Positions 1 through 64,000 of a stretch of DNA of 64,000 nt are shown here, one piece after another (the stretch's first letter is position 1; the number at the start of each line of letters is the position of its first letter). The notes beneath the pieces are model-generated. The model did not search any database, was not told the DNA's origin, and was given only the letters and a program-made list of their open reading frames with translations. Both the position numbers and the translations under genes were made by a program. The DNA comes from Malacoraja senta (taxonomy: Eukaryota): NCBI GenBank assembly GCA_038087875.1, contig CM075988.1, positions 4,278,001 to 4,342,000 of the forward strand, read 5' to 3'.

Positions 1-176
1 TTCTCTCCAATCTTATTATGTTCAGGTCAACTACTGTTAACTGTGATTTCACACCGCTGCTTTGAAGATTGTCGCGCATGCGGGCTGAAGGCCTTCTTCA
101 CGTAATCGCTCATCGTAACTTCTCATAAAATAAAGATCAAATTTCAAACTGGTAAGTTCTCGTTTAATCTTACTAT
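1..176 (+). mobile_element. Right end (right ITR plus extension) of a DIRS1-like retrotransposon extending off the window
   Basis: Aligns by eye to 6827-6999, sharing CTGTGATTTCACACCGCTGCTTTGAAGATTG...GCGCATGCGGGCTG...TCTTCACGTAATC...AAACTGGTAAGTTCTCGTTTAATCTTACTAT. Confidence 0.9.
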
Positions 177-522
177 CATAAAGCAATGATTAATTATATG
201 ATGTAGACCAGTGATTTAATTGCGATTCCTACAGCTCAGGGAACATTATCCAGCTGGTAATGTGCAGAATACGCAACTCAGCAGTCGATGATCGACTGAT
301 AAACACTGGACCTTCATTAAATGTGTATTCAAGGAATAAAGCAAGAAATGTTGGAAACACACAGCAAATAAGACGCCTCAATGGAAATAGAAACCGATTT
401 TCATGTTCAAAAGCCATTGTCGGATCTGGGAAAGAGAGCAATCATATTATTGGTTGGAAGGAACTGCAGACAAAGTTCTCCTGATGCTTAGCTTCCACCC
501 CACCAACCTCCAGAGGTTGGGC

Positions 523-835
523 AGGTCGGTGACGCAGCGGTAGAGTTGCGTCCCTATAGCACTTACAGTGCCAGAGACCCAGGTTTGATCCCAATTACAG
601 GTGCTGCCTGTGCGGAGTTTGTACGTTCTCTCGGTGACCGCGTGGGGATTTTCCGAGATCTTTGGTTTCCTCCCACACACCAAAGATGTACAGGTTTGTA
701 GCTAAATTGGCTTGGTATAAGTGTAAATTGTCCATGGTGTGTGTAGGATAGTGTTAATGTGCGGGGATCGCTGGTCGATGTGGACTCGGTGGGCCAAATG
801 ACGTGTTTCTGCACAGTATCTCTAAACTAAAGTAA
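523..835 (+). mobile_element. HE1-like V-SINE (tRNA-derived head, CR1-type tail)
   Basis: Box A-like GGTGACGCAGCGGTAG, box B-like GGTTTGATCCC, V-domain GGAGTTTGTACGTTCTC...GGTTTCCTCCCAC, (CTAAA)n tail. Confidence 0.85.
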
Positions 836-2290
836 ATTAAAAGATCATCAATGCAATTAGCGCCAACTCCAACAAGACTCCACCACCAGCCACGTGACCA
901 CCTCCCTCTCCTTATAAGCGCATCAAAGGGATCAATCCTTTTGTGACACCCTGATCCACTCTACTATTCCCACCAACAACCCTCAGCGCACTTTCTCATA
1001 ATCTTCTCTTAGGAGGGAATTTATGCTCTATTCTTAGCCAGCATCTGGCTTTATTCCGATAGGCACAGACACAAAATAAAACAGCTCGTAGATCAGTGTC
1101 AGGTCCATCGAACAAATCGGTCTATTGAAGGTCTTAACAGTGCGCATTGTCAGACACTCTGAGAGAACCCAAAGTGTTTCAAAGATTCACAGTGCCTACA
1201 GCATTTTATATTCTCATGACACAATGGTTACTTGTGGATTTGAAATGAATCATCATCGATCAATGTCTCTGTAACCTTTCATCTTTGTCTTTCCCTGGAG
1301 TTATCTTTAACCTTATGTTTTACTTCGGAGTCACGTGAGTGACTATGTGAAGACCCCGCCAGCCCGCATGCGCATCATATCATCTAATGCATTGCGCAAC
1401 GTCCACTAGCTGCTCCACTAGCGGTCAAACCTGAAGGTAAGTTGTAACTTTTTCCAGGTCTGTTTTCTCCTTGCAGGAAGCTCTTTACAGAGTTCCAGCT
1501 GGAGACATTCCGGGGTCAAAATCCCGGCTTCACCCGGCTCCCTTCTACAGGGACCATGGGGGGGGGGGGGGGGGGATCCCAGCTGCGAAAACTGCGGGGA
1601 TCTGGCTCGGGGGAAGCCCGACCACAGACATCGCGGGGAAGCCCTTCTACAGGGACCGCAGAGGGAATCCCGGCTGCGAAAACCGCGGGGAAAATCCGAC
1701 ATGGACTTCGCGGCGAATCCCTTCTACAGGGACCACGGAGAACCCGCTACGGAGACCGCAGAATGCGGGTAGCGGGTGGCGGTCGAATTCGCCTTTTCGG
1801 GTCGCTGGTGGTGGAGCCAGCGGCTTCAGACTGGTGCCGGTAACACCCAGGCAACCCCGCTTGGAGGGTCAGCGACTTCGACTTGGGCAGCCCAAAGGTA
1901 GGCAACCAAACAAAGTGGGAGAGGCCCGGGCTGGACGAGCCTGGCCAGGACGGTTCCCCTCCGACATTCTAGGGTACGTCCTCAGACGTCTTACCCAGCC
2001 TGATATGGTCCACTAAAACAGGGCCATATCAGCACAAGGTCCACGGAGGTTTACGGCAGCACCCGTGTACAGGGCTGCTCACAGATCTCCCTCTCGGTAG
2101 AGAGGCGTGCATTGGTCAGTGTGTGACTGACCCCAACCCCGGAGGAATGTCCATGGCACATGCTGCCATTCATGAGCGTTACTAACGGCATAAACACCCC
2201 TATGCCTCCATGGCATTAGCAGTTATAGTGTATCCTTTCAAGTATATGGCTATACAGGGTAGGCACCATTATGCTGATACCCTCTGATTG

Positions 2291-3228
2291 GCGGCGGGAG
2301 TGGGAGTGGCGGCGCCTAACGGCAGCGGCTCAACTACAGTCGTCAGTCTTTTTTTAATTTTTGTCTTGTTAAATGTATGTCTGGAGCTTAGTTTTTATTA
2401 TTTTTTAGCTGTGTATATGTGGGGGGTGGAGGGGGGGATGTTGGGGAAACCGTTAATCTCTTCCCTGTACGGGGACCCGACTTTTTCCCTGTCGGATCTC
2501 CGATGTTGTTGGGCCTAACATTGTGGAGCCGGCGGCGGCCTCCGGCCAGGACCAACCTGAGGGCTCCAGTCGCGGAGCCTGCGGACCTGACATCGCGGAG
2601 CTGGCCGACTTTGGAGCGGGGAGAGCTGTGGTGGCGTGCCGCTGCGACCCGATTTTGGAGTTTCGGAGGCTCCGGCTGCGGGCCCGGTGGACAGGAACAT
2701 CGGGAGCTCCAGGTCCCTGGTGGGAGACCACTTTTCGGAGCTCCCGCAACGACGACTTCTCCCGCTGGAATCGCGAGGTTCAAAGGACACGGACGGGACT
2801 TACCATCGCCTGCCGGGGGCTCTAACATCGGAGCCCCAGTTCGCCTAGACACTGCAGTTGGACTGCGGGTTGGACTGCTTGAACCGTGGGGTTTGAAGGG
2901 CGCGGAGCCGGGGCCTAGCATCGCCCGGCATGGCTGAATGGCCACGGGACTTACCATCGTCCGCCGGGGGCTTTAACACCGGAGCCCCAGTTCGCCTAGA
3001 CGCTGCAGTTGGACTGCTGGACCGCGGGTGAAGAATAAAGGGAAGAGATAAGACTTGCCTTCCATCACAGTGAGGAGGTGTTGGAGACTCACTGTGATGG
3101 ATGTTTATGTAAACTGTGTTAAGTGTGGGTATTGTGTTTTTTTGGTTTTTTTTGTAATGTAAAACAAAACTGTAGGAATGAAATTTCGTTCAAGCCTAGG
3201 CTTGAATGACAATAAACAGCATTCAATA
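2291..3228 (+). mobile_element. GC-rich non-coding retroposon, copy A (nested in the DIRS element)
   Basis: Shares CCCTGGTGGGAGACC.CTTTTCGG.GCT.CCGCA.CG.CGACTTCTCCCGC with copy B; two conserved hairpins; LINE-type tail TTTCG-stem-TGACAATAAA. Confidence 0.75.
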
Positions 3229-3801
3229 ATTGTATCAGTTCTACACATAGTGGCGTCATGGTAATTCTGCTCATTAAAGGGACTGTGGAAGATTCTTCCC
3301 CGAGACGGCGAGTTTAGTCATATCAATAAAGTAATCAAATCTTTGATTTAACTGGGTGGGCGTCTTCGTTTATGTAAACGTCCCATGATAAATAACTGGC
3401 AGGTTTTTCCAGCATTTCTCCCACTAGGTCTGGCATACGGGGGCTAGAGGCACTCCAGACCTTCCCTGTAGACTGCATTGGCATTGGAAAGGAGCAACTA
3501 GTCTTGGCGGCTGCTGCAGGAAGCAACCTGACAAACCCCAACTCAGAGTGAGTGCCAAGTCTTGGGCATCTATGTCAGACAAGATTGCGACTCATCACAG
3601 TCAAGAACGCTCCATCCTAAGGCATGTCAGATAGCAGCTCCTGTTTCAGTGCAAATTTCCTCCCACTCAAAGGAACGGAGTGGTAGAGGGTGCTACAGAA
3701 GTGCACATGTGCCTGAAGCGACACCTGTTTCAGGGTTGCAATTCCTCCCACTCGATCGAACGTAGTGATGGAGATGGTGCTAAAATAAATGCACACATGC
3801 C

Positions 3802-3991
3802 TGAGGCAGCTCCTGGGTCAGGTTGCATAAGTCCTCCCATTCGGATGTAGGAAGGATGAAGCTGGTTGAGGCAGCTCCTGGGTCAGGTTGCATAAGTCCT
3901 CCCATTCGGATGTAGAATGGATGAAGCTGGTTGAGGCAGCTCCTGGTTCAGGTTGCATAAGTCCTCCAATTCGGAGGTATGAAGGATGAAG
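3802..3991. repeat. Three tandem copies of a 65-bp unit
   Basis: TGAGGCAGCTCCTGG.TCAGGTTGCATAAGTCCTCC starts at 3802, 3867 and 3932. Confidence 0.9.
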
Positions 3992-4199
3992 ATGTAGCCA
4001 TATGATGCCTCCTGTCACGGATACAAGTTGGTAATATGTACACTTGTTTTTTGTACAGATGACAATGATAACATGAGATTAGTTTATACTGCACAGCATA
4101 CAAGCAAGGGAGTTGCCTTTCAAGGCAGGCTCGCAATTATGGCAGATGTGGCCTGTTCATTGTCAACAGGTGCAACTCGCATGTGCAGTATAGACATTT

Positions 4200-5483
4200 C
4201 TGAATAGGAAAATTTGTGGCTGTTTAACTTCCATGGGATCAGTTTCCATTCACAGGGCACTGGAGATATTTGAAATTTAGCTGGATGGTGCAGATACAGT
4301 TAGAAGCGTTGCAAAATGGGCTAACTTCAGCTCCCAGGTTCTTTACCAAATTACTAAAACCAGTGGTTCAACTGCTCAGAGCTAAAAAACAATTGTTCTG
4401 GCCAAACGGGATGACATTCTAAACGCTGTATTTTCCCAAATTAGCTGTATCAGCCACCAAACTATATTTGAGAAATTGGGTTTCTCACCCATCCAGTTAC
4501 ATTTAAGTTGATACCAACTGAAATTATTGATTATTGGGATTTACCTTTAACTCTATTAATTTGTCTGGGACTCCGCCCTGAGGTAAGAGATTGGAATTAA
4601 TTGAAGCCTGTAACATCCTTGTTGTTGCTATCAAGCAGCCTTCTATTCATCAATTATAATTGGCAATATATTGGCTTTCAGCTGTGCTATTTGGCCTTTG
4701 CATTATCAGTGTACACGTGCAAAGGAGTAAGCTCTCAAGTACCATGTAGGTCATTGTTACCAGACCTAGGCTATTCCAGCTGAAACTATCAAACTCACCA
4801 TGGTGGACAAACAGTATTGAGCATTGCTCCACTAACTTTTCAGCAGTAAATCTTCAGTTAATTACAAACTGACGCTATTGCTCAAAGATGGAAGGCGGAT
4901 GGGATTGCATGAGTTGCCAATTCTTCAGTTATAAGGTATCAACTAACTATAGACACTAGATGCATTCTATGGTTAAAGGTTTGTGCGGATATGCATGATC
5001 TGCATGCTCAAATCCAAGTTGATGCACTTTGGTGGTGGTATGTTAATCACATGGGTGCAACCAAGTTAAAGTATCCAGTGATAGTTTACCTACCCTCATT
5101 TGGCACTGGTGTATCATTATGTAAAATCAATGACAACACAGAATGGATGTTGGATCACAAAGTATTTAATAACATTGTGGCTCGATGGAACACTAAAAGA
5201 TCCAGATATTTGCACCCAGGCTCAATCACCAGTTGCAAAAAATATGTGGCATATCAGTGGCGATGGATGCATTCTCGCTACACTGGGGAGGAATGTTCTT
5301 TTATGTCTCCCTCCATTTTGCCTCATCAGACGGGTCTTGCAAAAAATTCAGCAAGTTCCCGCTTCAGGCTTCTTCGTAGTGCCTGACTGGCATTTACAGC
5401 CATGGTTCCCGCTGATGTGGGGAATGATAATAGAACCTTATATGGTTATTTCTAGACACAAAGATTTGCTGGTTGAGCCATGA
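4200..5483 (+). pseudogene. DIRS RT / RNase H / methyltransferase-like ORF remnant
   Basis: LQNGLTSAPRFFTKLLKPV (4309-4365), degenerate xxDDIL (about 4410), LQTDA (4862-4876), LPPFCLIRRVLQKI...VVPDWHLQPWFP (ORF 5100-5483); many frameshifts. Confidence 0.85.
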
Positions 5484-5599
5484 CACGGGAAACCATTCTC
5501 TGCATGATAAAATCAATTCATTGACTTACAGACTTTGAGAAGACCGTTCCTGTGGCTCAGGTTGTTAAACCAAACCATGGACATGCTCACTGCAGATTG

Positions 5600-6450
5600 C
5601 GGGGATAGCACCAAATAAGCTGTATTTCCTCATAAGGAGATGGGAAGTAGTTGTTTAATGGTAATATTACGTTTTAGCATGGATGACTGACGTCTTGAAG
5701 TTCAGGTTATATGGGTTTTGACAAATATTAAGTTAAAGTGCCATTTATTGTGCCGAACATGCCTTCTCATCATATTGGCTGCGGGGAGCAGAATCCACTC
5801 TGTTGGGTCTCGCTGTCTGATATCTAAATTATGAAGGGTATCTTCAAACTCAAAACCCCCCAGGCCCAGGTACGCAGAGATATGGGATGTTAACATTGTG
5901 CTAACGCCGCTTCGCCGGTGGGATCCAGCTACATCCCTGTCCTTGGTCAAACTCACTTACAAAGTGGTTATGCTCATGGCGCTGAGTCCAGCACAACGGG
6001 TCCAGTCATTGCATAAGCTAGGGACTGGACAGGATGATTATATCTGCAGGCAAAATAACATTTTATGGTTATGTCTTAGTCAAGCAGAATAGACCAGGGG
6101 CATCAGGTCTTAAACTAGACTTGTTGGCATATCCCTTGGACCTTCGGTTGTTTGTGGTCACACATCTACACCAGTATGCTAAGGTCACTAAGAGCTTAAA
6201 GACTCTGAACTAGCAATATTTGTTAGTTACATAAAGCCTCATAAGTAGGTATCACTACAGACCATCTCCAGGTGGTTAACAGGTTCTGGCTTTTCCAGGA
6301 GTGAACCCTGACATTTTAAGTCTCACTCCACCAGGGTTGCAACCACATCACCAGCAGGGTTATGGACGTTTCGCAGGACCACATCCTAGTGGCTGCAGGA
6401 TGGTCAAACGAACGATCTTCCAAACATTTTAGAACTAACCCATTGCCAGG
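5600..6450 (+). pseudogene. DIRS tyrosine recombinase remnant
   Basis: LTYKVVMLMALSPAQRVQSL (catalytic Arg box), FKSHSTR at 6315-6335 (HxxR), ILVAAGWS; frameshifted. Confidence 0.85.
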
Positions 6451-6667
6451 CCTGGGGTATTTGCCAATTCTATGTTCGGTTCTGTTTATAGTTTCCTCCT
6501 GGTTGAGGGAGGTTACTATTATCATTAATTGTTCATTAAAAGCATCAACATGTCTATATCTATGTCATGTCTGAATGCATTATTAATGTTCACTCATCAT
6601 TGGTCAACTGATGCAGTGTGTGACACATGGACTCGTTTCCACGGCATGAAATCACAGAGCTTTGAAA

Positions 6668-6780
6668 TCTTCACGTAGTCACTCACGTGACTCCGAAGTA
6701 AAATAGTAAGATTAAATGAGAACTTACCAGTTTGAAGTTTGATCTTTATTTTATGAGGAGTTACGTTGAGGGATTACGTG
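6668..6780 (+). other. DIRS internal complementary region (ICR)
   Basis: 6668-6702 is complementary to the left end 1319-1353; 6701-6780 is complementary to the right end 6922-7001. Confidence 0.93.
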
Positions 6781-7648
6781 CCCTCCACTCCCAACCCTCT
6801 ATCATAAAGGTCAGCTGGTATGCTAGTTCTCTTATCTTACTATGTTTAGTTCGACAACTGTCATCTGTGATTTCACACCGCTGCTTTGAAGATTGATGCG
6901 CATGCGGGCTGGCGGGGTCTTCACGTAATCCCTCAACGTAACCCCTCATAAAATAAAGATCAAACTTCAAACTGGTAAGTTCTCGTTTAATCTTACTATT
7001 TACTGTTATTTAGTATACCACTCTCCCCATTTCTAGCATAAATGTATGGAGAATTGATGGGGTAAGTTTATTAAAAATGGCTGTTAATTGCTAGGTACAG
7101 TGACAAAGAACAGCTGTCATCTGAAGGTTGCAATGGATAACATTCTGGACAGAACTGTGAATAACTATCCCGTCTTCGTACTTGGATCACCTGGTATAGA
7201 TAAGGAAGCCTGTTTTTCAACAGTGTGTATATTTTAATTAACCTCAGCTATTTACAGCCCCCAATATTTATTTTAACTAACTAGCTGTGCTGTGCAAGCT
7301 CATTGACACATCTATTTATTACCTTCCTAGCTTCCTTAGGATCGATATGTTGGCCATTTTTCCCATCCTGCTTCCCCAGTAATGTAAGATCTCGGGTTAA
7401 ACAGATTATAACCTACTCATCTTCCTTATAATTTTCAACATCTTGGACAAGACTGCTTCTAACAGCCTCGTTAACCCGTTTGGTCCCACCCCATCAGAGA
7501 TATTTCCTTTGTACTTTACATCACTCTACCACTTACTCTGAAACCTAAAACTAAATGAGTTTAGTTTAGTTTAGGCATACAATGGGGAAACAGGCCTTTC
7601 GGTACACCGAGCCCATGCCGACCATCGATCGCCTGTACACTAGTTCTA

Positions 7649-7940
7649 TGTTTAAGAATAAGGGGTAGGCCATTTAGGACTGAGATGAGGAAACACTTTT
7701 TCACCCAGAGAGTTGTAAATCCGTGGAATTCTCTGCCACAGAAGGCAGTGGAGGCCAATTCACTGGATGTATTCAAGAGAGAGTTAGATATTGCTCTTTG
7801 GGCTAACGGAATCATGGGATATGGGGAGAAAGCTGGAACGGGGTACTGATTTTGAATGATCAGCCATGAACATGTTGCATGGTGGTGCTGGCTCGAAGGG
7901 CAGAATGGCCTACTCCTGCACCTATTTTCTATGTTTATAT
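7649..7940 (+). mobile_element. CR1 LINE 3' fragment
   Basis: Encodes LRIRGRPFRTEMRKHFFTQRVVNPWNSLP, followed by the CR1 3' UTR. Confidence 0.85.
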
Positions 7941-7959
7941 GTTTCTATTCCAATTTCGC

Positions 7960-10465
7960 ATCCTACTTACTAAAGGGCAATTTACAGAGGCCAATGAACC
8001 TAGAAGTCCATACATCTTTGAGAATGTGGAAGGAATCCAGAGCAGCCGAAGGAAACCCATGTAACCACAGGGAGAACATAAAAAAACTCCACTCCAACAG
8101 CACCTGTAGTCAGGATCAAACCAGGGTTTCTGGTGCAGTGAGGCAACAGGTCTGCTGCTGCGCCACTGTGCCGCCCTTAAGATGCCCTTAACGTGATCAA
8201 TCTGATGAATGACGTTTGGGCCTGAAACGTCATCGTTGATTCGACACAGACAGCACTCAGGGCCAGGATCTTTCCTTAGATGCCGCCTGGCCTGTTCAGA
8301 CCTTCCAGCATTTTCTGATTTAATTTTAAATTTCCAACATGTGCAATTTTTCTGATTTTAGTTTAGTTTAGAGATACAGCGTGGAAACAGGCGCTTCGGC
8401 CCACCGAGTCCGCACCGACCAGCAATTCCCGCACATTAACACTATCTATGTACACTAGGGACAATTTTCACTTTACCAAGTAGCCAATTAACCTACCAAC
8501 CTGTATGTCTTTGGATTGTGTAAGGAAATCAAAGGTCTCGGAGAAAACCCACGCGGTCACGGGAAGAACATACAAAGTCCGTACAGAGAGCACCTGTAGT
8601 CGGGATCGAACCCCTGTCTCTGGCGCTGTGAGCGCTGTAAGGCAGTGACTCTACTGCTGCGCCACCGTGCCGCCCATTATGCAACAGGCATACGCTCGGC
8701 ATGTAGGAAAAATAAAACTATTGCTCTATATTGTATCTATAACTTAATATGCTCATTAAAATTCATCTTGGATGTTTTGACATAAAGCTTGTCCTCAATC
8801 ATAAGATGCAGAAAGCACTCATTGGCAAGAAAGAGAGTTTAAGACAAAGGAATAAAATAAGAGAGAGTTGGTGCATATATCTGGGGTTTGATAACATCTG
8901 ATTAACCTGTATCTCGATCTTGGAACACTGAAAGATCTGAGCATCTCATCTGAAATGTCAGTTTGCTTTTTTTTGTTCTGATTTTTAAGCATCATTTGAA
9001 GCATATGATACCTGGTTTTCAATGCTCAAGAACCGTATTGATTTGAAGAGTAAATTATAACTAAGAACCAATGCTCTAACATCTGTCAGCTTCTGAAAGA
9101 AGAAAGCTAGAAAACGATTTATGTGTGATCTTATGTCAGGACTGGCTGTTAGCTCCATTTTCCTTTGGAAGCTAATTGCCCTGTTATGTATTTGTACAGC
9201 TTCTGATTGCTATTTCACAATTCCTGCAGTCCAGCCCATTTCTTTTCTTTCATCTCTGGGAATGTTCTTTTGATCCCAAATGATAGCATCTCCTGCATCT
9301 GGTTCAAAGTTATTGCCCACACTCAAGAAACTGCTGAATTATTTTTAAAAATACTGATGTGCTATGTCTTATCAACCATGGTTAATGAGTTCAATGAAAG
9401 GCTGCCTAACTGCCCTAGACTGTATCGTGGCAGGTTTGATTGTGACTTGTAAACTAAACTAGTTTAGTTTAGTTAAGCGACGCAGCGCGGAAATAGGCCC
9501 TTCGACCCACCGAATCCGCACTTGCCAGCGATCCCCGCACATTAACACTATCCTGCACACACTAGGGACAATTTTACATGCATGCCAAGCCAATTAACCT
9601 ACAAACCTGTACGTCTTTGGAGTGTGGGATGAAACCGAAGATCTCGGAGAAAACCAACGCTAACTGTCTCTTTCCTTCTTCAAAACTCTATTCTTTTGTT
9701 TTGGTTCCTTTATAATCATTTCCACAGTGTTATTTGGTGGAGAATTAATTGTAGGTTTCTGTTGGCTTGCTGATGTTTCCAATTTTTATTTCCTGAAGCA
9801 AGGGGGTGGAAAATAAGTTTTGATTGATTTTTTGATTGAAAGATGCAGCATCGGAAAAGGCCCTTCAGCCCATCGAGTCAGCACTGACTCACTTATTCAC
9901 ACTAGTTCTATGTTATCCAACTTTCTGGGTGGCACAGTGGCGCAGCAGTAGAGTTGCTGCCTTAAAGCGCCAGAGACCCGGGTTCGATCCTGACTACGGA
10001 TGCTTGCATGTACGGAGTTTGTACGTTCTCCCCGTGACCGCGTGGCTTTTCTCCGGGATCTTCGGTTCCCTCCCACACTCCAAAGACGTACAGGTTTGTA
10101 GATTAATTGGCTTGGTAAAATTATAAATTTTCCCTGGTGTGTGTAGGTTAGTGTTAATATGCGGGTATCGTTGGTCGGCGTGGACTCGGTGGGCCGAATG
10201 GCCTGTTTCCGCACTGTATCCCTGAACTAAACTAAACGACACTTTCAAATCCATTCCCTACATGCGAGAGGCAATCTAAAGAGGCCATATTAACCAACAA
10301 ACCCACATGCCTTTGGGATATGGGAGGAAACTGGAACACCTGGAGGAAACCCGCGCGGTCACAGGGAGAATGTGCAAACTCCACACATACAGCACCCGAG
10401 GTCAGGATCGAACTTGTGACTTTGGCGCTGTAGGGCAGTGGCTCTACTGCTGCGCCACTTTCATG
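7960..10465. mobile_element. Cluster of HE1-like SINE copies (about 7960-8175 -, 8357-8675 -, 9451-9660 - partial, 9927-10237 +, 10270-10465 -) separated by unique DNA
   Basis: Same head, V-domain and tail as 523-835. Confidence 0.8.
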
Positions 10466-11004
10466 CCCCTAAGAATTCCAGCACCTGCTGTTCCTTGTAT
10501 CTCTAAATCGCCATCTCCCTCCCTTGATTCCTGTTAACCTCACCTTTTCCAGCCCATAGTTTCATCATTCCCTGCCAAACGAAATTTCTCCTGAATTCCC
10601 TGTTTAATTTCTGGTCTTACAACTGCAGCCTAATTGTGTTCATCTCCAAAGTGAAAATTCTCTGTGTCAACACATCAAACTGTAGATTTTTATTTCTCAA
10701 GAAAATGTAAGCAATATCATCTTGCTCCCTTGATGTATAACAAGTTGCTCCACTCCCATCTTTTTAACAATATTGTGACCATCACTATACATTCTGTGTG
10801 GTATGACAACAGTTCAATGCACAGGTTTAGCACCTTTTGTTCATTCATTTCAATCCTCCAAAAATAGACCGGCATTTGTTTTCATTTTGTAATAGCAATT
10901 AACCTGTATCACAGCTAATAGCTTTTGGTGCTGTTGTCGAATTACTTTCCATACAATGTGTATCTCCAGAGTTCTAATGGAGAGTTTTGGAACCGAAACA
11001 GTAA

Positions 11005-11178
11005 AAGGCCTGTTCCACTTTTATGGCCAGGAGGTCGTAGGTAGGTCGTAGGTAGGTTGTGATGCTAGTCGTAGGTACTCGTGGCATCAAGTAGGTCGGG
11101 GCGTTTTTTCAACATGATGAAAAATGTCCACGAGCAAAAAAGGTTGTGAATTAGGTTGTGAAAGCGGGGACAGGCCCT
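11005..11178. mobile_element. Harbinger/PIF-type MITE
   Basis: Imperfect TIRs AAGGCCTGTTCCACTTT / AAAGCGGGGACAGGCCCT with TAA/TTA flanks. Confidence 0.7.
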
Positions 11179-11340
11179 TTACTCTGTTGCTCTCTTCACA
11201 GATGCTGCCTGACCTACTGAGTGTTTCCAGCACTTTCTGTTTTGATTCAGATTTCCATCACCTGCTGTTATTTTCATATTTTTGTTTAATCTGGTTATTT
11301 TCTTCTTATCATACTTTATATCTTGAAATGAGTTCGCCAA

Positions 11341-12115
11341 GGATGGCACAGTGGCGTGGCTGGTGGAGCTGCTGCCTCACAACATCATGATGAAAGAATG
11401 GAGCGGCTGGGCTTGTATTCACTGGAATTTAGAATGATGAGAGGAGATCTTATAGAAACATATAAAATTATTAAGGGATTGAACACGCTAGATGCAGGAA
11501 ACATGTTCCCGATGTTGGGGGAGTCCAGAACTAGGAGCCACACTTTAAGAATGAGGGGTAGGCCATTTAGAACTGAGATGAGGAAACACTTTTTCACCCA
11601 GAGAGTTGTGAACTTGCCTCAGAATTCTCTGCCTCGGAAGGCCGTGGAGGCCAATTCACTGGCTGCATTCAAAATAGAGTTAGATAGAGCTCTTAGGGCT
11701 AGCGGAAACAAGAGATATGGGGGGAAGGCAGGAACGGGGTACTGATTGTGGATGATCAGCTGGCTCGAAGGGCCGAATGGACTACTCCTGCACCTATTGT
11801 CTATGTATCTATGTATCTTTGTATCAGAGATCCAGGTTTGAATCTGATCGTGGGTGCTGTCTGTGTGGAGTTTGCATGTCTCCCTTGTGACCGCGAGGGT
11901 TTCCACCAGGTGCTAGGTTGCTGGAACGAGGTTTCCTCCCACATCCGAAAGGTGTGTGGGTTTGTCGGTGACTTGGCCTCTGTGAATTGTCCCTGATGTG
12001 TAGAGTGGAAGTGAAGGTAGGATAATCTAGAGCAAGCGTGAGTGGCTGATTGATGGTCTGCCTGGTCCCGGTGCTCCGAAGAGCCTGGTTCTACGCTGAA
12101 CCTTTAAACAAAACT
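11341..12115 (+). mobile_element. HE1-like SINE interrupted by a CR1 3' fragment (about 11388-11822)
   Basis: SINE head stops at 11387 and resumes at 11823; the insert encodes ERMERLGLYSLEFRMMRGDLIETYKI. Confidence 0.8.
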
Positions 12116-12790
12116 AATTAAGTGCGTAGTTTGCAAGTTTGTTTAAGCCTTGTACTGTAGCAAAGTCCTCCTTGATATTGACTTTCATAAATTTCTTCTG
12201 TTGCTTTGCTTTTGCTACCGCTGATTGTATCCACTTCATCCTTTAGGGGCTCTATTCCCACACTGACTTTCCATTTATTTTTGTTTATGCTGAATATTTC
12301 ATTATTTCATGAATTTGTTTTATGTTTCTTGATCTTCAAATTCCACACTTCTTCTAAGTTCTCCTAATTGTCTTTGATCTCCTTTAATTTCTGTGCATTC
12401 TTCATGGACATGCTCTCTCCTGTTCCGATAATTGGGGAACAATTTATCCTTGTATGTATTTTCTCCCCAATGTCTGTATTCCCTAATTCAACGGGGCCAA
12501 ATTAGTCTTCGGTTTGTGAAGCTCCTTCAATAGAATTTATAGCATAGACTCTGCCAAATGATTTTATGTTTCTTCTTGTTATTTTCATCCCGATTTCCTT
12601 AGCCCTGTTCTTAGTCCTCACAATTATCCCTGCTCTATTTAGGTCAGATAATAAGGTGTCTTTTAGTTTAGTTTAGTTTAGTTTAGTTTAGACATACAGC
12701 ATGGAAACAGGCCCTTTGGCCCACCAAGCCCATGCTGCCCAACAATCACCAATTCACATTATTTCTATGTAATCCCAGTTTCGCATCTTA

Positions 12791-13036
12791 AGGGCCTGGC
12801 CACTTGGGTGCCATTTGCACGTCACGCAGGTGGCGTGCGAAGATGTTGTGAACCCCAAAATCCTGGGGCGCCTCGCGCGACCGCGCGTCACTGCCTACGT
12901 CACAACGCACCGTGCGCGTGTAATGTGCACCATGCGCGCATCACGACGCGCATCATGACGCGCGGGTCTTGCGTCGTGGCGCGTATATGATGTCGCATAA
13001 ATGACGCGCAAATGACGCCCAAGTGGGACAGGCCCT
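12791..13036. mobile_element. Harbinger/PIF-type MITE
   Basis: TIRs AGGGCCTGGCCACTTGGG / CCCAAGTGGGACAGGCCCT; TTA target duplication at 12788-12790 and 13037-13039; CpG-rich interior. Confidence 0.82.
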
Positions 13037-13243
13037 TTATACATTCGGGGCAATTTACAGATATAAATTAACCAACAAACAAACATAGACACAAAATGCT
13101 GGAGTAACTCAACGGGTTAGACTGCATCGCTGAAGAAAAGGAATAGGCCATGTTTCGGGTCGTGTCTGAAGAAGGGTGTCGACCCGAAAGGTTACCTTTT
13201 CACCAGAGATGTTGCCTGACCCGCCGAGTTACTTCAGCATTTT

Positions 13244-14039
13244 CAATTCAATTCAATTCAATTCAATTCAATTCAATTCAATTCAATTCAATTCAATTCA
13301 ATTCAATTCAATTCAATTCAATTCAATTCAATTCAATTCAATTCAATTCAATTTATTTGTCTTTTGGACAAATTTGTCATTTGGACCCCTTGAGGTCCAA
13401 ACGAAATATCGTTTCTGCAGCCATACATTACAAAACGAAGAAGACCCGAGACACAACACAATTTACACATACATCCATCACAGCGCTGTGATGGAAGGCA
13501 AAAAAACGTATCTCTCCACTGCACTCCCCCCCCCCCCGATGTCAGAGTCAAAGTCAAAGCCCCCGGCGGGCGATGGTGATTATCCCGCGGCCATTAAAGC
13601 CACGCCGGGTGATGCAAGGTCGCGCACCGGGTCTTGGTGTTAGAGCCCCGGCGCGCGCCCGCAAAGTCCGGCGGCCATTCCAAGCCGCGCGGGGGGATAA
13701 AGCCCCGCTCCAGGTGCGCTTCAACCCCGCAACTCGGGCGGGAGAAGTCGCCGCTGCGGAAGCCCCGAAAAGCGGTCTCCCACCAGGGACCCGCGGGCTT
13801 ACGGTGTTGCCGTCCGCCAGACCCGCGGTTGTAGCCTCCGAATCTCCGGCGGTCGGGTAGCAGCAGCGCTCCACCACAGCTCCACCCGCTCCGGACTCGG
13901 CCAGCCCCGCGACGGTGAGTAGTCCGCAGCTCCACGGGAGCCCCAGGTCGTTCCTGCTGGAGGCCGCTCCACGTTGCCCAGCCCCAACGACAACGGAGAC
14001 CCGACAAAGAAAAGGTCGGGTCTCCCGTGCAGCGGAAAG
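13244..14039 (-). mobile_element. GC-rich non-coding retroposon, copy B, 5'-truncated, with (TGAAT)n tail
   Basis: Splits a Penelope pLTR; ATTTT duplicated at 13239-13243 and 14040-14044; (CAATT)n array at 13244-13353; homologous to copy A. Confidence 0.8.
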
Positions 14040-14896
14040 ATTTTGTGTCTATCTTCAGTGTAAATCAGCATTTGCAGTTCCTTCCTGCACATTTAACTTA
14101 CAAATCGTCTTTATCCTTTGTAATTCTTAACACTGGCGCTTCTGAAGTGTGATGGATACACATGCTGGATACAAAACCTTCCAATTATAAGACAATCAAG
14201 CAGAGTTATATGGGTTTCTGAGAGGGAAGTTACATTTGGTAAAATGATCAACATACTTTGAGGCTGTAATGAGTGTGCTGGATTAAGGGGAACCAATAGA
14301 CATTGTGCATTCGAGTTTATAAAGACTTTCAATATAATGCAAACTTACTCCATAACTTAGAGCTCATTGGGTTGGGGTTACATAGCGTCATGGAGTCATT
14401 GAATAATACATCACGGAAACAGGTCCTTTGCTCAAACTCATCCATGCAGATCAAAATCCCCATCTAAGCTGCTCCCATTTGCCTCTGTTAAGCCCACATC
14501 CATTCCTATCTATGTATGTGCCCACATTTTGTTTTTACTGTACGTGCCTCAACTACGTTTTGAGGCACATTGTTCCATAATCTTGGCAACTCTAAATGAA
14601 GAAGTTGCCCCTCAGCTCCCTTTAAAATGTTCCCCTCTCACCTTAAACCTAGTGCAGGGAGTGGAGTAATATGGATCACGTGCAAGCAGATGAGATTAGT
14701 TTACAATCATGGTCAGCACAGACATTGTTACAGTTTAGTTTATTGTCACGTGTACTGAGGTACAGTGAAAAGCTTTTGTTGTGTGCTAACCAGGAAAGAC
14801 AATACGTGATTACAATCGACCCATTTACAGTGTATAGATACATAATAAAGGAATAACGTTTAATGCAAGGTAAAGTCAGAAAAGTCTGAAAAAGGA

Positions 14897-15889
14897 TAAT
14901 AATAATAATAATAAAAGATTTTATTTATGGGCGCCTTTCACAAAGTCTCAAGGACACCTTACAAAGTTTAACAAATAGTGTAGAAACATATAAGCGGAAT
15001 GAAATAAATAGCAAAGACATCACCAGAACACAAATTAAAGATAGAATTAAATCCAAAAACAAAAATCAAAAACACAATATGGAAGAGAGATCAGCGGCTG
15101 CTAAAGCGCGCCAACGTCCACTCTCCCTTCCGACCGCCATCTTGGACAAAGACTAACATAGACACTACACATTACACACAAAATCATCCCCCCACAATGA
15201 TTACCACTGTGGGGGAAGGCACAATGTCCAGTCCCCAACCCCAGTTCACCCAAAGTCAGGCCTATTGAGGCCTCCACAGTTGCCTCTACGGAGGCCCGAT
15301 GTTCCTGGCCGTTCTCGACGGGTGGAGTTGCCCCGGCGTCGGGAGAGTCCTCACAGCGGCTGGGACGGATGGAACGGCCGATCTCCTACCGGAGTCCGTG
15401 GCACCTGAAGCCGACAAGGCCGCGCCGATTTGGAGCTCCGAGGCTCCCGATGTTAGAGTCGGCGCCGCCGCCCGCAGCTGGCCGCTCCACAGTCCCGCAG
15501 CCCGGAGGTGTTGAGCTCGGGAACTCCAGCGCATCGATCCAGCGCGGTGACCCAGGCATGGCATCGCCCGCTCTGCTCCGCGATAGCGCTCCAGCGCTGT
15601 GCCGCCACCGAAGCTGAAGGTGCTGGGCAGTCCCCGCAGGAAAACGCTGCTCCAGGCCTGCTGGTACGCCACGAGGACGGGTCGACGGGGCAGCCCGGAG
15701 AAAAAGCTGCCTCACCGACCAGGTAGGGACCTAGAGATAGTTTCCCCCTTACCCCCCCACATTAAAAGTCAAAATTCCCCTAGACATAGACAGGAAACAA
15801 AACAAAACTAAAAACTAAATAAAAAAGTGAATTGAACTGGTTGGTTACTGAACTGGTTAGCAGCCATTCCCCAAGATAGCTCCTCCCAA
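14897..15889 (-). mobile_element. GC-rich non-coding retroposon, copy C, with L2-like tail and (TTA)n end
   Basis: Same architecture (T tract, G run, GGGGAAAC, two hairpins); tail TGTAAGGTGTCCTTGAG...AAAGGCGCCCATAAATAAAATCTTTTATTATT. Confidence 0.72.
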
Positions 15890-15910
15890 GTCCAAGGGTT
15901 ACCAGAGGGT

Positions 15911-18297
15911 CTGTTCCTGTTCTGCACTGTTCTATGTTCTATGTTCTATGTTCCGTATGTTCTATGTTCTATATGTTCCATGTTCCATGTTCCATGTTCC
16001 ATGTTCCATGCTCCATGCTCCATGCTCCATGTTTTATGTATTATGATTTATGTTTTATGTTCCATATGTTCCATATGTTCCATATGTTCCATGTTCCATC
16101 TGTTCTATGTTATATGTTCCAGGTTCTATGTTCTATATGTTCGATATTCTAAGTCATATATTTTCTATGTTCTATGTTCTATATGTTCTATGTTCCATGT
16201 TCTATGTTCTATATGTTCTATATGTTCTTTGATCCATGTCATATGTTCTATATGTTCCATGTTCCATGTTCTATATGTTCTATGTTCTATATGTTCCATG
16301 TTCCATATGTTCCATGTTCCATGTTCTATATGTTCTATGTTCTATATGTTCTATGTTCCATGTTCTATGTTCTATATGTTCTATGCTCTATGCTATGTTT
16401 TATGTTCTATGTTCTATGTTCTATATGTTTATGTTCCGTTCCATGTTCTATGTTCTATGATTGATGTTTCATGTTCCATGTTCCATGTTCTATGATCTAT
16501 GTTATATGTTCTATGTTCCATGTTCTATATGTTATATATGTTCTATGTTCTATGTTCTGTTCTATGTTCTATGTTCTATGTTCTGTTCTATATGTTCTAT
16601 ATTTTCTATGTTCCATGTTCCAGGTTCTATGTTCTATGTTTGATATTCTAAGTCATATATTTTCTATGTTCTATGTTCTATATGTTGCATGTTCCATGTT
16701 CTATGTTCTATGTTCTGTATGTTCCATTCTATGTTCTATATGTTCTATGTTCCATGTTCTATGTTCTATATGTTCTATGTTCCGTGTTCTATGTTCTATA
16801 TGTTCTATGTTCCACGTTCTATGTTCTATGTTCTATGCTCTATGCTATGTTTTATGTTCTATGTTCTATGTTCTATGTGTTTGTGTTCCATGTTCCATGT
16901 TCTATGCTCCATGCTCTATGTTCTATACTCTATGTTATGTTCTATGTTCTATATGTTATGCTCTATGTTGTATGTTCTATGCTCTATACTCTATGTTCTA
17001 TGCTCTGTTCTGTTCTATGTTCCATGTTCCATGTTCCATGTTCCATATTCCATGATCTATGCTCTGTTCTGTGTTCTATGTTCTATACTCTATGTTTTAT
17101 GTTCTATGTTCCATGCTCTATGTTCTAGGTTCTATGTTCTGTGTTCTGTGTTCTGTGTTCTGTGTTCTGTGTTCAGTGTTCAGTGTTCAGTGTTCAGTGT
17201 TCAGTGTTCAGTGTTCAGTGTTCAGTGTTCAGTGTTCAGTGTTCTGTGTTCTGTGTTCTGTGTTCAGTGTTCAGTGTTCAGTGTTCAGTGTTCAGTGTTC
17301 AGTGTTCAGTGTTCAGTGTTCAGTGTTCAGTGTTCAGTGTTCAGTGTTCAGTGTTCAGTGTTCAGTGTTCAGTGTTCAGTGTTCAGTGTTCAGTGTTCTG
17401 TGTTCAGTGTTCAGTGTTCAGTGTTCAGTGTTCAGTGTTCAGTGTTCAGTGTTCAGTGTTCAGTGTTCAGTGTTCAGTGTTCAGTGTTCAGTGTTCAGTG
17501 TTCAGTGTTCTGTGTTCTGTGTTCTGTGTTCTGTGTTCTGTGTTCTGTGTTCTGTGTTCTGTGTTCTGTGTTCTGTGTTCTGTGTTCTGTGTTCTGTGTT
17601 CTGTGTTCTGTGTTCTGTGTTCTGTGTTCTGTGTTCTGTGTTCTGTGTTCTGTGTTCTGTGTTCTGTGTTCTGTGTTCTGTGTTCTGTGTTCTGTGTTCT
17701 GTGTTCTGTGTTCTGTGTTCTGTGTTCTGTGTTCTGTGTTCTGTGTTCTGTGTTCTGTGTTCTGTGTTCTGTGTTCTGTGTTCTGTGTTCTGTGTTCTGT
17801 GTTCTGTGTTCTGTGTTCTGTGTTCTGTGTTCTGTGTTCTGTGTTCTGTGTTCTGTGTTCTGTGTTCTGTGTTCTGTGTTCTGTGTTCTGTGTTCTGTGT
17901 TCTGTGTTCTGTGTTCTGTGTTCTGTGTTCTGTGTTCTGTGTTCTGTGTTCTGTGTTCTGTGTTCTGTGTTCTGTGTTCTGTGTTCTGTGTTCTGTGTTC
18001 TGTGTTCTGTGTTCTGTGTTCTGTGTTCTGTGTTCTGTGTTCTGTGTTCTGTGTTCTGTGTTCTGTGTTCTGTGTTCTGTGTTCTGTGTTCTGTGTTCTG
18101 TGTTCTGTGTTCTGTGTTCTGTGTTCTGTGTTCTGTGTTCTGTGTTCTGTGTTCTGTGTTCTGTGTTCTGTGTTCTGTGTTCTGTGTTCTGTGTTCTGTG
18201 TTCTGTGTTCTGTGTTCTGTGTTCTGTGTTCTGTGTTCTGTGTTCTGTGTTCTGTGTTCTGTGTTCTGTGTTCTGTGTTCTGTGTTCTGTGTTCTTT
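15911..18297. repeat. 7-mer satellite array: degenerate TGTTCTA/TGTTCCA, then mostly (TGTTCAG)n, then pure (TGTTCTG)n
   Basis: Directly visible; unit changes near 17135-17170 and 17505. Confidence 0.97.
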
Positions 18298-18429
18298 GTC
18301 CTCTAAGAATCTTGATAGGGGTCGAGGATTGGCTATCTGCACTTTGACAAACTGTAACTTTGTGAATTAGTGCTAGAGTTTGAGTTTTTTCAAGTCATTG
18401 GCCATGCCAAAGATATACTGTAGCCATGT

Positions 18430-19345
18430 ATAGGAAGGAACTGCAGATGCTGGTTTAAATCGAAGATAGACACAAAATGCTGGAGTAGCTGAACGGGACA
18501 GGCAGCATCTCTGAAGAGAAGGAATGGGTGACGTTTCGGGTCAAGACCCTTTTTCAGACTGATGTCAGGGGAGTGGGTGAGACAAAGATAGAATGTAGTC
18601 GGAGACTGTAAGGCTGGTGGGAGAACTGGGAAGGGGAGGGGATAGAGAGAGAGAGAGAGATAGCAAGGGCTACTTGAAGTTAGAGAAGTCAATGTACATA
18701 CCGCTGGGGTGTAAGCTGCCCAAGTGAATTATGAGGTGCTGTTTCTCCAATTTGGGCTGGGCCTCACTCTGACAATGGAGGAGGCCCAGGACAGAAAGGT
18801 CAGTGTGGGAATGGGAGGAGGAGTTAAAGTGCTGAGCAACTGGGAGATCAGGTAGGTTTAGGCGGACTGAGCGGAGGTGTTCAGCGAAACAATCGCCGAG
18901 CCTGCGCTTGATCTCGCCGATGTACAGAAGTTGACACCTGGAACATAGATACAGTAGATGAGGTTGGAGGAGGTGCAAGTGAACCTCTGCCTCACATGAA
19001 AAGACTGTCGGGGTCCCTGGACAGAGTCGAGGGGGTAGGTAAAGGGACAGGTATTGCATCTCCTGCGGTTGGAGGGGAAAGTACCTGGGAGGAAGTGGTT
19101 TGGGAGGGAAGAGACAAGTTGTCCAGGGAGTTGCAGAGGGAATGGTCTCTGTGGAAAGCAGAAAGGGGTGGAGATGGGAAGATGTGGTCAGTATTGGTAT
19201 CCTGTTGGAGGTGGCAAAAGTGTTGGAGGATTATATGCTGTATGCGACGGCTGATGGGGTGGAAGGAGAGGACAAGGGGGACTCTGTCCTTGTTACGAAT
19301 GGGGGGAGGGTCAGCAAGAGCGGAGCTATGGGATATTGAGGAGAA
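18430..19345 (-). mobile_element. Penelope-like element 3' portion (GIY-YIG endonuclease remnant and pLTR)
   Basis: ORF 18670-19059 reads CSRCQLLYIGEIKRRLGDCFAEHLRSVR...PVAQHFN...LGSLHPSGM; the pLTR has a hammerhead-like core at 18530-18557. Confidence 0.9.
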
Positions 19346-19468
19346 TGTGGCTGTGGTAACTGGTCTGGGTTACTGTAGCCATATTCATTGATGATGCAAT
19401 GACCTGTGGGAAAGCTAGTTGTGAGGAGGACACCGAGTCTGCAGAGAGATATAGATAGGTTCAGTGAA

Positions 19469-19789
19469 ATGCTGTCAGCCACCAGATAAAAGCTGTCCAG
19501 GTCTGTCCTCCCCAGAGGAGCATGGGTGAAGCTCAACAGACTTGGTACTGGAGTTGGGCGTTTCAATGCCAGCATGTGGAGCTGGGGGCTCTGCCAGAGC
19601 TCAGCCTGTGAATGCGGAGCAGAGCAACAGACAGCCAACCATGTCATCTCTGGGTGCCCGCTCTACCACCCACCAAATGGAGCTCGGGGCCTGGCAGATA
19701 TTGACGCAGAGACAACAACCTGGCTGCTCAACACCCGGCTTGAGATCTAACTATTCCTTTGGTTTATGTTTCATTCGCAAGAAGAACAA
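19469..19789 (+). mobile_element. Vingi/Ingi-like LINE 3' end
   Basis: WVKLNRLGTGVGRFNASMWSWGL...CECGAEQQTANHVISGCP zinc motif; GTTCAGTGAA duplicated at 19459-19468 and 19790-19799. Confidence 0.8.
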
Positions 19790-20112
19790 GTTCAGTGAAT
19801 GGTCAAAAACATGACAAGTTATATGTTAGACACAAATTGCTGGAGTAGCTCGGGGGACAGGCATTATCTCTGGAGAGGGCTTGGGTGACATTTTGGGTCA
19901 AGACCATTCTTCATACATTTTGTGTCTATCTTCGGTTTAAACCAGCATCTGCTGTTCCTTCCCACACAAGTAACAAAATATGTTGATAGCAATAGAAGTG
20001 GGCTAATAATCTGGAGTTGAACTAACAATCTGGAGGCTCAAACATAAATGTCACCATGATAGATGTGGAATTCAAGATCAATTAATAGAGTCACTGAAAG
20101 ATACAGCACAGA

Positions 20113-20771
20113 CAGGCACGGAAATCGCTATCAAAATATGGAGGGGACCGGGGGACAGAGGGGACACAATTTCTTGGCGGCCGCGCGCACATGAGCACAC
20201 TCACTCACACACACACGCGCGAGGCTTCGGAGGCTCAATCCAGCGCTAAATCTAGTTCTGCCTGTCTCGCCGGGTTAACCTACAGCCCTGCCTGGACTGA
20301 CGGGACACCAGCGCTGCTTCTCCGCGCTGGCTGTGGGCCTGGGGGCACCGCTCCCGTCTGACTCCCGATGTCTCTGGCCACCCCCGGGCGTGGGGGCACT
20401 CGGGTGGGGACGGGGCGGTTCGGCAGTGATTGCAGCGCCGGAGACCCGGCCGGGATCGATCCTGGCTGTGGATGAGGCGCAGGTCTGTGCCACGTCTCCC
20501 TCATCCAATCACCGCGCTCTATCCTCAGTCCCACCCCCCTCCCCTACTTCGTCCTCTGGAAGACACCTCCATCCTCCAATGATCGTGCTGAATCATCATG
20601 TCCCACCCCCATTGCCTGCTGACCGATGTCTCTCTTGTCCAATCGGCCTCGATCAGCAGGCCCACCCCCACTGTCTCGCGGAAAGCGGAGATTTTACCGG
20701 GTTTTAAAATCCGGATTACAAAATATGGGGGGGACATGTCCCCCCTGCCCCCCCCCAGATTTCCGCCCCTG
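20113..20771. mobile_element. Non-autonomous hAT-like DNA transposon
   Basis: Imperfect 14-bp TIRs CAGGCACGGAAATC / GATTTCCGCCCCTG; CACAGA on both flanks; sub-terminal CAAAATATGG.GGGGAC repeated. Confidence 0.7.
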
Positions 20772-21321
20772 CACAGAAATACTGCGGATGTTTAACACAC
20801 CATGTAACAGTGAGAGTCTGCGGAAAGAAACCTGTAGAGGTAATATATCGAGTAGGGAGGAACTGCAGATGCTGGTTTACACCGATGATAGACACAAAAT
20901 GCTGTAGTAACTCAGCGGGTCAAGCGGCATGTCTGGAGAGAAGAAATAGGTGATGTTTCGGGTACGGAGAAGGGTTCTGACCCGAAACATAACCTATTAT
21001 TTTTTCTCCAGAGATGCTGCCAGACCCGCTGATTTACTCCCGCATTTTGTGTTGATCTTTGAGGTAATGTACAGAGATTTTCGAAAGGCTGGTGCATAAA
21101 TGGTGCGCCCAAGGTACTATTGGTTGGAAGGAATTAATAGTACTTGCTGCACCATTATATGAATGACTTGGTGAAGGGGGGAAGAATGTGAAATGTCCAA
21201 ATCTGCCCATGACATAAGCATGTAATGAGCCTGCAATGTGCTGTAGTTAGATTGTGTCGTTGGACATAAACTTGGTATTGGAATTCAATGTGAGAAATTG
21301 TGAGGTAATGAATTGTGAGCA

Positions 21322-21660
21322 GTATGAATGTTGACTTCTCTAACTTCAAATAACCCTTTCGTTCCCCCTCTCTCTCCATCCCTTCCCTTTCCTAGTTCTC
21401 CGACCAGTCTGACTGTCCCCTGAGTAAATGTTCTATCTGTATGCTTCATTGTCACGTTCTCTTAGCTAACAATGATCTCTTCTACATTTTCCTTGACCTT
21501 CATCCTCTTTGTCGTCTCGTTTTCACACCTTACTCTTCTTATCTCGGTGTCTCCCTCTCCCAGTCTAAATCTGAAGAATGGTCTCGACACAAAATGTTTT
21601 CCATTTCTATCCAGAGATGCTGCCTGTCCCACCTGAGTTACTGCAGCATTTTGTGTCTAG
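21322..21660 (+). mobile_element. Penelope-like 3' end and pLTR fragment, nested in an old CR1 RT remnant
   Basis: ATGAATGTTGACTTCTCTAACTTCAAATAA matches the ORF end at 18670-18700. Confidence 0.75.
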
Positions 21661-22607
21661 GTGAGGTTATGTACTTTGATAGGATGAATCACAGGCAAAT
21701 TATTATCTACATAGAAAGAGACTGCAAATGTGGAATTCAGAGGGGTTCTGTTCTAGTGCCATGGGCGCATAAAGTTAGCAGGCATTTCTAACAAGTAGCT
21801 AGCTGGAAAAACTGCACGTTGACCTTTATTGTGAAGAGGTTGGAGTTTAGATATAGGAATGTCATGTTGTAATTGTACAGTGTTCACAAGTGCTCTCGTT
21901 ATAGGAGATACATGTTGCAGCACCATTTAGTGGTCCCACTATTAAATATCATCTGCTCTTTTATACTTGTTGCCAAAGAAGGTAAGTTCACATTTCTGCT
22001 TTTTTGTTCAGGACATAGGTGGCCCTGGCAAGACTAGCCTTTATTGTCATTTCTTCATAGGCTTTGATCTGGGTTACTAGCTGGGCCATTACAGAGGTAT
22101 ATTGCCAAGGCAGCATCAAATAAAGGCCCAATTAAGTCCTTCCCAAAAGGGATGTGCAGGAAGGAACTGCAGATGCTAGTTTACACCAAAGATAGACACA
22201 CAATGTTGGAGTAACTCAGCAGGGCAGACATCATCTCTGGAGAGAAACATCACCCATTCCTTTGCTCCAGTGATCCTGCAAGAAGGGTCTGCGTGGACCT
22301 GAGCAAGAAACACTTCTGCAGAGACACAAGAAACTGCAGGTTGGAGTCTTGAGTAAAACACAAAGTGCTGGAATAACTCAGCGAGTCAGAAGGCATCTGT
22401 GCAGGGACTCATCAGGTTGACATGAAAGTACAACAGGTGATAATGAAGGCGAAGTGAAGTATTGACGGAAATCCTACTACAGATTTGATGGGACCTAGTT
22501 TGCCACATTTCCATTTCCACCTGGCTCCATCTGTTCATCATCTCTCTACTCACTGATCACTTGCCAGGCCCTGCCTCACTCCTATTTACTTTGGCTACCG
22601 CTCGAGT

Positions 22608-22930
22608 GGCATGGTGGCACATGGTAGAGTTGCCGCCTTACAGCGCCAGAGTCCCGGGTTCGATCCCGACCTATGGGTACAGAGTTTGTACCTTCTCCCT
22701 GTGACCTATGTGGGTTTTATCCGGGTGCTCCGGTTTCATCCCACATTCCAAAGCTGTGCTGGTTTGTAGGGTAATTGGCTTCTGTAAATTGCGCCTAGTG
22801 TGTAAGATAGAACTAGTGTACTAAGATAGAACTGATTGTAGTCGGCACGGACTTGGTGGGCCGAAGGGCCTGTTTCCATGCTGTATCTCTAAACTAAACT
22901 AAACTAAACTAAACTAAACTAAACAACTAA
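22608..22930 (+). mobile_element. HE1-like V-SINE
   Basis: Head, V-domain and (CTAAA)n tail. Confidence 0.85.
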
Positions 22931-22988
22931 ACTCTTCTCTACACTCTCAGTCATGCTGCAGGCTTTTGACAATCCCTCACCCTCTTAA

Positions 22989-23306
22989 AGGCCCTGTCCC
23001 ACTTTCCCGAGTTACTCACGAACTCTCCTGAGTTTCCCCTTGTTTCGAACTCGGAGAATTACGGAAATAGCCATTCATAGGTACTCGGGGCTATTTTTTT
23101 AACTCGTGGACATTTTTCAACATGTTGAAAAAACGTCCCGACTTACCTGATGCCCCGAGTTCCTACGGCTGGCATTACGAGCCGCTAGGAAACATCTACG
23201 GACTCCTACGGCCTCCTACGAGCTCGCTACCGACATTCCCCGAGTTCGAATCAAGGGGAAAACTCGGGAGAGTTTGTGAGTAACTCGGGAATGTGGGACA
23301 GGACCT
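22989..23306. mobile_element. Harbinger/PIF-type MITE with long TIRs
   Basis: AGGCCCTGTCCCACTTTCCCGAGTTACTCACGAACTCTCC and its near-complement at the right end; TAA/TTA flanks. Confidence 0.82.
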
Positions 23307-23865
23307 TTAGATGCTGCCTGACCCGCTGAGTTCCTCCAGCAGATTGTTTATTTTTTGGCACAGACAGCGTTGATCTCCTTGTTTGAGTCCTCTTTGATTG
23401 AAAAATCATCTCAGACCAGGACATTGCCTGGTGAATTTTCTTTGGACAGCCTCCAATCATTCTATGTCCTTTATCAAGTGATCAAACTGTGCACAATAGT
23501 TTGCATATTTTGAATGGAATACAACACGATTGATGAAATAGAGAACTATTTAAAAGTTACTTTGGACATTGAAAAGCAGAAATAAAAGGAACTTGCAAAA
23601 AAAAAAGTTCAGAGCAAAAAATGTTTCTGCATAACATTCACACAGTAACCAACACTGTTGTCTCTTGAGAACAGAGTCTGCCAATGTTAGCCCAGGAGAA
23701 CATCAACATTGACTAATGATTGCTTCTATTGACACTTGTGCACTGAAACTCTATTAAACAACCTAACACACAGCCTTTAGTATAATTAGCTCCTAGTAAC
23801 AAAAATAAACTGAAAACTGTTAAAAAGACCGTTATTTTTGAAGAATCGTGCAGCGGAAGAAATAG

Positions 23866-24155
23866 GGCTGTCGCGGTGGCGCAGCGGTAGAGTTGCTGCC
23901 TTACAGCGAATGCAGCGCCGGAGACCCGGGTTCGTTCTCCCCGTGACCTGCGTGGGTTTCCTCCGAGATCTTCGGTTTCCTCCCACACTCCAAAGACGTA
24001 CAGGTTTGTAGGCTAATTGGTTTGGTAAATGTAACAATTGTCCCTAGTGGGTGTAGGATAATGTTAATGTGCGGGGATCGCTGGTCGGTGCAGACCCGGT
24101 GGGTCGAAGGGCCTGTTTCCACGCTGAATCTCTAAACTAAACTAAACTAAACTAA
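23866..24155 (+). mobile_element. HE1-like V-SINE with internal deletion
   Basis: Head, V-domain and (CTAAA)n tail. Confidence 0.85.
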
Positions 24156-25555
24156 ATGTTGTTATCTGAAATTCTCTGGCCCCTAACCTCCTTTCCCCTA
24201 TTGACACTATTGATTTTCTAACAATATTTTTTATAAGACAATGCTTCTTGGGAACGCATTGTAGCAAATCACCAGTAGTATATTGTAATGTAGGCAATTC
24301 AGCGGATGTTCGCAAAGGTTAATTCATAGAGTCATAGATATAGTGTGGAAACATGCCCTTCAGTCCAACTTGCCCACTCTGGCCAACATGCCCCAGCTAC
24401 ACTAGTCCCACCTGCCTGCACTTGGTCCATATCCCTCCAAACCTGCCCTCCATGTACCTGTCTAACTATTTCTTAAATGTTGGGACAGTCCCAGCCTCAA
24501 CTACCTCCTCTGGCAGCTTGTTCAATACTCCCACTTTTGTGTGAAAAAGTTACCCCCTCAGATTCCTATTAAATGTTTTCCCCTTCACTTTGAACCTATG
24601 TCTTCAATTCCCCTACTCTGGGCAAGAGACTCTGTGCGTCTACCCCATTTATTCCTCTCATGAATTCCTGGGATAAAGAAATAAAAGAAAAGGCATTTAT
24701 GTTCTCAGAGGGTGGCGAAGCTTTAGAATTCTCCATCCCGGAGAGTTATGGAGGATAAAGCAGTGATTGTATTCGGATCCGGAGGACAATTTTTTGGGCC
24801 ATGGGGGAATTAAGGATTCTGGGACACAGGCAAAGAAATTGAGCTGAGGCCAAGATCTGTTCAGCCACAATCTGATTAAAAGATGGCACGCCTTCCAAAG
24901 AGCTTTAGCCTCTACCAATCTCTTATCGTTCACAAGTTCACAAGTTATAGGAGTACAGTTAGGCCATTCGGTACATCGAGTCATGGGTGATCTCTGCCTC
25001 CTGCCTTCTCCCCATAACCATTGACACCCGTTCCAATCAAGAATTTGTCTATCTCTCCCTTTAAAATATCCACTGACTTGGCCTCCACAGCCCTTTGTGG
25101 CAATGAGTTCCACAGATTAAGTTCATCCTCAACTCCTCTTATGTGCTTAGATTTACAGAACCAGCGACAGACAGACACTCACAAAACACGCACCAAGAAG
25201 TCCTTCTTCCAATCACATCAACCTGGTTCAGAAATTGCGTTCATGTCTAATTACCTGAATCTGTAAGCTCACGCATTAGCATATCAAAGGTTTGTCTATT
25301 TATGTTTTGAAATTATTTCTATCTATTGTGCTTCAGTCAGCATTTTAATTGCAGATCTCAACCACTGGTGTGTGAGCTGCGGTGAGATTCCCACCACCCC
25401 ATGGCGCAGCGAGGAAGTGGGGAAAGAGAGAAAAGGCTGCCAGAGGGGAGGATGTCCAATTAGACTGTCGTGGGACAATGGAATGTTTATCGGGCAGAAG
25501 AGGTCCTGCCAATGTTGAAGAGCTGGAGTAAGATGTTAACTGGGGATCAGAGGAT

Positions 25556-26108
25556 ACGATGCCTCGGCCTGGCCTGCAGCATAATCAAGGATGAGTCGCG
25601 CCTCACCCCGGCCACTCCCTCTTCTCCCCTCTCCCATCAGGCAAAAGGTATAGAAGTGTGAAAACGCACACCACCAGATTCAGGGACAGTTTCTTCCCAG
25701 CTGTTATCAGGCAACTGAATCATCCCATCACAACCAGAGAGCCGTGCTGAACTACTATCTACCTCATTGGTGACCCTTGGACTATCTATGATCGATGCCT
25801 TTGCTGGCTTTACCTCGCACTCAACGTTATTCCCATATCATGAATCTGTACACTGTAAATGGCTCGATTGTAATCATGTATTGTCTTTCTGCTTAATGGA
25901 AAAAAAGCAACAAGGAGGGGGAGGGGGAGGATATGGGGAGAAGGCAGGAAAGGGTGTGGATTGTGGATGATCAGCCATGATCACATTGAATGGCGGTGCT
26001 GGCTAGAAGGGCCAAATGGCCTACTCCTGCACCTATTGTCTATTGTCTAAATGCTTCCCACTGTACCTCGGTACACCTGACAATTAAGTAAACTGAACTG
26101 AACTAAAC
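25556..26108 (+). mobile_element. Rex1/Babar LINE 3' end with a nested CR1 tail
   Basis: SIIKDES...HSLFSPLPSGKRYRSVKTHTTRFRDSFFPAVIRQLN across a frameshift; tail CACTGTACCTCGGTACACCTGACAAT. Confidence 0.8.
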
Positions 26109-26435
26109 TGGGCAAGATCTTTTTTAACTTAGAGGGTGGTTGCCATTTGGAGTGTGCTGAATGAGAAAGAGGTGGATACAGATACTCCCACAACACTGTG
26201 GGGATGCTTGTTGTTGGAGTCAATGATGGTGGGTCAATGGTACAATGGTTCTTTATTATCACAAGTACCATGGTTCAGTGAAATACCTTTTTTTGCATAC
26301 GGTTCAATAAAAATCTTACTATAATCTTACTATACTAAAAATCTTACTATACATAGGCACATTCAGATTTAAGTGCAAAGGTGTAAGGGTTGTAGGTCAC
26401 ATGGAGGCAGTACTATTGTCTATAGTACACAAGGG

Positions 26436-26752
26436 AGGCACGATGGTGGAGTGGGAGAGCTACTTCCTTACAGCGCCAGAGACCCAGGTTCAAACCCGAT
26501 TACAGGTGCTGTCTGTATGGAATTTGTACATTCTCCCCCTGTCCTGCATGGGTTTTCTCTGAGATCTTTGGATTCTTCCCACGCTCCAAAGACGTGCCGG
26601 TTTGAAGGTTAATTGATTTGGTGTAAATGTAAAATTGTCCCTCGTGTGTGGAGAATAGTGTTAATGTTCCAGGATCGCTGGTTTGTGCGGACTCGGTGGG
26701 CCGACGTGTCTGTTTCCGGGCTGTATCTCTGAACTAATAAACTAAACTAAAC
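26436..26752 (+). mobile_element. HE1-like V-SINE
   Basis: Head, V-domain and tail. Confidence 0.8.
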
Positions 26753-27194
26753 AAGAGTTACCACATTACTAATGCCATCTTGTATCCTTCAAGTCCAAAG
26801 TTGTCAAAAATGTAGAGTCTCAATTTGGTCATGAAGGCCTGTTGTCCTGGTGGCGGTACTGGGTCGGAGTTGCAGGGGTCGGCCTGGTCTGGTAATGTGG
26901 TGATGTCCTCCACTGCTGCTTCACCGCTCTGTGCCGCTCTGTGCCGCTGCGAGCTGTTTCCAATACATGCATCTGATTCAATCTGGCCCCAGGCTGCTGC
27001 AGGGCCTCCAGCGGCACACTCCACCGACACCTCGATCCATAAGCGATGACCCACGAACGCACCGTCCCCTCACTTCACATGGCCACCGTGCCTCCCGCAC
27101 CCAACCTCAGAACCACAGAGCACCTTCGTGGACACGGGGCGTAAGTTCCCAGCTTTTTCACTGACTCTGTTCATCCACCTACATTAAAAGTCTT

Positions 27195-27552
27195 CTCACC
27201 CACCACTCCACCTCCAGGTCCCTCAGATCAGCCGACTTAGGGTTGCTGAATATCCCGCGGTCTAGGCATAAGCTCAGGGGCGACCGCGCCTTTGCGGTTG
27301 CAGCTCCTAGACTGTGGAACAGCATCCCCCTTCCCATCAGAACTGCCCCCTCCATCGACTCCTTTAAGTCAAGACTAAAAACTTATCTATACTCCCAAGC
27401 CTTTCTTGACGTCCTCTGAGTGAGGGCTATATGTATATATGTATGTAGTTTGTTTGTTTATACTATTCTTATAACAAATGTAAAGCACTTTAGCCAACGA
27501 GAGTTGTTTTTTAAATGTGCTATATAAATAAATGTGACTTGACTTGACTTGT
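27195..27552 (+). mobile_element. L2 LINE 3' end
   Basis: RSLRSADLGLLNIPRSRHKLRGDRAFAVAAPRLWNSIP...FKSRLKTYLY; tail TGTAAAGCACTTT...GCTATATAAATAAA(TGACT)n. Confidence 0.88.
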
Positions 27553-28444
27553 CTGTCTGTTCAGTTCAGTTTATTGTCACCTGTACCCAGGTACATTGAG
27601 AAGCTTTTGTTGCGCGCTATCCACTCAGCAGAAAGGCAATAAGACGTTGTACTTGACAATATACTGTCAGCATCTTGAAGATGGCTTTAGACTTTATAAA
27701 TACAACGTGGAAACAGGTCTTTCGGCCCACAGAGTCCGCGCCGACACACTAGCGACGATCTTAACAACTTACCAAAGTTGCCACACCCATCTTCCTTTGA
27801 ATAAGGTAAGCCTCTGACGTGTTTTCCCTTGAATGTCATTGAGGTCAGCTTTACAAAGTCTCCCTCTTGCTGACTCATTCAAGGAGAGACATTCTCACTT
27901 CAGACTCACAATAACCTTTGTTATTTCTTTGATGTTTTTTCACTAATGTATTATTGTTTAGAGGATAAATGGCTCTGATGACATTTAATTAAACATTGGT
28001 GAGCACGTTCTTGCTAAGTGGTGCCTTATTGCAATGTCTGTAAAACCTCCAGTTATTAATTAGTCAGGTAAGGTTTGGCCTTCAAAGGTACAAAGTGCTG
28101 GAGTAACTCAACAGGTCAAGCAGCATCTCTGGAGAACATGGACTGGTTAATATTTATGGTTGGAAGCCCTTGTCAGAAGTAGGGTCCTGACCCGAAATGT
28201 CACCTATCCATGTTCTCCGGAGATGCTGTAAGATCTGCTGAGTTATTCCAGCACTTTGTGTCCTTTATAGCAAACCGGCATCAGCAGTTCCTTGTTTCTA
28301 CGAAGGTCTGACGTGGAATGAACGTGGTATTTTCTACACGATCAGATCAAGTCTTCATTGGTGCAATCAGGTTGTTGGGTGATGCCAAAATATTTACTGT
28401 ATCCAATGATATCAGCACTATCAACATTTCATGAATGTGACGGT

Positions 28445-28875
28445 TTACAAGTTCACAAGTTATTGGAGTAGAATTAGGCCATTCGGCCCATCGAGTCTAC
28501 TCTGCCATTCAATCATGCCTGATCTCCGCCTCCTAATCCTATTTTCCTACTTTCCCTCCATAACCCATGACACCCGTTTTAATCAAGAATTTGTCTATCT
28601 CTGCTTTAAAAATATCTACTGACTTGGCCTTCATTGCCCTCTGTGGCAATGAGTTCCACAGATTAACTACCCTCAGACTAAAGAAGTTCCTCCTCACCCC
28701 CCCTATAATTCTGCGGCTGTGACCTCTGGTCCTAGACTCTCCCACCAGTGGAAACATCCTCTCCACATCCACTCTGTCTTTGCCTTTCATTATTCTGTAA
28801 GTTTCAATGAGGTCCCCCCTCACCCTTGTAAACTCCAGCGAGTACAGGCCCAGTGCTGTCAAACACTCATCATAG
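28445..28875 (-). mobile_element. CR1 LINE 3' fragment
   Basis: ORF 28539-28898 reads LGLYSLEFTRVRGDLIETYRIMKG...VVNLWNSLP. Confidence 0.88.
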
Positions 28876-29205
28876 TGCAATCCCCTTATCCACATCATTA
28901 ATACTCAAATGGGTTAATCAATTTAAAGATGTTAGAGATATAGACCAGGGGAGATCATGTCCTGAAATGAGAACAATAATAAATGGAGACCCATGCCTGT
29001 TCAATTAACTTCTGGTTAGTGCAGCCCTTGCCCTGACCTGAGCCATGCCTCAGTGCTTGTTGTACCTGCACGGCGTAAACTAGTCTGAACCTTACCTGAG
29101 ATTTTGGGAATTACGGGCAAAGTCTGCTGATCCCGGTAACTCCCAAATTATGGAAGTACATTTACCTTACCATGGGTGGATAGGGGAATGGGTTATGGAG
29201 TTTAC

Positions 29206-31469
29206 ATAGATACATAGATACATAGAAAATAGGTGCAGGAGTAGGCCATTCGTCCCTTCGAGCCTGCACCGCCATTCAATATGATCATGGCTGATCATCC
29301 AACTCAGTATCCCGTACCTGCCTTCTCTCCATACCCCCTGATCCCTTTAGCCACAAGGGCCACATCTAACTCCCTCTTAAATATAGCCAATGAACTGGCC
29401 TCAACTACCCTCTGTGGCAGAGAGTTCCAGAGATTCACCACTCTCTGTGTGAAAAAGTTTTTCCTCATCTCGGTCTTAAAGGATTTCCCCCTTATCCTTA
29501 AGCTGTGACCCCTTGTCCTGGACTTCCCCAACATCGGGAACAATCTTCCTGCATCTAGCCTGTCCAACCGCATAAGAATTTTGTACGTTTCTATAAGATC
29601 CCCTCTCAATCTCCTAAATTCTAGCGAGTATAAGCCAAGTCTATCCAGTCTTTCTTCATATGAAAGTCCTGACATCCCAGGAATCAGTCTGGTGAACCTT
29701 CTCTGCACTTCCTCTATGGCTATAATGTCCTTCCTCAGATTTGGAGACCAAAACTGTACGCAATACTCCAGGTTTGGTCTCACCAAGACCCTGTACAACT
29801 GCAGTAGAACCTCCCTGCTCCTATACTCAAATCCTCTTACTATGAAGGCCAACATACCATTCGCTTTCTTCACTGCCTGCTGCACCTGCATGCCTACTTT
29901 CAATGACTGGTGTACCATGACACCCAGGTCTCACTGCATCTCCCCATTTCCTAATCGGCCACCATTTAGATAATAGTCTGCCTTCCCGTTTTTGCCACCA
30001 AAGTGGATAACCTCACATTTATCCACATTATACTGCATCTGCCAAACATTTGCCCACTCACCCAGCCTATCCAAGTCACCTTGCAGTCTCCTAGCATATT
30101 CCTCACAGCTAACACTGCCCCCCAACTTAGTGTCATCCGCAAACTTGGAGATGTTGCTTTCAATTCCCTCGTCCAGATCATTAATATAAATTGTAAATAG
30201 CTGGGGTCCCAGCACTGAGCCTTGCGGTACCCCACTAGTCACTGCCTGCCATTGTGAAAAGGACCCGTTTACTCCTACTCTTTGCTTCCTGTTTGCCAGC
30301 CAGTTCTCTATCCACATCAATACTGAACCCCCAATACCGTGTGATTTAAGTTTGTATCCTAATCTCTTATGTGGTACCTTGTCGAAAGCCTTCTGAAAGT
30401 CCAGATACAACACATCCACTGGTTCTCCCCTATCCACTCTACTAGTTACATCCTCGAAAAATTCTATAAGATTCGTCAGACACGATTTACCTTTCGTAAA
30501 TCCATGCTGACTTTGTCCAATGATTTCACCACTTTCCAAATGTGCTGCTATCCCATCTTTAATAACTGACTCTAGCAGTTTCCCCACTACCGATGTTAGA
30601 CTAACTGGTCTGTAATTCCCCGTTTTCTCTCTCCCTCCCTTCTTAAAAAGTGGGGTTACGTTTGCTACCCTCCAATCCTCAGGAACTACTCCAGAATCTA
30701 AAGAGTTTTGAAAAATTATCACTAATGCATCCACTATTTCTGGAGCTACTTCCTTAAGTACTCTGGGATGCAGCCTATCTGGCCCTGGTGATTTATCGGC
30801 CTTTAATCCATTCAATTTACCCAACACCACTTCCCGACTAACCTGGATTTCACTCAGTTTCTCCATCTCCTTTGACCCGCGGCCCCCTGCTATTTCCGGC
30901 AGATTATTGATGTCTTCCTTAGTGAAGACGGAACCAAAGTAGTTATTCAATTGGTCCGCCATATCCTTGTTCCCCATGATCAATTCACCTGTTTCTGACT
31001 GCAAGGGACCTACATTTGTTTTAACTAATCTCTTTCTCTTCACATATCTATAAAAACTTTTGCAGTCAGTTTTTATGTTCCCTGCCAGTTTCCTTTCATA
31101 ATCTATTTTCCCTTTCCTAATTAAGCCCTTTGTCCTCCTCTGCTGGTCTCTGAATTTCTCCCAGTCCTCTGGTATGCTGCTTTTTCTGGCTAATTTGTAC
31201 GCATCATCTTTTGCTTTGATACTATCCCTGATTTCCCTTGTTATCCACGGATGCACTACCTTCCCTGATTTATTCTTTTGCCAAACTGGGATGAACAATT
31301 TTTGTAGTTCATCCATGCAGTCTTTAAATGCCTTCCATTGCATATCCACCGTCAACCCTTTTAGAACTAATTGCCAGTCAATATTGGCCAATTCACATCT
31401 CATACCCTCAAAGTTACCTTTCTTTAAGTTCAGAACCGTTGTTTCTGAATTAACAATGTCCCTGATTTC
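29206..31469 (-). mobile_element. Young 5'-truncated CR1 LINE (ORF2 RT and C-terminus, 3' UTR, short repeat tail)
   Basis: ORFs 29931-31658 and 29304-29918 are in one frame, split by a single TGA; motifs KSPGPD, NYRPVSLTS, LDFQKAFDKV, GVPQGSVLGP, FADD. Confidence 0.97.
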
Positions 31470-31474
31470 GTGGG

Positions 31475-32006
31475 TAGGAAGGACCTGCAGATGCTGGTTT
31501 ACACCGGTGATGGAGACAAAATCCTGGAGTAACTCAGCGGGACAGGCAGCATCTCTGGATAGGAGGAATTTTAGTTTATTAGTGTATAGAGATGCAGATG
31601 CTGCGCGGAAACAGGCCCCTCGGCCCACCGAGTCCGTACCGATCAGCGATCTCTGCACATTAACGCTATCCTACACACACTAGAGACAATTTACACTTAT
31701 ACCAAGCCAATTAACCTACAAGCCTGTACATCTTTGGAGTGTGGGAGGAAACCAAAACCGAAGATTTTGGTGAAAATCCACGCGGTCACGGGGGGAACGT
31801 ACAAACTCCGTACAGACAGCACCCGCAGTCTGGATCACACACGGATCTCTGGCACTGCAAACGCTGTAAGGCTGCTACTAACTTCACAAATAGAATGGGA
31901 AGGAATGCCCATTCCTTCTCTTAAGAGATGCTGCCTGTCCCGCTGAATTACTCCAGCATTTTGTGTCTAACATTGATGTAAACTAGCATCTGCAGTTCCT
32001 TCCTTC
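31475..32006. mobile_element. Inverted Penelope pLTR pair interrupted by an HE1-like SINE (about 31570-31872 -)
   Basis: GGAAGGACCTGCAGATGCTGG...CAGGCAGCATCTC and its reverse complement flank the SINE. Confidence 0.75.
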
Positions 32007-32574
32007 CATTTTGTGTCTCTTTTCTATCGAGTTACTGGGCCCAACTCACACTGCATGCAACAAGAGTGCGAATGATCCAATTGTGAAGGATTTCCATCGT
32101 GGACTTTGATGTGACCTCCAACAGGGACTAAAGCCTGGATTAAGTGGAAGTGGTTCTGGTGAATATCGAGTTCAACCGCATTACCTGACATGGAATATCA
32201 TTTCAGTAGAAAGCTGGTTTGGGGCACATATCACTGACTAATACAGTCACCAACAGCTGCCTACACGGGGGACACGGGGTAGGGGGTCGGGAGGTATTGG
32301 AGGATTAATATGACACCCAGTTCCAAAGGAAAAAGTTCCTTCAGGCAATATATTAGTCAATTTAAGGATCCGCCTCCAGTTCTGAAGAAGGGTCTCAACG
32401 CGAAACATCACCCATTCCGTCTCTCCAGAGATGCTGCCTGTCCTGTTAAGTTACTCCAGCATTTTGTGTCTATCTTTGGTGAAAACCAGCATCTGCAGTT
32501 CCTTCCTACATATTCATGGACCAGTCCCACTTAGGCGATTTTTCAAGCGATTGTCGGCGACTGTCAAGTTAGGT

Positions 32575-33005
32575 TTACGAGGTTAATTCCCAAGATGGCG
32601 GGACTGTCATATGTGGCAAGAATAGAGCGACAGAGGGAATCTTATTGAAATATATAAGATTATTAAGGGATTGGACACGCTAAAGGCAAGAAACATGTTT
32701 CGGATGTTGGGGAATCTAGAACCAGGGGCCACAGTCTAAGAATAAGGGGTTGGCCATTTAGACCGGAGATGAGGAAAAACTTTTTCACCCAGAGAGTTGG
32801 AATTCTCTGCCTCAGAAAGGGGTGCGGGCCAATTCTCTGGATGCTTTCAAGAGAGAGTTAGATAGAACTCTTAAAGAAAGCGGAGTCAAGGGATATGGGG
32901 AGAAGGCAGGAACGGGGTACTGATTGTGGACGATCACAGTGAATGGCAGTGCTGGCTCGAAGGGCCAAATGGCCTACTCCTGCACCTTTTGTCTATTGTC
33001 TATTG
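32575..33005 (+). mobile_element. CR1 LINE 3' fragment
   Basis: Homologous to 11388-11822 and to the 3' part of the 29206 element. Confidence 0.85.
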
Positions 33006-33339
33006 ATCTGTTAGGGATACACCTTGGAAACAGGCCATTCGACCCACTGAGACCACACTGACCATCGATCACCCATTCACACTAGGTCTATATTATCCTT
33101 CTTTCTCGTCCACTCCCTACACACAAGAAGCCAATTAATCTAGAAACCCGCACGTCTTTGGGATGTGGGAGGAAACCAGAGGACCTGGTGGAACCCACGT
33201 GATCACAGGGAGAACGTGCAAGCTCCACACATCGATTAGTTTAGTTTAGTTTAGTTTAGTTTATAGTCACACCTACCCAGGTACAGTGAAAAGCTTTTGT
33301 TGCGTGCTATCCAATCAGTGAAAGACAATAGATGATTAC

Positions 33340-33715
33340 AATAGACAACAGATGCAGGAGTAGGCCATTTGGCCCTTTGAGTCAGCACCGCCATTCAATG
33401 TGATCATGGCTGATCATCCCCAATCAGTACCCCATATCTGCCTTCTCCCCATATCCCCTAACTCCGCTATCTTTAAGAGCCCTATCTAGCTCTCTCCTGA
33501 AAGTATCCAGAGAACCGGCCTCCACCGCCCTCTGAGGCAGAGAATTCCACAGACTCACCACTCTCGGTGAGAAAAAGTGTTTTCTCGTCTCCGTTCTAAA
33601 TGGAGACGAGAGACGTTCTAAAAAAAAATTAAAAAAAAAAAATGGCTTACCCCTTTTCTTAAATTGTGTGGTTCTGGACTCCCCCAACATCGGGAACATG
33701 TTTCCTTCCTCTAGC
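33340..33715 (-). mobile_element. CR1 LINE 3' fragment inside a Rex1 tail
   Basis: MFPMLGESRT...RVVSLWNSLPQRAVEA. Confidence 0.82.
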
Positions 33716-34269
33716 ATGTATCAATCAAGCCATCCACAGTGTACAGATACATGATAAAGGGAATAATGTTTAGTGCAAGATAACATCCAATAAAGTCTGA
33801 TTAAAGATAGTCTGAGGTAGACTATCTCCAGTGAGGTAGATAGTAGCTCAGGACTCAAGTGCTCAGCCCAAGGGACATAGAGCCCCCAATGTCGGGATCA
33901 AACCCAGAGTCTCCGGCGTTGTGAGGCAGCAAGCTCTACCAGCTGTGCCACTGTGCCGCCTGTAACTGGCCTTACCACTCTGCAACAGAGATGTTGTAAT
34001 CGGTGCAAACTCTGCTTGTAAGTTCAAGGATGGTGCTGGAGTGTGGCGACTATTTGCTGGTCCCAAAGGAGGTTCTACTGTCATCCAATACAATCACCCC
34101 ACCCTTTTAAATGTCCTCTTCCACTTGTGAGTCTTTCAGCGTTTCTAGCTGTGTTATATTCTGCTCTCTGATATCTTTCTCTTTTGTACTTGTGTTTGTT
34201 TTGATATATTCATGTATAGTATTATCTGATTTGGATGGATAACGTGCAAACAAAAACCTTTCACCGTAG

Positions 34270-35300
34270 ATAGATACAAAGTGCTAGAGCATCTCAGCGG
34301 GTCCGGCAGCATCTCTGGAGAAAATGGGTAGGTGACGTTTTGGCTCAGGACCCTTCTTTAAACTGTACACCAGCATCCGCAGTTCTATGATTCTACATTT
34401 TGGCTTTCTGCACTGTGAAATCTCCTCAAGGTATGCCTTCTTTAAAGATGTCTGAAGAAGGGTCCCGACCCACAACGTCATCCATTTCAACTCTCCAGAG
34501 ATGCTGCCTGTCCCGCTGAGTTACTCCAGCATTTTGTGTCTACCTTCTTTGAAGAAGTTCTCCTCCTCTCTCAGACGGGAGTTCTGCAACACCCTCTCTC
34601 ACTGCTCCCACTCTGTGATTCCTCCTGCCCCCCGGCTCCACCACCATGTTTTAAGCCGGACTCACTACCACTGCCACATAGTGTTTCCTTGGCACTTGCC
34701 TGTACCTCCATCTTGTACCTCGTAGCTTCCAACTCCGCTTCCAGACATCCCACTTCAGACACCGACAGTCAATCACAATAGGGAAGGAACTGCAGATGCT
34801 GGTTTACACCGAAGAGAGACACAAAGCGCCGGAGTAACTCAGCAGGACAGGCAGCATCTCTGGATAGAAGTAATGGGAGAAGTTTCAGGGTCGAGACCCT
34901 TCTTCAGACTTCTTTAAAGAAGGCATACCTTGAGGAGATTTAGCGGTGCAGTGAGTCAAAATGTAGAAGCATTGAACTGTTGACCCTGCTTTATAAGTTT
35001 CAGTTTAGAGAAGGGTCCCGACCCAAAATAGCACCTATCCTTTTTCTCCAGAGACACTGCCTGTCCCGCTGAGCTATTCCAGCACTTTGTGTCTTTCTTT
35101 GGTATAAACCATCAACTGCAATTCTTTGTTTCTAGATTTTCACTCTACTCCGATACACATGACAATAATAACCAAAGCCTAAACCTAGTTTCCCTCTCCC
35201 CTGACTCTGTCTGAAGAAGGATCTCGTCCTGAAATGTCACCTATTTCTTTTCTCGAGAGATGCTGTCTGACCTGCTGAGTTACTCCAGCTGTTTGTGCCC
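34270..35300. mobile_element. Cluster of Penelope pLTR fragments in both orientations
   Basis: At least five copies of the GAAGGGTC.CGACCC...AGAGATGCTGCCTG.CCCGCTGAG module; 34381-34541 is inverted relative to 34815-34978. Confidence 0.8.
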
Positions 35301-35508
35301 ATTACCAGCTGTCTCTCCAACGTTCTCTTTGATCTTCCACTCCGGTGTGTGGAACCTCCCCTCCTGTGGTGCCCGCATGCAGGAATTCCACTCGAGTTAT
35401 CTCACCTTTGCTTGTCGGGCACTTTAAGGCAGGATACGTTTGTAATTTGAATATAGGTGACACATCTCAATGTATGTTCATCTGGCGACTTTCCATGTCT
35501 CACGCTGC

Positions 35509-36793
35509 TTTAGTTTAGTTTAGTTTAGCTTAGAGATACAGGCCCATCCGCCCACCGAGTCCACACCGACCAGCGATCCCTGGACATTAACACTATCCTA
35601 AACACACTTGGGACAATTTACACTTATACCAAGCCAATTAACCTACAAACCTTTGGAGTGTGGGAGGACACCGAAGATCTCGGAGAAAACTCGTGTGGTC
35701 ACAGGGAGAACGTAAAAACTCCGTACAGACAGCAGCTGTAGTCAGGATCGAACCCGGGTCTCTGGCGCTAAAAGGCAGTAGATCTACCGGTGCGCCACCG
35801 TGCCGCCCTACGCCACCATGCTGCCCTACGTCACCGTGCCAAGAGTCATGTTGCTGCGAGTCTTTGGGTTGACCAGTCCACCTACAGAAGGGAAGGTCAC
35901 TGCTTGATACTTGTTTAATATCACAACTAAAGGGTTTTAGATCAAAGATTGTGACAGATCAGTGACTGGCTTTCATGATTCTGATATTCAACACCTTGAA
36001 AGGCTAATGGGGCAAATCTCGACTTGGTGTCTGTCAGTTAGATGTTTCAATCGTATCGATAGCCGCACCACAAAGAAAATAACTCTCTCTTTCATCTCGC
36101 TCCTGGTACATCTACAGAGACGTGGGTTATCTTGCCACCTGTGGGGTTGTTAATTTGTGGTGGGATTCTGTGCTTCACTGAACAGCCACCAACTGCAGTC
36201 ATACCCTTTCTATAGGTTCCCACATATTGAGTGCAGCAATCTTGAAACTCTAGAGTTATACAGTCATACAGCACGGAAACAGGATCTTTGGCCCAACTTG
36301 TCCATGTCGACCAAGATGCCCCATCTAAGGTAGTACCATTAGTCATGTTTGATCCTGTAAACCTTCCCCAACCATGTACCTGTCCAAATATATATATTTA
36401 AAGTTGTTATTGTGCATGCCTGAACCGATTCCTCTGGCAGCTCATTCTATATACAGTATATACTTATCACACTCTGTATTACAACATTGCCCCTCAGGTT
36501 CGGCACGGTGGTGCAGCGGTAGAGTTGCTGCCTTACAACGCCAGGGATATGGGTTCAATCTTGACTATGGGTGCTGTCTGTACAGAGTTTGCACGTTCTC
36601 CCTGTGACTGCGTGGGTTTCCTCCAGGTGCTCTGGTTTCCTCTCACAACACAAAGATGTGTGGGTTTGCTGGTTAGTTGGCTTCTATAAATTCCCCTTAG
36701 TGAGTAAGATTGAACCAGTGTATGGGTGATCGCTTATCGGCACAGACTCGGTGTGCCAAAGGGCCTGTATCCGCACTGTATCTTGAAACTAAA
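35509..36793. mobile_element. Two HE1-like SINEs (35509-35810 -, 36500-36793 +) and a CR1 tail
   Basis: Same motifs as other copies. Confidence 0.78.
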
Positions 36794-37338
36794 CCCTTGC
36801 ATTAAACCTGTACTCATGATACTTACTGAGGCCACAAGCTGCCCACACAAATCTGAGCTCCTGACGCCAGGCTCCTAAACACAGGCTCACCTACTCATCC
36901 TCCTGAGTCTTAGCTCTTGATCCAGTGCTCCTAAACACCGCCTAAACACAGCCTTCTGAACCCAAGTTCCTTAGCGCAACCTTCTAACTCCAAGTTCTTA
37001 AATATGGTCTTCTAAAGTCAGGCTGCAGAGCCTAGGTTAATGTCCTACACTAGTTCGTTCACTCGTGTGTCAGACGACGTGTAGCTCGCTGTTGGCTCCT
37101 GTCGTCGTCCAACATGTTGACAGAATTGGTCGCCCGACGCGTCACACAGTGCATCGTGCCGTCGCTTCTGGGGATCGGCACGAGGAGGCTTCTGTCATGA
37201 TCCCCCCTACACTGCTGACAGAACTTAATCAAGGCTGTGTCGGAAGGAACTGCAGATGCTGGTTTAAACCGAAGGTAGACACAAAAAGCTGGAGCAACTC
37301 AGCAGGTCAGACAGAATCTCTGGAGTAAAGAAATAGGT

Positions 37339-37366
37339 GACGTTTCGGGTCGAGACCGTTCTTCAG
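37339..37366 (-). ncRNA. Minimal hammerhead-ribozyme-like motif in a Penelope pLTR
   Basis: Minus strand CTGAAGA-A-CGG-TCTCGA-CCC-GAAACGTC: CUGANGA and GAAA cores around a short helix II. Confidence 0.6.
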
Positions 37367-37667
37367 ACTGAGAGTCAGGGGAAAGGGAAACGAGAGATAT
37401 AGACGGTGATGTGGAGACATATAGAACAAATGAGTGAAATGCTGTGATCAGTGTTAACCAGAAAAACCATTGACCAGCTTCAGTAATGGATGAGAATAGG
37501 TCTTGTTTTCAAGTGGTGGTGCTGTGTTGATGGGGATCACGGTTATTGTTCATCCAGTTACATGTGCTTGGCATTAAGCATTGTGCTTGGCGAGACAGAG
37601 GCTCCTTTATCCCACACACCCAAGATTCATCGTTGTCAGTGCTGACATTTCCTGTAATAGCAGCGCA

Positions 37668-37812
<145 letters not shown>

Positions 37813-38985
37813 ACACATTTATCTGTCTTTGCATCATACCCCTCTACCTATCCAAGGCAGATGCTTCACAATGCTGCCACATCCTGATGAAGCTGTTTGA
37901 GTACTTGTTTCGTCAGATGCAAGGTGTCATTAACTGAAGCGATGTGATTTAATAATATATCTCAGGGATATGGCAGCAAAGAGCGTATCTATTACCTGCG
38001 CAGTGGGAGACTGGCTTTTGACAGCTAGAGTCTGGTATTCTATTGAAGGAGCTCGAGTATATCTGCAGGAAGGTTTCTGAGCCCAGAACTTGTTCCCATG
38101 GTAAATCTTGATAATATTTTACATAATTTTGAGAGAGGATGATAGACACAAATTCATACAGTCATATTCATAGAATCATACAGCGTGGAAACAGGCTCTT
38201 CGGCCCATCTCGTCCACGCTGGTCAAGATGCCCCAACTAAGCTATCCCATTTACCTGCGTTTGCCTCATATCCCACTGAACCATTCGTATCCATGTGCCT
38301 GTACCATTGTCTTTAAATTGCTGTTATTGTACCTCAATTAGCTACCTCTTCTGGCAACTCATTCCATATACCTACCACCCTCTGTGTGAAAAAGTTGCCC
38401 CTCAGGTTCCTATTAAATCTTTCCCCTCACACCTTAAATTATGCCAAAGATAACTCACAAAGAAGAAGGGCCTCGACCCAAATCGTCACCCATTCCTTCT
38501 CTCCAGAGATACTGCCTGTCCCGCTGAGGTACCCCAGCTTTTGTGTCTAGCTCCAGTTTAGTTTATTGTCACCTGTAGATTGGTTCAGTGAAAAGGTTTT
38601 TGTTGGGTGCCAACCAGTCAGGAGAAAGACAATACATGATTACAATCAATCCATTTACAGTGTACAGATACAAGATAAGGGAATATCTTAGTTACAGTAG
38701 GAAATGTTGCTGTAGCAATACAGATTGAAGAGTGTGGAGCAATTGTAATGTGAGTTTGTAGATCTGCTTCCATGGCCAGCAGGCATATAGTCGCCTGTGT
38801 TGGACACCATCTTGGACGCATCTGATCTATCAACAGATTTATTGTGTGGTTAGTGCGGAAACCATGACGGTCTCAAAGTAAGAAATGCAGGAGGAGGCTA
38901 TTCAGCCCATCTGGCCTGACCCACTCTTTAATTAGATTGTGAGACGCGAGGGTGAATCTGGAGCACCAAACAGGTTGCTGAAGGA

Positions 38986-39212
38986 GGTACACAAAAATTC
39001 TGGAGAAACTCAGCGGGTGCAGCAGCATCTATGGAGCGAAGGAAATAGGCAACGTTTCGGGCCGAAACCCTTCTTCAGACTGAAGGAAATAGGCAACGTT
39101 TCGGCCCGAAACATTGCCTATTTCCTTCGCTCCATAGATGCTGCTGCACCCGCTGAGTTTCTCCAGCATTTTTGTGTACCTTCGATTTTCCAGCATCTGC
39201 AGTTCCTTCTTT
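38986..39212. mobile_element. Palindromic Penelope pLTR derivative with a 17-bp flanking duplication
   Basis: Arms are reverse complements; AACAGGTTGCTGAAGGA at 38969-38985 and 39213-39229. Confidence 0.8.
39051..39078 (-). ncRNA. Minimal hammerhead-ribozyme-like motif
   Basis: Minus strand CTGAAGA-A-GGG-TTTCGG-CCC-GAAACGTT. Confidence 0.6.
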
Positions 39213-39496
39213 AACAGGTTGCTGAAGGAACTCAGCGGGTCAAGCAGTGTGTGTGGAGGCAGTGACAGGCGATGTTTCGGGCCAAGACCCAGCCTTAGGA
39301 TCGAAAGTGAGAAGGGGAGATGCCCAGACTCAAGAGGCGGGAGGAAGGTGTGAGGTAGGAGCTGGTAACTTATGGGTGGATGAGGGTGCAGAGCGGTTGA
39401 TGAGCAGATGGAACCCGGTGGGGGAGGGTGAGAGGTGGAGTTAGCAACTGAGGCTGGGAGGTGATAAGTGGAGAAAACAAAGGACTTACTGTAGGT

Positions 39497-41330
39497 GCGG
39501 TACGGTGGCACAGCGGTAGAGTTGCTGCCTTACAACGCCAGAGACCCGGGTTCGATCCTGACCACGGGTGCTGTCTGTACGGAGTTTGTACCTTCTCCCC
39601 GTGACCACGTGGGTTTTCTCCAGGTGCTCTGGTTTCCTGCCGCACCCCAAAGAAGTACAGGGTTTGAAGGTTAATTGGCATTGTTAAAAATTGTAAATTG
39701 TCCACGATGTGTAGGATACTGCGCGGGAAACAGGCCCAGCGGCCCACCGAGTCTGCACCGCCCAGCGAACCCTGCACACTTACACTATCCTACACACATT
39801 AGGGACAATTTACATTTATACCAAGCCAATAAACCCACAAACCTGTACGTCTTTGGAGAGTGGGAGGAAACCAGAGATCTCCAAGAAAACCCACGCAGGT
39901 CACATGAAGAATGTACAAACTTCGCATAGACGGCACCCGTAGTCAGGATCGAACCTGGGTCACTGCTACAGTAAGTCAGCAACTCCACCACTGTGACACT
40001 ATGCCAGCCAATCTTGAATAATATTTTACTGTACAGGAGAGACTCATTCAAAAATAATTCAAAATGCACTGAAACTGTAACAAGACAATTACATTTTACT
40101 GGATGTCAATAATGCTTCTCTGATACTAATGTCTTTGGGAACAAACAGCATATGGAGACAGGATATAAAGTATTCCTGTCTGGTACCGCAGCGTTTGCAG
40201 ACAAGATTTGTGCACTCTTCCCAGGTACATTGAAGCACGGTACAAAGGAAGCAATGTAACAGCTGCAGGGCTCAGAGCAAACGTGGAGTTAGATCACCAG
40301 AGCCCACCCCCGCACCAAGGGAATTTAGTTTAGTTTGGAGATACAGCGCAGAAACAGGACCATCAGCCCACTGAGTCCGCACCGACCAGCGATCCCCGCA
40401 CATTATCACTATCCTACACACACACTTGGGGCTATTTACAATTTACAATTTAAACTTACACCAAGCCAAATAACCTACAAACCTGTACGCCTTTGGAGTG
40501 TGGGAGGAAACCAACAAACGCGGACACGGGGAGAACGTACAAACTCCATACAGGCAGCACCCGTAGCCAGGATCGAACCCGGGTCTCGAGTGCTGTAAGG
40601 CAGCAACTCTACTGCCGCTCCACAGTGCCACCCAATCTGCAGAACGGCTCACTGTTAGAGAGAGTTCACCTTCTTTCCCACTGATCTTGTTGCGCAGTTG
40701 ATTGATTGATACAGCATGGATACAGGCCCTTCGGCCCACCCGAGTCCATGCCAACCATCGACCACCCATTCACACTAGTTCTATGGGATCCCACATTTGC
40801 TTTCACTCCCTACACACGAGGGGGCAATTTTACAGAGGCCAAGTAGCCTACAGACCCGCACTTATTTGGCATGAGAGAGAAACCAGAGCACCTGGAGGAA
40901 AGCAAGGTGGTGCAGCGGTAGATTTGCTGCCTTACAGCAGCACCAGACACCCCTGTTCGATCCTGACTACAGGTGCTTGTCTGTACGGAGTTTATACGTC
41001 CTACCGTAACTGCGTGTGGTTTCTCCGGGGGCTCTGGTTTCCTCCCACACTCCAAAGACGAACAGGTTTGTAGGTTCTGTAAAATTGTAAATGATTCCTA
41101 GTGTGTAGGATAGTGAGAGTGTACGGTGATCGCTGGTCCACACAGACTCAGCAGGCGAAAGGGCCTGTTTCCACGCTGTATCACTAAAGTCTAAAGTCTA
41201 AAAGAACCCACACGGTCACAGGGAGAATGTGTATTCAACTCTGCACACAGACAGTACCTGAGGTCAGGATCGAACCCGGCTCTCCGGCACTGTCAGGCAG
41301 CAGCTCTACCAGATGTGCCACTGTGCTGCC
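39497..41330. mobile_element. Cluster of HE1-like SINEs (39497-39715 +, 39720-40005 -, 40324-40632 -, 40705-41330 - with a nested + copy at about 40903-41200)
   Basis: Same head, V-domain and tail motifs. Confidence 0.8.
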
Positions 41331-41769
41331 CATGGGGGTAGAGAGATGGGTAGAAGGGCTGCATCCACCACATCCACTCCGTTAACTCACCAGGAGGCCA
41401 TTCAGCCCATTGGGTCCATGGCTGCAGCAATGAAATCCTATCAGGGTCATTTCCCCCTGTTTTCATGTACTCATGCAACCTATTCATTCTCACATGCTCA
41501 TCAAATCTCCCATGGATTCTCCTGCCACCCATCTACACTCAGGGTAATTTACAGATCCATTCTCTATGGAAATAATGCTCTACAATGCTGAGGAGTATAT
41601 TTGTGTCCAGTATTATCTGAACTGGTAGGACAGCATGCAAAACAACCCATTCCATGATAACTTGATACAGGTGACAATAATAAACCTAAACCTGTTCCCA
41701 AGTTGCTTGCCAACACATCTTTGCGATTATCGTAATTAATCAAGACTGTCTAATTATCATTTGGCACAT

Positions 41770-42420
41770 TAGCCTTCATCAGTCAGAATATTGAGTCTAG
41801 AAGTTGGGAGGTCATGTTGCAGTTGTATGAGATGTTGGTGAGACCACGTTTAGAGTAAACCAGCATCTGTAGTTCATTCCTGCACATTTAGGGTATTGTG
41901 TTCAGTTCTGGGCACCATGTTATAGGAAAGACGTTGTCAAGCTGGAAAGGGTACAGAGAAGATTTACGAGGATGTTGCCAGGACTAGAAGGTCTGAGCTA
42001 CAGGGAGAGGTTGAGTAGGCTGGGACTCTACTCTTTGGAGCGCAGGAGGATGAGGGGTGATCTTATAGAGGTGTATAAAATCATGAGGGGAATAGATTAG
42101 GTAGATGTACAGAGTCTCTTGCCACAGTAGGTGAATCGAGGACCAGAGGACAAAGGTTTAAGGTGAAGGGAAAAAGATTTAACAGGTATATGATAGCTAA
42201 CTTTTTCACATAAAGGGTGGTGGGTGTATGGAACAAGCTGCCAGAGGAGGCAGTTTAGGCAGGGACTATTCCAACATTTAAGAAACATTTAGACAGGTAC
42301 ATGGATAGGACAGGTTTGGAGGAATATGGGCCAAACACGGGCAGGTGGGACTTGTGTAGCTGGGACATGCTGGCCGGTGTGGGCAAGTTTTCACACTGTA
42401 TCACTCTATGACTCTATGGA
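41770..42420 (+). mobile_element. CR1 LINE 3' fragment (second subfamily)
   Basis: YCVQFWAPCYRKDVVKLERVQRRFTRMLPGLEGLSYRERLSRLGL. Confidence 0.88.
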
Positions 42421-43074
42421 CTGGGATTGGAACAAACACGTCCTTACTTCTTGAAGCTTTAGATTACTCTTGAACATTAATAAAACCACAATAAATAAAA
42501 ATACAATGAACAATATTCAATAAATGATCAGTTATACTGTGTAACATGGGTTCCATAGCCATGCGAGATAAAGTGGTTTATTTAATTTATTGTCACTTGT
42601 ACCGAGGTACAATGAAAGGCTTTTGTTGTGTGCTGTCTAGTCAGCAGGAGTTAATACATCATTGCAATCGAGTCATTTACAGTGTATAGGTACATGCTAA
42701 GGGAATAATGTTCAGTGCCAGGTAAAGCCAGCAAAGTCTGATCAAGGACATATGTGAGTAGAGTCTAGGATCATAGTTAATGTAAGAAATGTTTCTGCAG
42801 GAATAGAGATTTAAGAGTGTGGAGCGATTGGAATATGTGGTTGTAGATCGACTTTGTTCTTATTTTATACAACATGGAAACAGGCCCTTCGGCCCACATA
42901 GTCTCTGGCAAACATTGATCGCCTAGCAATACTAGCATTACATTTTTCCAATTTCTCATTCATTCCTTGCACTCTAAGGTGATTTGTGTACAAGGAATCA
43001 CAGAAGACCACATTTTTTTCTGCCACAGTGGAGGGGGGGGGGGGGGGGGGGAGGGGAGGGAGAGGGGGAGGGAG

Positions 43075-43258
43075 AGGGAAATTTGAGTTGCCATTTGCAG
43101 CACGCCAACAAAAATAAACACAACATTAAAGAATTTAACATTGAACATAAAAACATCCCCCCACTATGGTTCCCACTGTGAGGGAAGGCAGCAAAGTCCA
43201 GTCCTCTTCCCCTTGTTTACCCATGGTCGGGCCTATTGAGGCCTCCGCAGTCGCCGCA
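43075..43258 (-). mobile_element. GC-rich non-coding retroposon, copy E (3' fragment)
   Basis: GGCCTATTGAGGCCTCC.CAGT.GCC and hairpin 2 shared with copy C. Confidence 0.7.
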
Positions 43259-43643
43259 ACAAGATACAAGGAATTGCAGATGCTACTTTACACAAAATCT
43301 CCTTGTACACAATTTAGAAAGGCAAATTAACCTACAAACCTGTCGTCTTTGGGATGTGGGAGGAAACCAGAGCACCTGGTGGAAACCCAGGCAGTCACAG
43401 GGAGAACGTGCAAACTTCACACCCACCGCACCTGGCGTGGTGAACAAACCCGGGTCTCTGGTGCTGTGAGGCAGCAGCTCGACTGTGTTAGGCATAGGGA
43501 ATGTCCATCTGGAGTAGAGGGGATGTTGAGGCAGTAGAATGTTGGCATTGATGGATCTTTGAAGTTGTGGAGGGTGGGAAATCAATGGAGTCAGAGCGAA
43601 GGAAACAAGAATGAAGCTGTGGTGTCAGCTGAGTCTACATGTG

Positions 43644-43962
43644 GCAGCAAGGTGGCGCAGCGGTAGAGTTGCTGCCTTAAAGCATTTGTAGCGCTGGAGA
43701 CCCCGGTTCGAACCCGACCACGGGTGCTGTCTGTACGGAGCGTGTGCGTTCTCCTCGTGACCACGTGGGTTTTCTCAGAGATCATTGGTTTCCTCCCACA
43801 CTCCACAGGACGTACAGGTTTGTAGGTTAATTGGCTCGTTAGGAGTGTAAATGGTCCCTCGTGTGTGTAGGATAGTGTAAGTGTGCGGGGACCGCTGGTC
43901 GGGTGCGGACTTGGTGGGCCGAAGGGCCTGTTTCTGCGCTGTATCTCTAGACGAAACTAAAC
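43644..43962 (+). mobile_element. HE1-like V-SINE
   Basis: Head, V-domain and tail. Confidence 0.85.
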
Positions 43963-44389
43963 TCACGATTTACACCCCACTGACTTTAGAATCCGCGGCA
44001 CGGAAATGTGACCCAGTAGCTGTGTTGTTTCCATTAGGTAGGTTGTTTCAAGCCTGTGTTTAGATTAGTGAAGTAGACTGTCGGCAGTAGACTTTTGAAG
44101 GGTTTGCAATTGCTATAGGGTTTGATTCATATTACAAATGCTCTCTGTACTCACAGATCACAGGCATCCGTGGCAATACAAAGCGGGCTCTCTGCTGAGG
44201 GATACATCAATCGAACCCTGACATCATCAAGGATCGTTAAGGAAATAGCAACACTTGATAAATATCGATGTTTGGGAAATGGACTCTTCTCCCACCTGAG
44301 GAGATGAGGGGGGAAAATGGTTATGCGTGGGATGACTGAGAATGGAGTACGAAACCAGGAACTGCAAATTGACATGGAATATCGCAAAG

Positions 44390-44960
44390 CATAGAACATA
44401 GAACAGTACAGCACAGTAACAGGCCCTTCGGCCCACAATGTCCATGCTGAGCATGATGCCAAGCTACACTCATCCCTTCTGCCTACAAGTGGTCTATATA
44501 ACATCATTCCTTGCATATCCATGTGCCTATCCAAAAGCCTTTTACGTGCCACTATTGTAGGTGCTTCCACCACCACTCCGGGCAGCATATTCCAGGCATC
44601 TATCGCTCTGTTAAAAACTTGCCCCGAACATCTCTTTTAAACTTTCTCACACTCATCGTTAAGCTATGCTCTCTACACTTTGACATTTCCACCTTAGTAT
44701 AAATGGTTGGGAAGGAACTGCAGATGCTGGTTTAGACCAAGGAAACATGGTTCTGACTACCTACCCTGTGTAAGGCTCTCATCATTATATAAACTGCAAT
44801 CAGGTCTCCCCTCAGTTCCGATGCTCCAGAGAAAACCATCCAAGATTGTCCAACCTCTCCTTATAGCTAATGCCCTCTAAGTATTGGGTAAACCTCTTCT
44901 GCACCCTCTCCAAAGCCTCCACATCATTTCCGTTGTGGAGCAACCAGAAATGGACACAAT
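44390..44960 (-). mobile_element. CR1 LINE 3' fragment with (TGTTCTA)n tail
   Basis: Minus strand ends GGGCCGAAGGGCCTGTTACTGTGCTGTACTGTTCTATGTTCTATG. Confidence 0.8.
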
Positions 44961-45079
44961 AACACTGTGACTGAGAGGATTTATGACAAAATCCTTGAAG
45001 GCAACAGGTATTGGTAGGGATTAAATGTGTGCTTCCTTTAAGGACAATTGGACTCCAAGGAGCAGTTTGAGTGCTGGCT

Positions 45080-45400
45080 TAGCTTAGCTTAGTTTAGTTT
45101 AGTTTAGTTTAGTTTAGAGATACAGCACAGAAACAACCCTTAAGGCCCACCATTCCTCGCCCACCAGCGATCCCCGCACACTAACGCCATCCCACACACT
45201 AGGGACAATTTACAATTATACCAAGCTAATTAGCCTACAAACCTGTACGTCTTTGAAGTGTAGGAGGAAACCGGAGCACTGGGAGAAAACCCACGCAGGT
45301 CACGGGGAGAACGTGCAAACTCCATGCAGACAGCACCCGGATCGAAACGGGATCTCTGACGCTGTAAGACAGCAACACTATTGCTGCACCACCGTGCCGA
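45080..45400 (-). mobile_element. HE1-like V-SINE
   Basis: Head, V-domain and tail. Confidence 0.8.
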
Positions 45401-46623
45401 CCCTGGTGATTAAAGTGGAAGGAGATTATTTCACCAGAGCAGAACCCCAGGGTAGGGACATGTTGAGAATTTTGTTTCAACGCAATTACTTGCAAAGATG
45501 AGAAAATTATTTGAGTTAATGTGCTCTTCTTCCTCCTGCACACATTTTGACAAGTTTGCAGGTGAAGTGCCCCTTTAAACATTGATGCAGCAGGTTGGTT
45601 TAAGTATTATCTATGTGGTGGAGTGCCAGTGAAGTATCATCGATGACCCACGCACAGAGACGGTGCTAGCCAAGATGTGAAGGCAACAGATGTGAGTGTG
45701 GGATGTTCAGAGGAGATGCCAAATTCATATCTCGTGCACATGCAAGCATCCTTAAACCTCAAAGCCATAAAAGCAAATCTAGACTTGAATTTACGTGGCA
45801 TCCCAGCATCGAGTAGTCAATGCAGTAAACTTGCAATCATTGTTACAACGTTAAACCCAAAACTCCAGTCAAACATTGTTTTTGTCACAAAGAAACTCAA
45901 CAGGCCAGGCAGCATCTGCAGAGGCAATTTTGGATCAGGACCCTTCTTCAGAAAAACTGTTTGAAGGAGGGCTCCAGCCAGAAAGGTTCCCTGTCCATTC
46001 TCACCTGACCCGCTGAGTTCCTCCAGCACTTTGTTGATCATGATTGCAGCATCTGCAGTATTTTGTGTCTCTGCTGTTATTATCGTGTTGGTTTTGAGAC
46101 TGGATAACACCCCCTCACTCTCCTATTTTTCCACATTATGTTTAGTTTAGTTTCGAGATACGGTGTGAAGAATGATCTGAAGAAGGGTTTCGACCTGAAA
46201 CGTTGTCTATTTCCATAGATGCTGCCTCACCCGCTGAATTTCTCCAGCGATTTTCGATTTTTCCAGCATCTGCAGTTCCTTCTTAAACTAAACTAAACTA
46301 ATCACCACCATTGGCAGCCCATTCAAGGCACTCACCACCCTCAGTGTAAAGAAACTTGCCCCGAGCATCGCCTTTAAACTTTGCCCCTTGCCTCAAAGCT
46401 AAACCCTCCAATCTCTGACATTACCAACATGGGCGACAGCCCCTGACTGTCTTCACTATCCAAACCTCTCATCATTTCATATTCTTTTATCAGGTCTTCC
46501 CTCTAACTTCGGCATTCCATAGAAAACAAGCCAAGTTTGGCCAACCTCTCCTTGGAACCTATACCCCTCAATCCAGGCGCAGTCTGGTAAAAACGCAGAC
46601 ACAAGAAACTGCAGGCGTTGGAA

Positions 46624-46823
46624 NNNNNNNNNNNNNNNNNNNNNNNNNNNNNNNNNNNNNNNNNNNNNNNNNNNNNNNNNNNNNNNNNNNNNNNNNNNNN
46701 NNNNNNNNNNNNNNNNNNNNNNNNNNNNNNNNNNNNNNNNNNNNNNNNNNNNNNNNNNNNNNNNNNNNNNNNNNNNNNNNNNNNNNNNNNNNNNNNNNNN
46801 NNNNNNNNNNNNNNNNNNNNNNN
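46624..46823. other. Assembly gap of 200 N
   Basis: Run of N. Confidence 1.
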
Positions 46824-46848
46824 CAAGCAACAAGTACAGCCTAACCAA

Positions 46849-47527
46849 TCTCTATACCTATAAAAGTCTCATCTTGTGTGCGTGTGTGTGTGTGTCCATT
46901 GTTGTTTTGTATCTTCCTCAAAACGCTATGTGCTAGTGCTTAAATGTTTACATATTCTAACTCACATTGTCCCTGCCCACACCGTACTCAGGTTCACATA
47001 AGATTTCATCCTATATTTCACATTATCGATGATTTAAGTTTAAAAAAAGGAAAAAAATCGGTTCTCACACACAGCCACAGTGCCACAGTGACATCACTAT
47101 GGGACGTTACCAACGGTAACAGCAGCTTCTCACTTTTTCCAGGAGTTTCCACCGATGATGTCACAATGCAACTCACAGTGCATCAATCACAATGGGCTGT
47201 CAAGCTGACGAGTGCCACGATGATATCAGTATGGGACGTTGCCAATGGTAACAGCAGCATGAGGTTGCTGCCCCTGTACCAATATCTGAAGGGGCTGCTC
47301 CTCATGTTCTGCTTGCATTTTAGTTCAACCATCCTAGTGTTTGGACACAAGGCAGGGAGTGCCTCTTCCGGGCCTACGTCCATGCTCACGTGTACCTGTG
47401 GAGGGAACACGTGGTGTCCACGGGGACGCTGGAGGCCTTCCGTCAACGCTGGTTGCCACGGGGGGAGGAGAATGCTGTGCGCTGCCATCGATGGGGAGAG
47501 GGAGAGAAAGAGCGAGAGAGAGAGAGA

Positions 47528-47602
<75 letters not shown>

Positions 47603-48011
47603 TGCAACCCTCCCCATGTCGAGTACACGCTGCCTGCATACCCCGCTCCTGCCCCCCCCATTCCCCCTCCCGCTCCCCCTCGGCCCCCCGCAACCCCACT
47701 CCCCGCACCACGCTCCTCCGCCCCCATGCGGGCGCCCCCTCCCACCCACCCAAACCCCCTTACCTGCACACCCCCCCCCACAATGCACCCCACCCGCTAC
47801 CCGTTACCCCCTGCCCCCTCCCCCCACCGCCCCTGCCCCCTCAACGTGGTGACCATTGATTGTCTCCATAATTTCCATAATTTTCCTATTTTCCTTGTGG
47901 GGGGTGATGGGAGTGATTGGCTCCAGGGGGCGCGTGTCTCCGGGGTGAGCGTCGACGCCGCACCCCTCCCTGCGTTGGGGGACGGGGCCCAGCGGGTCCC
48001 ACTTGCTCTAG
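46849..48011 (+). mobile_element. Non-autonomous Helitron carrying a Tx1 fragment and a (GA)n tract
   Basis: A|TC 5' end (TCTCTATACCTATAAAA); hairpin GGGGCCC-AGC-GGGTCCC at 47984-48000, 11 nt before the CTAG|T end; no target duplication. Confidence 0.75.
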
Positions 48012-50045
48012 TGTCTTGTAAAGCTGCACCATGATTCCTGGCCCTCATGTTAAGCACACTGGCACAACTGGTAGAGCTGCTGCCAGCTCTCAGCGCTGGA
48101 GACCCGACTTCAATCCTGAGCTCGGGTGGTGTCTGTATGGAGTTTGCACGATCTCCCTTTCCAATTTCCTCCCACATCCCAAAGACATGCAGGTAATCGT
48201 GTGTTTTTCTTTCCGCTGACTGGTTAGCACGTAACAAACTAAAAAAAAAACTTCACAAAAAGGTTTGTGGGTTAATTGACCTCTGTAAATTGTACCAAAT
48301 TGTGCGGGACGTGGATAAGAAAGTCGAATAGCATAGAACTAGTGTGAACGGATGATCAATGATCTGTGTGGGCCCGGTGGGCCGAGGGGCCTGTTTCCAC
48401 GCTGAATCTCTAAATGTAGCAATGGAGCACACTTTTCCCACCCCGTCTCTTCAACACCCCCCTGCCGTCTTTGCTCGGAGCTGAGAATGCCGAGAAGTTC
48501 ATAAATCTTTCAGCACATGATTTCTCTTGTGTTTCCTCAGCTCACCTGTCTTGCCTGGTCGTGGGCTGACTTCCCTCCTGATGGACCCTGAGGGGAGCAG
48601 GACACCCACCAGCTTCTACCCCGCTGATTCACAATGTCGTCCAGCAATCTATTTGCTTTATCGTTGCTCCAGAATGATTGGACATGTTAAATATCAAGTG
48701 TACTATCAGCCCAGATCTGTTTCCACTTCAATTGCAATTTCCACATCATCCATTCTACAAGTATTTGACCATTTTTCATTGTAATGGGCAATCCTTCCTC
48801 TTGCCTCTATTAAAAGTTATCTCCAGCTGTAGTTCATTTCCTGCTTCTGTCTAACTCCTTTTGCAAATCCCTGGCTGCTCCAGTCTGTTACAAAACCCTT
48901 CCAAACTTTCAGCCTCACATTTATAATGTCCCAAGTCTGGAAAAGAAAGCTAATGTGATTGATTGAGTGAAAGAAACAGCATGGAAACAGGTCCTTCAGC
49001 CCACCGAGTCTACACCGATCATCGATCACCCATTCACACTAGTTTCAGTTCAGTTCCGTTGTATTGTCACCTATGCCGGGGTACAGTGAAAAGCTTTTGT
49101 TGCATGCTAAGCAGCCCCATTTCTCATTCCACTCCCTCCACATTAGGCACAATTTACAGAGGGTGGCGATTCTGTGGGATTTACTGTCACAGAAGGCTGC
49201 GGAGACTAAGTCAATGGATATTTTTAAGGCGGAGATTGACAGATTCTTGATCAGTACGGGTGTCAGGGGAGAAGGCAGGAGAATGGGAGAGATAGAATGG
49301 CGGAGTAGACTTGATGGGCCGAATGTGTCACAGTCTGCCCTCTCCTCATTCTCATCCACTTCACCTCCCAGTACTTTTCCACCGGGCCCTCCTTCTCCTC
49401 TCCTGCCTGCCTGCCTGCCTGCCACTCCCCTCTCATCAGCCCAACTCTCCTCACCTGTGGCACTCAGTTGCCTCTGATCACCAATTAATCCGGTATATAG
49501 ACTCTCCTCACCGTTCCCACAGTGCCAGATTGTTCTCAGCATTCATGCAAGACTCTCCAGCCATTTCCCGACTGCCTACAAGGATTCGAACCTGCCTGCC
49601 CCTCTTCGGAACCCTCGCTCAATCCTGAGTCTCTGTGTGAGTACGGTGTACCCATTCCTGTGTTCCAGTATCGGAATAAAGTTCAGTACCAACTATACCT
49701 GCCTGATTCTGTGCTGCTATCGGGTCCAAGCTATACCCGTTACAGAATGACCTAATTCTGCTTATAGAACTTATGAACATGAATTAACCCACAAACCCAC
49801 ACACCTTTGGGATGTGAGAAGAAACTAGAGCACCCAGAGGAAATCCATGTGGTCACAGGGAGAACGTGCAAACACCACACAGACAGCATCCAATGTCAAG
49901 ACGGAATCTTTGTATGGTGTGTTTCGTGACATCACGGCTACTGAGGTGCTTCTGAACGACACTATTGCAGAGTAGTACATCACAGCTAGATGACAACACC
50001 AAGGTAGGGCAATACAATGAGCTGCACGGAACATGTGCGTTTAAG

Positions 50046-50364
50046 GGTGGCACGGTAGTGCAACGGTAGAGTTACTGCCTTACAGTACTTACAGCGCCAG
50101 AGACCTGAGTTTGATCCCAACTACGGGTGCTGTCTGTACGGAGTTTATACGTTCTCCCCGTGACCTGCGTGGGTTTTCTTCGAGATCTTCTGTTTTCTCC
50201 CACATTCTAAAGATGTGCAGGTTTGTAGGTCAATTGGCTTATTTATAAGTGTAAATTGTCCCCAGTTTGTGTAGGATAGTTTTAATGTGCGGGGATCGTT
50301 GGTCAGTGCAGACTTGGTGGGCCGAAGGGCCTGTTTCCGCACTGTATCTCTAAACTAAACTAAA
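50046..50364 (+). mobile_element. HE1-like V-SINE
   Basis: Head, V-domain and (CTAAA)n tail. Confidence 0.85.
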
Positions 50365-50664
50365 CGAGTGTGACTTCCTTTCTGGTACAACAACGTACAA
50401 AGCAAGCACTAGGTCGAAACAAGGACAGCAGTGGCTTCGTCTCTTCCTCCTCCTGGGAATCTCATCCTGTGACAGAGCTCAGAATAGACTGGGTGATTCA
50501 GGAGGCTGAAGACAATGACATGGCCTTCCCACCAGAGGAACAGAGTAGGGAGCCACGGGATGTTGGTCTAGAAGAACACACTAATGTTGATTTACTTATC
50601 CTTCCTGGATGTCTGGAAGATTATGTGGCCTCTTTCCATGGGGTGCCTGCTGTAGATAAACCAG

Positions 50665-51367
50665 ATAGAGTCATACAATGTGGAGACAGGCCCTTCAGCC
50701 CAACTTGCTCACACTGACCACTATGTCCCATCTACACGTCCCACCTTCCTGAACCACTTTGGCCCATATATAGTGTGGTTGTCAGAGGTTATGGGGAAAA
50801 AGCAGGAGAATGGGTTGAGGAGAGAGAGATAGATCAGCCATGATTGAATGGTACAGTAGACATGATGGGCCGAATGGCCTAATTTTACTTCTATCGCTTA
50901 TGATAATATGATCTTATAATCTTATATCCCTCTAAACCTATCCTATCCATGTACCTGTCTAAATGTTTCTTAAACGTTGCGATACACCTGCCTCAACTAC
51001 CTCCTTCGGCAGAAAACGTTACTCCTCAGGTTCCTACTAAATCTTTCCCCCCTCACCTTAAACATATGTCATCTGGTTCTCGATTCCCCTTCTCTGAGCA
51101 AAGATACTGTGTGCGTTTATCCGATCTATTCCTTCTACGATTTTGTACACCTCTGTAAGATCACCCCACATCTTCCTGCGCTTCAAGGAACAGTATCCCA
51201 GCCTGCTCAACCTCTCCCCATAGCTCAGACCCTCAAGTCCTGGCAACATCCTTGTAAATCTTCTCTGCACCCTTTTCAGTTTGACTCCATCTTTCCTGTA
51301 GTATGGTGCCCAGAACTGAACACAATAATCTAAATGCTGCCTGGCCAACATCTCATATAACTGCAAC
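50665..51367 (-). mobile_element. CR1 LINE 3' fragment with a nested CR1 tail
   Basis: ORF 51058-51366 reads HLDYCVQFWAPYYRKDGVKLKRVQRRFTRMLPGL. Confidence 0.85.
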
Positions 51368-51749
51368 TGATCTCAAGAGGGGAGGGATTATAGGTGACGG
51401 GTAGACCATGAGTTGTGGTCTGGATATGAGATCTTGATTTCCCCATAATTTACGAAATGAACCAAAGACTGTGTTCGATCAATGAAGGCGTAGGTGACTT
51501 CCACATCTGCTGAAATAAATGTAGTTTCTGTGCAAAGAGAAGGCCGTGTTTTCCAGGGTGTTACCATTTGTTGGATGAAGATGTGGGATAGTGCTGATAT
51601 TGAGTTTGATGGCCATCCCTTTGGTTAACTCCAATAAAAGTGTCCGCGATAGCCTTTCAATGAGCTCAAATGCTGGCGTTATCTGCCTGCTGCAGCTCAA
51701 CTAATAATGGTCACTGGTCAACAGTATTTTATTGTCAGATATTAGTTAG

Positions 51750-52375
51750 TTAATTTAGTTTGGTTTATTGTCACGTGTGAAAAGCTTTTGTAGCGTGCTA
51801 ACCAGTCAGCGGAAAGACCATGCAGGATTACAATCAAGTCATTAACAGTGTACAGATACATGATAAAAGGAATAATGTTTAGTTCAAGGTAAAGTCCAGT
51901 AAAGTCCAATTGAAGATTGTTTGAAAGTCTCCAATGAGGCAGATAGTACCTCAGTACTGTTCTTTAGTTGGTGATAAGATGGTTCAATTGCCTGATAAAT
52001 GCTGGGGAGAAACTCTCCATGAATCTGAAGGTGTGCGTTTTCACATTTCTGTACCTCTTGCCTGATGAGAGAGGGGAGAAGAGGGAGTGACCAGAGTAAG
52101 CCTCATCCTTGATTATGCTGCTGGCCTTGCTGAGGCAGCGTGAGGTGTAAATTGAGTCAATGGAAAGGAGGTTGGTTAGTGTGATGGTCAGGGCTGCGTC
52201 CACAATTCTCTGCAATATCTTGTGGTCTTAGATGAAGCAGTTCCGAAACCATGCTGTGTTGCATCCCGATAAAATATTTTGTACACCGCATCTGTAGAAG
52301 TTGGTGAAAGTTGTAGGGTACATGCCAAACTTCATAAGCCTTCTAATGAAGTAAATACTTTGGTGTGCTTTCTTG

Positions 52376-52376
<1 letters not shown>
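51750..52376 (-). mobile_element. Rex1/Babar LINE 3' end
   Basis: KKAHQSIYFIRRLMKFG...FYRC and RCLSKASSIIKD...HSLFSPLSSGKRYR. Confidence 0.88.

Positions 52377-52461
<85 letters not shown>
52377..52461. repeat. (CA)n microsatellite
   Basis: Directly visible. Confidence 0.98.
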
Positions 52462-52469
<8 letters not shown>

Positions 52470-52471
<2 letters not shown>

Positions 52472-53016
52472 TCGCACTCGCACATTGTAAATGCGGGGGC
52501 CAGGGAAAGCGGGGGAGCACTGTCTGAAATTCACACCCGCGACGAAAAGGAAGGTAAAACGGCTGCACAGTAATGGTGTCCTTTAGAGAGCGCGAAGGGG
52601 AGATGGGGGGGGGGGGAGAAGGAGTGGAAACACTTTTAAGAAGTATAATAAAGTTAGCGAGCATTTTACCTACCGGTAAGTTTTCCTTGGTCCTGAAAAC
52701 TCCAATGAGCCAATCAAAAGGCCCGGTCAGCGAAGGAGATTGCCTACGGCTGCCCTCGACTGCCTGTAACTAAACTCCACTGCACTACGAGTTCAAAAGA
52801 ACCATGCCGACCAAATTTTGCTCGCGGAAAAATTTTCAACATGCTGACAAATGTTACGCAACCTAGCTGAGGCCACGAGTATTCGGGATCTTCCCTCGAG
52901 CATGAAGGAGAGTTCCAGCCACCTCCTAGGACCACGTGTCGACCATGCTGCGAGTTTGAAGGTCGAAGACACTCTTCTAAACTCACAGATTAGGTCGCCC
53001 AAGTGGGACAGCCCCT
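52470..53016. mobile_element. Partial Harbinger-type non-autonomous element (right TIR only)
   Basis: Ends CCCAAGTGGGACAGCCCCT-TTA; internal TTTTCAACATGCTGA.AAA motif shared with the other MITEs. Confidence 0.6.
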
Positions 53017-53859
53017 TTATGGATGATTATCATAGAGGATGATTTGTCACTTACCCTCACCGATTGTGGTCTGTTGGTCAGGAAGCCAAGGATTCAGTTG
53101 CAGAGAGGAGTGCTGACTCCAAATCCTGCATGTTTGGTGATAAGCTTGAATGGTATAATGGTATAAAAGGCTGTAGTCTGTGAATAGAAGTCTGATGTCT
53201 CTTTAATCCTGGTGTTCCAGGGATGTGTGTAGGGAGAGGGCATTTGCCGTGGACCTGTTGTGGCAGTTGGTGAACTGCAGTGGGTCACCAGGTTTAATGC
53301 GTTCCATGACAGCCAGACCCAGGGTAAGCCACTGCCTTGCAGCACCAGAGACCTGGGTTCGAAGGGTCTGTTTCCGCGCTGTATCTCTAAACTCGAACTC
53401 AAGTGTGAAGATCAAGGTGAGCCACACTGGACATCTTGCCACTGGGTTGTTGTAACCACATCCAGGAAGAGCAAGAGATTTCTGCTGAAATGGAGCAGGG
53501 TTCAGCAAGATAATACAATAATCCTGGGTGGTGGGTACCGTTAATATTTGTGACAAAACAAATTGGCAACTGCAACTAGAAGGTTGAAATTAGAGCTGAT
53601 TCTTGGAGTATATAGCCTGGAGCATCACAGGCTAATTTAGATCCTGCCTTGTGTGGTAAAATGGAGTTAATCATTCATCTCATTGCAAGAGATTCCCCTA
53701 TGGAGGAGTAAATATAATAAATGCAATTTATATTGAGGTAGGGAGTGACACGTTTAACCTCATTGTTAAAGGAGTAAACACGCTCTGGCCCCACCTTCTT
53801 GTGCACCCATTTTCTCCCACAATGCTGCCCTTTCCTCTTCCCCTTTCACCCATATCCCT

Positions 53860-54958
53860 TCCGCCACTTCATAAGAAAATGTGTGGAGGAATGTGTTCCC
53901 ACGAAGATCACTTTGGATAAACCAGCAGATTCACATTCTACTGAGGGACAGGATCCCGGGCATTTAGGTCTGGTGACGCTGTGGTAAACAAGAAGTCCAC
54001 ATACAACCTTGATAAGGCCATCAAAAAGGCCAAAAGGGACTTTTGCTCTAAGCTGGAGGATGAGGCGGATGTTCGGCAACTGTGGCAGGGCATCAATGCC
54101 ATCACCTCCTACAAGGTGAAAGCAGGAGGTGCTCAAGCGACCATGAAGCATCATTCCCTAACGAGCGCAATGCGTTCTAGGCACGCTTTGATTGGGAGAA
54201 CACTGATGTGCCATTCCGAGCTCCCGTATGGTATAAGAGTCACAGTCACAGAGGCCGACGTCAGAAGATCCATCAGGGGGGTAAAGGGTCTGTCCCACTT
54301 TCACAACCTAATTCACGACCTTTTTTACTCGTGGACATTTTCATCTTGCTAGAAAAAATGCCCTGACCTACTTGATGCCATGAGTACCTACGACTAGCAT
54401 CACGACCTCCTATGACCCTACCTACGACCTCCTACAACCTCCTACGACCTCGTGATGACCATGCTGCGAGTATGAGTCAAGGGCAAACTCGGCAGAGGTT
54501 GTGAATTGGGTCGTGAAAGTGGGACAGGCCCTTAAGCCTTCTGAAAGCGCCTGGACCTGATGGTACTCCTGGTCGTCTTCTTAAAACCTGTGCAGACCAA
54601 CTGGCTTGAGTTTTTGTGGATAACTTCAACCTCTCATTACTGAGGTCTGAAGTTCCCACCTGCTATCAGAGGGCATCAAAAAATACCGGTGCCCATGAAG
54701 AGTAAGGTGATGTGAATCAAAGACTATCGATCGGTGGCATTAACGTCTGTGGTGATGAAATGCTTTGAGAGATTAATTATGGCGCATATCAACTCCTACC
54801 TCGACAAGCCAGGAGCTCTGAAGAAAGGTCTCGACCCGAAACGTCACCCATTGCTTCTCTCCAGAGGTGCTGCTTGTCACGCTGAGTTACTCCAGCATTT
54901 TGTGTCTATCAACAAGAACCTCAACCCTTTACAATTTGCCTACCAGCCCAACAGGTCA
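53860..54958 (+). mobile_element. Rex1/Babar LINE ORF remnant with two nested insertions
   Basis: KAIKKAKRDF...VRQLWQGINAITSYK, KAPGPDG, LKTCADQLA, VALTSVVMKCFERL, PLQFAYQPNRS. Confidence 0.88.
54285..54532. mobile_element. Harbinger/PIF-type MITE inside Rex1
   Basis: TIRs AGGGTCTGTCCCACTTTCAC / GTGAAAGTGGGACAGGCCCT; TAA duplicated at 54282-54284 and 54533-54535. Confidence 0.88.
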
Positions 54959-55535
54959 TAATATCATAAGGTCATAGGTGAAACTAGCAGAATTAGGCTA
55001 TTCGGCCAATTAAGTCTGCTCCGCCATTTAATCATGGCTAATTTATCTCTCCCCCTGAACCCCATTCTCCTGCCTTGTCGCCATTACCCTTGACACCTGT
55101 ATTACGAATCTATCTATCGCTGCCTTAAAAATATCCATTGACTTGGCCCCCACGGCCTTCTGAGGCAAAGAATTCCACAGATTCATCATCATCATCCGAA
55201 TAAAGAAATTCTTCCTCATCTCCTTCTTAAAAGAACGCCCATTAATTCTGAGGCTATGACCTCTGGTCCTAGACTCTCCCACTAGTGGAAACATCCTCTC
55301 CACATCCACTCTATCCATGCCTTTCACTATTCTGTAAGTTTCAATGAGGTCACCCTTCATCCTTCTAAACTCCAGCGAGTACAGGTCCAGTGCTGACAAA
55401 CGCTCATCATAAGTTAACCCACTCATTCCTGGGATCATTCTTGTAAACCTCCCCTGGACCCTCTCCAGAGCCAGCACATCCTTCCTCCGTTATGGTGCCC
55501 AAAACTGCTCACAATATTACAAATGTGGTCTGACC
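54957..55535 (-). mobile_element. CR1 LINE 3' fragment
   Basis: ORF 55043-55477 reads LALERVQGRFTRMIPGMSGLTYDERL. Confidence 0.88.
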
Positions 55536-56591
55536 AGCCCCAGACCAGTGTGTGCATGTGTATGCCGTGTGTGCGTGGGAGTGTGTTGGCAGGGATTAAG
55601 GGGATATATGAGCCAGAAATGTTAAGGAATTAATAGCATAAAATACTGCAAATATTAATGCAGCATTGCTAACACAGTGGTTGGCAATCAAGAAAGTGAA
55701 TATTTTAGCAGTGATCTTCCAGAACACCCAAATTCTGGGGCAGATCCAATAGATTGGAAGATAGTACATGAAACACGACACTTCGTGCGATTGAACAAAG
55801 AAGGAAAGAGGAACGAGCTACCTTTATGTGGTGACTATTGCATACATTGTGTGTGCAAGCAAAGAATTTCACTGTGGACTTGTCACTTGTGACAATGAGG
55901 TATTCATTCATTCATTCATTCATTCATCCATTCATTCATCGTCCTGGTAGCTTTACGTCAGTTGTAAAAAAATAGCAGATGATACAAAATCTTGAAAGCA
56001 AAGTACCACCAGATTCAGCAACAGCTGCTTCCCTGCTGTCACCTCCCCATCTCCCAACCTACCTCATTGCAGCCCTTGCATTTATTTTAACCTGCACTTT
56101 CTCTGAAAATGTCTGGTCATGACACCATATTCTGCACTCTGATGTTTTTTTCTCTTTGCGCTAACTTGTGGTTGCGTATGGGCCAGAATGTGTAGGGCCA
56201 TTTACACACCAGTCATTCCTTCTTCTCCCCTTTCCCACTTTCCCATCAGATTGAAACCACATGATACCAGATACAGGAACAGCTTCTTCCCCGTTGTTGC
56301 CAGGGGAGGGGAGGGGGGGGTCGTGAACTTTCCTCTGCTCTAGGAATCCTGCCCTAAAGGCATTTTGCTCAGGCGGATGCCGGGCTTAATGTGAAGATGG
56401 TACTTTTGCTTCCGGCAAGACTGGGATAGAGCTTCCCAAAGCTGCTCTCGGCTGTGGACGTATTTGGGGATTTTCTTGCTTCAGCTGGAGGCTTCTGATT
56501 TCTGCTACTTGCATTTGACTGTGACTGTTTGCGGGACTTAACTTGGAGCTGAGCTGCTGGGCTGCCTGGAGCTGGTTGTGCCTCTGTCAGG

Positions 56592-58742
56592 ATGGCTGGG
56601 GCTCGTCCGAAGAACCGGAGCTACGCAGTGGCGGCATCAGAGGCGGATGCGAGGACATTGGAGTATGAGCCTTATGTGGACTTGGATTGGGGCAGGTTTG
56701 GTATTTCGGAGAGGGGGATATCAGTGGGGGGGGTCCACATACAGGTAGATCTGTGGGTATCTAGGATGCGATCGGTTCTCCTGCGGAGTTGCCCCACATT
56801 TATTCCGGATGCTGCACTTATTCCACACCTGTCTAAGGTTGGGGAGGTGAGGTCTAAGTGCTTTAGGCTCAGGCACCTCGGGGGGGACCCGGAGGAAAGA
56901 GGGATCTTTAGTTTTAAGAGGAGGGTGTTTCTGAAGGTGGGTGAGGGCGATGGCGTGGAGGGGAGCTTTGAGGTGGAGTGTACGGGTCTCCATAGAACCG
57001 TGTATTGGAGTTGGGGGAAGGCACGGTGTCATGCGTGTGGAGAATTTGGACATCTCCGTAAAGAGTGTCTTTCTCGCGGGGTCGCTGCTAGAAGTTCTAG
57101 CGTAGCGGCCCGGGATTGCACTGCTGGCCCATCCGGGGTGGCTCATCATGCCTCGGTGGCGCTGGGTGGCACTGCTGACCTGGCTAGGACGGCTAGCTCT
57201 ACCTCGGGGATCCGGGGCGGAAGTGATAGCCCATCTGGGTCTGCAAGTTCCGCCTTGGGGACCCGGGGCGGGGAAGGCCTTCGCCCCCTGCGTCCTGAGC
57301 CTGTGGAGGTGGTGGTGGCTAATGGTGAGGTGCAGGGTGAGGGTGAAGAGGGGGAGGGTGCAGATGGGGAGGGGAAGTGGGAGGTGCAGAAGACGAGGAG
57401 GAGGAGGACGAGAAAGGTCAATCCAGAGAGTCTATCGCAATCTGAGACCACCCTAGGGGTGCCTGTCAGCTCTAGTGAGGTCCAGAGTGTGCTTGCCGTG
57501 GCCCAGCAAGGAGATGAGGTGGCTCAGACGGGGGAAGGGATGGTAAAGTGTGCAGGTGGTAAAGTGCCTGGGGGTAGTGTGGAGGAGGAAGACCCTTCCT
57601 TTATGGAGGTCACCGTACCGCCGCATGCTAGTAGGGTAAAAAGGAGGTTTAGGCCTGGCGAGGAAGAGGAAGGGCGTGAGTCGAAAGTTAGGGGGACGAC
57701 TTTTTCCAGACCTTCCACCACTGATGTGGTTGGTTGTCAAGAGCTGGTGTCTTCCGGGTTGGAGGGTGAGCCTCCATTTCAGGGATCTTCCGCGGGGATT
57801 ACAGGATCAGGTGATGGGGTTGATTCCTCTGGAGTTGTGTCCTCTGGGCGGGTGGATGTCCCTTCATCTCAGGGGCCCTCCGGTGGAGTTATCTCATCGG
57901 GTGTTGAGGTTAGCTCCCCTGGGTGTGTGTCCTCTGGGTCGGAGGAGGTCTCCTCGTTTCAGAGGCCTCTTGAGGGTGATGGCACGCCAGAGGATGGGGT
58001 ATGTGCCCCTGGTAGTGGGGCCCCTGAGATGGGGGATGAGCAGAGTCAGCCCGAGGGGGGTGGTTCGGGGGCTTTGGTGTTCCAGTCTGTGCTCCACACC
58101 AGAGCCAGCGGTGGTAATGGGGGGTGTGCTGCATCGCCGGATGAGTTGGTAGGGGAGAGGATAAAAGAAAGTGGAGAGCCTCTGGGTGCTGCCAGTGGAG
58201 GGGATGCTATAGGTGCAGTGGAGGTCGGGGATAGTTTGGGTGGTGATTTCCCTTTAGTTTCCGGGGGTGCCAGTGTATCACAGGCCCTGGGGGTGCCTAG
58301 TGTTTTTGCTTCCCCAGGCCCAAGCGTGGAGGGTGATGGTGGCGTGCAGGTGTCAAACCAGTCAGGGGGCTGCCTGTTGCAGTCAGGGGTTTCGGGACCC
58401 TTACCTGGCATTGATCCTGGGGGTGGTGTCTTACTGGAGGAGGGGGAGAGTGCTCAGGAAAGTTTGTGTAGTGTGGGTGATGAGCTTTCGGAGAGCTCTG
58501 GTCGTTCAAATTCTGAAAGCGACCTTGAACGTTGTGGTATGGAGCCTGTTGTTGCAGGTGCGAGTGCGTTGGCCGAGTGCCCAGGCTCCAAGGCCGAGTC
58601 TCATGTACGTGATATACGGGTGGTTCGAGAATTCCTCAAAACAAACCGCTCCCTCAGAACAAGAATGGAGGCTGCTAAAAGGCGGTGGGCTGATCTGCCA
58701 GGTTTGATTCAGACTCTTGAGGCTATTCTTGGCAACAGGTAG
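56592..58742 (+). CDS. Tx1 ORF1 nucleic-acid-binding protein, 716 aa, open
   Basis: CHACGEFGHLRKEC zinc knuckle (CX2CX4HX4C), long S/G/E-rich region, helical C-terminus VVREFLKT...RWADL. Confidence 0.8.
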   Translation: MAGARPKNRSYAVAASEADARTLEYEPYVDLDWGRFGISERGISVGGVHIQVDLWVSRMRSVLLRSCPTFIPDAALIPHLSKVGEVRSKCFRLRHLGGDPEERGIFSFKRRVFLKVGEGDGVEGSFEVECTGLHRTVYWSWGKARCHACGEFGHLRKECLSRGVAARSSSVAARDCTAGPSGVAHHASVALGGTADLARTASSTSGIRGGSDSPSGSASSALGTRGGEGLRPLRPEPVEVVVANGEVQGEGEEGEGADGEGKWEVQKTRRRRTRKVNPESLSQSETTLGVPVSSSEVQSVLAVAQQGDEVAQTGEGMVKCAGGKVPGGSVEEEDPSFMEVTVPPHASRVKRRFRPGEEEEGRESKVRGTTFSRPSTTDVVGCQELVSSGLEGEPPFQGSSAGITGSGDGVDSSGVVSSGRVDVPSSQGPSGGVISSGVEVSSPGCVSSGSEEVSSFQRPLEGDGTPEDGVCAPGSGAPEMGDEQSQPEGGGSGALVFQSVLHTRASGGNGGCAASPDELVGERIKESGEPLGAASGGDAIGAVEVGDSLGGDFPLVSGGASVSQALGVPSVFASPGPSVEGDGGVQVSNQSGGCLLQSGVSGPLPGIDPGGGVLLEEGESAQESLCSVGDELSESSGRSNSESDLERCGMEPVVAGASALAECPGSKAESHVRDIRVVREFLKTNRSLRTRMEAAKRRWADLPGLIQTLEAILGNR

Positions 58743-58849
58743 AGTGATCTTCCTGTCTTAGAGCAGAGCCAGTTTGGGGACTTTTTGGTGTTCCTCAGAC
58801 AGAGTTGTTGTGTCCACGGGGAGTGTGAGGGGTTTAATCTAGTGTGCCT

Positions 58850-61800
58850 TCACATTCACCGTCGCAACATTAAACTTAAACGGGAGTAGAGCGAGTTTTC
58901 GTAGATTTCAGCTTTTATCAGTCCTTAAAGAGCGGAGATTTGCAGGAGACGCACACAGTTGTTAGTGATGAACCTACATGGAGACTGGAATGGGAAGGGG
59001 CGGTTTACATGAGCTATCTCAGCTCGAATTCGAGTGGGGTGGCCCTTTCTGTTGGCCCAGAATTTCCTGCCAACTATTCTAAAAGTGCAAGAATTTGTGC
59101 CAGGATGTTTGCTCCATCTGGCCGTGAGCCTGGATGACATGCCGTTGCATTTCATTAACGTGTATGCCCCTAGCTCCGGTACGATGCAGGCCAGTCTCAT
59201 TCAGGAGGTGACTGCTCTGTCGAGCACTATTGATAGGGGAGAGTGTGTCTTCCTTGGTGGGGACTTTAATTGCACACTTGAGGCGCGAGATCGTTCTGGT
59301 ACTCGGTGTGCCCCTGCTGTAGCGAAGAAGCTGAGAGGGATGATTGAATCCTTTGAGTTGGTTGATGCGTGGCGGAACCTCCACCCGGATTCCACTGCGT
59401 TTTCGCGGAGGTCTGAGGGTGGTGGTTCCCGTATTGATCGAATATATATTTCCCGAGCGTTTGTTGCCCGTGTCTCAGCGGCCTCAATGCGGTTGGTGCC
59501 GTGTTCGGATAACTGTCTGGTGCGTGTGGACTTTAATCCGGCGCGCACTCGGGCTGGGTCCGCGTACTGGCACTTTAACAACCGGCTGCTGGAGGATCGG
59601 TGTTTCCTGGAGTCATTCAGTCGGTTTTGGGTGAAGTGGAGAGAGAGGCGGAGGTGCTTCTCTTCCCTTAAGCAGTGGTGGGATGTGGGGGAAGGCTCAC
59701 ATCCGTCTATATTGTAAGGAGTATACGTGGGGGGTCGACCGGGACCGCGGGACTCAGCGGTCGAGAGGCTTGAGAGGGAGCTACGGGGCGCAGAGTCTCG
59801 CCTGGGATGGTGAGGACTCCTGTGAATGGGGAGAGTTTCAGTAGAAGAAGGAAGCCTTGAGGAACCTGCTGCTTGAGCGGTCGCGAGGCGCTTTCTTGAG
59901 GGCGCGGGTCCAGATGATGCAAGATCTGGACCGAGCTTCGCCTTTCTTTTTCTCTCTGGAGAAAGGGCGGGGAGCACCCAAACAGCTCGTAGAGCTGCTC
60001 GCAGATGATGGCTCCTCTGTCACTTATCCGGAGAGGATCAGTGAGGTGGTCAGGTCCTTTTATGGGTCCCTGTTCTCCGCAGGGGGATTCAACGGGGAGG
60101 CTCAGCAGGACTTGTGGGATGGTCTACCGACTGTTGATAGGGAGGTGGCCGATCTTCTTGATGGGCCCTTATCTTTGGAGGAATTGACTTGTGCATTGTT
60201 TCAGCTCAGGAAGGGTAAGTCCCCCGGGATGGATGGGTTGACGGTAGAGTTTGTCAGAGCTTTCTGGGATATCCTGGGGGGGTGATTACATGTTGGTGCT
60301 GGGGGAGAGTCTGGCGGCCGGGGCGATGCCCCTCTCGTGGCATAGGGCAGTTGTTGTCTTGCTGCCCAAGAAGGGCGAACTCCGCTTGTTGAAGAACTGG
60401 AGGCCGGGTATCTCTCCTATGTACAGAGTATAAAGTATTTGCACGGGCAATGCAAATCGTCTGGGCCCTGTGCTGTCTCAAATGATTCACCTTGACCAGT
60501 CCTATACAGTCCCTGGCAGGTCCATTCAGGTTAACATCCACCTGGTAAGGGACCTGATTCATCTAGTTCACGGTACTGGTCAGTCAGCTGCTTTTCTGTC
60601 TCTTGATCAGGAGAAGGCTTTTGATAGGGTAGAGCATGATTACCTATTCGGGATGTTGCAAGCGTTTGGATTTGGACCGCATTTTGTGGCCTGGGTCCGG
60701 CTTCTGTACGCTGCAGCGGAGTGCCTTGTGAAGGTTAATGGTGCGTTGTTGGCTCCCTTTCATTTTGGGGAGGGGGGTCCGTCAGGGGTGCCCCATGTCG
60801 GGTCAGTTGTACTCGGTCTGTGTGGAGCCGTTCCTGTGTCTTCTTCGGAGGAGGTTGACAGGCCTGGCCCTACCTGGCCCGGGGGTGGAGGTGGTTCTTT
60901 CGGCGTATGCAGATGTATTTCTTATGTTCACTGATCCTGGTGACCTGCGGAGGATGCGTGACTGTCAGGAGATTTTCTCAGCTGCATCTTCTGCCAGGAT
61001 TAACTGGAGTAAGTGCTCTGGTAGTATAGTAGTATAGTATTTTAATGACCACACAGCCAAGCTGGTGGAATTTTGGGTTGTCAGCAGCGATACAATAATA
61101 AGAACACACAACCACAATAAAAAAAATTTAAAAAAAAATAAAAATAAAAAAAAATAATAAAAAATGTAACACAAACATCCACCACAGCATTCATCACTGT
61201 GGTGGAAGGCACAAAAATTTGGCCAATCCTCCCTCCATTTCCCCCTCCGTGAACAGGACCAGAGTCCAGAGTCAGTCCAGGATCGGCTCTTCCTCACCGG
61301 AGACCGCGGCTTTAAGTTGTTGTAGGCCGCAGGCCGGCTGTCGAGATTTAAAGTCTCCGCTGCAGCCAGAAGCACCGTAGACTGCAGGGCCGGCGGTCGA
61401 AGCTCCCCTGCAGGGGTGTTGGTAAGTCCATGCCGGCCCCGCGGTAGAAGTTGGCCGCGGGCCGGCAGTGATGGCTTCTTCTTCTTCCCCCGGGTCCCCC
61501 CATGAGGGATCCCGGGCTGTAGACGCCGCACCAGCTGGAGCTCTGCAGACCGTGGCTTCAGGCTGCGACTTCAGGCTGCTGGCTGCCCTGGGCCAGCGAA
61601 ACGGAGCGCTCCCCCTCCAGCGAGCCCCAGCGAGGGGCTCACCCGCTCCACGCCGAGAGTCCACGCTGCGCCCGCCGCTGAAGCCCCGCGCCGATCCTTG
61701 ATGTTAGGCCACGGGGGAGGCGACCTGGAAAAAGTCGCCTCTCCATGGAGGAGGCGACCGAAGCGGTTTCCCCCCTTACCCCCCCCACACCACCCCCCAC

Positions 61801-62995
61801 ACAAGACACACACAAAGATACACAAAATACATACTTTAAAATATACTAAAAAATAAAAAAAAGTTGAAAAAACTGACGCGCTGCTGACATGGCTGCTGCC
61901 CAGAGCAGCGCCCCCCTTCCCCTTGGTCTTTTGTGGGTCAGTGGCAGGTGGATGCCCTGCCGGAGGAGATGGCAAGGTATGTGTGGAGCACCACACATCT
62001 CCTCTATCTGGGGGGTTACATGAGTCTCACTGAGGATGCTTGGCCGGCGAACTGGCAGGAGTTGGAGACGAAAGTGGTTGCCCGGCTGGGGCGCTGGTTG
62101 GGCCTGCTTGGAGTTCTTTCCTTTCAGGGGAGGGGTGATGGTCATAAATCAGCTGGTGGCCTCCATGTTATGGTACCGGCTGGCTACTCTTGTCCCACCT
62201 TCCATATTTGTAAATGCTCTTCAGAAGAAGCTGGTAGATTTCTTCTGGGGAAATAGGAAGCACTGGGTCTCTGCAGCGGTCCTGAGTCTCCCGTTAGAGG
62301 AGGGCGGCCAGTCCTTGGTATGCGTGCGTACCCAGGTGGCGGCTCTCCGTCTCAGGACTCTGCGGATATATATGTATGTAGAGAACCCCCCCAGATGGCA
62401 CGCTCTGGCCACGTATTTTTTCGTCGGGGTCATTGCCTAGGGGGGTCTCGCGGCTCCCGGTGGCGGGCATCAGTCGACCCGCCCTAAGGGGTTTGCCTGT
62501 TTTCTACTGGGATGTGATCAGAGTGAGGAATTTGGCTGTTTTCAGCCAGCGTGTTGCTCCACGAGGGGAGGGGGATGGTGAGGCTGCGGGAGTGGCCGGT
62601 CCTCGCCCAGTCATGGCGAGTGTCGAGGAGAGGCTTCCTTGAATCCAAGTTGAAAGAACTCTGAAGTCATTGAAAGGGAGATACAGATTTACAAGAGTTT
62701 TCTGTAAAGTGTACATTTGCTCTGACTGGTCCCTCACCTGACCCTTGCCTGCTGGAAACCAGTGCACCATCTACAAGGTTGTGCGTTTACCGTTTGAACA
62801 ACTTTTGCTGGAATTTTCCACCAACTTTCAGCCCGCATATTCGATCTGCTTTCTCTGGAATTTTCCACAATTTAAAAAAAAATGTTGGACCCCCTCATGG
62901 CCAGTTTCAATCCAATTTCAACCCTAAAATTGAGGTTGGAAACTGACGGTTTTATACCTTTCCTTTACAATTGTCTTTGGGGGGAGAGGGAGAGG

Positions 62996-63028
<33 letters not shown>

Positions 63029-63972
63029 GGAGCGCCAGGCTGCGGTGCTGGTCAGGCCTGCTTGGAGTTCTTTCTTTTCAGGGGAGGGTGCTGGTCATAA
63101 ACCAGCTGGTGGCCTTCATGTTATGGTACCGGCTGGCTACTCTTGTACCGCGGGTGTCGAGGAGAGGCGAGCGCCTAGAGTGGTTCTGACTGAGCTTTCA
63201 CCCACTCCGTCAGATCTGCTCATCGGGCCTAGGCTCCGGGATATTTCTCGGGGTGCCGGCTCCACACAACCTGAGCCGCCTTGCTGAGATGATCAGCATA
63301 CCGTTTCGTGATGCGAAGAGACGCACACTGTATCGGATGTTCCTGCACATTCTGCACCTCCTTGCCTTCGTTTTCCGTCCTGACACACCTTGGTGGACGG
63401 TGTTACCACCTGAAGGCGGGGGGAGGTCCCCCGGTGGGGGTCCTTCTATAAGGGAGTTGTCCCCCTTTACATTGGGGACCTGGGGTGGAGACTGTTGCAC
63501 AGAGCGGTGGTTTGTAATAAACGAGTAGGTTCACGGGATCGTCCGCCGCGTGTATTTTCTGTGGCGAGGAAGAGACCGTGTTCCACGTATACATGGAGTG
63601 TGCGAGGTTACTGCCCCTGTACCAATATCTGAAGGGGTTGTTCCTTAAGTTCTGGTTGCATTTTAGTCCCATGATTCTAGTGTGTGGGCATAAGTTAGGG
63701 TGTGGGGGAGAGCCAAGTGGGGGGGGTGGGACCTCCCTGTCGGTTTGCTCCTGGGCCTGGCCAAGATGGCCATTCGTGGGTCCAGGCAGTGGGCGGTCGA
63801 TGGTGAGGCTAGAGTTGGCTGCCTGCCCCTCTTCCGGGCGTACGTCCATGCACGCGTGTCCCTGGAGCGGGAACATGCGGTGTCCACGAGGACTCTGGAG
63901 GCCTTCCGTGGGCGCTGGTCACCACATGGGGTGGAGAGTATAGTAAATAATGAATGTACTGTTGTACTATAA
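58850..63972 (+). pseudogene. Tx1 ORF2 (APE endonuclease and RT), frameshifted and interrupted
   Basis: VATLNLNG, QETH, FINVYAP, GGDFNC, SRIDRIY, KSPGMDGL, LDQEKAFDRV, GVRQGCPMSG, SAYADV, CIFCGEEETVFHVYMEC. Confidence 0.92.
61023..61918 (-). mobile_element. GC-rich non-coding retroposon, copy D (nested in Tx1 ORF2)
   Basis: Interrupts the SKCSG|L..GQW coding stretch; TGGT on both flanks; (TACTA)n-like end; both conserved hairpins present. Confidence 0.78.
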
Positions 63973-64000
63973 TGATTTGTTTTGATATAATGTATCTTTT

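What the first reader, a model, noticed from the sequence alone, without database searches (positions are those of the whole stretch)
2291..3228. Candidate undescribed family of structured non-coding retroposons with covarying hairpins (5 copies)
Seen: copies A (2291-3228 +), B (13244-14039 -), C (14897-15889 -), D (61023-61918 -) and E (43075-43258 -). The full-length copies A, C and D share one layout: short GC leader, T-rich tract, G run ending GGGGAAAC, hairpin 1, CpG-rich body, hairpin 2, T/G-rich tract, LINE-type tail and short repeat end; B and E are 5'-truncated. Hairpin 2 always sits between GCCT and TG, but the stem changes on both arms: TCCATCACAG/CTGTGATGGA (A 3061-3101, B 13474-13495), TCCACCACAG/CTGTGGTGGA (D 61178-61206), TCCCCCACAG/TTGTGGGGGG (C 15187-15216), TCCCTCACAG/TAGTGGGGGG (E, imperfect). 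Loop lengths vary widely. Known: short target duplications, 5' truncation and repeat tails indicate LINE-driven target-primed reverse transcription. Inference: there is no tRNA-like head or conserved ORF, and internal T runs would stop Pol III, so this is not a classical SINE. It may be a Pol II-transcribed parasite RNA whose structure is under selection.
Basis: partly seen in the sequence, partly recalled or inferred. Interest (0 to 1): 0.78.

Follow-up and report, generated by a model that had tools for sequence, protein, structure and literature searches.

The report
End-paired noncoding hitchhikers of Rex1 LINEs
These five repeats belong to a family of more than 16,000 protein-free jumping elements whose ends resemble those of the genome's Rex1-type jumping genes and are predicted to pair with each other across about 800 bases, a fold also predicted for those genes and likely part of how their enzyme picks the RNA it copies.

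Summary
A-E are five subfamilies of one large superfamily of ORF-less non-LTR retroposons: 16,372 exact hairpin-2 matches, control 0, and 66 clusters among 237 sampled hits. Each element has a short leader like a LINE 5' end, a 500-700 nt CpG-rich middle of unknown origin, and a LINE tail. The tail is Rex1/Babar-type in most clusters and L2-type in two separate lineages. Hairpin 1 covaries strongly (8 of 12 pairs). It is subfamily-specific, shows about nine compensatory changes on a tree, and is predicted in six autonomous Rex families too. Target-site duplications are mostly absent. No tRNA head, Rfam match, HDV ribozyme fold or Pfam domain was found. Best reading: a new variant of bipartite non-autonomous LINEs. 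Pol II transcription and function are inferred. Dfam and Repbase could not be checked.

The parts
2300..3227 (+). Copy A, full length, Rex1/Babar-type tail; family about 920 nt
2300..2348 (+). A leader, similar to the 5' end of Rex LINE L155; 2334-2340 is the 5' strand of the predicted end-to-end helix
   Evidence: (0 of 200 shuffles)
2349..2450 (+). A T-rich tract and G run ending GGGGAAAC (2443-2450)
2471..2501 (+). A hairpin 1 with pyrimidine loop
3061..3101 (+). A hairpin 2
3169..3175 (+). A 3' strand of the predicted end-to-end helix (7 bp; not formed in the single-sequence fold of A)
3182..3227 (+). A tail: stem-loop, AATGACAATAAA and a short repeat, like Rex LINE tails
   Evidence: 0 of 300 shuffles
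13244..14043 (-). Copy B, 5'-truncated just before hairpin 1: hairpin 1 13995-14025, hairpin 2 13474-13495, helix 3' strand 13414-13422, Rex-type tail from 13407 with a long (ATTGA)n
14897..15887 (-). Copy C, full length: GGGGGAAAC 15740-15748, hairpin 1 15687-15713, hairpin 2 15188-15216
14897..15145 (-). C second module: LINE-start-like CCAAGATGG (15137-15145, complementary to 15871-15879 at the element's 5' end), T-rich tract, L2-type tail from 14963
61023..61928 (-). Copy D, full length, inserted into a Tx1/L1-like LINE; family sequence starts near 61921 after a few extra 5' letters; GGGGGAAAC 61766-61774, hairpin 1 61714-61744, hairpin 2 61178-61206, Rex-type tail from 61073
   Evidence: empty site
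61879..61888 (-). D 5' strand of the end-to-end helix; pairs with 61080-61089 (10 perfect bp, present in both the MFE and the centroid fold)
43075..43260 (-). Copy E, 5'-truncated; hairpin 2 43157-43185; tail broken off at a C-rich repeat; nearest sampled subfamily L252 (84.5%)

Best explanation
[quoted passage not shown] Shown: copy number, fixed 5' starts, 5' truncation, tail likeness, covariation in hairpin 1 and the end helix, two separate gains of L2-type tails. Inferred: (1) an ancestral element joined a Rex 5' end and a Rex 3' end to a CpG-rich structured RNA; (2) the leader and CpG-rich middle act as an internal Pol II promoter; (3) the transcript closes into a ring through the 7-11 bp end helix, placed 6-10 nt before the tail stem-loop; (4) the LINE ORF protein binds the tail stem-loop, with the helix helping to present it or to mark full-length RNA; (5) target-primed reverse transcription starts at the short-repeat tail and leaves little or no target duplication; (6) tails are occasionally swapped, giving new partners.
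For: High copy number and fixed ends. Autonomous single-ORF RVT_1 + PF09004 LINEs of about 3.2 kb exist in the genome and share the tail layout. A's tail matches L137/L138 and D's matches L143, each 0 of 300 shuffles. Two subfamilies begin with the same AAGATGGCGGCGCC as the Rex elements. Leaders match LINE 5' ends at p<=0.01 in 9 of 36 clusters, 6 Rex and 3 L2. End helix: cognate 8.14 against non-cognate 6.68 Watson-Crick pairs of 11 in 28 subfamilies, 0 of 20,000 permutations; 1+2+4+2 changes between Watson-Crick states at four pairs on a tree of the middle. In six autonomous Rex families the cognate leader/pre-tail assignment is the best of 720. Hairpin 1: 8 of 12 pairs change on both sides, and 6 of these pairs were predicted blind. 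Plus-strand RNA folding is favoured: the G-U state is the commonest in hairpin 2 while C-A occurs in 57 of 16,372 matches. L2-tailed clusters are not one clade (AU p=0.0003).
Against: No transcript is shown. 27 of 36 leaders have no significant match to the seven LINE starts sampled. The tails of B (18 of 300 shuffles) and C (77 of 300) have no significant partner among the sampled LINEs. The permutation tests ignore relatedness, and the windows and anchors were chosen after I saw the pairing by eye. A first run with badly placed anchors gave only p about 0.05, and a blind column scan ranked T/G-rich tracts first. In A the helix is 7 bp and absent from the single-sequence fold. In Rex L153 the run is 5 bp and commonplace (50 of 67 internal windows do as well). 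The labels Rex1/Babar and L2 rest on domain content, ORF layout and recall, not on a tree with reference proteins.
Confidence: 0.7

Rival explanations
1. The middle is the long 5' UTR of an autonomous LINE that I did not sample, so the elements are plain internal-deletion derivatives (SIDEs) and the hairpins are LINE UTR structure.
For: The middle is CpG-rich like a LINE promoter (CpG o/e 0.83-1.05). Internal deletion is the usual origin of bipartite LINEs (PMC5786205, passages; PMC6740152, introduction). Only six Rex families and one L2 family were traced to their 5' ends.
Against: The sampled Rex families start their ORF at the element's 5' end, leaving no room for the middle, and PMC13343379 reports no ORF1 in any Rex1 (passage). 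The 5' region of the traced L2 gave no BLAST hit to the four consensuses in 5 of 5 stretches. The window's CR1-like and Tx1-like LINEs gave none either. 57 of 69 clusters reach a recognisable tail within 330 nt of hairpin 2; the other 12 were not translated, but those printed show regex misses, truncation or the reverse orientation.
Confidence: 0.15
2. The elements are SINE-like: a structured host non-coding RNA (the middle) that gained LINE ends and is transcribed by Pol III from an upstream promoter or by read-through from host genes; the conserved hairpins reflect that RNA's own ancestry.
For: Tail swapping around a conserved middle is typical of SINE superfamilies (PMC5786205), and GC-rich heads of unknown origin are known in bird SINEs (PMC4844689).
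Against: No tRNA, A/B box or Rfam match; 4-5 runs of four or more T in the first 150 nt of each consensus; the 5' end resembles LINE starts; the structure kept compensating while subfamilies diverged.
Confidence: 0.1
3. The complementary segments arose at DNA level (palindrome correction or template switching) and are not selected RNA structure; the end helix is a by-product of relatedness and shared motifs.
For: Hairpin 2 is mostly invariant; B's hairpin 2 is a perfect palindrome; the anchors were picked after the fact.
Against: G-U states are common and C-A states rare, which is strand-specific. The helix strands lie about 800 nt apart and change together several times on the tree. The same position pairs in autonomous Rex families with different sequences.
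Confidence: 0.05

Closest known systems
Bipartite ORF-less non-autonomous LINEs (RIME, NARTc, Vingi-1_EE derivatives, Bov-A, RTESINE; PMC5786205, passages read)
   Same: LINE 5' end plus LINE 3' end, no ORF, presumed Pol II transcription, tail exchange.
   Different: That 2018 paper lists only RTE, Ingi, Vingi and R2 as sources; here the ends are Rex1/Babar-type, with a 500-700 nt structured middle not traced to the LINE, dozens of subfamilies and a covarying end-to-end helix. A word search of that paper for pair, complement, secondary and stem found no end pairing.
SIDEs from CR1-group LINEs: Persaeus from Zenon (PMC6740152, abstract start and introduction read)
   Same: Non-autonomous derivative of a CR1-group LINE.
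   Different: A SIDE is a deletion product of its LINE; here most of the length is not LINE-derived, and the partner changed at least twice.
AviRTE-mobilised SINEs with GC-rich heads: BuceSINE, ManaSINE2 (PMC4844689, passages read)
   Same: GC-rich part of unknown origin plus two LINE-derived pieces.
   Different: There the unknown part is the head and both LINE pieces lie in the tail; here the LINE-like pieces flank the unknown part, and the partner is not RTE.
Cartilaginous-fish SINEs HE1, SacSINE1, CmiSINE, SINE2-1_CM (PMC3747384 table passage; PMC5499810 abstract)
   Same: Conserved middle with LINE tails; probably the same host group (host not identified here).
   Different: HE1, SacSINE1 and SINE2-1_CM are listed with tRNA heads and CR1-type partners; the C. 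milii SINEs share an L2 tail. These elements have no tRNA head and are about 850-1000 nt. I did not align them to those SINE sequences, which no tool supplied.
SVA (recalled, not looked up)
   Same: Composite, CpG-rich, Pol II-type non-autonomous retroposon.
   Different: SVA uses L1 through a poly(A) tail and makes target duplications; these carry stem-loop tails with short repeats and mostly none.

Membership tests
Bipartite non-autonomous LINE / SIDE | 3' end derived from an autonomous LINE | tested here: met
   Same tail layout; A and D tails match Rex tails, 0 of 300 shuffles each; B and C not significant
Bipartite non-autonomous LINE / SIDE | 5' end derived from an autonomous LINE | tested here: inconclusive
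   Significant in 9 of 36 clusters; near-identical start in L170 and L196; the rest show only a degenerate motif
Bipartite non-autonomous LINE / SIDE | Consists only of LINE parts joined by an internal deletion | tested here: not met
   The 500-700 nt middle has no match in the sampled Rex, L2, CR1-like or Tx1-like LINEs; unsampled LINEs remain possible
Bipartite non-autonomous LINE / SIDE | No RT ORF | tested here: met
   No shared ORF among the consensuses; no Pfam hit in 4 of 4 overlapping frames
Bipartite non-autonomous LINE / SIDE | Pol II transcription and trans-mobilisation by the partner LINE | not testable with these tools
   No run on record as RNA; needs an assay
Classical SINE (tRNA, 5S, 7SL, snRNA head) | Small-RNA-derived head with Pol III boxes | tested here: not met
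CORE/V/Deu SINE superfamilies | Carries the named conserved domain | not tested
   No reference sequences were available from the tools
Ribozyme-bearing retroelements (HDV-like LINE ends, retrozymes) | Self-cleaving ribozyme fold | tested here: not met
   HDV descriptor 0 of 138 strand scans (home-made, no positive control, 5'-truncated representatives included); no Rfam ribozyme hit in the window
Non-LTR retroposon (target-primed insertion) | Fixed 3' end with short repeat tail, variable 5' truncation, dispersed copies | tested here: met
Non-LTR retroposon (target-primed insertion) | Target-site duplication | tested here: inconclusive
   At background level in A, B and D; 5 of 19 in C; 2-3 nt target loss at D. 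Short or missing duplications are usual for CR1-group LINEs (recalled)
Already annotated Dfam/Repbase family | Full-length match to a curated consensus | not testable with these tools

The most novel reading that the evidence does not exclude
Rex1/Babar LINE RNA is recognised as a ring: its leader pairs with the segment just before the 3' stem-loop, and that helix is a cis-signal for retrotransposition. A large undescribed superfamily of Pol II parasites keeps the helix by compensatory change while carrying its own conserved structured domain and swapping LINE partners. This would explain why some ORF1-less LINEs leave derivatives that keep both ends.
Probability: 0.4. Interest if true: 0.82.

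Novelty: new variant of a known kind. Interest (0 to 1): 0.66.

Why it matters
LINE template choice is usually explained by the 3' stem-loop alone (PMC4176376, abstract). A helix joining the two ends, kept both in autonomous Rex1 elements and in dozens of parasite subfamilies, gives a direct, testable reason why some LINE derivatives keep both termini; PMC5786205 says the bias in which LINE groups yield bipartite derivatives is unexplained. The family would also add Rex1/Babar to those groups, supply a natural set of compensatory mutants, and annotate at least 16,000 loci of this genome.

Tried and rejected
Ribozyme: an HDV-like L3 word (TCCTCGCGG) follows hairpin 1 in several subfamilies, but my descriptor found no complete fold in 138 strand scans, and Rfam gave 5 weak hits, none on the copies. 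Pseudoknot between GGGGAAAC and the hairpin-1 loop: complementary in most subfamilies, but it competes with a local helix and shows no clear covariation; left open. Module as 5' UTR of the Rex copy in L152: it is a separate insertion about 4 kb upstream with its own tail. C's second module as a free element: 27 of 30 unbiased hits have hairpin 2 directly upstream and the other 3 still carry the preceding tract. Protein coding: rejected. Splicing: no GT..AG joint among the joints shown (lists cut). Expression: no RNA holder listed; contigs cannot give strand or start. Metagenome scan: 33 hits, none in element context. Earlier scan findings: two look-ups, nothing. Literature: ten searches found no description of this family or of Rex1 end pairing; most subscription journals and all supplements were unseen, so this is not proof of absence. 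End-helix scoring with mis-set anchors and a blind column scan were weak or dominated by low-complexity tracts; one search used alignment-based anchors.

Full report
Observation. They align poorly with each other (A-B about 76%, the others in patches) because each is its own subfamily. Searching the 1.94 Gb host genome gave 6070, 2969, 5152 and 3851 first-look candidates for A, B, C and D; only 40 were scored each time, at 87-99% identity. Consensuses from 30, 25, 25 and 25 loci show fixed 5' starts and lengths of about 850-1000 nt. An exact hairpin-2 pattern has 16,372 matches and the reversed control 0. This pattern misses C-type copies, whose second module alone has 2,632 matches. Among fetched loci, 237 motif hits fall into 69 clusters, 66 of them in the right orientation (loci overlap, so hits are not all separate copies).

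Partners. A search with PF09004 found single-ORF LINEs of about 3.2 kb with RVT_1 and PF09004. I call them Rex1/Babar from that layout and from recall; PMC13343379 (passages) says no Rex1 has an ORF1. Their tails read ATTTCGTT, stem-loop, TGACAATAAA, short repeat. By pattern, 50 of 69 clusters end this way, 6 end in an L2-type tail, 1 in a second Rex-type tail, and 12 were unclassified (these include regex misses such as family B). A's tail matches L137/L138 and D's matches L143 (0 of 300 shuffles each); B (18 of 300) and C (77 of 300) found no significant partner. On a tree of the middle (47 rows), L2-tailed clusters sit in two places among Rex-tailed ones, and one clade is rejected (AU p=0.0003).

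The 5' end. Most of the autonomous Rex families traced start at or near AAGATGGCG, at the ORF start; L389 starts with a related word. Elements L170 and L196 start with the same letters. Leaders match one of seven LINE starts at p<=0.01 in 9 of 36 clusters, 6 Rex and 3 L2; the other 27 keep only a loose motif. The middle matches no sampled LINE: not Rex, not the 5' region of an L2 traced to its start, not the window's CR1-like or Tx1-like elements. There is no tRNA, Pol III box, Rfam family, HDV fold or Pfam domain. CpG o/e is 0.83-1.05.

Insertion marks. Target duplications of 7 nt or more are at background in A (1 of 23), B (1 of 12) and D (0 of 19), and above it in L2-tailed C (5 of 19 against 2.9%) (only copies with both ends found were counted). 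For D, contigs of the host LINE join 61021/61022 to 61929 with 2-3 extra letters, so the insertion removed a few bases and added a few at its 5' side.

Structure. Hairpin 1, 22 subfamily representatives (L005, which has a deletion there, left out): 92.9% of cells paired against 82.9% shuffled, 8 of 12 pairs and 22 cells changed on both sides, 0 of 500 shuffles as high for cells and score, 4 of 500 for pairs, and slid controls at 31-51%. RNAalifold predicted the inner 6 pairs unaided, each with a two-sided change. Hairpin 2, 64 distinct rows: 99.2% paired but only 1 of 10 pairs two-sided (A-U 47, C-G 14); the 5' letter of that pair changes once on the tree. Rows were collected by this motif, which favours invariance. 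The neighbouring pair runs U-A 15, U-G 33, C-G 16, and the C-A state occurs in 57 of 16,372 matches and in no cluster. That asymmetry points to folding of the plus-strand RNA. Whole copies D and A fold better than all 20 shuffles (z -2.7 and -3.1).

End-to-end helix (new). The end of the leader is complementary to the segment 6-10 nt before the tail, about 800 nt away; in D it is 10 perfect pairs, 61879-61888 with 61080-61089, present in both the MFE and the centroid fold. A free duplex test on 32 clusters gave cognate -15.5 against non-cognate -13.9 kcal/mol (p 0.00015). With alignment-based anchors on 28 Rex-tailed clusters, cognate pairs average 8.14 Watson-Crick pairs of 11 against 6.68 (0 of 20,000 permutations). 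Left out of the 36 clusters: 3 L2-tailed, 4 with no tail end found, 1 without leader. On a tree built from the middle only, four pairs switch between Watson-Crick states 1, 2, 4 and 2 times; a fifth (5 times) is ambiguous because of a bulge (two anchors moved by one column by hand). Six autonomous Rex families show pairing at the same place with different sequences, and the cognate assignment is the best of 720. Against this: windows were chosen after I saw the pairing, relatedness is not removed, mis-set anchors gave p about 0.05, a blind scan favoured low-complexity tracts, the helix is absent from A's single fold, and against internal windows the perfect run is uncommon for L137, L147 and L138 (3 of 65, 3 of 65, 4 of 64 windows as long) but not for L155 (12 of 81) or L153 (50 of 67). 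In the C clade a different long-range pair exists, 5' CCATCTTG(G/A) with internal (C/T)CAAGATGG: 24 copies GG/CC, 7 GA/TC, 1 other, that is one compensatory event.

Mechanism. Shown: dispersal, fixed ends, truncation, tail likeness, covariation, tail swaps. Inferred: transcription by Pol II from the leader and CpG-rich middle (the T runs argue against Pol III); binding of the tail stem-loop by the LINE protein, as shown for zebrafish L2 elements (PMC4176376, abstract); a role of the end helix in presenting the tail or selecting full-length RNA; and target-primed insertion. The role of hairpins 1 and 2 is open; RNA stability, export or keeping the parasite RNA near the LINE protein are guesses.

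Comparison. It works like a bipartite non-autonomous LINE, but it fails one defining feature, being made only of LINE parts, and it comes from a group that PMC5786205 (passages) does not list as a source. SIDEs from CR1 (PMC6740152, introduction), AviRTE SINEs with GC-rich heads (PMC4844689, passages; PMC7245038, passages) and shark SINEs (PMC3747384, table passage; PMC5499810, abstract) differ as listed. A Rex review (PMC6274825, passages) showed nothing on such derivatives. Ten searches found no description. Dfam, Repbase, most subscription papers and all supplements were not seen, and automated repeat libraries may well hold these consensuses unlabelled.

Verdict. A real feature and a new variant of a known kind; interest 0.66. 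The end-pairing signal shared with Rex1 is the part most worth testing.

Noticed in passing
window 56553-63918: Tx1/L1-like LINE (long first frame with a zinc-knuckle-like motif, endonuclease and RT pieces); copy D is inserted in its RT region. The clade label is recalled.
   Followed up: partly
window 29304-31670 (-): CR1-like RT ORF piece of 579 aa (RVT_1), 5'-truncated.
   Followed up: partly
window 1330-2000: GC-rich repeat beginning with the near-palindrome GAGTCACGTGAGTGACT; a similar start follows hairpin 2 in L173. It may be a DIRS-like element end (recalled).
   Followed up: no
window 15920-18310: Long 7/14/21-nt satellite directly upstream of copy C.
   Followed up: no
window 13180-13244 and 14040-14070: Copy B sits inside another abundant short repeat, with about 5 nt (AAAAT) on both sides that also overlap B's own sequence.
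   Followed up: partly
L325:4457-5300: The full-length L2-type LINE starts CAAGATGGCCGCGC, like the Rex starts, and has a CpG-rich tandem-repeat 5' region; no clear leader/pre-tail helix was seen for it.
   Followed up: partly
L274, oriented positions about 8045-8170: A 3' fragment of an L2-tailed subfamily is inserted in the 3' UTR of an L2 copy, just before a similar tail.
   Followed up: no
L361, 5' end of a C-type copy: Inverted duplication of the element's first 18 nt at the 5' junction; short duplications of flanking sequence also occur at several A junctions.
   Followed up: no
window 2443-2490 and equivalents: GGGGAAAC is complementary to the pyrimidine loop of hairpin 1 in most subfamilies; possible pseudoknot or switch.
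   Followed up: partly
window 2793-2869 and 2944-3020: 77-nt internal repeat in A, each unit containing GGACTTACCATC, which reads as a splice-donor-like word on the opposite strand; related words occur in D and L152.
   Followed up: no
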